Notes under the pieces: model-generated
The model's input: only the letters and a program-made list of their open reading frames with translations
Told to the model about the DNA's origin: nothing
Database searches by the model: none
Assembly (NCBI GenBank): GCA_963626175.1
Contig: CAVFWY010000002.1
Span: 1 to 41,069 of the forward strand
Reading direction: 5' to 3'
DNA length: 41,069 nt
Source: Gemmiger sp.
Lineage (GTDB): Bacteria > Verrucomicrobiota > Kiritimatiellia > RFP12 > UBA1067
In this document: one piece after another, positions 1 to 41,069 of the stretch
Layout of the letters: each line of letters begins with the position of its first letter
How positions within the stretch are numbered: position 1 is the stretch's first letter
Program-made: the position numbers and the translations under genes

Positions 1-1
1 G

Positions 2-76
2 TGGCAGCCCCAAGGAGAGTCGAACTCCTCTACCAAGCATGAAAAGCTCGTGTCCTAGCCGATAGACGATGGGGCC
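2..76 (-). tRNA. tRNA-Glu (anticodon UUC) with genomically encoded CCA
   Basis: The reverse complement reads GGCCCCA-TC-GTCT-ATCGGCTA-GGAC-A-CGAGC-TTTTCAT-GCTTG-GTAG-AGGAG-TTCGACT-CTCCT-TGGGGCT-G-CCA. This gives a 7-bp acceptor stem (G1.U72 wobble), a D arm, a 5-bp anticodon stem with loop TT-TTC-AT, and a TTCGA T-loop; 75 nt in total. Confidence 0.85.
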
Positions 77-134
77 GTTTCAACGGGCGGAAATTATATC
101 ATAACTCTGGCGCGAAAATCAAGGGGGCATTTGA

Positions 135-1220
135 ATGACGGAAAAGGAAGCGTATGTGGCGTTCAATCTCACGGATCAGGTCGGTTCGGTGACGGTTGAG
201 AAACTCGTTCGCCGATTCGGGTCGGTGCTTGCCGCGTGGGAGAACTATCCGAAGAAGACCTCGCGCACGGGCGGGGAAATCGACTGGAAGCGCGAGTTCG
301 AACTGGCGAAGAAGTTCCGCGTCGCGATTCTCACTCCCGCTGATGCCGACTACCCGAAGATGCTGTTGAAAACGTCGGGGCATCCGCTCGTCCTCTACGT
401 TCGCGGGGATGTCGCGGCGCTCTCGAAGCCGGGCATCGCAATCGTGGGGACGCGGCGGGCGACGGCATACGGGCTTGACCAGGCGAACAAGTTCGCCCAC
501 GATCTCGCGGCGAACGGGTGGTCGGTCGTTTCGGGGCTGGCGCTTGGGATTGACGCGGAGGCGCATCGGGGGGCACTTGCGGCGGGCGGCACGACGGTCG
601 GCGTGCTCGGTTCGGCACTCGACTGCTTCTATCCAGAGGAAAACCGCGAACTTGCGCGGCAGATCGTGCAGAAGAACGGTGCGGTCGTGAGCGAGTTCCC
701 CTTCGGCCGCGAACCGGACAACCAGACCTTCCCTCAGCGAAACCACGTGGTTGCTGCGCTTGCCAGCGGGGTGGTTGCGGTCGAATCCCCCGCAAAGAGC
801 GGAACGCTCATCACGCTCGGCATCGCGGCGGACATCGGACGCACGGTGATGGCCGTTCCGGGGCGCGTGGACAGTCGGTCGAGCGCGGGGTGTCTCAAAC
901 TCATCCGCGACGGGGCGACGCTTGTCCGGAATGCCGCGGATGTCGAAGAGGCGATGTCCGAGCTCATTCCGACGGTGAAGAAACCTGCGGCAACGGCCGC
1001 AGAGCCGCCGCCCGCCGTGCGTCCCGAACCGCCGCCGTTTTCCATCGAGGAGTCGATGATCATGCGCGAAGTGGATGTGGAAGGCATCTCGATGGATCGG
1101 TTGATTGCCAAGACGGGGCTTCCCGCGGCGAAAGTCGCAACGCTGTGCATGACGCTTCGCCTGAAGGGGCGCGTTCGCTACCTTCCGGGCAACCGCATCG
1201 CCCTGCCGCGTGAATCGTAA
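135..1220 (+). CDS. dprA: DNA-processing protein DprA/Smf
   Basis: 361-aa ORF with the DprA Rossmann-like core (VGTRRATAYG, SGLALGIDAEAHRGAL, FYPEEN, SEFPFG, FPQRNHVVA) and a C-terminal winged-helix-like tail. AAGGGGG lies 7 nt upstream of the ATG. Confidence 0.9.
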   Translation: MTEKEAYVAFNLTDQVGSVTVEKLVRRFGSVLAAWENYPKKTSRTGGEIDWKREFELAKKFRVAILTPADADYPKMLLKTSGHPLVLYVRGDVAALSKPGIAIVGTRRATAYGLDQANKFAHDLAANGWSVVSGLALGIDAEAHRGALAAGGTTVGVLGSALDCFYPEENRELARQIVQKNGAVVSEFPFGREPDNQTFPQRNHVVAALASGVVAVESPAKSGTLITLGIAADIGRTVMAVPGRVDSRSSAGCLKLIRDGATLVRNAADVEEAMSELIPTVKKPAATAAEPPPAVRPEPPPFSIEESMIMREVDVEGISMDRLIAKTGLPAAKVATLCMTLRLKGRVRYLPGNRIALPRES

Positions 1221-1234
1221 GAAAGAAGCATGAA

Positions 1235-1867
1235 ATGAAGTCGAAAGCCTACGTATTTGACATGGATGGCACACTTGTGGACAACTGCCGCTATCACATC
1301 ATCGCCTGGCAAGAGTTTTCGCGGCGATATGGACGCGAACTGACGGAGAAGGAAATCATTGACTGGATGGGCGCCCCGAACGCCTATTACTGCGAACAGA
1401 TCTTCGGTCGCTCGCTCTCATCCGAAGAACTGACGCGCCTCGGCGAGGAGAAGGAGCGCATCTACCGTGCGCTCTATGCGCCGCATATGCGTCTGCCGGA
1501 CGGACTGCGGGCTTTTCTCGACCGCGACCACGCCGAGGGCATCCCCTGTGCTGTCGCCACGGGCGGACCGAGGGGAAACGTGGATTTCGTGCTGGACGGG
1601 CTCGCCATTCGCGGCGATTTCGCGGCGATTGTGGATGATTCGTGCTATGAACACGGCAAGCCCGCGCCGGACTGCTTTCTCGCCGCCGCCCGCCGCCTGG
1701 GCGTGTCGCCGGCTGATTGCGTCGTCTTTGAGGATGCGTGCGCCGGCATTCGGGCGGCAAAGGCGGCGAGAATGAGGGTGATTGCCGTCACCTTCACGAA
1801 TCCGCGCGAGACGCTCCAGCGCGAGTCCCCGGATCTCATCATCGATTCCTATCTGGCCCTCGGCTGA
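1235..1867 (+). CDS. HAD-superfamily hydrolase (beta-phosphoglucomutase-like subfamily)
   Basis: The HAD motifs are present: YVFDMDGTLVDN (motif I), VATGG (motif II), HGKPAPD (motif III) and VFEDACAG (motif IV). Confidence 0.8.
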   Translation: MKSKAYVFDMDGTLVDNCRYHIIAWQEFSRRYGRELTEKEIIDWMGAPNAYYCEQIFGRSLSSEELTRLGEEKERIYRALYAPHMRLPDGLRAFLDRDHAEGIPCAVATGGPRGNVDFVLDGLAIRGDFAAIVDDSCYEHGKPAPDCFLAAARRLGVSPADCVVFEDACAGIRAAKAARMRVIAVTFTNPRETLQRESPDLIIDSYLALG

Positions 1868-1913
1868 GGCGCGTGCGGGGTTGTCGCGCAACCCGTCACC
1901 GTCGCCTAAAATA

Positions 1914-1922
1914 TGCTACAAT
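1914..1922 (+). promoter_or_regulatory. Candidate extended -10 promoter (TGCTACAAT) for thiC
   Basis: TGnTAnAAT match about 48 nt upstream of the thiC ATG, in a locally AT-rich spacer. No -35 element was evaluated. Confidence 0.3.
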
Positions 1923-1969
1923 ACGCACCTGTTCATTATTTGCAGAAAAACGGAAGGTAGAAAAGAAAA

Positions 1970-3271
1970 ATGACGCAACTTGAAGCCGCCCGCAAGGGTT
2001 TGATTACGCCGGCGATGGAGACTGTCGCACGGGATGAGGGCGTGTCGCCGGAGGCCGTCCGCGCCGCCGTTGCCGAGGGGACGGCGGTCATCCCCCTCAA
2101 CATCCACCATACGAACTGCCATCCCGTCGGCGTGGGACGGCTTTTCACGACGAAAATCAACGCCAATCTCGGTCGGAGCGTGACCCATTCGGGCAAAGGG
2201 GACGAATTGGAGAAACTGGCAATCGCCCTCAAGGCGGGCGCGGACTTCGTGATGGATCTCTCCGTCGGCGACGACCTCAAGTCCATTCGCCAGGGAATGC
2301 TCGACGCTTCCTGCAAGCCGCTGGGGACGGTGCCCGTCTACGAGACGATTTCCCGTCTTTCGGGCGACATTCCGCAGATGGACCCGAATCTTCTCTTTGA
2401 CGTCATCCGCGAACAGGCCGAGCAGGGCGTCGATTTCATGACTCTCCACGCGGGGCTTCTCCTGAAGGACATCCCGCTTGCGATGAAGCGCAAGATGGGC
2501 ATCGTGAGCCGCGGCGGTTCGATCATGGCCGAGTGGATGATGGAGCACAAGGCCGAGAATCCGCTTTACGCGAACTGGGACAAGGTGATGGACATACTCG
2601 CCGCGCACGACGTCACCGTCTCGCTCGGGGACGGACTTCGGTCGGGCTGTCTCGCCGACGCCTCGGACGCGGCGCAATTCGCCGAACTCGCCGTGCTCGG
2701 CGAACTCGTCGACCGTTGCCGCGAACGCGGCGTTCAGGTGATGGTCGAGGGACCAGGGCACATTCCCTTCAATCAGGTGCAGATGAACATGGAACGCGAG
2801 CAGGAAGTCTGCAAGGGTGCGCCGTTCTACGTGCTGGGTCCGGTGGTGACGGACATTGCGCCCGGCTACGACCACATCGTCTCGGCAATCGGGGCGACGG
2901 CCGCCGCGACATACGGGGCTTCGCTCCTCTGCTACGTCACGCCCGCCGAACACCTGGGGCTTCCCGACGGCGCGGAGGTGCACGAGGGGTGCATCGCCTA
3001 CAAGATTGCCGCGCACGCGGGTGACGTCGCCCGCGGCCTCCCCCACGCCCGCGAACGCGACGACCGCATGGCGGAGGCGCGGCGAAACTTCTGCTGGGAC
3101 GAACAGTTCGCCGCCGCGCTCGACCCCGAACGCGCACGGACGCGCTGGCTCAAGACCCGTGCGCTGACGGACGAAGCCCACGGCGACGACCACTGCTCGA
3201 TGTGCGGCAAGGAGTTCTGCGCCGTGCGCACCTCGCGCCGCATCCGCGACCTGAGCGAGAAACAGGACTGA
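1970..3271 (+). CDS. thiC: Phosphomethylpyrimidine synthase ThiC (short bacterial form)
   Basis: 433 aa. The N-terminus TQLEAARKGLITPAME, the core GTVPVYE, IVSRGGS and VEGPGH, and the C-terminal Fe-S motif CSMCGKEFC (CX2CX4C) are all typical of ThiC. Confidence 0.92.
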   Translation: MTQLEAARKGLITPAMETVARDEGVSPEAVRAAVAEGTAVIPLNIHHTNCHPVGVGRLFTTKINANLGRSVTHSGKGDELEKLAIALKAGADFVMDLSVGDDLKSIRQGMLDASCKPLGTVPVYETISRLSGDIPQMDPNLLFDVIREQAEQGVDFMTLHAGLLLKDIPLAMKRKMGIVSRGGSIMAEWMMEHKAENPLYANWDKVMDILAAHDVTVSLGDGLRSGCLADASDAAQFAELAVLGELVDRCRERGVQVMVEGPGHIPFNQVQMNMEREQEVCKGAPFYVLGPVVTDIAPGYDHIVSAIGATAAATYGASLLCYVTPAEHLGLPDGAEVHEGCIAYKIAAHAGDVARGLPHARERDDRMAEARRNFCWDEQFAAALDPERARTRWLKTRALTDEAHGDDHCSMCGKEFCAVRTSRRIRDLSEKQD

Positions 3272-3291
3272 CTTGAAGAGAAGGAGTGCCG

Positions 3292-6200
3292 ATGCGGAAA
3301 CTGCTGTGCTTTGCCCTTGCCCTCGCGGCGGTCTGGTGCGTCCGTGCCGATGAGGAGATCACCTGCGAGCGATTCCCCGATGCGGACGCCGTCGTGGTGG
3401 ACGAACGCGAGTCGGTCGCCTACAACCCGGACGGGACGTATGCGAGCGAGAGCGAATCGTGGACGAAGGTGCTCACCGAACGCGGTCGCCGCGAGGAGCG
3501 CGTGATTTCCCTCGGCTACAACGCCCGCTACGGAAAGGCGGAGATCCTTTCGCTCGGTGTTGTCGATACGAACGGCGTGGAGCGCACCGTCGATTTCGGC
3601 GCGACGACGAAGGAGACGACGGACAATTCGTCGATGAGCGCGAACATCGTCGATCCGCTCGACCGCAAGATTACCTGTACGATTCCTGGGCTGAAGGTCG
3701 GCGAGACCGTTCATCTCAAGACGCGGCGACGCACGGTGAAAAGCCGCATCCAGGACCAGTGGAGCGATCTTTCGGTGATGGAGTGGACTTACCCGATTCT
3801 GCGGAGCGTCTATGAGGTCAAGGCGCCTGCGGCGCGTCCGATACGCTCGAAGGCGATTCGGCATTCCCTCGGGAACGTTGTCGAGGAGGTGCGCCCGCTT
3901 GACGACGGCTCGACGCTCTACGTCTACACGGCGACGAATTCGCCGCGTATGTTCCCCGAACCGGACATGCCGCCGCAATGGACGCAGGTTCAGAACGTGC
4001 GGCTTTCGACGGCGGCGGACTGGCGCGAAATCTCCCGGTGGTACTGGAATCTCTGTGCGCCGCGCCTCGCCTGCACGACGGAAGCGATGACGAACAAGGT
4101 GAACGAAATCGGCCGCGACATCCGCGCGCTCTTCAAGTTCGTCTCGCAGGAAGTTCGCTACATGGGGCTGACGATGGAGGACGATTCGCCGGGCTATGCG
4201 CCGCACGACGTGAACGTCACCTTCGACAACCGCTACGGGGTCTGCCGCGACAAGGCCGGGCTTCTCGTCGCCATGCTCCGCATCGCCGGGTTCAAGGCGT
4301 TCCCCGTGCTCATCAACGTCGGCGCGAAGATGGATCCCGACGTGCCGCAGCCCTACTTCAACCACGCCATCGTCGCCGTCGAGGAGGAGCGTCCGGGTGC
4401 GGATGGCGAGCGTTCATACATCCTGATGGATCCGACGAACGAGAACACGAAGGATCTCTTCCCCGCCTATCTTTGCGCACGGAGTTACCTCGTGGCGCGT
4501 CCCGACGGCGAGGGGTTGCGCACGTCTCCCGTGCCGTTGTCGGAAGGGAACGCGGCGAACGTCGTCTCGGCGGGCAGACTCGCGAAGGATGGTTCGATCG
4601 TCCTGGAAAGCACGATTGACTTCTTCGGCATCAGCGACACGGCCTACCGTGGCTCGCTCGTCAGGCGAACCCCGGAACTGCGCAAGGCGTTCTTCGAGCG
4701 CATCGTGCAGTCCGCCGCGCCGGGTGCGGAACTCCTGAAGTGCGAAATCGAGCCGGAAGACCTGCGCGACACCGAAAAGCCGCTGAAAGTGCGTCTGCTC
4801 GCCCGCTTTCCGGAGATGATTCTTCGCGGGCAGACTGAAGATACGCTGAACCTGCCGATGATTTCCGACTCCATCGATCTCGTCGGACGGCTCTTGTCGG
4901 ATAACGCCCTCCTGGAAAAGAGGACGTATCCGCTCGTGCTCGACACGACGGCGCAGACGGCCGAGACGCTCGTGCTGAACGTGGGGGATGCGCTCGGCGA
5001 AGTGAAGAAACTGCCCGACGACTTTTCCGTCACGGGTGCGTTCAGTTGTCGGCGCACGATGACGCTGACGAACGGCGTCTTGAAGGCGGAGCGCGTGACG
5101 GCTTTGAATGCGGTCGAGATTTCCCCGGAGGAATACCTCGACTTGCGCGAACGGATGAAGGCCGCCGAGGCGGCGGCGCGAAAGCAGCCGATCTTCCATT
5201 CGGACGTCGTGAAGGGGGCGAATGTCCACGTCCTTTATGATGCGAGTGAAGTTGACGTCGCGTCCGACGCGGCGTGGACGGTGACGAACGAGATGGTGAA
5301 GCAAGTGCTGACCTATCAGGGCAAGAAGAGTTCGGCGGAACTCAACTTCGCCTACAACCCGACGTGGAAGAACGTCGAAGTCCTTTCGGCGACCGTGTCG
5401 AATGCGAACGGGCGGGTTTACGCGGTGAAGCCGAGCGAGATGAACGTGATGGACTGCGGGTGGGCGAGTGCCGCGCCGCGCTATCCGGCGAGCCGTTTGC
5501 TCGTCGTGAATCTTCCGTCCGTCGAGATTGGCAGCGTCATTTCGGTGAAGACGGCGACGACAGTGACGAACGCCCCCGTGTCGTTCTACGCATCCTACGG
5601 CTTCGATTCCTACCAGCCGACCGAGCGCAAGGTTGTGCGCGTGAACGACTGGCACAGGGAGGTCGTGCATCCGCCGCGTCTGCCGGACGAGCCGATGCAG
5701 CCTGTCGGTTCGCTGTGGCGGGATGTCGTCGTCATTTCGTCCAATGACTTCGCCCGTGCGGCGCGGCAGTTGCGCCCGGCGGTTGAGGTTTCGCCCGTTC
5801 GCGGCGGCGAGGGATTGCCGGACTTCGCGAAGATGTCCGCCGTCGAGATCCGCAAGTGGTTGCACAGGGCGGTGCGCATCGCAGGTCCGGGGCTTTACGA
5901 AGTCCCGATTGCCGACCAGTTGACGCGTCCCGAAGTCGTCCTGAAGGAGCGGTATGCGACGCGGCTCGACTACGTGCGGACGCTGTGTGCGCTTCTGCGG
6001 GGGGCGGGATACGAGGCGGATGTCGTTTTCGCCGCGAACAATGTCAAGTCGCCCGAGGCGATCCGCCGCCGCGACAAGTTCGAGAAGCCGAACGTCCGCG
6101 CATTCGCGTCCGCGCTGTGCCGCGTTCGCGAGCGCACGGGCGGATTCCTTTTCTTCGGCGGAGAAACGCGGGAGTTCTTCGTCGGCACGGAAGGGGAGTA

Positions 6201-6951
6201 TTGTCCGCTCGGTGCGACCTCGTTCGCCGGAAGCGACTACTTCGACCCGTCCGATGGATCGTTCGGCACGGTGACGAGTCCTTCCGACTACTTGCCGCGA
6301 ACGGAAGAGCGGCTCAATCTCGCCGTGCGGGAAAACGGAGCCGTCGATATGGAGGTGAAGACTCTGATCTGGGGTCCCGGCGTCGCGGCGTTCCGCCGTC
6401 GGCACACGGAGATTCTCCCCGAAGACCGCGACCGCTATCATCAGTCTTTGCTCGGCGGCATTGCGAAGGCGGCGACCGCGACGAGCGATCTCGCGGCGGA
6501 CGTGGAGGGCTATCCCGCCAGTCTTGCGTTCTCGTGCTTCGTGCCGGACTATGCAACGGTCGAGGGGGATACGATCAGCCTGACGCTGGAAAGCCTCGCG
6601 GACGGGCTGTTCCCGCTCACGGGCTCGACGCGGGAAACGCCGCTCGGCATTTCGGCGGAAGATGCGTCCGTGACGGAAGTCCGCGTCGTCTTCCCGAAGG
6701 GCTATACGGAAGTGGAGCATCTCCCGAAGCCGTTCCGCTTCCGGAGCCCGTCCGATTTGTCCGTCTGGTATGAGAGCGAGGTTTCGTCTGCCGTGAACGG
6801 GGATGGGCTGCTGGAGGTCGTCATCCGCCGAACGACTCTGCCGCGCCCGCAGTCGATCCTCGACGCGACCTGTTTCCAGTTGCTGAAGGACTGGAATCGG
6901 ATCGAAAGCGGCCGTCCCAACTGCACGATCAGCGTGCGCCGAGGGCGGTGA
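3292..6951 (+). CDS. Secreted DUF3857 / transglutaminase-like / DUF3858 protein, internally duplicated
   Basis: GAAGGAG lies 6 nt before the ATG at 3292; a GTG at 3286 is an alternative start. Signal peptide MRKLLCFALALAAVWCVRA. The first module has an intact transglutaminase-core triad (GVCRDKAG, FNHAIVAV, LMDPT). A second DUF3857-like module begins near aa 640, followed by a degenerate core (LDYVRTLCALLRGAGYEADVV). Confidence 0.75.
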   Translation: MRKLLCFALALAAVWCVRADEEITCERFPDADAVVVDERESVAYNPDGTYASESESWTKVLTERGRREERVISLGYNARYGKAEILSLGVVDTNGVERTVDFGATTKETTDNSSMSANIVDPLDRKITCTIPGLKVGETVHLKTRRRTVKSRIQDQWSDLSVMEWTYPILRSVYEVKAPAARPIRSKAIRHSLGNVVEEVRPLDDGSTLYVYTATNSPRMFPEPDMPPQWTQVQNVRLSTAADWREISRWYWNLCAPRLACTTEAMTNKVNEIGRDIRALFKFVSQEVRYMGLTMEDDSPGYAPHDVNVTFDNRYGVCRDKAGLLVAMLRIAGFKAFPVLINVGAKMDPDVPQPYFNHAIVAVEEERPGADGERSYILMDPTNENTKDLFPAYLCARSYLVARPDGEGLRTSPVPLSEGNAANVVSAGRLAKDGSIVLESTIDFFGISDTAYRGSLVRRTPELRKAFFERIVQSAAPGAELLKCEIEPEDLRDTEKPLKVRLLARFPEMILRGQTEDTLNLPMISDSIDLVGRLLSDNALLEKRTYPLVLDTTAQTAETLVLNVGDALGEVKKLPDDFSVTGAFSCRRTMTLTNGVLKAERVTALNAVEISPEEYLDLRERMKAAEAAARKQPIFHSDVVKGANVHVLYDASEVDVASDAAWTVTNEMVKQVLTYQGKKSSAELNFAYNPTWKNVEVLSATVSNANGRVYAVKPSEMNVMDCGWASAAPRYPASRLLVVNLPSVEIGSVISVKTATTVTNAPVSFYASYGFDSYQPTERKVVRVNDWHREVVHPPRLPDEPMQPVGSLWRDVVVISSNDFARAARQLRPAVEVSPVRGGEGLPDFAKMSAVEIRKWLHRAVRIAGPGLYEVPIADQLTRPEVVLKERYATRLDYVRTLCALLRGAGYEADVVFAANNVKSPEAIRRRDKFEKPNVRAFASALCRVRERTGGFLFFGGETREFFVGTEGEYCPLGATSFAGSDYFDPSDGSFGTVTSPSDYLPRTEERLNLAVRENGAVDMEVKTLIWGPGVAAFRRRHTEILPEDRDRYHQSLLGGIAKAATATSDLAADVEGYPASLAFSCFVPDYATVEGDTISLTLESLADGLFPLTGSTRETPLGISAEDASVTEVRVVFPKGYTEVEHLPKPFRFRSPSDLSVWYESEVSSAVNGDGLLEVVIRRTTLPRPQSILDATCFQLLKDWNRIESGRPNCTISVRRGR

Positions 6952-6982
6952 AATCGGCGGGTGGGAACCCTGTGCCCAAAAA

Positions 6983-6991
6983 TGGTATAAT
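6983..6991 (+). promoter_or_regulatory. Candidate extended -10 promoter (TGGTATAAT) immediately upstream of the ABC ATPase gene
   Basis: Perfect TGnTATAAT. The hexamer ends 8 nt before the ATG at 7000, and no Shine-Dalgarno sequence lies in between. Confidence 0.35.
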
Positions 6992-6999
6992 ATCCAATA

Positions 7000-7710
7000 A
7001 TGCTTGAGGTTAGGAATATCGCTTTCACCTATCGCCGGAAACCGGTTCTGAAGGATGTCTCGTTCGTCGTTTCGCCGGGTGAGACGGTCTGCATTCTCGG
7101 TGCGAATGGCGCGGGGAAGACGACTCTTCTGCGGGTGTTGGCGACGCTTTCGATTCCGGATTCGGGCCGAGTGCTTTCGGATGGGCGCGATGCGTTCGCG
7201 GAATCGCTCGACTATCGCCACAAGTTGGGCTATTTGCCCGAGGCGATTGGCCTTTACGACGACATGACCGTGAAGGAATATCTCATTTATCGCGCCAACC
7301 TGAAGGGCGAACCGCGAAAGCGGATACGCCGTCGAGTGGACGAGGCGGTGGAGGCCTGTCGGATCGCTGACCTCCTGCGTGCGCCGATTCGCGACCTGTC
7401 GATGGGCTACCGCAAGCGCGTGGCATTGGCGGATGCGCTTCTGCTGCGTCCGCGTGTCCTGCTTCTGGACGATTTTCTCGCGGGGCTTGACTACGGCATG
7501 CGGAAGGCCGCAGGAGAGATCCTCTCGAATGCGGCGGCGTTTTCGTCCGTCATCGTAACGGGGCATGAGCCGGAGGATCTCGCCCCGTGGACGACGCGGT
7601 TTCTCGTTCTCAAGGACGGTGTGATTTCCGCGACGATTGATGCGGCGGGGATTGACGCGGCGACGCTGAAGAGCCGTCTCGACGAGGCGTACGGGAGGGC
7701 TTCGGCATGA
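7000..7710 (+). CDS. ABC transporter ATP-binding protein, GldA-like, with a non-canonical Walker B region
   Basis: Walker A is GANGAGKTT, and LGYLPE occupies the Q-loop position. The signature is LSMGYRKR (GldA-type LSKGYRQR). Walker B is VLLLDDF, with Asp where the catalytic Glu normally sits. D-loop AGLD and H-loop TGHE are present. Confidence 0.88.
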   Translation: MLEVRNIAFTYRRKPVLKDVSFVVSPGETVCILGANGAGKTTLLRVLATLSIPDSGRVLSDGRDAFAESLDYRHKLGYLPEAIGLYDDMTVKEYLIYRANLKGEPRKRIRRRVDEAVEACRIADLLRAPIRDLSMGYRKRVALADALLLRPRVLLLDDFLAGLDYGMRKAAGEILSNAAAFSSVIVTGHEPEDLAPWTTRFLVLKDGVISATIDAAGIDAATLKSRLDEAYGRASA

Positions 7711-9776
7711 GTCCGCTGCGCGTAACGCTTCGGCGGACGATCGGCCGCGCCCGCAACCTCTATCTGACGGCATTCTCGATGGGGGGCTTTCTCTTCGCCG
7801 CGGCGGTGCTGTTCGCGTTCGCGCTGGATGCGGCGGAGGGAAGTTCGTTCGCAGTCCAGGCGGTATGGGCGTCGTCCGTTTCGCCGCTTCTGCCGTTCCT
7901 TGCGGCGTTTCTCGGCATGGACGCATGGAGCGACGAGCGGAAGTCCGGGCGGATAGATTTTCTGCTGACGGCTCCCGTGCGGGAGATGGATCTCGTGCTT
8001 GGCAAGTTTCTTGGCGTGTGGCTGCTCTGTTCCCTGGCGACGGTTGCCTTCCTGCTCTTTACGGTAGCCTTTCTCGCGTTCTTCGCGCCGGCGGTTCTGT
8101 CGGATGTCTCGGTTTCGCGTTTTGCGCCCGCCCTGCTGATTCTGTTGCTGCAGGGGGCGTTGTGGAGCGGCGTGGTGGTGGCGGCGAGTGCATTCTGCCG
8201 GCATCCCGCCGTCGCGGCGGTCTTGTCGCTCTTCGTGCTCGTGGCGATTCCGCGCGGCGGATGGGCGGCGCTTCTCGCGTGGGCCCCGCAGGGGCGCACG
8301 GCGTTCGGGGAGATGCCGCTAGACGCGCAGACCGTGGATTTCGCGTCCGGCGTGATTTCGACGGGGGCAATCGCGTCCTATCTCGTGGGGACGTTGGCGG
8401 TTCTGTTCGTCGCCTCCCGTCTTGTCGCGGCGTATCGGCTTGTCGGACGCGGCGCGGCGCGGCCGAGGCTTTCCGCCGCGTTCGCATGCGCCCTTGCGCT
8501 CGCGGTTGCGGGGCTGGCGGCGACGCTGGCGGTTCGCGCGGGCGTGTCGTTCGACGTTCCCGTATCGGGCGAAGCGCGCTTCTCGGCTCGCACGCGCGGC
8601 ATTCTGGCGGATGCGCGGGGAACGGTTTCGGTTGACTGTCTTCTGCCGCGGAGCGACCCGAGGTTTCGCGCCGTGGGGCAGTTTCTGCGTGCCTTGCGCC
8701 GCGAGGCCGGTCTGACGGGCGGCGTTCGCCTCGACTTGCGCTTCGTGGATCCCCGATGGGACGTCGGCGCGGCCGCGCGATTGGTCCGGTCGGGTGCGGG
8801 CGAGGAGGGGCTTGTCTTTTCGCGCGGGCAGAGGTCGATTTCGCTGTCGATTGCCGAAGGGTTGGACGAACGCAACTGCGCGTCGGCGATTCTGCGGCTC
8901 ACCGTGCCGCCTCAGCGACGGAACGTCTACTGGACGCTCGGCCATGGGGAAATCGCCTTTGACGGCTACGATTCGTGGGGCATGAGCGACATCGTGCGCG
9001 AACTCGCCCGAGACGGCTACGCCAACGTCGCCCTTGACCTGATGAAGGTCGATCAGATTCCGATTGACTGCGCCCTCGTCATCGTCGCGGGGGCGAAGGG
9101 CGAATTCTCCCGCGTGGAGATCGAGCGTGTGGATGCCTACCTGCGACAGGGCGGACGCCTTCTCGCATTGCTTGGCCTCGGGGAGAACGCTGGCATTGCA
9201 TCGCTTCTCCCGTCATGGGGGCTTCGGGCTGTGCGCCGTCCGCTGGGCGATGAAGTCCAGACGCTTTCCGGGGAGGACGTGATCGCCTCCGTTCGCGGCG
9301 ATCACGACATCACCTTGCCGCTTCGCAATCAGCGTCTTGTGCTCGAGTCGCCGCTTGTTCTTCTGCCGTCTTCGGCGGCGAATGGCGCGGTGGGGGCGGA
9401 TCGCATCGAGTTCTATCCGCTGGCGAACGCCGGTCAGTCCGTCGTGGCGGCGATTGTCGAGAAGGGGGTCGGCACGGGGGCGGATCTCGCGGTTCGGCCG
9501 ACGCGCATCGTGGCGGTCGGCGATTCGGGGTTTGCGATGAACGGGCAACTCGCGGCACGGGCGAACGCCAACCGCGATTTCTTCCTGAACTGCGTCTCCT
9601 ATCTCTCTGGCACGGATGCGCTCGTGTCGGGCGGGTCTGACGCCGGGGTGCTGACGACGGGGTTGGATCGCTCGATGCGGCGGCGCTTTGCCATCGCCTT
9701 TGCCGCAGGCCCGTCGCTGGCGGTCTTCTGCTGTCTAATCCTGTGGGCGAAGATTCGGCGGAGGAGGCGCAAATGA
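7707..9776 (+). CDS. Fused ABC-2 permease (GldF-like) and GldG-like periplasmic-domain protein
   Basis: Its ATG overlaps the upstream stop (ATGA). The N-terminal ~250 aa contain multiple hydrophobic helices. These are followed by a large soluble domain (VYWTLGHGE, ALVIVAGAK, IVAVGDSGF) and a C-terminal TM anchor ending KIRRRRRK. Confidence 0.72.
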   Translation: MSPLRVTLRRTIGRARNLYLTAFSMGGFLFAAAVLFAFALDAAEGSSFAVQAVWASSVSPLLPFLAAFLGMDAWSDERKSGRIDFLLTAPVREMDLVLGKFLGVWLLCSLATVAFLLFTVAFLAFFAPAVLSDVSVSRFAPALLILLLQGALWSGVVVAASAFCRHPAVAAVLSLFVLVAIPRGGWAALLAWAPQGRTAFGEMPLDAQTVDFASGVISTGAIASYLVGTLAVLFVASRLVAAYRLVGRGAARPRLSAAFACALALAVAGLAATLAVRAGVSFDVPVSGEARFSARTRGILADARGTVSVDCLLPRSDPRFRAVGQFLRALRREAGLTGGVRLDLRFVDPRWDVGAAARLVRSGAGEEGLVFSRGQRSISLSIAEGLDERNCASAILRLTVPPQRRNVYWTLGHGEIAFDGYDSWGMSDIVRELARDGYANVALDLMKVDQIPIDCALVIVAGAKGEFSRVEIERVDAYLRQGGRLLALLGLGENAGIASLLPSWGLRAVRRPLGDEVQTLSGEDVIASVRGDHDITLPLRNQRLVLESPLVLLPSSAANGAVGADRIEFYPLANAGQSVVAAIVEKGVGTGADLAVRPTRIVAVGDSGFAMNGQLAARANANRDFFLNCVSYLSGTDALVSGGSDAGVLTTGLDRSMRRRFAIAFAAGPSLAVFCCLILWAKIRRRRRK

Positions 9777-11482
9777 GCAATCGTCGGTCGATTCTCTGGA
9801 TGCTGCTGACGCTCGCGCTGTTGGTCGCGGCGCACGTTCTGCTCAATATTCGCGGCACGCGGGCGAACGCACGGCTACTTCGACATTCGGTGCTTGTCCG
9901 GGGGGCGGACCGGGCGACGGGCTTCCTCCTTGCGCGGCAGGGCGAACCGACGCTGGAAATCGCGAGGGACGCGAACGGCTGGCGAATCGTCGCGCCGTTC
10001 GCATCGTCGGCGAACGCATCCCGCGTGATGCAACTCGCGGACGCCCTCGCCTTTCGCCCGGTTCTCGACTCTCAGTCGGACTTTGAACTCCTCAAACTCG
10101 GTCGGACGCGGGCGGACTTCGGATTGAACGTGCCGCGCCTGTCGGTTTCGGCGCTGGGAGAAGGCGTGACGAACGCCGTCGTTTCGTTCGGGTCTCTGAC
10201 GCCGACGAAAGACGGCGTGTATGTCGCGGTGTCGGACTCCGATCTCGTTTACGTCGTCCCGACGAATGTCTTCGCCTGTGCGGACTTGCCCGCGAGCGGA
10301 TTCCGCGACCAGCGGCTCTTCCTTTCCGATGCGGCGGTTGCGTCCGTCGACGTGCGTCGGGGGTCGGGACTGTTCCTGCGGCTCGTGCGGACGGGCGAGA
10401 CCTGGCAGATGGAAGAGCCGCGGAAGGCCGTGGCTTCGGCGCAGCGGGTCTCGCTTTTGCTGTCGGCGTTGCGCACGACGAAAGCCGACGAATTTTTCTG
10501 GCCGGTGGGAGCGACGAACGAACCGTCGCGCACGACGTCCGCCCTGCTCGCCGGATACGGGCTCGATCCCGAAAGCGCGGTGACGATCACCTTGCGCGGA
10601 CGGGATGGCACGGATCGCTCGATTTCGCTCGGCAAGGAGGCCGGGCAGGGTCGCGTCTACGCGCTCGTGCAGAATGGCGGGGCGGTGGTTTCGCTCGACG
10701 CAGGGCTGAAGGACTTCGCACGGACGGAGGCGGAGGCCTTTGTCGATTCGCGGCTCTTCCCCTACGAGGCGAAGGCGATAACGACGGTTTCGATGGTGGA
10801 CGGGGCGACGACCTGTCTGCTCGCCCGCACGCCGAACGGACGGTGGCGCATGGATGCGCCCGTCGCCGCGTTTGCCGATCAGTCGGCGGTGGAGGAGTTC
10901 CTGGCGAAGTTGCTGCAGTTGGAGGCGAAGGATGCCGACGAGAATGGCGTGAAGGTGAGCGTCGCGGCAAATGCGGAGCCTGTCTCCGTTTCGCGCGCCC
11001 GTCTCTTTGCGGATCTTCGTCTGGAGGATCTGCGTTCGAAGAATGTGCTGCGCGTGGCGGCGGATGACGTCAGGCGCATCGTCTCGACGGCGAACGGCGA
11101 AAAGCCGACTGCCATCGTCTGGAATTCCGACAGCCGCGCCTGGAACATCGAAACGTCCCCTCGTACGGGTGGAATTGACGAAAAGGCGGTCGCCGCGCTG
11201 CTGGCCGAGTTGAATCCGCTCAGGGCCGCGTCCGTTGCCAAGTTGAAAGTCTCGCCGACCGAACTCGGCGCCTATGGCCTTGAAACGCCGCGGCTGACGG
11301 TATCCGTCGATCTGCGCCAGGAGGGCGTGGTGCGGCGGAATGTCCTGATCGGCGACCGTGTTGAGGGTGGGTATTATGCGGCGTCCGGTTCGCTTGACGC
11401 CGTCTTCATTCTTCCGGCAAAGACGGTCGAACGGCTCTCGGCTTCTCTCGTGGACGCGGCGGAAACCCCGCCTCTCCCCTAA
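9773..11482 (+). CDS. DUF4340-like membrane-anchored repeat protein
   Basis: The ATG at 9773 overlaps the upstream stop (ATGA); the ORF-track start at 9743 is less likely. One N-terminal TM is present (ILWMLLTLALLVAAHVLL). There are four internal repeats of the W-x-[IM]-x-x-P...V...LL..L type: GWRIVAPF..RVMQLADAL, TWQMEEPR..RVSLLLSAL, RWRMDAPV..VEEFLAKLL and AWNIETSP..VAALLAEL. Confidence 0.68.
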   Translation: MSNRRSILWMLLTLALLVAAHVLLNIRGTRANARLLRHSVLVRGADRATGFLLARQGEPTLEIARDANGWRIVAPFASSANASRVMQLADALAFRPVLDSQSDFELLKLGRTRADFGLNVPRLSVSALGEGVTNAVVSFGSLTPTKDGVYVAVSDSDLVYVVPTNVFACADLPASGFRDQRLFLSDAAVASVDVRRGSGLFLRLVRTGETWQMEEPRKAVASAQRVSLLLSALRTTKADEFFWPVGATNEPSRTTSALLAGYGLDPESAVTITLRGRDGTDRSISLGKEAGQGRVYALVQNGGAVVSLDAGLKDFARTEAEAFVDSRLFPYEAKAITTVSMVDGATTCLLARTPNGRWRMDAPVAAFADQSAVEEFLAKLLQLEAKDADENGVKVSVAANAEPVSVSRARLFADLRLEDLRSKNVLRVAADDVRRIVSTANGEKPTAIVWNSDSRAWNIETSPRTGGIDEKAVAALLAELNPLRAASVAKLKVSPTELGAYGLETPRLTVSVDLRQEGVVRRNVLIGDRVEGGYYAASGSLDAVFILPAKTVERLSASLVDAAETPPLP

Positions 11483-11508
11483 CTGAACGATTTGAAAGGA
11501 CTGAACGT

Positions 11509-12234
11509 ATGTTGATAGCAAATTCTCTCGTTGACGGATTTCTCGCCTCGAACCTGACCGGGCAGGGAATCGTGTGGGCGCAGTTGGTCGGCTCGGTGCT
11601 GATGGTCGCCGTCATCATCGGCAAGTGGAAGGAACTGAATTTCATCAGCATGGCGGTAAGGCGGTTCACGCGAGACTTCTCGTCCTGCCGCGACGTGCTC
11701 GAATACTACCTCAACCGCCGTCCGAGCAAGGAGGCGACGGGGCTGGTCGGCATCTACGCGAAGTCGTGCGAACGTCTGCTCAAGCTCCTCACGCCGGATG
11801 TCCGCGCCCTGCTCGCCGGACGCGGTGCTTCGGGCGACGGCGCCGCCGCGCTGACGGCGCGGGAGATTGAACTTGTGAAGGGGACGTGCGAACACGCGCT
11901 GGATGAGGAGGAGTTGCGCGTCGAGCGCGGCATGGGCGTGATTGCGACGGTCGTCGCGCTTTCCCCGATGCTGGGGCTCCTCGGCACGGTGTGGGGCGTG
12001 CTGGACGCCTTCGCCGAGATGGGCACGGCGGGTTCGGCGAACCTCGCGACAATCGCGCCATCCATCTCCGCCGCGCTCGTCACGACGGTTGTCGGCCTTC
12101 TGATTGCGATCCCCGGCGTCGTCTGCTTCAACCTCATGAACGGGGCGATCCGCAACATCACCGCCGACATGGAGGGTTTCGCGGACGAATTGATCGGGCG
12201 CATCGCCTGTGAGTTCCAGGGAAGGATGGACTGA
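11509..12234 (+). CDS. exbB: MotA/TolQ/ExbB-family proton channel
   Basis: 241 aa with the C-terminal signature LSPMLGLLGTVWGVLDAF...IAPSISAALVTTVVGLLIAIPGVVCFN. Confidence 0.85.
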   Translation: MLIANSLVDGFLASNLTGQGIVWAQLVGSVLMVAVIIGKWKELNFISMAVRRFTRDFSSCRDVLEYYLNRRPSKEATGLVGIYAKSCERLLKLLTPDVRALLAGRGASGDGAAALTAREIELVKGTCEHALDEEELRVERGMGVIATVVALSPMLGLLGTVWGVLDAFAEMGTAGSANLATIAPSISAALVTTVVGLLIAIPGVVCFNLMNGAIRNITADMEGFADELIGRIACEFQGRMD

Positions 12235-12235
12235 G

Positions 12236-12646
12236 ATGTCGCGACGGAGGCGGATGCGCGGCGAAAAGCCGAAGGCGGCGGTCGACATGACCTCGCTCAT
12301 TGACCTGACGTTCCTCTTGCTCGTCACCTTCATCGTCACCCTTCCCGCACTGGAGCAGGGCGTGTCGATCATGCTGCCGCAGGCGAAGACCGACACCCTG
12401 CCCTCGAAGGACAACAAGGCCAACACGATTACGGTCGACTCGACGAACCGCATCTTTTTCAACGGCAACCCGACGACGCTGGCGGATCTCGAGGAGACGC
12501 TGAAGGCGAAGGTCGCGGAAGACCCTGACGTCCCCGTGCTCGTGCGCGGCGACGAACGGCTCGACTACGGGAGTGTGATGAACGTCGTCAAGGTCGTCTA
12601 CCGGTGCAAGGTGCGCCGCATGGCGCTCGTTACGGTTGACAGGTAA
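12236..12646 (+). CDS. exbD: ExbD/TolR-family biopolymer transport protein
   Basis: The ATG lies 1 nt after the exbB stop. It has the MTSLIDLTFLLLVTFIV transmembrane segment and a periplasmic domain (VLVRGDERLDYGSVMNVV). The ORF-track start at 12209 would overlap exbB. Confidence 0.85.
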   Translation: MSRRRRMRGEKPKAAVDMTSLIDLTFLLLVTFIVTLPALEQGVSIMLPQAKTDTLPSKDNKANTITVDSTNRIFFNGNPTTLADLEETLKAKVAEDPDVPVLVRGDERLDYGSVMNVVKVVYRCKVRRMALVTVDR

Positions 12647-12662
12647 AGGGGAGGCGCGAGAC

Positions 12663-13526
12663 TTGTTTGCCGACGAAGAGAGAAAAGCCCCGACCGTGCT
12701 GGGTGTTCGCAGTCTGACGATTGCGCTCGCCCTTCACGCCGCGCTTTTCCTCGTCGCCTACTTTGGTGCAGTCGTCGTCCGCAAGCCGAAGGAGACGGCG
12801 ATTCCAATCGACATGACGGTCGTCGTGCGCGAGAACCTCGACGGGAACGAGAACGAGCCGCCGCCGCTGAAGCCGTCGGAACCCGAGCCGCCCCCGCCGA
12901 AGCCCGAACCGAAACCTGAACCAAAACCCGAGCCGAAGCCCGAACCGCCGCCCGTCGTCGAGCCGAAGGTCGATGCGGTCGTGAAAGTCCCCGAAAAGTC
13001 GAAGCCGAAGAAGCCCGAGAAGCCGAAGAAAACGGCGGAACAGCTTCGCAAGGAAAAGGAGGAGCGCCAGAAGAAGCGGCTGGAGGAAATCCGCAATCGT
13101 GGCAAGGTCGTGAACAGGCCCGCCCAGAAGCCGGTCGAACGCCAGCCGAACGGACGCACGGGAAAGCAGACGCTGAGCAAGGCCGAGATCGAACGGATGC
13201 TGGCACTTGGGGCGCGGCCGGGCGCGGTCGAGCAGTTGCCGTCGAGCGAATACCAGCGGTGCGTGTCGCTGATACAGTCCGCGTATTACGCGAAGTGGGA
13301 TCGCCCGCCGTGGACGGACACGCTTCGCGAGATGCATCTCTCCATCCAGTTGGGCGCGGGCGGGCGCATCCTCGGTTACAGGCTCGTGCAGAGTTCGGGC
13401 GATCCGAAGGCGGATGCGACCGTGCGGATGGCGGCTTCGCTCGTAAAGTCAATCGCCGGGCTTTCGCCCGAATTCATCCGTCAGAACAAGACGGTGCTCA
13501 TCCGCTTCAAGGTGACTCCCCAGTAA
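12663..13526 (+). CDS. TonB/TolA-like energy-transducer protein
   Basis: It has an N-terminal TM (LTIALALHAALFLVAYFG), a Pro-rich spacer (EPEPPPPKPEPKPEPKPEPKPEPPP), a Lys-rich helix and a TonB_C-like C-terminus. The start is uncertain: TTG 12663 lies 8 nt after GGGAGG, with alternatives TTG 12636 and GTG 12696. Confidence 0.7.
   Translation: MFADEERKAPTVLGVRSLTIALALHAALFLVAYFGAVVVRKPKETAIPIDMTVVVRENLDGNENEPPPLKPSEPEPPPPKPEPKPEPKPEPKPEPPPVVEPKVDAVVKVPEKSKPKKPEKPKKTAEQLRKEKEERQKKRLEEIRNRGKVVNRPAQKPVERQPNGRTGKQTLSKAEIERMLALGARPGAVEQLPSSEYQRCVSLIQSAYYAKWDRPPWTDTLREMHLSIQLGAGGRILGYRLVQSSGDPKADATVRMAASLVKSIAGLSPEFIRQNKTVLIRFKVTPQ
12879..12953 (+). repeat. In-frame Pro-Glu-Pro-Lys tandem codon repeat inside the TonB-like gene
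   Basis: 25 codons read EPEPPPPKPEPKPEPKPEPKPEPPP. The 12-nt CCN-GAR-CCN-AAR unit is repeated about four times with synonymous variation. Confidence 0.8.
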
Positions 13527-13541
13527 GAGGAGAGAGGGACG

Positions 13542-15278
13542 ATGCTCGGTTTGATTGTGGCAAAGGTCTTGTTCGCGGCGATTCCCCTGACGGGCGTCGT
13601 CGGGGACGGCTTGCGTGCGCGGGCGTTCTTCGACGCGAACAATGTGAAGGTGGGCGATCCGCTCGTGCTGACGCTGGACTTCCTTGGCGCGGCAGATTTC
13701 GCCGCGCTTCATCCGCCCGCCCTCGCGAAGGTCGTGGACAGGGCGGACTGGAAACTGGATGATGCGAGCGCGAAGACCGAGACCTATCGCGACGCGCGGC
13801 GGCTCACCTACCGGGTGCGTCCGATGCGGGAAGGGGTGATCTGGTTTCCCGAACTCGAGTTCGCGTATGTCGGTCCGGACGGCAAGTCGCATCGCGTCCG
13901 CTCGAACGCCATTCCCGTCCACGCGAAGCCCGGCGCGGCGGTTGAGGTGGCGGAACTCCGCAAGGACGAAGTGACGATGCCCCAGCCCGACGCGCTCATC
14001 ACCGACTTCAGAACGGACGACGCGGATCTCGACTTCGCGTGGCGCAAGGCCTGTGCGCAGCCGACCGCGAATGCGTTCGCGGCGTTCGACTTCCCGGCGG
14101 CGAAACTCAACGAAGCGCGGTGCGCCACGCTCGCCGGGGACTGGAAGCGGGCGCTCGCCATCTACTCGCGCCTCGAATGGCGCATCGGTCAGACCCCCGC
14201 CGTCGAACGCGGCATTCTGGCCGCGCTGGCGGTGAAGTCCGCGAATCCGCTCGTCGAACTGCCCGTCTGGCGGCAGGTCGGCCGTCCCGTGCTGAAATAC
14301 GGATGGATGGGGCGCGTTTTGATTGTCGCGGGCGGCGGGCTTGCGCTCGTGCTTCTCTTCTGGCTCGCCGGTCGGTGCGTGCGCCGTCTCGCCTGCATCG
14401 CCCTCGCTTTCGCCGCGTTCAGTTGTTCGGCGCAGAACGCGCCGAACGACCCGTTTCAGGAAATCCGCCGCGCACAGCAGCAAATGGACGAGATGGTGTC
14501 CCGCGCATTCGGCGAGGACGGCTTTTCCTGCGCACGGGTGGCGGCGCAGCCGCGTCCGGACATGCGGGCGGCGGTTTCGCTGAGCAGGGACGATTTGCAG
14601 GTCGGCGACGAGTTCGACTACGTTCTTTCGCTGGAAGTCCCGAAGGGGCTTTCGGTCGGTCAGGTGAACATTGCCCCGGTGAACGCGGGCGAGTTCACGG
14701 TCGTTGGCAGGGTGGCGAACCTGATTGACGGGAAGTCCGCGAACCCGTCCAATGTCGTGCGGCGGTTTTCCCTGCCCGTGCGATACGACCGCCCCTATCG
14801 AGGAAAGGTGAGTTTTCAGTTGACCGTGCCCTATCAGGTGGCGAATTCGCGTCAGGGCGGCTTTTTCAGCTTCTTTGCGTCCACCCTCCTGAATGCGCGA
14901 GTCCGGACGCCGCCGCTTGAGGTGAACGTGAAGCCCCTGCCGAAGGAGGGGCAGCCCGCCGATTTCAGCGGCATCGTCGCCACGCGCCTCACCCTGACGG
15001 AAACGCCCGACTTGCGGCGTGTCGAGACGAATGATGTGATTTGCATCACCTATCGCATGGATTACGACGGTTATCTGCCGACGGACTGGATGCTGCCGGG
15101 GGCGGCATTCGAATTGGGACGCGAGGGTGGAGCGGTCGAATGGCGGCGGTTTTTCGTGGCGGACGGCGCGGCGGCGACACCGAAGGGCGAAGTCGTCTGG
15201 TATGACGCAAAAACTCGTTCCTACCGCCGCGAATCGTTCGGTGGCACGGCGATTGCCTACATACCGACTTCCTTGTAG
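13542..15278 (+). CDS. BatD-like (oxygen-tolerance family) membrane protein
   Basis: AGAGGAGAGAGGGA lies upstream of the ATG, and a signal-like N-terminus is present. BatD-type Ig-like modules are seen (VGDPLVLTLDF, YRVRPMREGVIWFPELEF), as is the characteristic VKPLPKEGQPADFSGIV motif. Two adjacent hydrophobic helices sit mid-protein. The family call is from motif memory only. Confidence 0.45.
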   Translation: MLGLIVAKVLFAAIPLTGVVGDGLRARAFFDANNVKVGDPLVLTLDFLGAADFAALHPPALAKVVDRADWKLDDASAKTETYRDARRLTYRVRPMREGVIWFPELEFAYVGPDGKSHRVRSNAIPVHAKPGAAVEVAELRKDEVTMPQPDALITDFRTDDADLDFAWRKACAQPTANAFAAFDFPAAKLNEARCATLAGDWKRALAIYSRLEWRIGQTPAVERGILAALAVKSANPLVELPVWRQVGRPVLKYGWMGRVLIVAGGGLALVLLFWLAGRCVRRLACIALAFAAFSCSAQNAPNDPFQEIRRAQQQMDEMVSRAFGEDGFSCARVAAQPRPDMRAAVSLSRDDLQVGDEFDYVLSLEVPKGLSVGQVNIAPVNAGEFTVVGRVANLIDGKSANPSNVVRRFSLPVRYDRPYRGKVSFQLTVPYQVANSRQGGFFSFFASTLLNARVRTPPLEVNVKPLPKEGQPADFSGIVATRLTLTETPDLRRVETNDVICITYRMDYDGYLPTDWMLPGAAFELGREGGAVEWRRFFVADGAAATPKGEVVWYDAKTRSYRRESFGGTAIAYIPTSL

Positions 15279-15319
15279 CGAAAGCCGCGTATAAATCATG
15301 ATGTCAAAAATGGGGGCGG

Positions 15320-16486
15320 TCAGCGGGTTGTGCGGAATGTTGTGGGGGATTTTCCAAAGACGCTGGTGAAGATATTGCAGAAATACTGCGGCGTATGGAA
15401 TCCCGTGCGTTTGGCAACATCCGCAATGGAGAGATCGGTCTTGTTGAGCAGCCGTTTGGCCTCATCGAGTGCAACGCGGCGGATTTCCGCTTGGACGGAT
15501 GTTCCCAGGTTTGCGCGGAACGCGGAATTGACGTTTGTGTGGGAGCGACCAAGTGCCGCGTAGACATCCTGTGCGGAAAGATGGTGGTTGATGTTTCGCC
15601 GAATGTAGATGAGCGCATCGGCGAGCCACGGCGGGTCGAGCGGAAAGATATTGGTTGAGGATCGCTCAATCAGGTCGTTCGGTTTGACAATCTTCGGTTC
15701 GAACGGAATTGAATCCCCTTCGAGCGCGTGCGAGAGCGATTCCGCCGCGACGAATCCGAGCGTGGTCGCGTCCGGATCGATGGAGGAAAGCGTCGGGGTG
15801 ACGAAGTTGCAGATGAGCGTGTCGTTATCTACGCCCAGTACGGCGACTTCCTGTGGCACGGCAATACCGGCAACCTCACAGGCCATGATGACTTGCAGTC
15901 CCCGCAAATCGTTCGCACAGAAGAGTGCGATGGGCTTCGGCAGGGATTTCAGCCAGCGGATAAGTTGTTTGGAGTCGGGGGCGGAATCGAGCTGTTCGCC
16001 GCGCACGGCATTGGAGGCGAAGGTGTGCGCCACGGATGCCGCGCTTGTGTAGACTTCAACGGCGTGTCGGTGATGTTCAAGGTAGCGGATGAAGGAATCT
16101 CTGCGGAAGTCCGAGAAGGGTTGACCATCATAACCGCAGAATGCGAAGCGCGTGAAATGATGCTCGATAAAGTGCCGCGCCGCGAGTTTGCCGATCGCGG
16201 CATTATCCTGCCAAATCCCACGCACGGCTCGTGCATCATAGCGAGTACGGCAGGCGAGATCCACAACGACCCCTTGCGCACTCGCGAGAAGACTTTCGAG
16301 CAGGGGGTCGGGTATGTGGGTGATGAAGCCATCAAAGTCCGTCGGCGTGGCGGACTTCTTGAAATCGGCGGGTTTGAGCAGGGTGAGCGACCAGTCGGGC
16401 TGGGTTTGGGCGAAGGTGCAGATGCCCTCGCAGATATTGCGCCCCCACGAGCGATCCCATTCAATGCAGATTCCGATTCGTTTCAT
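15320..16486 (-). CDS. XylR-type transcriptional regulator (periplasmic-binding-protein-like sugar domain plus AraC-family HTH)
   Basis: 388 aa. The N-terminal ~270 aa are LacI/PBP type I-like without an N-terminal HTH. The C-terminus is a double AraC HTH (LSIADVAKRTGFHTPQYFCNIFTSVFGKSPTTFR). The gene is divergent from the glycoside hydrolase cluster. Confidence 0.8.
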   Translation of the reverse strand: MKRIGICIEWDRSWGRNICEGICTFAQTQPDWSLTLLKPADFKKSATPTDFDGFITHIPDPLLESLLASAQGVVVDLACRTRYDARAVRGIWQDNAAIGKLAARHFIEHHFTRFAFCGYDGQPFSDFRRDSFIRYLEHHRHAVEVYTSAASVAHTFASNAVRGEQLDSAPDSKQLIRWLKSLPKPIALFCANDLRGLQVIMACEVAGIAVPQEVAVLGVDNDTLICNFVTPTLSSIDPDATTLGFVAAESLSHALEGDSIPFEPKIVKPNDLIERSSTNIFPLDPPWLADALIYIRRNINHHLSAQDVYAALGRSHTNVNSAFRANLGTSVQAEIRRVALDEAKRLLNKTDLSIADVAKRTGFHTPQYFCNIFTSVFGKSPTTFRTTR

Positions 16487-16603
16487 GATGGATGTAGCAT
16501 AACATAATCCGTCGGCGATTGCAAGGATCGTAAGTCGATATGCAGAGAATCATATTTTTGCCACATCTGCCTCGTTGTTGAAAAGGACTCATCAGCAAGG
16601 GAA

Positions 16604-16680
16604 AATCAGTCAATCAAGGCGCACGCCTTGTTGCTTGATTTTCAGAAATCAACCAAGGAACTGAATCCGTTTACTTGATT
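16604..16680. promoter_or_regulatory. Array of AATCAAG/CTTGATT heptamer motifs (candidate operator sites)
   Basis: The copies are AATCAAG 16612-16618, CTTGATT 16634-16640, AATCAAC 16647-16653 and CTTGATT 16674-16680. A core palindrome CAAGGCG-CA-CGCCTTG lies at 16615-16630. The array is in the divergent intergenic region. Confidence 0.3.
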
Positions 16681-16725
16681 GATTTGCCTGAGCCGTCCAA
16701 GATGAGGCAAAATGTGCCATTACGC

Positions 16726-16750
16726 TTGCACTTTTGCAAGAGAAGTGCAA
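16726..16750. promoter_or_regulatory. Perfect 8-bp inverted repeat TTGCACTT-N9-AAGTGCAA
   Basis: Read directly from the sequence. It lies in the AT-rich control region between the regulator and the first locus gene, and could be an operator or an RNA hairpin. Confidence 0.3.
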
Positions 16751-16796
16751 ATGAAATGTCAGAACTTATGCGTTATTCGCCACGCTACGCCGCGAT

Positions 16797-16816
16797 TGGG
16801 CGGCTGACTGGGCGGC
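16797..16816. promoter_or_regulatory. Direct repeat TGGGCGGC-N4-TGGGCGGC
   Basis: Two identical octamers spaced 12 bp start to start form a GC-rich island in an otherwise AT-rich spacer. Confidence 0.25.
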
Positions 16817-16870
16817 AGACGGCTTGGATGGGCAAAAATTGTAAGCGAATATGCAAAAAGTGTAAGTGAC

Positions 16871-16921
16871 AGGAGGAGGCATTTTATGTTAAAATTGTGG
16901 CGTAATATTCCTTGGAAGTGA
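16871..16921 (+). promoter_or_regulatory. Strong Shine-Dalgarno sequence (AGGAGGAGG) plus an 11-codon mini-ORF (MLKLWRNIPWK) upstream of the beta-helix gene
   Basis: AGGAGGAGG is at 16871-16879, the ATG at 16886 and the TGA at 16919-16921, 27 nt before the ATG at 16949. An alternative reading of the same DNA is an extended -10 box, TGTTAAAAT, at 16887-16895. Confidence 0.25.
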
Positions 16922-16948
16922 GGGGTAGTCAAACGAAAGGAAAAAGTT

Positions 16949-19439
16949 ATGCGGATAAGTCTGGTCAAAACCGTAATGATGGCAGGAATTGCCGCGCTTG
17001 TTCAAGGCGCGATGGCGGGGACGATTACTGTCAGCCCGGGCGAGGATCTCGCCTCGGCGATTGGAAGTGCCGCAGATGGGGATGTGGTTTCGCTTGCGTC
17101 CGGACGGTATGAACTTGCATCTACGATTGGACTTGCGAACCGCAAGAATCTGACTATCCTGGGGGGGGGGGGGTATATCCTCAACCGTCATCACGCTGGC
17201 GGAAGGCGTGCAGGCGCGGCACTTCAAGGTCACGAACTGTGAGGGCATCACCTTCCGAAACCTAACTTTCACAGGCGGTACGACAACAGCAACGGCAGAC
17301 GACACGACTTCGGCGTTCGGCGGCGCGGTGTTCGCATCGAAGGTGTCCGGACTGACGTTCGATTCGTGCGCCTTTACGAAGAATGCGGCGAACAACGGAA
17401 CGGCGGCGGTCGATGCGAAGGGCGGTGCGCTTGTGCTTGTCGATTCGACGACCGTTCTCAAAGATTGCACCTTCACCTTCAACTCGGCTGTTGCGGGTCA
17501 AAGCAAGGCGGCGCAGGGCGGTGCGATTTATGTCAGCAATGCCGAGGGTGCGAATGCTGCGACTTGGCGCGTCACGCTCGCGATGACGAATGTGACCATC
17601 CGCGCCAATTGGGTGCAGGGTACGACGCAGGCCGGCGCGGCAATCGCGGGAACGAGTGCGGGGCTGGATGCCTACAACTGCCTCATTTCGGCGAACGGAT
17701 ACGCGGGTGGTGTGGCATGTTGCGGCGCGGTCGAGTGCGAAGGAGTGGGTTCGTTCACCGTCTTCACGCAGAGTACGCTCACGGACAACATGGTTGCGCG
17801 CGCGGTGTGGAACTCGGACAACAAGTTTAATCCCGTCTTTATCCGCTCGGCAATTGCCGGACAGCCAGGTATCGGCGAACGCTGGAACTGGAGCGGCGAT
17901 CGCGGGGCCGTGCTGATCGATTCGGTCTATCAGCAGAATGACGACGGGCCTCTCGCGCCGCTTGTGGAGGGCAAGTCCGTCACGGTGTGCGGCAAGTCGT
18001 TCACAGCATCCAATTCCGTGCGCGGCAATCCGCAGTTCGTCGGGGAGGGCGAAGCCACGGCGACGGCGGCGAAGGAACGCAATGCCGGCTGGCGGCCCGT
18101 CGATGGGCGAACCTACGCGGCAATTTACGTCGCCCCGAACGGCAGCGATGCGGCGGGAAACGGCTCATCCGCCGCGCCGTTCCGTTCGCTGACGAAGGCG
18201 GTGAGCGCGGCGGAATGCGGGACGACCATCCACCTCGCCGAGGGGACATATGCGCCGAGTGCGGGTGAAACGCTCCCGATTGATCTCTCCTTCAAGGAAT
18301 GCCTGACCATCTGCGGTGTCGGCGCAGGGAAGACGGTTTTCAACGGCGAGCAGGGTGAGAAGGGTGCGGACGCGGTGCGGCTTTTCACGATTGCGGATGC
18401 GCCGCAGATTCGTTTCAAGGATTTGACCATCACCGGCGGCTATGTCGAGACGGCGGTGAAGGGAAATCCCTCCGTGGCACTCATCGCACAGGCAAATGGA
18501 CTCATCTTCGAGAATGTGGCGTTCGCGGGCAATTCGGTGCGGTCTACGAAGTCTGCGACAATCAACGGTCTGCTTGTCGCAGACTGCTCAAACATCAGAT
18601 TCTACGGCTGTTCGTTTGCAGATAATGCCTATCGGGCTTTCCGTAGTTGGGGGTATCTTTCTTATTTGGCGGGCGGACTTCTCGCGGCGACGGCCAGTTC
18701 CGTCACCATCGACCGCTGTGCGTTCCGCGACTTTACGATTGACCTGAGCGTCGGTTCGACTTACGGCAGTGCGAATACTTACATGGCGGAAGGGCTTCTC
18801 TTCTATCTCGACGGGCGAACCGGGTCGGGGACTTACCGCATTCGCAATTCGCTGTTCGTAGGAAACGGTAAGATCGTGAACAACACCAACGAGTCAACGC
18901 TTCGCGAATCTTCAACCTATCTCTACCTGCCGTCGATGAGTCCGATCAACAATGGGTGCAAGGAGTTTGCGGTCTTCGAGAACAACACGGTTCTGCACGA
19001 GAGTACGGGTTATTTCTTTGACATTGGGCAGTTGGGCTTGCGCGTTCGGAATTGCATCATCGCCGGGAAGGGCGGCAAGATCCTGACGCTCAGCCAGTAT
19101 GGGAGCGACCTGCCTGAAATCGCCTACGTCAGCAACACGCTGTTCGAGCGGATTGCGGAGGAGGATAATTCACTCCTGAAGTTCTGCAACTATTTGACCG
19201 AGGAAACGGTCTGGACAGGCGTGGCGAACTTCAAGAATGCCGACGCGGGCGATTACCGCCTGACGGACGATTCGGCGAACGCCCTCGACAAGGGGTGCGT
19301 CCAGCCGTGGATGGCCGACGCGACAGACCTTGAGGGAAATCCGCGCCTTGCCGGATTCTACTCGCAGAAGAATGCACTCCCCGACCTCGGGTGCTACGAG
19401 CGGCAGAAGATTTGGGGTCTCGTCATACGCATCCGCTAA
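16949..19439 (+). pseudogene. Secreted right-handed beta-helix protein with Pmp-type GGA[ILV]/FxxN repeats, frameshifted at a G13 tract (intact with G12 or G15)
   Basis: ORF 16949..17242 encodes a signal peptide plus TITVSPGEDLASAIGSAADGDVVSLASGRYEL...LTILGGGG. ORF 17208..19439 stays open back to the tract in the +1 frame (G)ISSTVITLAEGVQARHFKVTNCEGITFRNLTF. Removing one G joins the two into an ~829-aa protein. The C-terminus carries the DLEGNPR...PDLGCYE motif typical of beta-helix proteins. Confidence 0.8.
17161..17173 (+). repeat. Homopolymeric G13 tract (candidate slipped-strand phase-variation site)
   Basis: Thirteen consecutive G flanked by ATCCT and TATATCC. I saw no other homopolymer longer than about 7 nt in the window. 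The tract encodes the Gly run of LTILGGGG. Confidence 0.9.
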
Positions 19440-19459
19440 GCAAGGAACAGAGACAACCG

Positions 19460-22400
19460 ATGATGAAGGTATCGAGATTGATTTGCGCGGCACTTCTGAT
19501 GAGTGCCGCGTGGACGGCGCAGGCCGAGCGGGGCCCGTTCGCGCGTGAACCGTTGCTGGGGCATATCCTTGAGAGGCGGACGGTTGAAGTGCTGGACGGG
19601 CCGTGGGAAATCGCGTCCGTCCAAACGGCGGTCGTCGCGACAAACGGCTTCGACCTGATGGGGAATCCGCCGGGGACGGTGAAGATCGTGCGAGATGATC
19701 TGGTCAACATCGCGGGCGTGACGAACTGGATGAAGGCGACGCTCCCGTGCAACCTGCGCAGTCTCTTCAACTGGAAACTGACGGATCTCGACACCTACCT
19801 TCACAAGTATACCTTCGTCACGCCGAAGGACTGGCGGACGGGTGATGGCGTGATTCTGAGTTTGGAGCGCATCGGCGAGAGTTTCGACATCTACATGAAT
19901 GGAATGTTGACGCGCACGGAGAATGCGATGGTCAATCTCTGCCGTCGGCTGGATGTGTCGGAAAATGTCAAGGAGGGTACGAACACGCTGGTCGTCGCCT
20001 TGCGGCAAGACGGGCGGCGGCATTTCTGGCAGGATCGCATCGACTGGTACCTGACGGATCATACGGTTGGCATTACGGCTCCCGTACACCTTGAGTTCAC
20101 GGGGAAGTGCTATATTCGCCGCGCCCATGTGATGACCTATCTGGAGCCGAAGCCGCGTCTCGTCTACGAGGCGAAGGTCGTCAACTTGTCCGATTCGCCG
20201 CGAAAACTGACGCTTTCGTGCAGGATTGCGGGTGCGCCGAAGATTACGGACAAGGTTGTTGAAGCGTCCCCGGGGGAGACGACGGTGTGCGCGACCTTCG
20301 ACTGGCCTGCGCCGCACCTGTGGAGTCCGGCGGATCCCTATCTCTACAACGCCGACTTCACGCTATCGGAAGGCGGGGCGCGAATGGACGCACTCCGTAC
20401 GCGGTTCGGTTTCCGCGAGGTGAAGGCGAAAGGCCACCGTATGTACTTGAACGGCAAACCCATCATCTTCCGCCGTACCACGGCGCATCCGGGTGGCGAC
20501 TTCTCGACGGAGGAGGAGATGAAGGAAGGGTTCGCGCGTCTGCGGAAGGATGGCATTGTCGCGTTGCGCGTTCGCTGGTCCGAGCAGGAGCGGATTGCGA
20601 AAGCGGCGGACGAATGGGGCATGATGCTCGAACCGTGCGCCTATTCGACGATGGCGGCAGGCGGGCGGCCCGATGCCTATTGGCGCAAGTATGAGGCCTA
20701 TCTGCTTGAAATGGTCGATCAGTTGCGAGACCATCCGTCCATCGTGGACTGGGCGATTTCCAATGAATTCGGCACATTCTACCATGGCGAGGGTACGACG
20801 ATGGAAAAGGAAACGACTCCGAAGCAGGTGCGGGCGGGGCAACTTGTGGGCGCGGCGGATCCGACGCGCGTGTGGACGGCGTGCGGCGAATCGGATCTCT
20901 CCTATCCGGCGCGAAGCGACAAGGGCGGACCCGCGCCTGTAAGGTCGGTGCACTATCCGTTTCAGGTGACGGCCAACGGACACGAACTCCCGAACGCGGC
21001 GTATTGGTATGCGAACGGCGAGATCCCCTGGCAGGGGAATGGCAAGAAGGATAAGCCGCTTTTCATTTCAGAGGATATTTATCACGGCGCACAGGATTCC
21101 TTCCGCGGACTTTCCAAGTATGCGGGTGATCACCACTATGAAATGGAAGGAAAGTACGGCTATTTCAACACCTTGGCGTGGATTGTGCGGACTTATGCAG
21201 AAGGCTACTACTTCACGGGCATTGGCCAGTGGGAGCCGTGGTGTCTCTTCCCCGGCTTTGAGCCGCGTTGCCGCTTCTACGACAACGGGCCGGTGATGCC
21301 CGACTACCTATTCACTTTGCGTGAGTTTCCGCGCAATCTGTTCGCAGGGGAGACCGTGCCGCGAACGCTGATGTTCTACAACGAGTGGGTGACGGACATC
21401 ACGGGTTCGGTCGTGCGCACGGATCGGGTGCGGACGGCGGATGGTGCTTGGCGGGAAATCGGGCAGACGATTCTCGGAACGAATATCACGGTTGGCGCGG
21501 GCGAAAGTTGGACGCGGCAGATCGAGGTCGCCGCCCCGGCGGAAATGCCGTCCGGGAGCGATTGTGCGATGCGACTCGTCTTTCAGACGAAGGATGGAAT
21601 CGAGTTGGGGGTGCGAACCTTCCCGTTCAAAGTGTTCCCTCGTCGAGAGCGTCCCGATTTTCGTGGAATCAAGGTCTTTCGTTCCGTCGCCGACCTTTCG
21701 GAAACGCGACATCTTGTGGTGACGAACGTACTGACGACGCGCGAGGGCATCGAGATTGAGAAATGGGTGCGGCGCGGCGGTTCGGCCCTCTTCATCGATG
21801 TCGCGGAAAAGTCGTGGAGTCCCGTCGAGATTGACTACGGCAAGCGTGCGACGCGCGTCTGGCGGCGGATGCCAGGTTCGCTCCCGAACATCGCCGAGGA
21901 GACAATGCAGAGTTGGGAGCCGGATGGCTATCCGTCACTCGCGGCCATTCGCAAGGACGAGGAGGATGCGGACGTGCTGTGGGATGTCGGCGGCAAGGAC
22001 GGCCTGACGGGTGCGGCACTTGTGCGAGTCTATCGGGGCAAAGGCTCGTGGACAATCTGCCAGTTGCCGCTGATCTCGCGGTTTGGGATTGAACCGGCGG
22101 CCTCGGCTGTTCTTGATGCCGTGCTGGACGAGTTCGTGCACGAACATCGGCGACCGAGCGGAAGCGTGGCGGTCGTGGATGGAGCGGTGACGAACAATCC
22201 ACTTTCGGAACTGGTTGCCGCGATGGGGATTGCCACGCAGTCCGTCGAACGGGCGAAGTGCATTCTTGCAGACGGCGCGGCAGGCTTCGCTGGATTCGCT
22301 CAACTTGAAAAGTTGGCAAATGAGGGAAAGACGGTCATTGTGCTCAACCTGCCCGCGAATGCCGATACGAACATCCTCACGAAGTATGGTGTTCGGTTGA

Positions 22401-23509
22401 CGATCCCTGCGGAGGCATTGGACAAGGCGAATCGGCGCGGCAACGGCGTGAAGTTCGTCACCCACACGGAGGAGACGGGACTCCTCACGGGCGTTTCAAA
22501 CGACGACCTCTTCTGGTGGGATACGGCGAAGATGTCAGCCTGGACGCAGGCGAAGACGCTCGGCTGGCTTGTGCCGGCTGACGACTGGCGCGGAACGAAG
22601 ACGATGTATGCCGCGAGTTCGGTGATCGAACCGCTTGCCGGGAGCGCGGCGAAAATCTGCACGAGGCCGGGTGCCTGGGCGGAGTTCGACTGCGCAAAGG
22701 GCGGAAAACTCGTGCTTTCCACGTTGAAAATGACGACGTCTGCGAAGAACGCGGGTGCACAGGTTCAGCGCACCCTGCGGCGGATTCTGATGAATGCGGG
22801 CGTTTCGACCTCGGTGGACCGTCCGCCGTGTGAGACATTCCCCATCGACATCCGCGATGCCGCGAACCGAAACTTTTGGCAGGATCCGCGCTTTCAGAAG
22901 GCGGACGGAACATTTGCGCCGGACGGCTGGTTCGGCGGCGGAAATGACTTGCGGTATTTCCCCGTGAACCTGTGCGGCTGGTCGCTCGCATCCGCCGCGT
23001 ATTGTCCGAAGGAGCCGATGCCCGAAGATCCGCTGAAACTTGGCGGCGTACCGTTCAAGATGACGGATCCGCTGACGAACGGCGGGCGCGGCATTCTTGT
23101 GGTCAATCCGGGCGAGGTGCGCGAGATTGCCCTTGAAAAACCGCTCGCCGCCGACCGCATCCACTTCCTCGGCGCATTCGAGGCGTGGGAGCATCCCGAA
23201 GGATTGTGGGGCGGGCCGCCGACTCATTTTGCGGTTGAGATTACGGTTAACGACGAATCGAAGCCCGTGCAGATCGTCCGTCAGGGTGTGCACGTCGGCT
23301 GGTTTCGGATGTGCAATTCGCTCACGGAGGGCCGTGCGGCATGGACGGGGCGTACGCCATCCGATCCGACGGCGACGCTTTACCGCTGGACGGCTCATCT
23401 GCCGCGCACGACGAAGGTGGAGAAAATCACCTTCCGTCATACGGGCAACATTTCCGGCCTCGGCATCGTTGCCGTGACGGCGGAAAAGGATGTGGACATT
23501 GTCGAATGA
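19460..23509 (+). CDS. Large secreted GH2-like glycoside hydrolase (paralog A) with an uncharacterised C-terminal module
   Basis: The ATG at 19460 gives the signal peptide MMKVSRLICAALLMSAAWTAQA. GH2 hallmarks are present: WSPADPYLY, RTRFGFREVKAKGHRMYLNGKPIIFRR, WAISNEFG (acid/base NE) and PLFISEDIYHG. About 700 further aa follow. Confidence 0.8.
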   Translation: MMKVSRLICAALLMSAAWTAQAERGPFAREPLLGHILERRTVEVLDGPWEIASVQTAVVATNGFDLMGNPPGTVKIVRDDLVNIAGVTNWMKATLPCNLRSLFNWKLTDLDTYLHKYTFVTPKDWRTGDGVILSLERIGESFDIYMNGMLTRTENAMVNLCRRLDVSENVKEGTNTLVVALRQDGRRHFWQDRIDWYLTDHTVGITAPVHLEFTGKCYIRRAHVMTYLEPKPRLVYEAKVVNLSDSPRKLTLSCRIAGAPKITDKVVEASPGETTVCATFDWPAPHLWSPADPYLYNADFTLSEGGARMDALRTRFGFREVKAKGHRMYLNGKPIIFRRTTAHPGGDFSTEEEMKEGFARLRKDGIVALRVRWSEQERIAKAADEWGMMLEPCAYSTMAAGGRPDAYWRKYEAYLLEMVDQLRDHPSIVDWAISNEFGTFYHGEGTTMEKETTPKQVRAGQLVGAADPTRVWTACGESDLSYPARSDKGGPAPVRSVHYPFQVTANGHELPNAAYWYANGEIPWQGNGKKDKPLFISEDIYHGAQDSFRGLSKYAGDHHYEMEGKYGYFNTLAWIVRTYAEGYYFTGIGQWEPWCLFPGFEPRCRFYDNGPVMPDYLFTLREFPRNLFAGETVPRTLMFYNEWVTDITGSVVRTDRVRTADGAWREIGQTILGTNITVGAGESWTRQIEVAAPAEMPSGSDCAMRLVFQTKDGIELGVRTFPFKVFPRRERPDFRGIKVFRSVADLSETRHLVVTNVLTTREGIEIEKWVRRGGSALFIDVAEKSWSPVEIDYGKRATRVWRRMPGSLPNIAEETMQSWEPDGYPSLAAIRKDEEDADVLWDVGGKDGLTGAALVRVYRGKGSWTICQLPLISRFGIEPAASAVLDAVLDEFVHEHRRPSGSVAVVDGAVTNNPLSELVAAMGIATQSVERAKCILADGAAGFAGFAQLEKLANEGKTVIVLNLPANADTNILTKYGVRLTIPAEALDKANRRGNGVKFVTHTEETGLLTGVSNDDLFWWDTAKMSAWTQAKTLGWLVPADDWRGTKTMYAASSVIEPLAGSAAKICTRPGAWAEFDCAKGGKLVLSTLKMTTSAKNAGAQVQRTLRRILMNAGVSTSVDRPPCETFPIDIRDAANRNFWQDPRFQKADGTFAPDGWFGGGNDLRYFPVNLCGWSLASAAYCPKEPMPEDPLKLGGVPFKMTDPLTNGGRGILVVNPGEVREIALEKPLAADRIHFLGAFEAWEHPEGLWGGPPTHFAVEITVNDESKPVQIVRQGVHVGWFRMCNSLTEGRAAWTGRTPSDPTATLYRWTAHLPRTTKVEKITFRHTGNISGLGIVAVTAEKDVDIVE

Positions 23510-23528
23510 ACAATGAAAGGAAAAATAG

Positions 23529-24656
23529 ATGAACGTAAAGGTTGAAAGCATGGCACAAGGGCAAGGTTTCACTACGCGCAGAGGTTTCATCGGCGGCATC
23601 GCGGCATTTGCGGCGGTCACGGGCGTGGAGGATGTCTTCGCGAACGATTCTGCCGCGTTGGCGGCGACAAAGCGGTGGTTTAAGGATGCGCAGTTCGGAC
23701 TCATGGCGCACTGGGGACTCTATACACTTTTGGGCGGAGAGTGGAATGGGCGACCGGGCGCACATCCTTACGGTGAATGGATTATGCATGCCAACAAAAT
23801 CCCAATTCGTGAGTATGCCGCGCTTGCAAATGCCTTCAATCCAATTCTCTTCAACCCAAAAGAGTGGATGAAGCGGGCGCGGGATGCTGGCATGAAGTAT
23901 TTCGTTATCACCGCGAAACACCATGACGGCTTTGCGCTCTATCATTCGCGTGTCTCGACTTACAATGTCGTTGATGCGACACCGTTCCGTCGGGATGTTG
24001 TTGGAGAACTCGCCGAGGCCTGTCGAGAGGCGGGCATTCGATTCGGACTCTACTATTCGCAGGATGTCGATTGGCACGAGCCAAACGGAGGTGGTCGTCA
24101 TCTCGACTACGGCCACTACAAGGATATCCTAAAGGTTTCCGACGAGAAGCGCGTTTGGGGGAACGACTGGGACTTCCCAGATGATTCTGCTTACGACTTT
24201 CAGCGTTATTTGGATGAAAAGGCGATGCCACAGGTTGACGAACTGCTCACGCAGTACGGCGACCTTTGCCTTCTCTGGTTCGATGTGCCGACGACGCTGA
24301 CGCGCGAACAGTCCGAGGCATTTGTCCGACTTGTTCGCAGGCGGCAGCCCGGCTGTCTCGTGTCGGGGCGTATCGGCAACGGACTTGGGGACTACGAAAC
24401 GCCCCATGACAATCAGATTGCGAGTAAGACGGAGACGGACAAACTCTATGAGACCGTTGGGACGATGAACGAGTCTTGGGGCTATCGTCCGACGGATACG
24501 AACTACAAGAGCGTCAGTGAGATTCTCGCGATCAAGGAAAAGTGCGCGGCGATAGGATCAAATTACATGCTCAATGTCAGTCCGGATCCACTCGGTCGTA
24601 TTCCCGTTGCGGGAATCAATATTCTTGAAGGCCTTGCGAAGGCTCGTCAGGCATAA
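23529..24656 (+). CDS. Alpha-L-fucosidase, GH29, with a Tat-type signal
   Basis: TRRGFIGGIAAFAAV is a twin-arginine signal. WFKDAQFGLMAHWG, YFVITAKHHDGFALYHS and LLWFDV are GH29 motifs. Confidence 0.85.
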   Translation: MNVKVESMAQGQGFTTRRGFIGGIAAFAAVTGVEDVFANDSAALAATKRWFKDAQFGLMAHWGLYTLLGGEWNGRPGAHPYGEWIMHANKIPIREYAALANAFNPILFNPKEWMKRARDAGMKYFVITAKHHDGFALYHSRVSTYNVVDATPFRRDVVGELAEACREAGIRFGLYYSQDVDWHEPNGGGRHLDYGHYKDILKVSDEKRVWGNDWDFPDDSAYDFQRYLDEKAMPQVDELLTQYGDLCLLWFDVPTTLTREQSEAFVRLVRRRQPGCLVSGRIGNGLGDYETPHDNQIASKTETDKLYETVGTMNESWGYRPTDTNYKSVSEILAIKEKCAAIGSNYMLNVSPDPLGRIPVAGINILEGLAKARQA

Positions 24657-24668
24657 TCAGAGGTCAAT

Positions 24669-26075
24669 ATGATGGTGAAAAAACAAATGATGGCAAAAAA
24701 GCGGATTGTCTTGTTTTCAGGGATTTCCTTCGTATTGCTGGCGCAGGCTTCGCCAATTGCGATAAAATGCTATCAGAGTTCAAAAGCGCGCCCGTTCCGC
24801 GAGGTCAAGTCGTTTGTTCCGTTCAGTCCGCATGCCTATGCGGAGGGGACGGATCTCATTGACCTTGATGCGGCGAAGCCATCCCACAAGTTCTTGGGGT
24901 TGGGCGTTTCGTTTGCCGAGGCGAGTTGCAAGATTCTGATGGATCTGCCGCAGGAGACGCGAGAGAAGGTTCTGCGGATGCTGTGGACAAAGGATGGCAT
25001 CAACCTTTCCGTGGGCCGTTTGCATGTCGGATGTTCGGACTATTCGGTTCAGATGACATCTTACGACGATGTGAAGGATGACTTTGAACTCAAGCACTTC
25101 TCCATCGACCGCGATAGGCGGTATGTCCTTCCCGTGGTGAAGGAGTCCGTTGCGCTCAATCCGAACCTCTATTTGTTCTCGTCCGTTTGGACGGCACCGG
25201 GATGGATGAAGATTAACGGCGAGTTGTGCGGTGGTTGGATTAATCCGAAGTGTTTGCCCGTCTTCTGTAATTATTATGTGAAATATCTGAAGGCGTACCG
25301 TGACGAGGGGCTGACTATTCGCGCCCTGACCTTGCAGAACGAACCGTATTCGGATCAGGATGCCCAGAGTGCGGACTGCAAGTGGGGTCCGGCGGATGAA
25401 ATGGAGGCTGCGGGCAGACTGATGCCACTGCGTTTGAAGGCGGCGGGGCTTGAGACGAAGATTTGGCTTTTCGACTCCGAACCGAACGACTGGCGGCGTA
25501 TTTTGTGGGAATTGCGTGATCGCGATGTCGCGGCAAATGCCGGTGGAATAGCTTGGCATTCCTACGGAAGCGATCCTGAGCACATACGGAAAGTGCGGGC
25601 GAAGCATCCGAATTTGCCGATGTACCACACGGAGATGGGACCTCTTGCCGATCGGGATGCGCGGCCTCTCGTCTGGTGGGGGCAGCTTGTGACGCGCTAC
25701 CTGAACGCGGGATGCAGCACGTTCACGGGGTGGTGTCCGGTGCTGGATGAAGACGGGCTTCCGAATACATCGCGAGGCTTCTGCTGTGGAGGATTGATAG
25801 AAGTCCATTCCGAGACTCGGGAAATCCGCACATCGGGGCAGTACGACTTCTTCCGTCATATCGGGCCGTTTGTCGAACGCGGGGCGGATATTCTGGAGGC
25901 TCCGGCGGGGCGTACGGTGACGGCTTTTCGCAATCCTGACGGATCGTATGTGATTGTCGCGGCGAATGCGAGCGACAACAAGGAACGCAAAATGCAGTTG
26001 CAGGTGAAGTTCAGGGGAGAATACAATTCTTTTCAACTTCCCAGCGGAACGGTTTCGACGATTGTCTTGAAGTAA
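24669..26075 (+). CDS. GH30-family glycoside hydrolase (glucosylceramidase/xylanase-like fold)
   Basis: It has a signal peptide. GLGVSFAEAS, SSVWTAPGWMK, LTLQNEP (acid/base) and MYHTEMG (nucleophile) are GH30 motifs. Confidence 0.8.
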   Translation: MMVKKQMMAKKRIVLFSGISFVLLAQASPIAIKCYQSSKARPFREVKSFVPFSPHAYAEGTDLIDLDAAKPSHKFLGLGVSFAEASCKILMDLPQETREKVLRMLWTKDGINLSVGRLHVGCSDYSVQMTSYDDVKDDFELKHFSIDRDRRYVLPVVKESVALNPNLYLFSSVWTAPGWMKINGELCGGWINPKCLPVFCNYYVKYLKAYRDEGLTIRALTLQNEPYSDQDAQSADCKWGPADEMEAAGRLMPLRLKAAGLETKIWLFDSEPNDWRRILWELRDRDVAANAGGIAWHSYGSDPEHIRKVRAKHPNLPMYHTEMGPLADRDARPLVWWGQLVTRYLNAGCSTFTGWCPVLDEDGLPNTSRGFCCGGLIEVHSETREIRTSGQYDFFRHIGPFVERGADILEAPAGRTVTAFRNPDGSYVIVAANASDNKERKMQLQVKFRGEYNSFQLPSGTVSTIVLK

Positions 26076-26109
26076 GTGCACCAACAGAAACGAAAGGAAG
26101 AGTTTGTCT

Positions 26110-27954
26110 ATGCGAACGAAAGGAATAATTGGTAGCCTGTGCGCGGTTCTCGCGTTGACGGGAGTGAGTGGCGAGGTACAGTTGCCGACGATGGGATGGT
26201 CGAGTTGGAATACCTATCGTGTCCACATTAACGAAGAATTGATCCGCAAGCAGGCCGATGCCCTGATTGACGGTGGGTTTGCCGCTGTAGGCTACCGCTA
26301 TGTCAACATTGATGACGGATGGTTTGGCGGGCGTGATGCGAACGGTCGTCACAAAACGAACCCGACACGCTTCCCGAACGGGCTTAAGCCACTTGTTGAC
26401 TACATCCATGCGAAGGGACTGAAGGCCGGTATCTATTCCGATGCTGGCGAAAATACCTGCGGAAGTATGTTCGACAACGATGTTTTGGGTATCAAGGTTG
26501 GTTTTTATGGTCATGATGCGCAGGATGCCGACTTCTTCTTCGATGAAATGGGCTTTGACTTCATCAAGATTGATTTTGGCGGCGGTACGCCCGAGGGAAA
26601 CGAGGCGCATATCTGGATGGACCCCAAGGAACGCTATACGGCCATCGCTCGGCAGATTGCGCGTGTTGCCAAGAAGACCGGGCGGGAGATTCGGATGAAT
26701 GTCTGCTGCTGGCGTTATCCCGGCGCGTGGGTGTCGGATGTCGCCGGATCTTGGCGCATCAGCGGAGATGTGGCCGCGACATGGGAGTCGGTCAAGGGCA
26801 TCATCGACAAGAACTCGTACTTCGCGCGATTCCAGAAACCGGGCCATTATAATGACATGGATATGCTTGAAGTCGGTCGAGGCCTGACGGAGGAAGAGGA
26901 TAAGACCCATTTCGGCATGTGGTGCATGATGGCTTCGCCCCTGCTGATAGGTTGCGACCTGACGACAATTAAGCCCGAGACGGCGGCATTGCTCAAGAAT
27001 ACCGATTTGATTTCAATCAATCAGGATCCGCTCGGCAGGCAGGCCGAGGTGTTTTCGCGCGATTGGAAATATGATATCCGCGTCTATGTGAAGCCGCTCG
27101 CACCCAAAAACTCGCGTAACATGGCAATTGCGCTCTATAACGGTGAGGATACGGAGCGGGAAATCACGGCGGAACTTGATGCAATCGGGTACGGACTTGC
27201 GGATGTCTCGGTCTACGACTGCTTTGAGCGCCGTCAACTTGCGCCCGCACGGAAGTCGTTGACGGTCAAGGTTCCACCTCATGGGACGCGCATTTTCAAA
27301 ACGGCACAAATGCCTGTTCAAATCGCCCTGACATTTGATGACGGGCTTTCGGAACACTTTTCGCTGGTGGCTTCACGTTTGGAGAAATATGGGTGGAAAG
27401 GACTTTTCAACATCATTACGGATCAGGTCGGCACCACGAATCACCTGTCATGGAGTGAGATTCGCGCTCTCAAGGCGCAGGGATTCGACATTGGCTCCCA
27501 TACGCTTTCGCACCCCAATCTTGCGAAGTTGATTTCCGAGGGAAAGACCAATGAAGTTGTTCGGCAGATTGTGGAGTCGCGTGATCGGATTAAGGAGGAA
27601 GTCGGAACGGCTCCAGTTTATCTGTGCCATCCGTTCATTGCGATGAATGAGGAAGTCAATCGTCTGTGCCGCGAAAACAAGATGATTCCCATGTCGAAGG
27701 ATCGCGTCTGTTTTGGCGAATCGGCGAAGCGCGGCAGTTGGAATAGTATTGGGGCCTCAATTCGTCGATGGTATCATGACGGCGTTCGGGCGAAAGATGT
27801 GCTTGTGCACGGCATCACACCCAGTGGCGGCGGATGGATGCCGTTTGAGAGCATTGAGGAATTTGACGATTTTCTCGCGCAAATCAAAGAATGTGTAGAT
27901 GCGGGATTGGTCGAGGTTGTCTCGTATTCGGACTTTCTGAAGGCTAATGGGTAG
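26110..27954 (+). CDS. GH27 alpha-galactosidase / alpha-N-acetylgalactosaminidase-like domain fused to a CE4 polysaccharide deacetylase domain
   Basis: The N-terminal part carries MGWSSWN, YVNIDDGW, GIYSDAGENTC and YNDMDMLEVG (GH27). From about nt 27310 the sequence reads IALTFDDG and GSHTLSHPN (CE4 motifs 1 and 2). The ATG at 26110 is preferred over the TTG at 26104. Confidence 0.8.
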   Translation: MRTKGIIGSLCAVLALTGVSGEVQLPTMGWSSWNTYRVHINEELIRKQADALIDGGFAAVGYRYVNIDDGWFGGRDANGRHKTNPTRFPNGLKPLVDYIHAKGLKAGIYSDAGENTCGSMFDNDVLGIKVGFYGHDAQDADFFFDEMGFDFIKIDFGGGTPEGNEAHIWMDPKERYTAIARQIARVAKKTGREIRMNVCCWRYPGAWVSDVAGSWRISGDVAATWESVKGIIDKNSYFARFQKPGHYNDMDMLEVGRGLTEEEDKTHFGMWCMMASPLLIGCDLTTIKPETAALLKNTDLISINQDPLGRQAEVFSRDWKYDIRVYVKPLAPKNSRNMAIALYNGEDTEREITAELDAIGYGLADVSVYDCFERRQLAPARKSLTVKVPPHGTRIFKTAQMPVQIALTFDDGLSEHFSLVASRLEKYGWKGLFNIITDQVGTTNHLSWSEIRALKAQGFDIGSHTLSHPNLAKLISEGKTNEVVRQIVESRDRIKEEVGTAPVYLCHPFIAMNEEVNRLCRENKMIPMSKDRVCFGESAKRGSWNSIGASIRRWYHDGVRAKDVLVHGITPSGGGWMPFESIEEFDDFLAQIKECVDAGLVEVVSYSDFLKANG

Positions 27955-27959
27955 AAGAT

Positions 27960-30900
27960 ATGCGGTTATTTTGGCTGATATTGGCTGTTCTAATGAGTGG
28001 CTGTGGCGTTGTTGCCGCCACAGCCGACGATGACGATGCTTTGTGGAATCTTTATCCGCGTACGCCTTGGGTTGGGGAATGTCGTGAAATCATACCGCTG
28101 ACGGGGCCGAATGGTCCGGACTGGAAGGCGACCTTCACCAAGCAGACGCAGGGTGAATTCACGCGGATGGCGAGTACGGCAAAGTGCTATCGTTGGATTG
28201 ACGGGGCGGTGGACGAGGCGACGTCCAAATGGTATCCGATTCGGCTGCCGCAAGCCAAGTATACGCCTGTCGGCGAACCGGGTACGCCGCGCTGGCGGAT
28301 GAACGACCTTGTCGTCGGGTATTATGAGACGACATTCAGCCTTTCCGAAAATCAGGCGGAGAGGTGTATCTCGCTGAACTTTGAGTATATCGGCGTTCAC
28401 TATCGGGTTTGGTTGAACGGTAAACTCGCGGTCTACAATCCGCAGAGTTCGGGACATCTTGAATCGCACGACATCACGCCCTTCGTGCAGAAGGGCGCAA
28501 ACACGCTTCGCATACAGGTTGCCCCGAAATGCGGGGAGGACGACAGTTGGGTGGAGTGGGTCTGGAATCACGCGCCACCGGGGATTTTGCGTCCCGTCTA
28601 TCTGGAGGTGCGAAACCCTGTTGCGATTGAGCGTGTTGTCGTCCGTACGACACTTGAGCCGCGCAAGGAGATGACGGTTCTCTTTTCCGTGACGAATGCA
28701 AGTAGCCGCGCTTTTTCGGGGCGTGTGGTGGCTGGCGGCAAAGGGGACGCGGCGGAACCGCCGATGTTCGAGGCGGAGGTCAATTTGCGTCCGGGTGAAG
28801 GCAAGACTGTTTCCGTCACGCATCCGTGGGGCGCTGCGGACTTGTGGAGTCCCGCCACACCGCGACTTTATCGTTTGGCGTCCACGCTTCAGGACAAGAC
28901 GGGTACGGTTGACCAGTATCGCGTACGGTTTGGCTTTCGTGAATTGAAGTGGAAGGGGACGAATCATCGGGCGGTCTTGAACGGTCATCCGTTCACCATG
29001 CTTCGTTCGACTTTCGGAACTTATTCCTACGATTCGACGAAGAATCGCGCTCATTTTGCCATGCTCCGCAAGCGCGGCTTTGTCGGCGAACGATTCTACA
29101 CGAGTGCGGAGCATATGGATTTGGCGCGCGTGGCGGATGATGCGGATGAGTTCGGCTTTCTTCTGACGACCTGCATCGGCAGTAGCAGTGGGGCAGGGGC
29201 AAAGACGGATGTCTTTTTCAAGCGGAATTGGCCGCGTCTGATCGGAAAGATGATGGATCAGTGCATGAATAATCCGTCCATCATCTGCTGGGGGCTTTCC
29301 AATGAGTTTGGTTATGTTTACGGTGGTTTCAACAACATGACGAATGCCGTCAGGCAGGGAGAGGTTGGCGAATGGGTGCAGAAAAAGGATCCGACACGCC
29401 CGTGGGTCTGCCATGGTGACGTGGAACTGCGTTGGGACAAGGAAGGCCCGATGCCGATTCGCTCGCTACACTACCCTTATCAACTCTCGTGGCATTCGCT
29501 TCCACAGGCCGGGCGGTGGTATGCGGACGGCAAAAATCCGTGGCAAGGGGCATTCACAAATGACAAGCCAGTTTCCGTATCGGAAGACATCTATCACGGA
29601 TTTCAGGATGTGCATACGCCGATGTCGAAGACTCCGTTCGGCGATCTGATTTACACGAAGGAGGGCTACATCGGAGCCTTGCGCTACTGTTTGCGGAGTC
29701 TCTGGGAGGGATATTGCCTCGGCGGAGTCGCGGGGTGGAATCCGTGGTGCGTTGATGAAAACATTGCGAAGAATCCCATCTTTGAGGAGGGCGAGTTCTC
29801 GCCGACAACCTCCTACTTGCTGATGCTCAAGGAGTTCCCTCGCAATGTGTGGGGCGGACGGCGGACGGATTACACGCTCGTCGCCTTCAACAAGTGGTTT
29901 GCGCCTGTGGAGGGAACGCTTTCGGCTGTTATTCGCATGAAGGGGAAAGTCATATCTGCGGCAGGGCCAATCGACCTTTCCCTTCCGAGTGGAGGCGAAC
30001 GCACCTTGCCCTTGCCGTTTGATGCACCCAAGGTCTCGCAGCCGACGGCGGCAGAATGGGTTCTGACATGGAAGGAGAAGTCGGGGCGTGTTCTCGCGAG
30101 GGAAACGATTGAACTTCAGGTCGTGCCGCGCCTTTCGTCCGCGAGACTCTCCATCCCCGATTCCGTTGCCGCCGTCTTGACGAAGACGAATTCGCCGTTG
30201 ATGCGAACCAAGTTTCCGCTGGGAGTCCATGCCCGTGTTGCCAGCGCACTTGCACGAAAGCCAGCCGCCGTTGTCGTGCATGGTCCGCTTCTCGCGCAGG
30301 ATGCCCAGTTGCTTGACGATTTTGCACGAAAAGGCGGACGCATCCTGCAGATTGAACCGGGGCGGATGGACTGGTGTCTCGTTGAATTGCCGCAGGACGA
30401 TTGGGGACGACCCCATGCCTTTGCATTTCGCCGCGATGAACGCAAGATGACATCTATTCCAGAGGCGACGATGCGCACGTGGTGGCCTGACGGCACCTTG
30501 GGTCGCACAACCTTTCGGAAGCCAATCGCCGAGGATTCGCGTGTCCTGTGGGATTCCGCGCAGGGGGATGGCGTTCGGTGGGCGGATGTCGCGTGGTTTT
30601 GGCGGGGAAAAGGCGGTTGGCTGATTTCGACCGTTCCCGCACTCGAACGGATCGCCGTCGAACCGATTGCCGCCCACTTCGTGCAGGCGCTTGTGGATGA
30701 ATTGGTCAATCCGGCGAGCCGCGCCCCTCAACGGAAGGTCGTTTTGATTGAGAACACGGCTTCAACCAATCAAGAGGCTGTCGCAACACTCTTCAGGCAG
30801 TTTGAGGCTTCGTTCACGACCATGAAAGTGCCGCAAAAACCCTTGTCGAAGACGGCATATGCAAAGTCGGTTTTTGTACTCGATGCGCACGGGGCGAGCC

Positions 30901-32117
30901 TTTCCGCCGTGCAGAAAGCGTTTGTGCGTGATGCATACGAACGGCGTGGGAGCGTCTTCCTAATTGACATGGGGAAGGATGAAGATGCCGCGTGGTTGGA
31001 TTTTCTTGGCATGGCGTGGGAACCATCGAAGGAGAAAGTCATGAAACTACGCAATCCAGACGAACCCGGCAGCCTGACCGAGGTTTCGACGGCGCGGCAC
31101 TTCTTCGTCCGAAAGGGAAATTCGGGCCTGATGGCGGGCATCAATAATGAAGACCTTTTCCTATTCGACCACGGAAAAATGCAGCAGATTGGCAATGATT
31201 GGATGGGCTTGGAGTCCTATCCGTTCATTGTGCCGTGGATGAAATGGACGGTTGGCGAACCCGTGAATGCGTATTTTGTGCCGTCTAAACCAACAACGGT
31301 GGTGCTGACCGAGCCGGGGGCAATCGGCATGAAGCACGAAAAGGGACGGGGACTCGTCGTGTTTTCAACTGTGTCGTTGACAAACAAGGACTATGGCGCG
31401 GCAAATCTCGACAAGATTTACACGGTCGTTCGTGCGATTCTCAACAATGCTGGGTGTGCGACGCGGCAGATGACGGATCCCGCGCACTTTACTCCGCTCG
31501 ATCTCACCTCGCTCGTCAATGCCGCGTCGTGGCGGAAGCCCGGCTTCAAGGGCGCGTGTTCGGGGGATGTGGAAGGTGGCGACTACCGCTATTTTCCGGT
31601 GAATCAGTGCGGATGGAGTCTTGCCTCCAACAATTATTGCCCGGTGGAGGAGTTTCCCAAAGTGCCGCTGAGTTATGACGGGGTCTCGTTCAAGTTTGTT
31701 GATCCGGCGGTAGCGGGCGGGCGAACCATCCTCTTCTCGTCGGAGGGCAACCCATCCTACGAAGTCAAACTGCCGCGCAAGATGAAGGTGAAAAAAGTCC
31801 ATTTCCTTGGTTTCAGCGTTTGGTTCAAAGGCCCGGCCTTCGTGTCGTTCGGTGCACAGGAAAAGAGAATTCCGATGGAGAAGGGCGTGCATTTTGACAA
31901 CTATCGGAACTTTGGAGGCTCGTTGGCGAACGGTAAACTCGTCTATTCGGGGGACTGGGATGTCTCGCCGAGCGAGCGAACGGCGAAGACGGCGCGGCAG
32001 AAGATGTGCGTGTTCCACTGGTCGATTGAGAATCCGAATCCTAATGAACCGATTGAGTCAATCATGTTGTCGGAAATGAAGAAACTTGGAATCTTCGCAA
32101 TCACCGTTGAAGATTAA
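27960..32117 (+). CDS. Large secreted GH2-like glycoside hydrolase (paralog B) with the same C-terminal module as paralog A
   Basis: It has a signal peptide. WSPATPRLY, RVRFGFRELKWKG, WGLSNEFG and PVSVSEDIYHG align with paralog A along the whole length, at roughly one third identity by eye. Confidence 0.8.
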   Translation: MRLFWLILAVLMSGCGVVAATADDDDALWNLYPRTPWVGECREIIPLTGPNGPDWKATFTKQTQGEFTRMASTAKCYRWIDGAVDEATSKWYPIRLPQAKYTPVGEPGTPRWRMNDLVVGYYETTFSLSENQAERCISLNFEYIGVHYRVWLNGKLAVYNPQSSGHLESHDITPFVQKGANTLRIQVAPKCGEDDSWVEWVWNHAPPGILRPVYLEVRNPVAIERVVVRTTLEPRKEMTVLFSVTNASSRAFSGRVVAGGKGDAAEPPMFEAEVNLRPGEGKTVSVTHPWGAADLWSPATPRLYRLASTLQDKTGTVDQYRVRFGFRELKWKGTNHRAVLNGHPFTMLRSTFGTYSYDSTKNRAHFAMLRKRGFVGERFYTSAEHMDLARVADDADEFGFLLTTCIGSSSGAGAKTDVFFKRNWPRLIGKMMDQCMNNPSIICWGLSNEFGYVYGGFNNMTNAVRQGEVGEWVQKKDPTRPWVCHGDVELRWDKEGPMPIRSLHYPYQLSWHSLPQAGRWYADGKNPWQGAFTNDKPVSVSEDIYHGFQDVHTPMSKTPFGDLIYTKEGYIGALRYCLRSLWEGYCLGGVAGWNPWCVDENIAKNPIFEEGEFSPTTSYLLMLKEFPRNVWGGRRTDYTLVAFNKWFAPVEGTLSAVIRMKGKVISAAGPIDLSLPSGGERTLPLPFDAPKVSQPTAAEWVLTWKEKSGRVLARETIELQVVPRLSSARLSIPDSVAAVLTKTNSPLMRTKFPLGVHARVASALARKPAAVVVHGPLLAQDAQLLDDFARKGGRILQIEPGRMDWCLVELPQDDWGRPHAFAFRRDERKMTSIPEATMRTWWPDGTLGRTTFRKPIAEDSRVLWDSAQGDGVRWADVAWFWRGKGGWLISTVPALERIAVEPIAAHFVQALVDELVNPASRAPQRKVVLIENTASTNQEAVATLFRQFEASFTTMKVPQKPLSKTAYAKSVFVLDAHGASLSAVQKAFVRDAYERRGSVFLIDMGKDEDAAWLDFLGMAWEPSKEKVMKLRNPDEPGSLTEVSTARHFFVRKGNSGLMAGINNEDLFLFDHGKMQQIGNDWMGLESYPFIVPWMKWTVGEPVNAYFVPSKPTTVVLTEPGAIGMKHEKGRGLVVFSTVSLTNKDYGAANLDKIYTVVRAILNNAGCATRQMTDPAHFTPLDLTSLVNAASWRKPGFKGACSGDVEGGDYRYFPVNQCGWSLASNNYCPVEEFPKVPLSYDGVSFKFVDPAVAGGRTILFSSEGNPSYEVKLPRKMKVKKVHFLGFSVWFKGPAFVSFGAQEKRIPMEKGVHFDNYRNFGGSLANGKLVYSGDWDVSPSERTAKTARQKMCVFHWSIENPNPNEPIESIMLSEMKKLGIFAITVED

Positions 32118-32140
32118 AGGATATAAGGTAGACGAAGGAA

Positions 32141-33574
32141 ATGAAAATGGAGTCAACGAGGCGATCATTCTTGACGGGAACGCTGGGGGCGGGCATCTGT
32201 CTGACTGGAATAGGGCGGGCATTTCAGTCCGTGGCAGGGACGCAGTCGGGTGAAATCCCGAATTTGAAGGTCGGTATTTTGAGCGACATTCACATGAATT
32301 ATCAGCGCCTTGACGAGGAGGGCGAGTTGTTGCGACGGACGCTGATCTACTTCTCGGAACGCGGCGTAGATGCCGTGCTGATGGCGGGGGACTTGGCCGA
32401 TTCGGGTTATGTTGACGAACTGGAGAGGATCGGCGAGGTGTGGCGTACTGTTTTCCCCGATGACAAGGCTCCTGACGGTCGCGTCGTCACTAAGCTCTTC
32501 CTCTACGGCAATCACGATGCGCGTGGATTCGGGCGTGGTTCGTGTCCGTGGACGACCGAACGGAATCCTCGGTATATTGCGATGGATCGGGCGGGATGGT
32601 GGAAGCGTTGCTTTGATGAAGACTATGCGCCGATCTATGCCAAGACCGTGAAGGGCTACACCTTCATTTGCGGGCACTGGGATACGATTGCCGGTGTAGC
32701 TGCGATGCCGGAATTCATTGAAAAGATGCGTCCACAGTTGACGGGAACGAAGCCGTTCTTCTATGCGCAGCATCCGCATCCGAAGAATACCAACTCAGGT
32801 CCGTGGGCGTGGGGACACGATGACGGAACCTCGACGCGCATTCTTTCGTCCTTCCCAAATGCGGTGGCATTTTCAGGCCACTCCCATACATCCCTGACGG
32901 ATGAACGCGTGGTTTGGCAGGGTGAATTTACCTCGATTGGCACGAGTTCGCTCAGTTATGCGTCCATCGAATACGCCTATCGTGAAAATACATATGTCAC
33001 CGACACGCGGCACGATACCCGTCCGCCGCGCATGAAGCCGCTCGACACATGGGATGGGAAACAAGGACTGCTGATGTCCGTTTATGACGATCGAATCGTT
33101 TTGGAGCGGCACGACTTCCTTCACCGACTACGGCTTGGCGACGACTGGGTGATTCCCATCTCCGCGCCCCCCGTCGGCGAATCTCCGTTTGACTTCAAGC
33201 GCCATGCCGCCGCGCGTACGGCCCCGGCATTCGCGGCGGATGCGGCGGTGGCGGTCAGGGCGGATGCGGCGGAAAAGGCTTGGGTCGTCACATTCCCCGG
33301 TGCGCACGGACGGAACGGTTGCCGCGTCTTTGAGTATGAGGTGACGGCGGTCGGGGTGCAGGAGGATGTGGAGATGGTTCTTGCCCAACGGCGGGTGCTC
33401 GCTGTGGATTTTCATCTTCCGGAAAGCAAGACTCCGCCAGCCGGGTCTTGCATTTTCGCTTGGGAGGACATGACGAATACGATGCCGGTTCGGTTTGAGG
33501 TCCGTCCGATGGAATGTTTTGGGCGAAAAGGCGCGGCTATTGTCTCGTCGGTTGTTCTGAGACCCATCACTTGA
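32141..33574 (+). CDS. Calcineurin-like metallophosphoesterase with a Tat-type signal
   Basis: TRRSFLTGTLGAG is a twin-arginine signal. GILSDIHMN, MAGDLADSG, YGNHD, CGHWD and SGHSH are metallophosphoesterase metal-ligand motifs. Confidence 0.8.
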   Translation: MKMESTRRSFLTGTLGAGICLTGIGRAFQSVAGTQSGEIPNLKVGILSDIHMNYQRLDEEGELLRRTLIYFSERGVDAVLMAGDLADSGYVDELERIGEVWRTVFPDDKAPDGRVVTKLFLYGNHDARGFGRGSCPWTTERNPRYIAMDRAGWWKRCFDEDYAPIYAKTVKGYTFICGHWDTIAGVAAMPEFIEKMRPQLTGTKPFFYAQHPHPKNTNSGPWAWGHDDGTSTRILSSFPNAVAFSGHSHTSLTDERVVWQGEFTSIGTSSLSYASIEYAYRENTYVTDTRHDTRPPRMKPLDTWDGKQGLLMSVYDDRIVLERHDFLHRLRLGDDWVIPISAPPVGESPFDFKRHAAARTAPAFAADAAVAVRADAAEKAWVVTFPGAHGRNGCRVFEYEVTAVGVQEDVEMVLAQRRVLAVDFHLPESKTPPAGSCIFAWEDMTNTMPVRFEVRPMECFGRKGAAIVSSVVLRPIT

Positions 33575-33622
33575 ACTGAATGCCGATAAAATGATAGAAT
33601 GTGCACACAAAACAGGAGGAAA

Positions 33623-36600
33623 ATGATTAAGAAATTGATTGTGGCGGCTTTACTATCCGCATGGGGCGGCTGGATGGGGGTGTTGCGTGCGTATGGCGGC
33701 GACGAGTCCGTGCATCTCGAATGCGAGGCTTTCGAGTCGTGGGGCGGCTGGGTGAACGATACGCAGTTCATGGATCAGATGGGGTCTCCCTATCTGCTTG
33801 CGCATGGGCTGGGACGGCCCGTCGAAAATGCGCGGACGACATTTTCGGTTGGTCGAGAGGGGGATTATTTCGTCACCGCCCGCACGAAGAACTGGACGGC
33901 CCCATGGTCGAAAATCGCGGCGGGACGCTTCCGCATTCTCGTGGACGGCAATTCGCTGCCGAACGAACTTGGCGTGACGGGAAAGGGCGAATGGACGGTC
34001 GAGTCAGCGGGGAAGGTCTCACTCTCGAAGGGGGTGCATACGATTGAATTGCAGGATCTGACCGGATTTGACGGTCGGTGCGATTGGGTTGAAATCAAGA
34101 GCAACCCATCGGCAGTTGTCCCTTGCGCTAAGGCAGAAGTTGCCTATTCGACGAATGATCTTGTGGTTGTCGGGGGCGGTATTGCGGGCATCACAGCGGC
34201 AATTTCGGCGGCACGGCTTGGACTGAATGTGGCACTTGTGCAGGATCGTCCCGTCCTCGGCGGCAACAACTCAAGTGAAGTTCGCGTCCATTTGGGAGGG
34301 TGGCAGAATAAGGCCCCGTATCCGCGTCTCGGCGATATCGTGGCGGAGATTGGTCCGAAGGCGGGCGGAAATGCTCAGCCCGGCGAGGTCTACGAGGATG
34401 ACCGCAAATTGGCCGTCGTGCAGGCCGAAAAGAACATTTCCCTCTACCTGAACACACGGGCCAATGCGGTTGAAATGTCGGAGGATGGGGGTATTGCGTC
34501 CGTTTCGGGCGTGGATACGCGCACGGGAAAGCGGACGGTTTTCTCCGGTCGGTGGTTTGTGGATGCGACGGGAGATGGCACGATTGGCTTTCTCGCCGGG
34601 GCAGACTACCGTATGGGGCGCGAGGCGAAGTCCGAGACGGGCGAGGCGTGGGCTCCCGAAAAGGCGGACGGGATGACGATGGGCGCGAGCGTGCAGTGGT
34701 ACGCCGCCGGAACGAAGGATGGAATCGTTGACCGATTCCCATTCGAGCCGTGGATGATTCGTTTTTCGGACGAGAATGCCTATCTTGGTCTGTGCGGCGA
34801 CTGGTACTGGGAGACGGGATTCGGTCGCGACCAAGTCGCGGAGGCGGAATTCATTCGCGACTACGGGCTGCTCGTGGCGTTTTCCAACTGGGCGTTTGCC
34901 AAGAATTCTTCCCAAAAGCGGGAATATCTTGCGACAAATGAGTTGAAGTGGGTCGCCTACAATGCCGGACGGCGTGAGTCGCGGCGGTTGCTTGGCGATT
35001 ATGTGCTGAGCGAGAATGATTTCGATGCTCGGACGGTTTTCCCGGACGGGACTTGTGCGACGACATGGACGCTTGACTTGCACTGGCCGATGCCTGCGAA
35101 GGAAACGAATTACGACGGTGAGCCGTTTTGCAGCGATTCGCGCAACAAGACCATCTGGCCGATGGCGATTCCCTACCGTTGCTACTACTCGCGCAATGTC
35201 CCCAACCTCTTCATGGCGGGGCGGGATATTTCCGTGACGCACATCGCCCTTGGTACGACGCGCGTGATGCGAACGCACGGCATGATGGGTGAGGTCGTGG
35301 GTATGGCGGCGGCGTTGTGCAAGAAGCACGACTGCCAACCGCGGCGGATTTATGAACGGTATTTGGACGAATTGAAGGATTTGATGAGGAAAGGCGTAGG
35401 GGATGGGCGTGGACACCCTGTCCAGATGTACAACATCCAAACGTCGTTAGATCCTGATTTTGTTCCTTCACAGGCGGCGAATGAGCAGATTTTGACCCGA
35501 AACGGCACTGATGACGGCGAAGGATGCGTCATCTCCCTCGCCGGGGAATGGCGGTTTGCGCTCGGCGAGACGAATGCGCTGACGGGTACGATTCTCCTGC
35601 CGACGACAACGGATATCGCCCGAAAGGGGGATGGAAAGATTGACGGGCAGAGCGTGGAGCGCATCCACCCCCAGTTGATTGGTGCAGAGATGGCGCAGTC
35701 GCTGACGATGCACCCGACGCGCCGTCATCCGTTTGTTGGTGTGGCCCAGTATGAGAGGACAATAGAGATTCCCGAATCGTGGGTGGGGAAGCGTATCACG
35801 CTCTTCCTTGAACGCACGAAGATTGTGCGGGCGTTCTTGGACGGTGATTGCCTCGGCCGGTGCGATACGCTTGCCACGCCAGCCGTCTTTGAACTGCCGC
35901 GCACGGTAAAACCGGGTCGCCATGTCCTCCGTCTGGAGGTGGATAATCGGCTGGATTCTCTGCCCGTTTCGGGTCACCAGGTCTCGGAGGATACGCAAAC
36001 GAACTGGAACGGCGTGATGGGACGCATCGAACTCCACGCCGAAAGTTTGCCGCGTTTCGGACGCATCCGCCTTTTCCCCAAGCCGTCGAATCGGACGGTC
36101 GATGTGGAGGCGGAGGTCATCACCTCGGATGGCGTTTCGACCAACCGCCAGACGATTGCCCTCGCGAAGGATGCCGCGCTCATGAGCGAATTCACCCCCG
36201 TCTTGCATGAGATTGATGTTCGGGTTGGGAATCTGACGCGCAAGATGAAAGTCGGGTTGCGCGAGTTCCGCACGAAAGGGACGCAGTTCACGGTCAATGG
36301 CCGTCCGACGTTCCTGCGCGGACGGCACGATGCGTGCGTGTGGCCGCTCACGGGCGCCGCGCCGATGGATGTTGGGTCGTGGCGGGAGTACTTCCGTACG
36401 CTGAAGGACTACGGACTCAACCACGTGCGTTTCCACTCGTGGTGTCCGCCCGAAGCGGCGTTCGTCGCGGCGGATGAGTTCGGCTTTTACCTTCAGCCCG
36501 AACTGCCGTTCTTTGGCGGTGACTGGACGAAGCCGGAGGTTCGCGACTACGCTCTTGCCGAGGCGCAACGAATACTGGATGCCTACGGAAATCATCCATC

Positions 36601-39600
36601 GTTCGTGATGTTCTCCCTTGCCAACGAACCAACGACGGGCGGTGCGGAGCGCATGGAAGTCATCCGAAAACTGAAAGCCTACGATCCGCGCCCCCTGTAT
36701 GCGCAGGGTACGAACGCCGATTATGCGAACCCGCACCAGTACGCAAGCGACGACTTCTGGTGTACATTTAGGAGCACGGCTGGTGCGAAGGGAAATGTAC
36801 GCGGTTCGTATTCCCACTGCGATCTTCCGCTTGGGGGCGTTCAACAGGAAGGGTGTGGCACGATGCGCGACTTCTCTCCTGCGGTTGCCCACTCGTCCAT
36901 CCCCTTGATTGGACACGAGGTCGGACAGTATCAGGCCTATCCCGACTATTCCGAGGTCGAGAAGTACACGGGCGTACTTGAACCGCTCAACCTCCGAATC
37001 TTCCGTGAACGGCTCAAGAGAGCGGGAATGGAGGAGAGCGCGGCGGATTTTCTTCGGGCTTCGGGTGCGTTGCAGGTTCTCAACTATCGCGAGGACATTG
37101 AGATGGCGTTGCGTACGCCGGGCTTTGGAGGCTTTCAACTGCTGGATCTGCAGGACTTCCCCGGACAGGGCACGGCGCTTGTCGGCATCTTGAACGCATT
37201 TATGGAATCGAAGGGCTTCATCACACCCGAAAAGTGGCGCGAGTTCTGTGCCCCGACGGTTCTTCTCGCGCGCTATCCGTCCTCAACGCTGACGGAGGGG
37301 GAGGCTTTCAAGGCCGATATTCAGGTCGCTCACTACGGTCGGGAGGATGTGTTGACGGCCGTTCTTGCCTGGCGGCTCGTCAATTCGTCGGGGAAAGTGC
37401 TGGAGAAGGGGAAACTACCCGTCTCGGTTCGTGTCGGTGAGGTTGCGACGGTTGGGTCAGTCGCGGCGAATCTGCCCTCGTCGGGTAAGGCTGAGAAACT
37501 TTCGCTCGAACTTGAGCTCGTCGGACGCGGGGAGCGAAACGCCTACCCGTTGTGGGTCTACCCGAAGCCCGCCTCCCTGCCCAAGGTCAAAATCGTGCAC
37601 TCGCTTGAAGAGGGTGAACGACTGCTGGATGCGGGCGAAACGGGGCTTTGCATTCTCACGCGAGAGGACGCACCGACGAATGCGATACCCGGCTTTTTCG
37701 CGGCGGACTTCTGGAACTGGCCTATGTTCAAGTTTGTTTGTGAAGGCCACAAGAAGCCCCCAGCACCGGGGACGCTGGGTCTTCTGATTGATTCCGAACA
37801 TCCAGCGTTGGACGGCTTCCCGACCTCTTTCCACGCGGACCAGCAGTGGCGGAACCTGATTCTGCACGGCATGAATGTCGTTTTGAATGAGGCGAAGGAT
37901 ACAGAACTCATCGTGCAGGGAATCGACAATGTCGCCCGAAATCACCGCCTCGGCGTGATTTGGGAAAAGCGACGCGGAAAGGGGCATCTGGTCGTCTCCG
38001 CAATCGACCTTGAGGCTTGTGCGGACTTGCCGGAGGCTCGTGCACTGCGTACTGCACTCGTGCGGTATGTTGACAAGATCTGCAAATCGAAATGCATTAC
38101 TTCGCCAAATGGGCGTGTTGCGTGTGAATTCTTCCTGCGAGACGGCGTACCCGTTGCACGGGTGTCGTATGATGGTCGCCATGCCTTTGAAAGTGAACTT
38201 GGCTTCAGGCGCGGCAAATTGGTCGTGCAAAAAACATCCGAACGCACGGTGAAAGTTGCGTGGAAGCCGGTTTGGGGGTTTAAGTCTGAGTACCCGGATC
38301 GGTATACGGAACTGATCGTGAATCTTGCGGCTCCCGATTCGCCGCGCACGGATGAGATCCTGACTCTTCGGTGCTACGACGAGGGGTTCGCCGTGCGCGC
38401 GAAGACAGACCTGAATGTCTATGAACTGGGCGAAATCCGCGATGAACGAACAAGTTGGCGGTTTGCGTCCGGCGCGAAGGCATGGTGCATTTCGGAGACG
38501 GAAGGCACATTTCCTGAGAATCCCTACGAGTTGGATGCACTCGACAGCACGAACGCTTGGCGGATGCCGTTCACCGTTGAAGTGTCGAACGGTTGTGCCG
38601 CGAGCATCATTGAGGTCAACGTGCGCGACTATCCGCGGAGTTTCCTGAACGTGTCGCAGGGGATGATTCGCCCCGTCTTTGCAATTGGAGTTAAGGAGGG
38701 GCGCGGCGAAATTGTCTCGCCCTGGCGGGCGGTTCAACTCGCCCCGAATGCGGGGAAATTGGTTGAAACCGCCTATTTTATCGAGAACTTGAATGATTCT
38801 TGTGCGATTGCGGATACCTCGTGGATTCAGCCGGGGCTTTCCGTCTCGGATGCTGGGAATTGCGAACTCGTCACGGAGCAGGTGATCGAGGCGGCTCGCG
38901 CGGCCAAGGCGTGCGGAGCGAAGTACTTTCAGTTGGACTGGGGATGGTATGGTGCGGAATATGCGTGGAGCGACAACGACCGTGCGACATTTCGTGCGGA
39001 GCATCCCGAATTCGCGAACGACACGACTTGGGAGACGAACACATACGCGAACCCCTATTCCGCCGCAAAAGGCACGGTTCCCTATCATCCGTACTGGCCG
39101 TACGACTGCCATCGGCGCGGCGTTGAACTTGATCTTCCGAAAATTGTCGCCGAATTGAAGAAGTTGGATATGGGACTTGGACTCTACATTCACGGGGCTG
39201 TCTTGGAGGCGAATGACCTTGACCGCCTGTTCTCAACTTACGCATCGTGGGGGATCGCGGCACTCAAGCCCGGATTTGTCTCGTTCGGTTCGCAAAAGGC
39301 AACGGAATACATGCGCAAACTTGCCGCGACGGCGGCTAAGTATCACCTGTGGCTGGACATTCACGACGCGCAGATTCCAGACGGGTTCGAGCGAACCTAT
39401 CCGAATGTGATGCTCAGCGAGGGTGGCGGCGGAGAGGAGGGGAATCATCCGGCGCGGCAGGATGTGACCCTTCCGTTCACGCGCTGTCTGAGCGGTCCGT
39501 TTGACTTTACGCCGCGTTTGTTCAATCCCGATGCCCTCAAGAAGGGAACGAAGGCTCATGAAGTGGCGTTTTTCCTTTGCTATCCCGGTCCCACGGCGGT

Positions 39601-39985
39601 GATGCGGGGCGATGTGCGCAGACTGCTGGAGACGGATGCCTCCATCGTGGAGTTCGTGAAGGCGTTGCCGTGGAATTATGACGAGTCGCGCGTCTTGGAT
39701 GCGGCGATTGCGCGGCATTTGGTTGTGGCGCGGCGGAGGGACGAAAATTGGTATTTGGCGGGAATGACTGGTGAAAAAGCGCATACGACGGAGATAACGT
39801 TCGATTTTCTGCCCGACGGACGGGAGTTCACGCTCACGCTGTGGCGGGATGATGCCGCCTCCGACAGCCATCCACAGGGCTATGTGCGTGAAACGCGGCG
39901 CATCCGCAGGGGCGACCGGCTGGCGATTCCCATGTCCCGTTGCGGCGGCTTCCTTGCCCTGCTAACACCGTCCGTCGGCAAGTGA
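33623..39985 (+). CDS. Triple-fusion secreted enzyme: N-terminal CBM-like domain plus FAD-dependent oxidoreductase, GH2-like hydrolase, and GH97 hydrolase
   Basis: AGGAGG precedes the ATG at 33623; ATG 33599 is an alternative start. The FAD fold [34 protein letters not shown] is at ~34157. The GH2 part has [42 protein letters not shown] and FSLANEP at ~36250-36630. The GH97 part starts at ~38095 with [10 protein letters not shown]...[78 protein letters not shown] and [11 protein letters not shown]. The frame is continuous with no stop. Confidence 0.8.
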   Translation: [2120 protein letters not shown]

Positions 39986-40023
39986 AACAGATTTCTTTAA
40001 CAACAAATAAGGGATAATCGACG

Positions 40024-40857
40024 ATGAATAAAATTCAAGCAGTGATAACCGTAGCGGTGGGTGGCATTCTGTCCTCACTTTCTGCTCTGGCGGCGGATAG
40101 CGATGCCACGCAGGCATCTTTCAATCTGTTTTCATGGAAAGGACGGAAAATTGTTTTCCTGGGGGATTCCATTACGGATAAGAATCATGTCGGATGCGAA
40201 ACGAATTACTGGGGCTTTTTGGCAGAACGCATGGGCTTTACACCGTATGTTTATGGCATCAGCGGACAAGAGTCGCGGCACATTCCTCAGCAAGTTGCCC
40301 GTGCTCGGGATGAACTCGGCAATGAGGTGGACGCAGTCTTTATGCTGATGGGAACAAATGACTTTTATGCCGACGTGCCGTTGGGAGAAGTATTCGTCTA
40401 TTCTAAGGAAAGTGTTGACAGAAGAGGTCATTTAGTCGAAGTATCGAAGCGTGAACCTTCTATGGACGAGACGACGTTCAATGGTCGTCTGAATATCGCG
40501 TTTCGCTCCATTAAGACAACATTTCCAAATGCTCAGGTTGTCGTCATGACTCCGCTACATCGTGGGTTCGCTAAGTTTAGTCCGGATAACGTGCAGCCAG
40601 ACGAACGCTATGCGAATGAGAAGGGCTTGTATATCGATGACTATGTAAAGAGTGTGCGGGAAGTGGCGGCACATTGGAGTTCGCCAGTCATTGACCTGTA
40701 CGCCGAATCGGGATTGTTGCCGAATGAGTCCGTGTATAACTTTTGCTTCGCGAAAGGAGGAACGGGTGACTCGCTTCATCCCTCGACAGCCGGACACGAG
40801 CGTCTTGCGCGTATTTTGGAAGCTCGGCTTCGGGTGATTCCGTCAACATTTCGGTAA
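40024..40857 (+). CDS. SGNH/GDSL-family hydrolase (probable carbohydrate acetylesterase)
   Basis: It has a signal peptide, block I KIVFLGDSITD, block III GTND and block V DSLHPSTAGH. Its GC content is visibly lower than the rest of the window. Confidence 0.8.
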   Translation: MNKIQAVITVAVGGILSSLSALAADSDATQASFNLFSWKGRKIVFLGDSITDKNHVGCETNYWGFLAERMGFTPYVYGISGQESRHIPQQVARARDELGNEVDAVFMLMGTNDFYADVPLGEVFVYSKESVDRRGHLVEVSKREPSMDETTFNGRLNIAFRSIKTTFPNAQVVVMTPLHRGFAKFSPDNVQPDERYANEKGLYIDDYVKSVREVAAHWSSPVIDLYAESGLLPNESVYNFCFAKGGTGDSLHPSTAGHERLARILEARLRVIPSTFR

Positions 40858-41013
40858 AAGGTTTTGTCGCTTGCTTGGTGATCCGATGTGGTCTTGGATA
40901 AGAATCGTCGGCGAAAGTTGAAGCGTTTTTTGACAGGATTAACAGGATGAGGAGATCGTCCGACCACCATTCCCTCAAATCCTGACAATCCTTTTATGAG
41001 AACAATTGTCAAT

Positions 41014-41047
41014 GGCCAGAATCGCTGTGCGATTCTCCTTCCTGGCC
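41014..41047. other. GC-rich hairpin at the window edge (function unknown)
   Basis: A perfect 8-bp stem, AGAATCGC-TGT-GCGATTCT (41018-41036), is nested in GGCC...GGCC. No U-run follows on the + strand. It could belong to a feature beyond the window. Confidence 0.2.
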
Positions 41048-41069
41048 GGTCCGCCCGTTCGCGGTTCCG

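Follow-up and report, generated by a model that had tools for sequence, protein, structure and literature searches.

The seven tightly packed genes at positions 7000-15278 on the plus strand of a gut Kiritimatiellae genome raise the question of whether an ATP-driven and a proton motive force (pmf)-driven engine encoded side by side belong to one envelope machine or to two. The genes lie within a 41,069-nucleotide stretch of DNA, analysed as a whole and referred to below as the window, and an initial annotation had taken them to encode a single dual-engine system. ORF and domain calls, together with direct reading of the sequence, bore out the seven packed genes, their domains and every junction described there. 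Our explanation of the string as a whole is that two autonomous envelope modules, with the roles outlined below, have been joined head to tail at the level of the operon, which we consider likely though far from certain.

The string opens with an ABC transporter ATPase gene (7000-7710; ABC_tran PF00005, 101.6 bits), followed by a gene that joins a GldF/NosY-like ABC-2 permease to a periplasmic GldG-type ABC_transp_aux/GIFT domain (7707-9776; PF12679, PF09822) and by a gene for an N-terminally anchored, predicted periplasmic protein with four DUF4340 repeats (9773-11482; PF14238). An intermodule gap of 26 nt (11483-11508), in which an AAGGA Shine-Dalgarno-like motif for exbB can be read, separates this triad from a quartet consisting of a MotA/TolQ/ExbB-family proton-channel subunit (11509-12234; PF01618), an ExbD/TolR-family subunit (12236-12646; PF02472), a TonB/TolA-type transducer with a TTG start at 12663 (12663-13526; TonB_2 PF13103) and a BatD-like inner-membrane protein (13542-15278; PF13584, sub-threshold). 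ATGA overlaps are present at 7707 and 9773, and the quartet genes are spaced by 1 nt between exbB and exbD, 16 nt before the TTG at 12663 and 15 nt before 13542. In related loci, the ABC/permease and permease/DUF4340 overlaps were both found to be -4 in 11 of 11 cases. The DUF4340-to-exbB gap measured 20-31 nt in all string-carrying loci (10/10) and never became an overlap. Within the quartet, median gaps were 1 nt for exbB-exbD (n=48 loci), 7 nt for exbD-tonB in relatives and 11 nt for tonB/BatD-like, with the last pair overlapping in 16/48 loci. Because these junctions recur in relatives, the packing of the string is more than chance.

Outside this genome, the string recurs in relatives' loci as a discrete block with unrelated flanks, in keeping with the synteny that the initial annotation had asked to be checked. 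Nucleotide homology to the loci of seven relatives begins at ~6978-7046, in four of them at 6982/6983, and stops at ~14288-15230 where the contig permits. L010, an eighth locus, begins within the block at the edge of its contig and reaches 15259. This places the limits of the conserved block at ~6982 and ~15230-15260, with flanking DNA that is unrelated between loci. Besides the quartet, no neighbour was found in more than 11/59 loci, the commonest being an aminotransferase and an aldose epimerase, and an Rfam scan matched a tRNA-Glu alone. In this group, flanking regions are rearranged very often. A giant transglutaminase/DUF3857 protein encoded upstream (3286-6951) had been put forward as a cargo or partner of the string, a proposal that found no support in synteny: no homologue was present in 128 related loci, and the gene is missing even at a locus of ~90% nucleotide identity, the homology of the closest relative starting only at 6983.

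We compared the 56 species-level genomes returned by our scan, which comprise gut and rumen Kiritimatiellae. The full seven-gene string occurs in 6/56 genomes, and the quartet without the triad alongside in 37/56, as well as at loci L007, L132 and L133. Each of the 56 species has one quartet locus, which is intact in 43. The triad stands alone at L001-L003, and 63 DUF4340-anchored metagenome triad loci, 35 of them with at least 2 kb of downstream sequence, yielded zero ExbB, ExbD, TonB or BatD-like matches. In most lineages, triad and quartet lie >10 kb apart or on different contigs. Triad and quartet are separately conserved units that abut in one clade only. String loci are monophyletic in the BatD-like protein tree (178/200 bootstraps), the BatD-like proteins of string relatives are 51-97% identical, and the fusion of the two modules has a single origin. 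The proposal of a single dual-engine system is borne out insofar as the block is conserved and its central junction shows no promoter-like or terminator-like signal, but as one obligate system it does not stand, given the separate conservation of triad and quartet, which abut in only 6/56 genomes. At one further locus (L008), phylogenetically independent of the string clade, the triad adjoins a BatD-like gene without the motor, and the closest relatives of this locus (L017, L063, P0211) have other contexts. This independent adjacency is a weak hint at a functional link between the modules, which may not be functionally independent.

A predicted extended -10 promoter element (TGGTATAAT) is located on the plus strand at 6983-6991, 8 nt upstream of the ABC ATG, and this position implies a leaderless or near-leaderless mRNA. 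TGGTATAATA is invariant in 8/8 aligned string loci, with the remaining upstream DNA being unalignable. Class-wide, TGnTAnAAT is found 16-19 nt before the ABC ATG in 33/46 triad loci; in L022 and L006 it lies further upstream (39 and 65 nt), and the ABC start codon may be mis-called. For this little-studied phylum, the conserved near-leaderless TGnTATAAT promoter is a handy marker of where operons begin. In the 120 nt that precede exbB, TGnTAnAAT is absent from every string locus and is present in 2/47 exbB loci, both of which are quartet-only. Motif and terminator scans found no promoter-like or terminator-like signal at 11483-11508; the generic sigma-70 promoter/terminator scan performed no better than on shuffled sequence. 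Given this lack of signals at the junction, we infer that co-transcription of both modules in the string clade is plausible.

For the first module, family models point to the Gld systems at the level of domains. The best-scoring model for the ATPase was GldA (TIGR03522), its 137 bits falling short of the equivalog cut-off of 402.6. In the permease fusion, ABC2_membrane_2 (PF12679) covers residues 49-180 (43.7 bits) and ABC_transp_aux (PF09822) residues 405-506 (44.6 bits vs a gathering score of 34.7), a C-terminal TM helix is predicted at 661-679, and there is a weak match to PF23355 IFT52_GIFT. Its best-scoring NCBIfam model was GldF (TIGR03518; 48 bits, cut-off 288.5), and the GldG equivalog TIGR03521 gave no match at E<=0.01. 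The likeness to GldA/F/G that had been noted for this module thus holds at the Pfam level, but the GldA and GldF cut-offs are widely missed and the GldG model does not match. In PDB sequence searches, the sole match was that of the permease to NosY (7o0y), which was marginal (E=0.0085). The third protein matches DUF4340 (PF14238) in four stretches with 151.9 bits (gathering score 25) and has an N-terminal TM helix. Its AF2 model (pLDDT 85.9) consists of a TM helix and four alpha/beta repeats, for which Foldseek returned weak sliding-clamp-like matches alone from the PDB (TM-score <=0.2). In the relatives examined, the ATPase gene is always accompanied by the permease-GldG and DUF4340 genes, and the DUF4340 protein is a predicted accessory subunit of the ABC module. 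GldG-type ABC systems and DUF4340 proteins are widespread and uncharacterised.

The second module carries conserved motor residues, just as catalytic residues are conserved in the string. The channel subunit (MotA_ExbB, 102.7 bits) has three TM helices and matches TolQ (TIGR02796) over its full length with 122 bits (cut-off 221) vs a partial match to ExbB (TIGR02797) with 79 bits, both sub-cut-off. Its TM2/TM3 motifs, LGLLGTVWGV and ALVTTVVGL, are essentially invariant across 46 orthologues, and by homology the subunit would form the pentamer of a 5:2 motor. The ExbD/TolR subunit (PF02472, 89.1 bits) scores 73 bits against TolR (TIGR02801, cut-off 127.3) vs 44 for the best ExbD model, and the segment SLIDLTFLLL, including the TM Asp, is invariant in 47 orthologues. 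For both motor subunits Tol models beat Ton models, yet every equivalog cut-off is missed, those of ExbB and ExbD by a wide margin, and the preference for Tol over Ton is a tentative call drawn from sub-threshold HMM scores. In the TonB-like protein, a TM helix is followed by a linker made up of (PEPK)n and K/E-rich sequence, and the C-terminal part matches TonB_2 with 24.6 bits (gathering score 22). It scores 51.1 bits against tolA_full (TIGR02794, cut-off 59.45), a match that covers the TM helix and low-complexity linker alone, and 24.2 bits against tonB_Cterm (TIGR01352, cut-off 27.1). Across 48 TonB-like orthologues, a His within the TM helix is conserved, as is the motif IPIDMTVVVRENLDGNENEPPP that follows this helix. 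Since the Asp of ExbD, the TM2/3 motifs of ExbB and the His of the transducer are all invariant, the motor is intact. As the initial annotation had stated, the plausible genes of the 41-kb window do not include one for a TonB-dependent receptor, nor does such a gene recur as a neighbour across 59 loci; TolB, Pal and CpoB likewise do not adjoin the string in the window and are not conserved neighbours in the 59 loci.

The last gene of the quartet encodes a protein with an N-terminal Ig-like BatD domain, TPR-like helices, a TM segment and, towards the C terminus, two further Ig-like domains. Its own PF13584 score of 21.4 bits lies just below the gathering score of 24.1, so the BatD-like identity given in the initial annotation was secured only by profile searching, which connects it with BatD+TPR+SH3 proteins above the gathering score. 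This score is passed by some of the BatD-like orthologues and by all profile-linked longer relatives. The N-terminal domain is nearly invariant across orthologues, and the AF2 model (pLDDT 80.3) gave only generic Ig-fold matches when compared with the PDB using Foldseek. The gene adjoins exbB-exbD-tonB in 43/56 species-level genomes. Because this adjacency to the TonB-like gene is kept, often with an overlap, we regard the BatD-like protein as probably a specific partner of the motor rather than a passenger. We also considered a TonB-BatD 'Rosetta stone' fusion in longer, distant relatives and discarded it, their N-terminal extension consisting of one more Ig-like domain and a signal peptide rather than anything TonB-like. 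BatD-like paralogues of ~800 and ~700 aa have no ExbB, ExbD or TonB neighbours, and the small protein encoded upstream of them is not ExbD-like. To our knowledge, no biochemistry of BatD has been reported.

Based on these results, we propose the following mechanism. Module A (7000-11482) would be an ABC-2-type complex of the GldA/GldF/GldG kind, transcribed from its own near-leaderless promoter. Modelled by analogy on ABC-2 systems such as Wzm/Wzt or NosFY, ATP hydrolysis in this complex may power the export of a glycoconjugate or lipid-linked substrate of the envelope, or mechanical work on it in the periplasm, and the GldG domain and the DUF4340 protein would make up its periplasmic part. 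Module B (11509-15278) would be a pmf-driven 5:2 motor from the TolQR/ExbBD family, working with a transducer of the TolA/TonB type that spans the periplasm. Its fourth component, conserved and in many loci coupled at translation, would be a lineage-specific BatD-like Ig/TPR membrane protein in place of TolB/Pal or a TonB-dependent receptor. The transducer may pass pmf-derived force to the BatD-like protein or may be scaffolded by it. Module B probably has a Tol-like housekeeping role in envelope maintenance rather than a role in nutrient import. In the string clade, module B would have lost its separate 5' sequence, with read-through from the module A promoter being its most likely mode of expression.

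Module B might instead be an ordinary Ton system serving receptors encoded elsewhere, with the BatD-like protein as an accessory or simply co-located product and the ABC adjacency being incidental. This would fit with the Pfam matches to MotA_ExbB, ExbD and TonB_2, which all exceed their gathering scores, with the proline-rich PEPK spacer typical of TonB, and with a report that places TonB-dependent transporter Pfam families of Pontiella close to glycoside hydrolases and sulfatases (bioRxiv 10.1101/2023.06.09.544357). We nevertheless consider it unlikely, given that the TolQ and TolR models outscore those of ExbB and ExbD, that a receptor gene is absent from both the window and the conserved neighbours, and that the BatD-like gene so persistently stays beside the TonB-like gene, often overlapping it. 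Kiritimatiella glycovorans, moreover, is without genes for TonB-dependent polysaccharide uptake (PMC5148204). A neutral rearrangement that left two separate transcription units next to each other, with exbB driven by an as yet unrecognised promoter inside the DUF4340 gene at its 3' end, is very unlikely in our view: the 20-31 nt junction has been held across deep divergence, and string loci show neither a -10-like motif <=120 nt upstream of exbB nor a terminator-like site at the junction. Points that would agree with such a rearrangement are the junction that never overlaps, the Shine-Dalgarno-like motif that exbB retains for itself, and the very frequent rearrangement of flanks in this group.

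The coupling of both engines could also be taken at face value, with all seven proteins forming one trans-envelope machine, powered by ATP as well as pmf and serving in export, surface remodelling or motility, in which the BatD-like and/or the DUF4340 protein bridges the ABC complex to the motor. In most lineages, such a machine would have to be encoded by modules >10 kb apart or on separate contigs, and translational coupling never spans the module junction. Gliding and T9SS genes are absent among the window genes, and the Gld equivalog thresholds are missed. Evidence in favor of the single machine comes from the string being kept together behind just one recognisable promoter, with a 20-31 nt junction, across relatives with BatD-like identities of 51-97%, and from the second, independent juxtaposition of triad and BatD-like gene at L008. 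By a rough estimate (~1e-3 to 1e-2), random rearrangement would be unlikely to produce two such events among ~25 distinct contexts, but L008 has no motor genes beside the triad and hence points to a link with the BatD-like protein only. Taken together, we judge a single seven-protein machine to be quite improbable.

Reading the string as a fusion of two autonomous modules keeps the claim of a new machine from overstatement and makes the quartet, its most interesting part, the cleaner target for study. The two independent juxtapositions are a testable hint at a possible connecting role of the BatD-like protein between quartet and ABC module. There is a small chance that the BatD-like protein represents a new motor output or adaptor through which the motor physically cooperates with the GldG/DUF4340 ABC complex in a dual-energised (ATP + pmf) machine; if true, this would offer a first clue to what the GldAFG/DUF4340 family does.

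In comparison with known systems, module A resembles the gliding-associated GldA/GldF/GldG of Flavobacterium johnsoniae in its ABC ATPase, ABC-2 permease and GldG-type PF09822 protein. It differs in that permease and GldG domain are fused and a DUF4340 subunit is always attached, and there are no gld, spr or T9SS families among the window genes, the host belonging to the Kiritimatiellae and not to the Bacteroidota. Gene content and order match those of a widespread ABC ATPase/ABC-2 permease/ABC_transp_aux/DUF4340 cluster, whereas the fusion of permease and GldG domain and the conserved near-leaderless TGnTATAAT promoter set the Kiritimatiellae loci studied here apart. DUF4340 is mentioned rarely in the literature we searched: a study of the SAR11 clade predicts it, in HIMB59, to be a subunit of the adjoining ABC transporter (bioRxiv 10.64898/2025.12.11.693642), and in a DUF4340 gene of Verrucomicrobium spinosum one domain was scored essential (PMC12283558). 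With NosDFY, module A shares a PF12679 permease and an ABC-2 pair with a large periplasmic domain, but the string is without the NosD beta-helix, NosL and nos context, and its NosY match is marginal.

For module B, our literature searches found no description of a quartet combining a Tol/Ton-type motor with a BatD-like protein, and BatD was unmentioned among the top-ranked matches for BatD with ExbB, TolQ, ExbD or TonB. Tol-Pal is similar in that TolQ and TolR are the top models, as is tolA_full for the transducer (TM helix and linker only), in the order of motor, motor, transducer and periplasmic partner, in the housekeeping-like presence of one locus in each of the 56 returned genomes, and in that several relatives have queC directly downstream, as has been described for tol-pal operons (PMC12204202). 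It is dissimilar in that all three scores are sub-cut-off, TolB, Pal and CpoB do not adjoin, and the fourth gene encodes a BatD-like Ig/TPR protein. The Ton system shares the MotA_ExbB, ExbD and TonB_2 families, the proline-rich spacer and the conserved TM histidine, whereas no TonB-dependent transporter is found in the window or among conserved neighbours and the ExbB/ExbD models score below TolQ/TolR. TolA and TonB are indistinguishable without genomic context (PMC12204202). BatD of the Bat operon has a comparable N-terminal Ig-like domain, although the PF13584 match of our protein stays below the gathering score, and profile-level relatives of our protein carry BatD above that score plus TPR and SH3 domains as in BatC/BatE; in contrast to the Bat operon, MoxR, DUF58, the vWA proteins BatA/BatB and BatC/BatE are absent from the window and from the neighbours of related loci, and a pmf motor is found instead. 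How TolQR/ExbBD-type motors are put to use in PVC bacteria whose genomes have no canonical targets for Tol-Pal or Ton has been named an open question (PMC12204202). The same work describes PVC clusters of the type 'TPR, tolQ, tolR, tolR, vWA transducer', among them one from the Kiritimatiellota member Tichowtungia aerotolerans, which likewise join a TolQR-type motor to a non-canonical, Bat-like periplasmic partner. The quartet described here differs from these clusters in having no separate TPR gene and a single tolR/exbD gene, and in combining a TolA/TonB-type C-terminal domain with a BatD-like partner.

The string comprises seven consecutive genes on the + strand of the window, at the positions given in the initial annotation. 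Pfam matches identify an ABC_tran ATPase (7000-7710), a permease carrying ABC2_membrane_2 and ABC_transp_aux (PF09822, 44.6 bits versus a gathering score of 34.7; 7707-9776), a DUF4340 protein (151.9 bits in four stretches; 9773-11482), MotA_ExbB (11509-12234) and ExbD (12236-12646). These are followed by a TonB-like gene starting with TTG at 12663 (TonB_2, 24.6 bits versus a gathering score of 22) and a BatD-like gene (13542-15278) whose BatD score of 21.4 bits lies slightly below the gathering score of 24.1. We refer to the first three genes as the triad and to the last four as the quartet. The junctions claimed earlier were all confirmed by reading the sequence, with ATGA overlaps at 7707 and 9773 and gaps of 26 nt upstream of exbB, 1 nt between exbB and exbD, 16 nt ahead of the TTG start and 15 nt ahead of the BatD-like gene. 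GC content is ~62-67% over the string, the window itself being high-GC. Based on hydropathy and translation, the permease is predicted to run from several TM helices through a large periplasmic GldG-type domain to a C-terminal anchor, the DUF4340 protein to carry an N-terminal anchor, and the TonB-like protein to have a (PEPK)n and K/E-rich spacer connecting its TM helix to a C-terminal domain. The genes of the window include no TonB-dependent receptor, again as annotated. Judging by the names of homologues, the organism belongs to the Kiritimatiellae.

Elsewhere, the window encodes DprA, a HAD hydrolase and ThiC. A hybrid periplasmic-binding-domain/AraC regulator (15320-16486, - strand) is convergent to the string, and past it lies a long same-strand glycoside-hydrolase cluster (17208-40857, + strand) with beta-helix, GH2-like, GH29 fucosidase, GH30, GH27+CE4, metallophosphoesterase and GDSL esterase proteins as well as a 2128-aa protein in which GH97 is joined to an FAD-oxidoreductase region and a GH2-like region. 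The sole Rfam or ARAGORN match in the window is a tRNA-Glu (UUC) at its edge (2-76, - strand).

The string had been proposed to form a single dual-engine machine. This reading is supported only in part: the seven-gene operon is best explained as two autonomous modules that became fused in a single clade. Loci of relatives were gathered by searching with the DUF4340 protein, and their coding contexts were inspected. At DUF4340 orthologues of 79%, 60% and 51% identity, the order DUF4340, ExbB, ExbD, TonB-like, BatD-like is kept with a BatD-like protein of ~576-580 aa, and the downstream flanks are dissimilar. At orthologues of 46-47% identity, the ABC, permease/GldG and DUF4340 genes are kept with 4-nt overlaps, and glutamine synthetase or SAICAR synthase comes next. 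The BatD-like protein has more than 600 relatives, and a scan restricted to one genome per species yielded 56 loci. Each comes from a Kiritimatiellae MAG of gut or rumen origin, the organism label being wrong in some cases. Six-frame ORFs of all loci were searched with the window's proteins. The full string was found in 6 of the 56 loci, while in 37 the whole quartet was present and the upstream sequence, as far as available, contained none of the triad genes; five were partial or interrupted and eight had the BatD-like gene alone. Conversely, none of 63 metagenome loci anchored on DUF4340 gave an ExbB, ExbD, TonB or BatD-like match; in 35 of these, the sequence continues for 2 kb or more downstream. 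Clustering of all neighbouring ORFs showed that any further gene is shared by at most 11 of 59 loci, the commonest other neighbours being an aminotransferase and an aldose epimerase. The conserved units are thus two, the triad and the quartet.

The quartet is itself variably broken up: TonB-like and BatD-like genes occur without exbB or exbD in L046:8844-11896, an ~8 kb insert separates exbD from the TonB-like gene in L064 (1-1205 and 9090-10354), and ~1.5 kb lies between the TonB-like and BatD-like genes in L062:6154-11677. Four contigs with a Kiritimatiellae-type locus (L010, L011, L022 and L060) are titled Faecalibacterium sp. CAG:74, Barnesiella intestinihominis, Anaerovoracaceae and Muribaculaceae, probably because the source MAGs were misbinned or mislabelled.

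Neighbour-joining analysis of the BatD-like protein groups all string-bearing loci into a single clade (bootstrap 178/200). Seven relatives extend to the block start; their nucleotide homology to the window begins at 6982/6983 in four cases and between ~6978 and 7046 in the other three. The homology ends at ~14288-15259 and is bordered by unrelated flanks even at a locus ~90% identical. Directly upstream lies the transglutaminase-like giant (3286-6951), a secreted protein of 1221 aa whose transglutaminase core is accompanied by two DUF3857 regions and for which a role as cargo or partner of the string had been suggested. Since homologues are absent from all 128 related loci, synteny lends this role no support, and the giant is a strain-variable insertion adjoining the operon.

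One lineage hints against full independence of triad and quartet. In L008 (4794-11752), a metagenomic lineage present on several long contigs, an opposite-strand uracil-DNA glycosylase gene comes after the ABC, permease/GldG and DUF4340 genes and before a BatD-like gene, with no exbB, exbD or tonB within 10 kb. Its BatD-like protein clusters with those of loci L017 and L063 (200/200 bootstraps), distant from the string clade; its flanks have nothing in common with either locus, and a further relative with a 72% identical BatD-like protein (P0211) carries a plain quartet. Given this distance and these differing contexts, the triad came to adjoin a BatD-like gene twice, independently. By our rough estimate, which concerns only two events, the probability of two such juxtapositions under random rearrangement is of the order of 1e-3 to 1e-2. 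This is a weak hint that the BatD-like protein may link the quartet to the ABC module.

The sole conserved sequence upstream of the string is TGGTATAATA (6983-6991), which is invariant in eight loci; in six of these it lies 8-10 nt ahead of the ABC ATG. Class-wide, an extended -10 element (TGnTAnAAT, conserved form TGnTATAAT) is located 16-19 nt ahead of the ABC ATG in 33 of 46 triad loci, and a Shine-Dalgarno motif is absent. The proximity of this element to the start codon points to a leaderless or near-leaderless triad mRNA in Kiritimatiellae. Upstream of exbB, TGnTAnAAT occurs in only 2 of 47 loci, and exbB is instead preceded by AAGGA or GGAG, resembling a Shine-Dalgarno motif. This suggests that transcription in the fused clade reads through from the triad into the quartet. 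Gap statistics from the relatives' loci agree with both suggestions: gaps are -4/-4 within the triad and have medians of 1, 7 and 11 nt with frequent overlaps within the quartet, whereas the two modules are separated by 20-31 nt and never overlap. Scanning for generic promoters and terminators gave no information, as the result was no better than for shuffled sequence.

The triad belongs to a widespread, uncharacterised GldG/DUF4340 ABC cluster. GldA and GldF are the best NCBIfam models for ATPase and permease, far under their equivalog cut-offs, and the GldG equivalog model does not match the module; the triad is thus no demonstrated equivalog of GldAFG. The permease has NosY as its sole, marginal PDB sequence match. 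The DUF4340 protein is modeled confidently (pLDDT 85.9) as a TM helix and four alpha/beta repeats, and Foldseek against the PDB returned no informative structural neighbour. The literature search turned up just four papers that mention DUF4340. In HIMB59, DUF4340 is a predicted subunit of an adjacent ABC transporter (bioRxiv 10.64898/2025.12.11.693642), and an essential DUF4340 domain was reported in Verrucomicrobium spinosum (PMC12283558).

For the quartet motor, NCBIfam favors TolQ (122 bits, full length) over ExbB (79 bits, partial) and TolR (73 bits) over ExbD (44 bits), all below cut-offs, while tolA_full, also below cut-off, covers only the TM helix and linker of the TonB-like protein. 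Motor residues that are invariant in 46-48 orthologues are the aspartate of ExbD/TolR, the TM2/3 motifs of ExbB/TolQ, and the TM histidine and a post-TM motif of the transducer. In its model (pLDDT 80.3), the BatD-like protein has an Ig-like domain followed by a TPR-like helical region, then a membrane segment and two more Ig-like domains; Foldseek returned only generic Ig-fold neighbours. Profile searching against 1.84 billion representatives ties it to longer BatD, TPR and SH3 proteins above the BatD threshold, which are Kiritimatiellae paralogues with an additional N-terminal Ig domain and are no TonB fusions. No motor genes lie beside the paralogues in three loci (L129:8621-11391, L130:8639-11502 and L131:8583-11118), where they measure ~700-830 aa and in some cases end in an SH3 domain. 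Each follows a small protein of 121-133 aa (coiled-coil, single TM helix, no Pfam match); these are mutually 47-52% identical, and in two of the three loci their genes share 4 nt with the paralogue gene.

The main remaining interest lies in the conserved quartet of a Tol/Ton-type motor and a BatD-like protein, of which we found no description in the literature, and further in the testable, weakly hinted BatD-like connection to the ABC module. The quartet resembles the motor-transducer set of either Tol or Ton, but neither the TolB/Pal of Tol-Pal nor the TonB-dependent receptor of Ton is present near it, and TolA and TonB are indistinguishable without context (PMC12204202). Downstream of the BatD-like gene, queC, an RsmD-like methyltransferase gene and queF are found in L004:11244-12935, L005:7288-8979 and L009:11852-13543, directly after it (~120 nt) in L005 and L009 and ~4 kb away in L004; queC/queE synteny is known for tol-pal operons (PMC12204202). 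K. glycovorans lacks genes for TonB-dependent polysaccharide uptake (PMC5148204). Based on this absence, the queC synteny and the context comparisons, we lean, with low confidence, towards a housekeeping role resembling that of Tol. TolQR clusters that are specific to PVC bacteria and have vWA (Bat-like) transducers have been described, among others in one Kiritimatiellota species without recognisable TolA or TonB (PMC12204202). The quartet differs from these vWA clusters by its TonB/TolA-type C-terminal domain and its BatD-like partner.

Follow-up and report, generated by a model that had tools for sequence, protein, structure and literature searches.

A poly-G tract as a candidate phase-variation switch in the first gene of a 24-kb glycan-degradation locus

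A glycan locus headed by an interrupted beta-helix gene

The window analyzed here, a stretch of 41,069 nt, contains a series of glycan-degradation genes, the first of which is interrupted by a homopolymer of 13 G residues. The features of the locus are as follows (window positions).

15320..16486, minus strand: divergent AraC-type regulator with a periplasmic-binding-protein-like sensor (Peripla_BP_3, 1.4e-33; HTH_18, 6.6e-18)
16866..16895, plus strand: promoter-like site GTGACA-18-TAAAAT with TG (10/12 consensus matches; a consensus match only)
16949..17242, plus strand: upstream ORF, comprising a putative signal peptide, the first predicted beta-helix cap strands, an out-of-frame tail, and TGA
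17161..17173, plus strand: G13 homopolymer, the proposed switch (13 consecutive G, read directly)
17174..19439, plus strand: gene body in the +1 frame, comprising the rest of predicted beta-helix domain 1, a linker, domain 2, and a C-terminal tail
19460..40857, plus strand: eight downstream genes (Pfam)
16949-40857, plus strand: nine ORFs including the beta-helix gene, on the same strand with gaps of 5 to 38 nt

The initial annotation had described a 24-kb glycan locus, and the domain content bears this out: the nine closely spaced plus-strand ORFs include a GH29 fucosidase, a GDSL esterase, and other glycoside hydrolase (GH) domains. In order, the downstream genes encode GH2, GH29, GH30, GH27 plus CE4, GH2, a metallophosphoesterase, an FAD-oxidoreductase plus GH2 and GH97, and GDSL domains, separated by intergenic gaps of 20, 19, 12, 28, 5, 23, 24, and 38 nt. 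The order of the beta-helix, GH2, and GH30 genes is kept in relatives. The beta-helix gene and the eight genes downstream probably form a single, cotranscribed operon. From its predicted domains, the divergent regulator is a likely substrate-responsive activator of the locus; an AraC/periplasmic-binding-protein regulator also adjoins the beta-helix gene in relatives, but there it lies on the same strand and is not orthologous. The promoter-like site is 54 nt upstream of the ATG at 16949, and a Shine-Dalgarno-like stretch, AAAGGAAAAAG, sits just 5′ of this codon. TonB and ExbB genes are present in the window, and the host is of Gram-negative type. An Rfam scan of the window returned one tRNA only and nothing near the tract.

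The tract begins 212 nt into the ORF at 16949..17242, whose 97-aa product ends in ...LTILGGGGYILNRH... at a TGA stop codon (17240-17242). In the +1 frame, an open stretch extends from the tract to 19439, listed as 743 aa from a GTG at 17208. In this lineage (lineage A), the sequences flanking the tract are CTGACTATCCT...TATATCCTCAACC. No other homopolymer in the window exceeds 6 nt, the length of the next-longest run, and between 0.009 and 0.04 runs of at least 13 G or C are expected per window. When tract length was varied in silico, G12 restored a continuous protein of 829 aa and G15 one of 830 aa, with the junction ...LTILGGGG(G)ISSTVITLAEGVQARHFKV, whereas G11, G13, G14, and G16 all led to termination after 97 to 105 aa. 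With G12, the codons across the tract are CTG GGG GGG GGG GGT (L-G-G-G-G); elsewhere in the window, Gly runs are written with a mixture of codons, and only 26% of its Gly codons are GGG. All of these elements of the initial annotation were reproduced: the position of the tract in the gene, the stop at 17242, the 743-aa frame open back to the tract, the repair to about 829 aa at G12 or G15, and the singularity of the homopolymer within 41 kb.

The 97-aa product is on record (P0037, with NCBI and Logan given as sources), and a search with it matched nothing but itself. We also considered a functional product made by reinitiation at GTG 17208 and rejected it, as no Shine-Dalgarno sequence lies at a suitable distance from this codon and the downstream frame lacks a signal peptide.

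Predicted fold and affinities of the beta-helix protein

Inspection of the N terminus of the upstream ORF identified a putative signal peptide, with R2 and K7, a hydrophobic core at residues 8 to 18, and the site AMA|G. The repaired protein matched DUF1565 (4.7e-13) and Beta_helix (3.8e-10) in Pfam, and homologues carry a precomputed Pel9A-like_beta_helix annotation. An AlphaFold2 (AF2) model built on 25 sequences (pLDDT 79.8, pTM 0.83; an earlier run with nine sequences, pLDDT 53.8, was set aside) contains two beta-helix domains, separated by a disordered linker at about residues 307 to 388 and followed by a conserved C-terminal tail. Foldseek matched this model to PL6 alginate lyases (7.5e-10; E values of 7.5e-10 to 3e-7) and to Pel9A and PL9 structures at a TMt of 0.52, and a sequence search of the PDB with the family profile returned no match. 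The protein is thus predicted to resemble two-domain beta-helix polysaccharide lyases or hydrolases. Within the first beta-helix domain, the Gly run makes up a GxG turn that links strands 69-71 and 79-83; the pLDDT falls to 77 in this loop, with values of 96 and 94 in the blocks on either side. All 25 homologues have Gly at the position of G72, and a GxG pattern is part of the alignment consensus.

The initial annotation had also pointed to motifs of the chlamydial Pmp type. The protein does contain three GGA[ILV] motifs, against 0.25 expected (P = 0.002), which alternate with FTKN and FTFN over residues 124 to 190, and FxxN occurs six times in total. True Pmps contain far more such motifs. 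No match to Chlam_PMP (PF02415/TIGR01376) was detected at Pfam E ≤ 10 or NCBIfam E ≤ 1, and none to the Autotransporter or PMP_M domains even at E ≤ 10; no autotransporter passenger was among the top 50 structural matches, and the C terminus is the short conserved tail. We therefore rejected membership in the Pmp family, given the missing domains and a fold that matches PL6 and PL9 lyases, and retain a resemblance at the level of motifs only. No type IV pilin-like N termini were found in the window.

Tract alleles in relatives and the origin of the frameshift

A comparison of tract length across related genomes and metagenome-assembled genomes, proposed in the initial annotation, uncovered both G12 and G13 alleles in two lineages, a result that favors a switch. 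Every length reported here is an assembler consensus, in some cases at low coverage (one relative is labeled cov 5). In the lineage of the window, which has G13, two relatives have G12 (L011, 97.6% nucleotide identity to the window; L015, 99.3% in the 5′ part), and one database protein (P0011) is exactly the 829-aa product predicted for G12. A second lineage, lineage B, with 64% amino acid identity to the window protein, carries the same pure tract between diverged flanks. Four contigs of this lineage, which share 99.95% identity across 12.6 kb, comprise two G12 alleles (L001 and L014) and two G13 alleles (L012 and L013), the latter encoding a 116-aa fragment and a 746/747-aa ORF beginning just past the tract; three of the four runs come from one accession series, so these samples are not independent. 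A 3-nt indel also varies in lineage B, and each of its two states is found with G12 as well as with G13, which implies that changes have recurred. In a third lineage, an 82-aa fragment (P0101) ends in LLGGGVYLRPSSR*, the −1 frame directly after the Gly run, and its tract would be G11. Overall, seven alleles are in frame and four out of frame. At the DNA level only G12 and G13 were seen, and a freely switching tract might show more lengths than these.

In sister lineages the same conserved GxG turn is encoded as GGGAGGGGG, GGAGGGGG, or GGGGAGGGG with interrupted codons; these are locked forms of the turn. A second G12 tract was found in a sister lineage, 25 nt upstream of a −10 box. Full-length orthologues were recovered down to 35 to 41% identity. 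A scan of JGI metagenomes with the family alignment found no relatives, and one of GTDB genomes yielded a single 3.2-kb contig of 57.6% GC in a bin labeled Barnesiella intestinihominis. Barnesiella has a lower G+C content than this, and from its GC the contig is almost certainly misbinned and has no bearing on taxonomy.

We consider it likely, with a probability of roughly 0.7, that the G tract acts as a contingency switch, operated by strand slippage near the 5′ end of a coding sequence; the gene concerned, the first of a glycan-degradation operon, would encode a secreted beta-helix protein with two domains. In the ON state, with G12 (or G9 or G15), the signal peptide and the 829-aa protein would share one reading frame. 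A slip by a single G in either direction as the DNA is replicated would turn G12 into G13 or G11; translation would then end after about 97 aa, and the main part of the protein would be neither produced nor exported, the OFF state. The window would carry an OFF allele, its G13 being a single slippage event away from an ON length. The tract supplies four Gly codons to the conserved GxG turn, which would tolerate three or four glycines, so the repeat would cost the protein little. Features of a contingency locus are present, namely, a long 5′ G run, in-frame and out-of-frame alleles among close relatives (as assembly consensus), and an OFF allele that is otherwise intact. The candidate switch put forward in the initial annotation thus gains support from the ON and OFF lengths in near-identical assemblies and from the intact downstream frame. 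Two outcomes named there as evidence against it were not seen: tract length is not fixed in frame, and the G13 allele carries no additional inactivating mutation.

The best-surviving alternative is that the true tract is G12 everywhere, that G13 and G11 are artifacts of library preparation, sequencing, or assembly, and that the gene in the window is intact. We regard this as improbable. Polymerase stutter mostly contracts tracts, whereas each of the three OFF alleles available as DNA sequence has an expanded tract. Out-of-frame calls come from four assemblies in three lineages, from different projects and assemblers; the 97-aa OFF product of the window is sourced from both NCBI and Logan; and the same contigs are without other frameshifts across 12 to 41 kb. 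On the other side, all of the lengths are consensus calls from metagenome assemblies, and the four-combination pattern of lineage B is also what random miscalls would produce. G-tracts trouble polymerases in PCR as well as Illumina chemistry, and the lengths given in databases are not always correct (PMC9187656; PMC8808543), although the Illumina homopolymer problem arises mainly above 14 nt (PMC8808543). Even if the window were miscalled, the conserved, pure G12 would still be a hypermutable site.

A second alternative, that the +1 frameshift is a fixed loss of function in this strain and the gene is heading to decay, is very improbable in our assessment. Other lesions do occur in relatives, including a +1 frameshift at a G5 run in one copy (L003) and an insertion-like truncation in others (P0019/P0030 and P0018, the last on up to seven contigs), so the gene could be dispensable. 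Its dN/dS reaches 1.0 between some lineages, which is compatible with relaxed constraint. The 743-codon downstream frame of the window allele, however, contains no stop and no second frameshift, and its dN/dS against the ON alleles is 0.33 rather than about 1. The lesion is exactly one repeat unit at the sole hypermutable site, near-identical genomes have the ON length, and full-length orthologues are kept at the low identities given above. Judged on these features, the window allele is OFF but otherwise intact, without decay. The tract has stayed pure across a dS of about 1.1, for which the neutral probability is roughly 0.03 to 0.08; such purity appears unlikely under neutrality. The beta-helix gene is changing 5 to 6 times faster than its neighbors at nonsynonymous sites (dN of 0.26 versus 0.045; dN/dS of 0.23 to 1.0 versus 0.06 to 0.16), as expected if its product is exposed and selected.

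Long homopolymers can make RNA polymerase slip. Expression of G13 through such slippage or through ribosomal frameshifting, giving a constitutive low level of full-length protein, would fit the 1-nt offset, one that a −1 slip of the transcript would repair, and the authors of a study on Bifidobacterium breve discuss slippage by several polymerases (PMC9187656); we nevertheless hold this extremely improbable as the explanation, since ON and OFF are accounted for without it by the DNA lengths that differ among near-identical genomes and in-frame G12 alleles are the majority (7/11), and it can coexist with a slippage switch.

Under the slipped-strand reading, the length differences would arise by reversible, high-rate slippage in vivo, the beta-helix protein would presumably be exported, and switching would be under selection, for example by phage, antibody, or fluctuating substrate. 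Switching may also affect the downstream genes. An influence of the tract on the downstream hydrolases through polarity, raised in the initial annotation, is speculation. We looked for C>G, rut-like stretches in the 2.2 kb left untranslated in the OFF state and found one only (18866-18962); Rho-dependent polarity gained no support from the sequence. It is doubtful that the tract gates the whole 24-kb hydrolase operon by polarity and that poly-G constitutes a clade-wide contingency system, as the second G12 tract in a sister lineage might suggest.

Comparison with known systems and implications

The closest analogue is found in another gut commensal, B. breve UCC2003, in which intragenic G-tracts in bbr_0113 and bbr_1889 switch sortase-dependent pilus operons, each tract splitting the first gene of its operon so that the signal peptide and the mature protein lie in separate ORFs (Penno et al. 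2022, PMC9187656). In both systems, poly-G separates a short signal-peptide ORF from a long ORF in the first gene of an operon, the long ORF has no credible start and signal of its own, 1-nt slippage restores the fusion, and equivalent tracts are kept in relatives. The product in B. breve is a pilin, whereas here it is a beta-helix protein resembling carbohydrate-active enzymes at the head of a glycoside hydrolase operon; the host here is also of Gram-negative type, and the switch is a candidate one, read from assembled sequence.

In Chlamydia, pmpG/pmp10 genes carry polyG tracts of 8 to 19 nt (PMC6740158). The two cases share poly-G inside a gene for a (here putatively) exported beta-helix protein with GGA[ILV]/FxxN motifs, and frameshifted and intact alleles intermixed among close relatives with no extra decay. 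Pmps are a paralogous adhesin family, whereas the gene described here is single copy and belongs to a catabolic operon, and the parallel would be one of mechanism only.

The contingency loci of Campylobacter, Neisseria, Haemophilus, and Helicobacter likewise have a 5′ G or C run in a surface-related gene that is ON or OFF according to repeat number modulo 3. These classical loci, in pathogens, mostly switch adhesins, lipooligosaccharide (LOS)/capsule glycosyltransferases, restriction-modification methylases, and iron receptors, and it would be unusual for such a switch to act on glycan degradation in an uncultured commensal. With the lyases AlyGC and BcAlyPL6 of PL6, Pel9A, and a Bacteroides PL9 rhamnogalacturonan lyase, the protein shares the Pel9A-like/DUF1565 signatures and a gene context of polysaccharide utilization, and with two-domain PL6 alginate lyases it shares the architecture of two beta-helix domains. 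Sequence identity to these enzymes is only 10 to 17%, the likeness being one of profile and predicted fold. To our knowledge, none of the PL6 and PL9 lyases compared is phase variable. If the tract did gate the operon, the locus would be a phase-variable polysaccharide-utilization locus driven by a repeat, unlike the invertible-promoter systems of Bacteroides.

In pathogens, phase variation driven by repeats is textbook knowledge. It has been documented experimentally in very few cases in gut commensals, and we found no report in the literature of its controlling a glycan-degradation locus. Should the switch be real, an uncultured gut bacterium with an abundance of carbohydrate-active enzymes would hedge its bets on whether to make an exposed beta-helix enzyme, and perhaps the products of a catabolic operon as a whole. 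If operon gating also held, subpopulations would stochastically turn an entire glycan-foraging pathway on and off. A true switch would bear on the evasion of phage and antibodies, on cheater/producer dynamics for secreted enzymes, and on how “pseudogenes” are scored in metagenome-assembled genomes. For this locus, we suggest that the beta-helix gene be annotated as phase variable rather than as a pseudogene.

A poly-G tract heading a probable glycan-degradation operon

Direct inspection of the sequence placed 13 consecutive G's at positions 17161 to 17173, 212 nt into an open reading frame (ORF; 16949 to 17242) that begins the gene for a beta-helix protein. From composition, 0.009 to 0.04 such runs would be expected per window, and a run count across all 41,069 bp found no other homopolymer longer than 6 nt. 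GGG makes up only 26% of the glycine codons in the window, and other glycine runs are built from mixed codons. The product of the ORF opens with a putative signal peptide (MRISLVKTVMMAGIAALVQGAMA), continues as GTITVS... to ...NLTILGGGG, and then adds 22 out-of-frame residues before a TGA stop; the +1 frame is free of stops from the tract through 19439. Rebuilding the gene in silico gave a single ORF of 829 amino acids (aa) with G12 and of 830 aa with G15, and G11, G13, G14, and G16 all terminated after 97 to 105 aa. On reexamination, everything that the initial annotation had reported as fact (the 13 G's, the 212-nt offset, the split frames, and their repair by G12 or G15) was correct.

Features of the window:
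2 to 76, minus strand: tRNA-Glu (anticodon TTC), right where the contig begins
15320 to 16486, divergent from the beta-helix gene: AraC-type regulator with a periplasmic-binding-protein-like domain (Pfam)
16866 to 16895, upstream of the beta-helix gene: promoter-like site (consensus match)
Downstream of the beta-helix gene, in order: GH2, GH29 alpha-L-fucosidase, GH30, GH27+CE4, second GH2, metallophosphoesterase, FAD-oxidoreductase+GH2+GH97 fusion, GDSL esterase (Pfam)

The eight downstream genes lie on the same strand as the beta-helix gene, separated by gaps of 5 to 38 nt. The fusion is a single 2,128-aa ORF (33599 to 39985) joining an FAD-dependent oxidoreductase domain, a GH2-like region, and a complete GH97, a giant multidomain architecture that is unusual for a carbohydrate-active enzyme. 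The first 15 kb of the window is taken up by housekeeping genes (DprA, HAD, ThiC, an ABC/GldG-like set, and ExbB/TonB), which mark the host as a Gram-negative-type bacterium; its G+C content is about 60%. All relatives of the beta-helix gene come from gut metagenome assemblies.

Tract length among relatives

The decisive part of the case is the comparison of tract lengths among related genomes and metagenome-assembled genomes (MAGs), a check proposed in the initial annotation. These lengths were taken from assembled consensus sequences, and G-tracts are a known trouble spot (PMC9187656; PMC8808543), which makes homopolymer miscalling the main rival explanation. Full-length orthologues (816 to 827 aa, 60 to 64% identity) head syntenic strings of beta-helix, GH2, and GH30 genes. 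In the window's own lineage (A), contigs L011 (97.6% nucleotide identity) and L015 (99.3% identity in the 5′ region) carry G12 with flanks identical to those of the window, and the homologous protein P0011 is the predicted 829-aa in-frame product (...LTILGGGGISSTVITLAEG...). L015 (CAVDWI010000173.1), a 3.2-kb contig of 57.6% G+C that is 97 to 99% identical to the window, is filed under a "Barnesiella intestinihominis" MAG, where it is very likely misbinned.

A second lineage (B) has the same pure tract within diverged flanks (CTCCTG-Gn-TATGTCC). Four of its contigs, from different runs and 99.95% identical over 12.6 kb, carry G12 (L001 and L014) or G13 (L012 and L013), and otherwise differ only by one 3-nt indel and two single-nucleotide polymorphisms. 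All four combinations of tract state and indel are present, so one of the two sites must have changed recurrently. Genes called on the G13 contigs comprise a 116-aa N-terminal fragment and a 746- or 747-aa ORF starting at an ATG directly after the tract; three more lineage B proteins are in frame. A third lineage is represented by P0101, an 82-aa fragment ending in LLGGGVYLRPSSR*, the −1 frame directly after the glycine run, implying from the protein fragment a tract of about G11. Other lineages encode the same turn through interrupted runs (GGGAGGGGG, GGAGGGGG, GGGGAGGGG) or longer glycine-rich loops.

Thus, in-frame G12 and out-of-frame G13 alleles were both found in lineages A and B, and the overall tally was seven alleles in frame and four out of frame, with the frameshift at the tract every time. 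Out-of-frame calls recur in four assemblies from three lineages, the out-of-frame product of the window is listed with two sources, and no frameshift was seen elsewhere in the contigs, all of which makes miscalling an unlikely account of the variation.

Other lesions were seen in relatives. In L003, from an 86%-identical lineage with an interrupted tract (GGGGAGGGG), a G5 run (positions ~757 to 761, homologous to window ~17544 to 17552; GACGGGGGCGAA versus GAGGGTGCGAA) carries a +1 frameshift that splits the gene into 260-aa and 635-aa ORFs. This shift is a genuine second way of inactivating the gene or else a fault of assembly. Another lineage shows a different lesion in several assemblies: P0019 and P0030 (732 aa) have an unrelated tail after ...NIGQKK, and P0018 (130 aa, seven contigs) is a separate ORF resuming at MIVRNC...; at the protein level, this looks like an insertion interrupting the gene near its 3′ end. 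A second, intergenic G12 tract occurs in a sister lineage (L004, 501 to 512; L005, 222 to 233), 25 nt upstream of a TATAAT box ahead of a MatE, AraC, and beta-helix string, where L006 to L008 and L010 have GATGGGCGC instead. This tract may be a promoter-spacer switch and hints at wider use of poly-G tracts in the clade.

Selection on the gene and nature of its product

A plain pseudogene, which the initial annotation had associated with a fixed G13 plus further inactivating mutations, is very unlikely: the 743 codons downstream of the tract are intact without any such mutation, dN/dS of the window allele against L011 and L015 is 0.33, and in-frame alleles occur in near-identical genomes. By these sequence measures, the window allele is not decaying. 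Under neutrality, the probability that four synonymous positions would all stay G over the dS of ~1.1 separating lineages A and B is roughly 0.03 to 0.08. In the same genome pairs, the beta-helix gene (17208 to 19439) has a dN 5 to 6 times that of the adjacent GH2 and GH30 genes (19460 to 26075; 0.26 versus 0.045), a higher dS, and a dN/dS of 0.23 to 1.0 versus 0.06 to 0.16. Lineages A and B share 88% DNA identity from the 3′ end of the gene onward, and the rest of the gene is below the reach of megablast. The N-terminal ~95 aa are mosaic: P0008 and P0034 differ wholly from P0004 in signal peptide and first beta-helix cap. Their N terminus (MKNLMTIVVSAL...GATDGETVI) lacks the glycine run, and their body is >90% identical to alleles bearing the tract region, which suggests cassette-like exchange of this module by recombination. 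The intact frame, kept tract, fast evolution, and mosaic N terminus are consistent with a product that is exposed and subject to selection of a fluctuating or diversifying kind.

The protein carries Pfam domains DUF1565 and Beta_helix, and precomputed annotation assigns Pel9A-like_beta_helix to all homologues. A confident AlphaFold model built with 25 homologues (pLDDT 79.8, pTM 0.83) has two right-handed beta-helix domains (residues ~23 to 305 and 390 to 780) joined by a disordered linker. Foldseek matched the model to two-domain PL6 alginate lyases (E = 7.5e-10), pectate lyase Pel9A and PL9 rhamnogalacturonan lyase (TMt 0.52), and lacto-N-biosidases, RbmB, and tailspikes, with no autotransporter passenger among the best 50 matches. 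The initial annotation had drawn a parallel to chlamydial Pmp proteins. It is confined to the poly-G mechanism. GGA[ILV] motifs occur three times in the protein, in alternation with FxxN, but profile searches run at permissive thresholds detected neither Chlam_PMP nor PMP_M nor any autotransporter signature, and Pmp identity was rejected. The protein is no Pmp; as a beta-helix protein, it resembles a carbohydrate-active enzyme.

In the model, the four tract-encoded glycines (residues 72 to 75) are predicted to form a loop between strands 69 to 71 and 79 to 83, with a local dip in pLDDT. G72 is invariant in the 25 homologues, the alignment consensus at the turn is GxG, and distant homologues have GAGK or GAGS. 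All homologues, even those of 35 to 40% identity, retain a C-terminal tail (19380 to 19439) of LPD[LI]GCYE, about six polar or basic residues, and G[LF]xxxx[RK], which may serve in sorting or anchoring the protein.

A candidate phase-variation switch

The tract is best read as a slipped-strand contingency switch. G12 and G13 alleles in near-identical genomes, together with the intact frame of the out-of-frame allele, give comparative-genomic support to the candidate phase-variation switch put forward in the initial annotation. G12 would be the ON state, yielding a secreted 829-aa protein, and G13 or G11 would be OFF, yielding a truncated peptide; the window allele would be OFF, a single slippage step from ON. 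Transcriptional or ribosomal recoding is highly improbable and unnecessary as an explanation. Polarity on downstream genes is possible because the putative operon is tight, but it is not predicted from sequence because the 2.2 kb left untranslated in the OFF state contains a single C>G stretch. Among described systems, the nearest is that of Bifidobacterium breve: in two pilus operons, the first gene is divided by an intragenic G-tract into a signal-peptide ORF and the pilin body, downstream genes show polarity, and the ON length becomes enriched in vivo (PMC9187656). The poly-G tracts of Chlamydia pmpG/pmp10 show the same population pattern (PMC6740158). This type of switch is well known; what is unusual is its position, heading a probable glycan-degradation operon of an uncultured gut bacterium.
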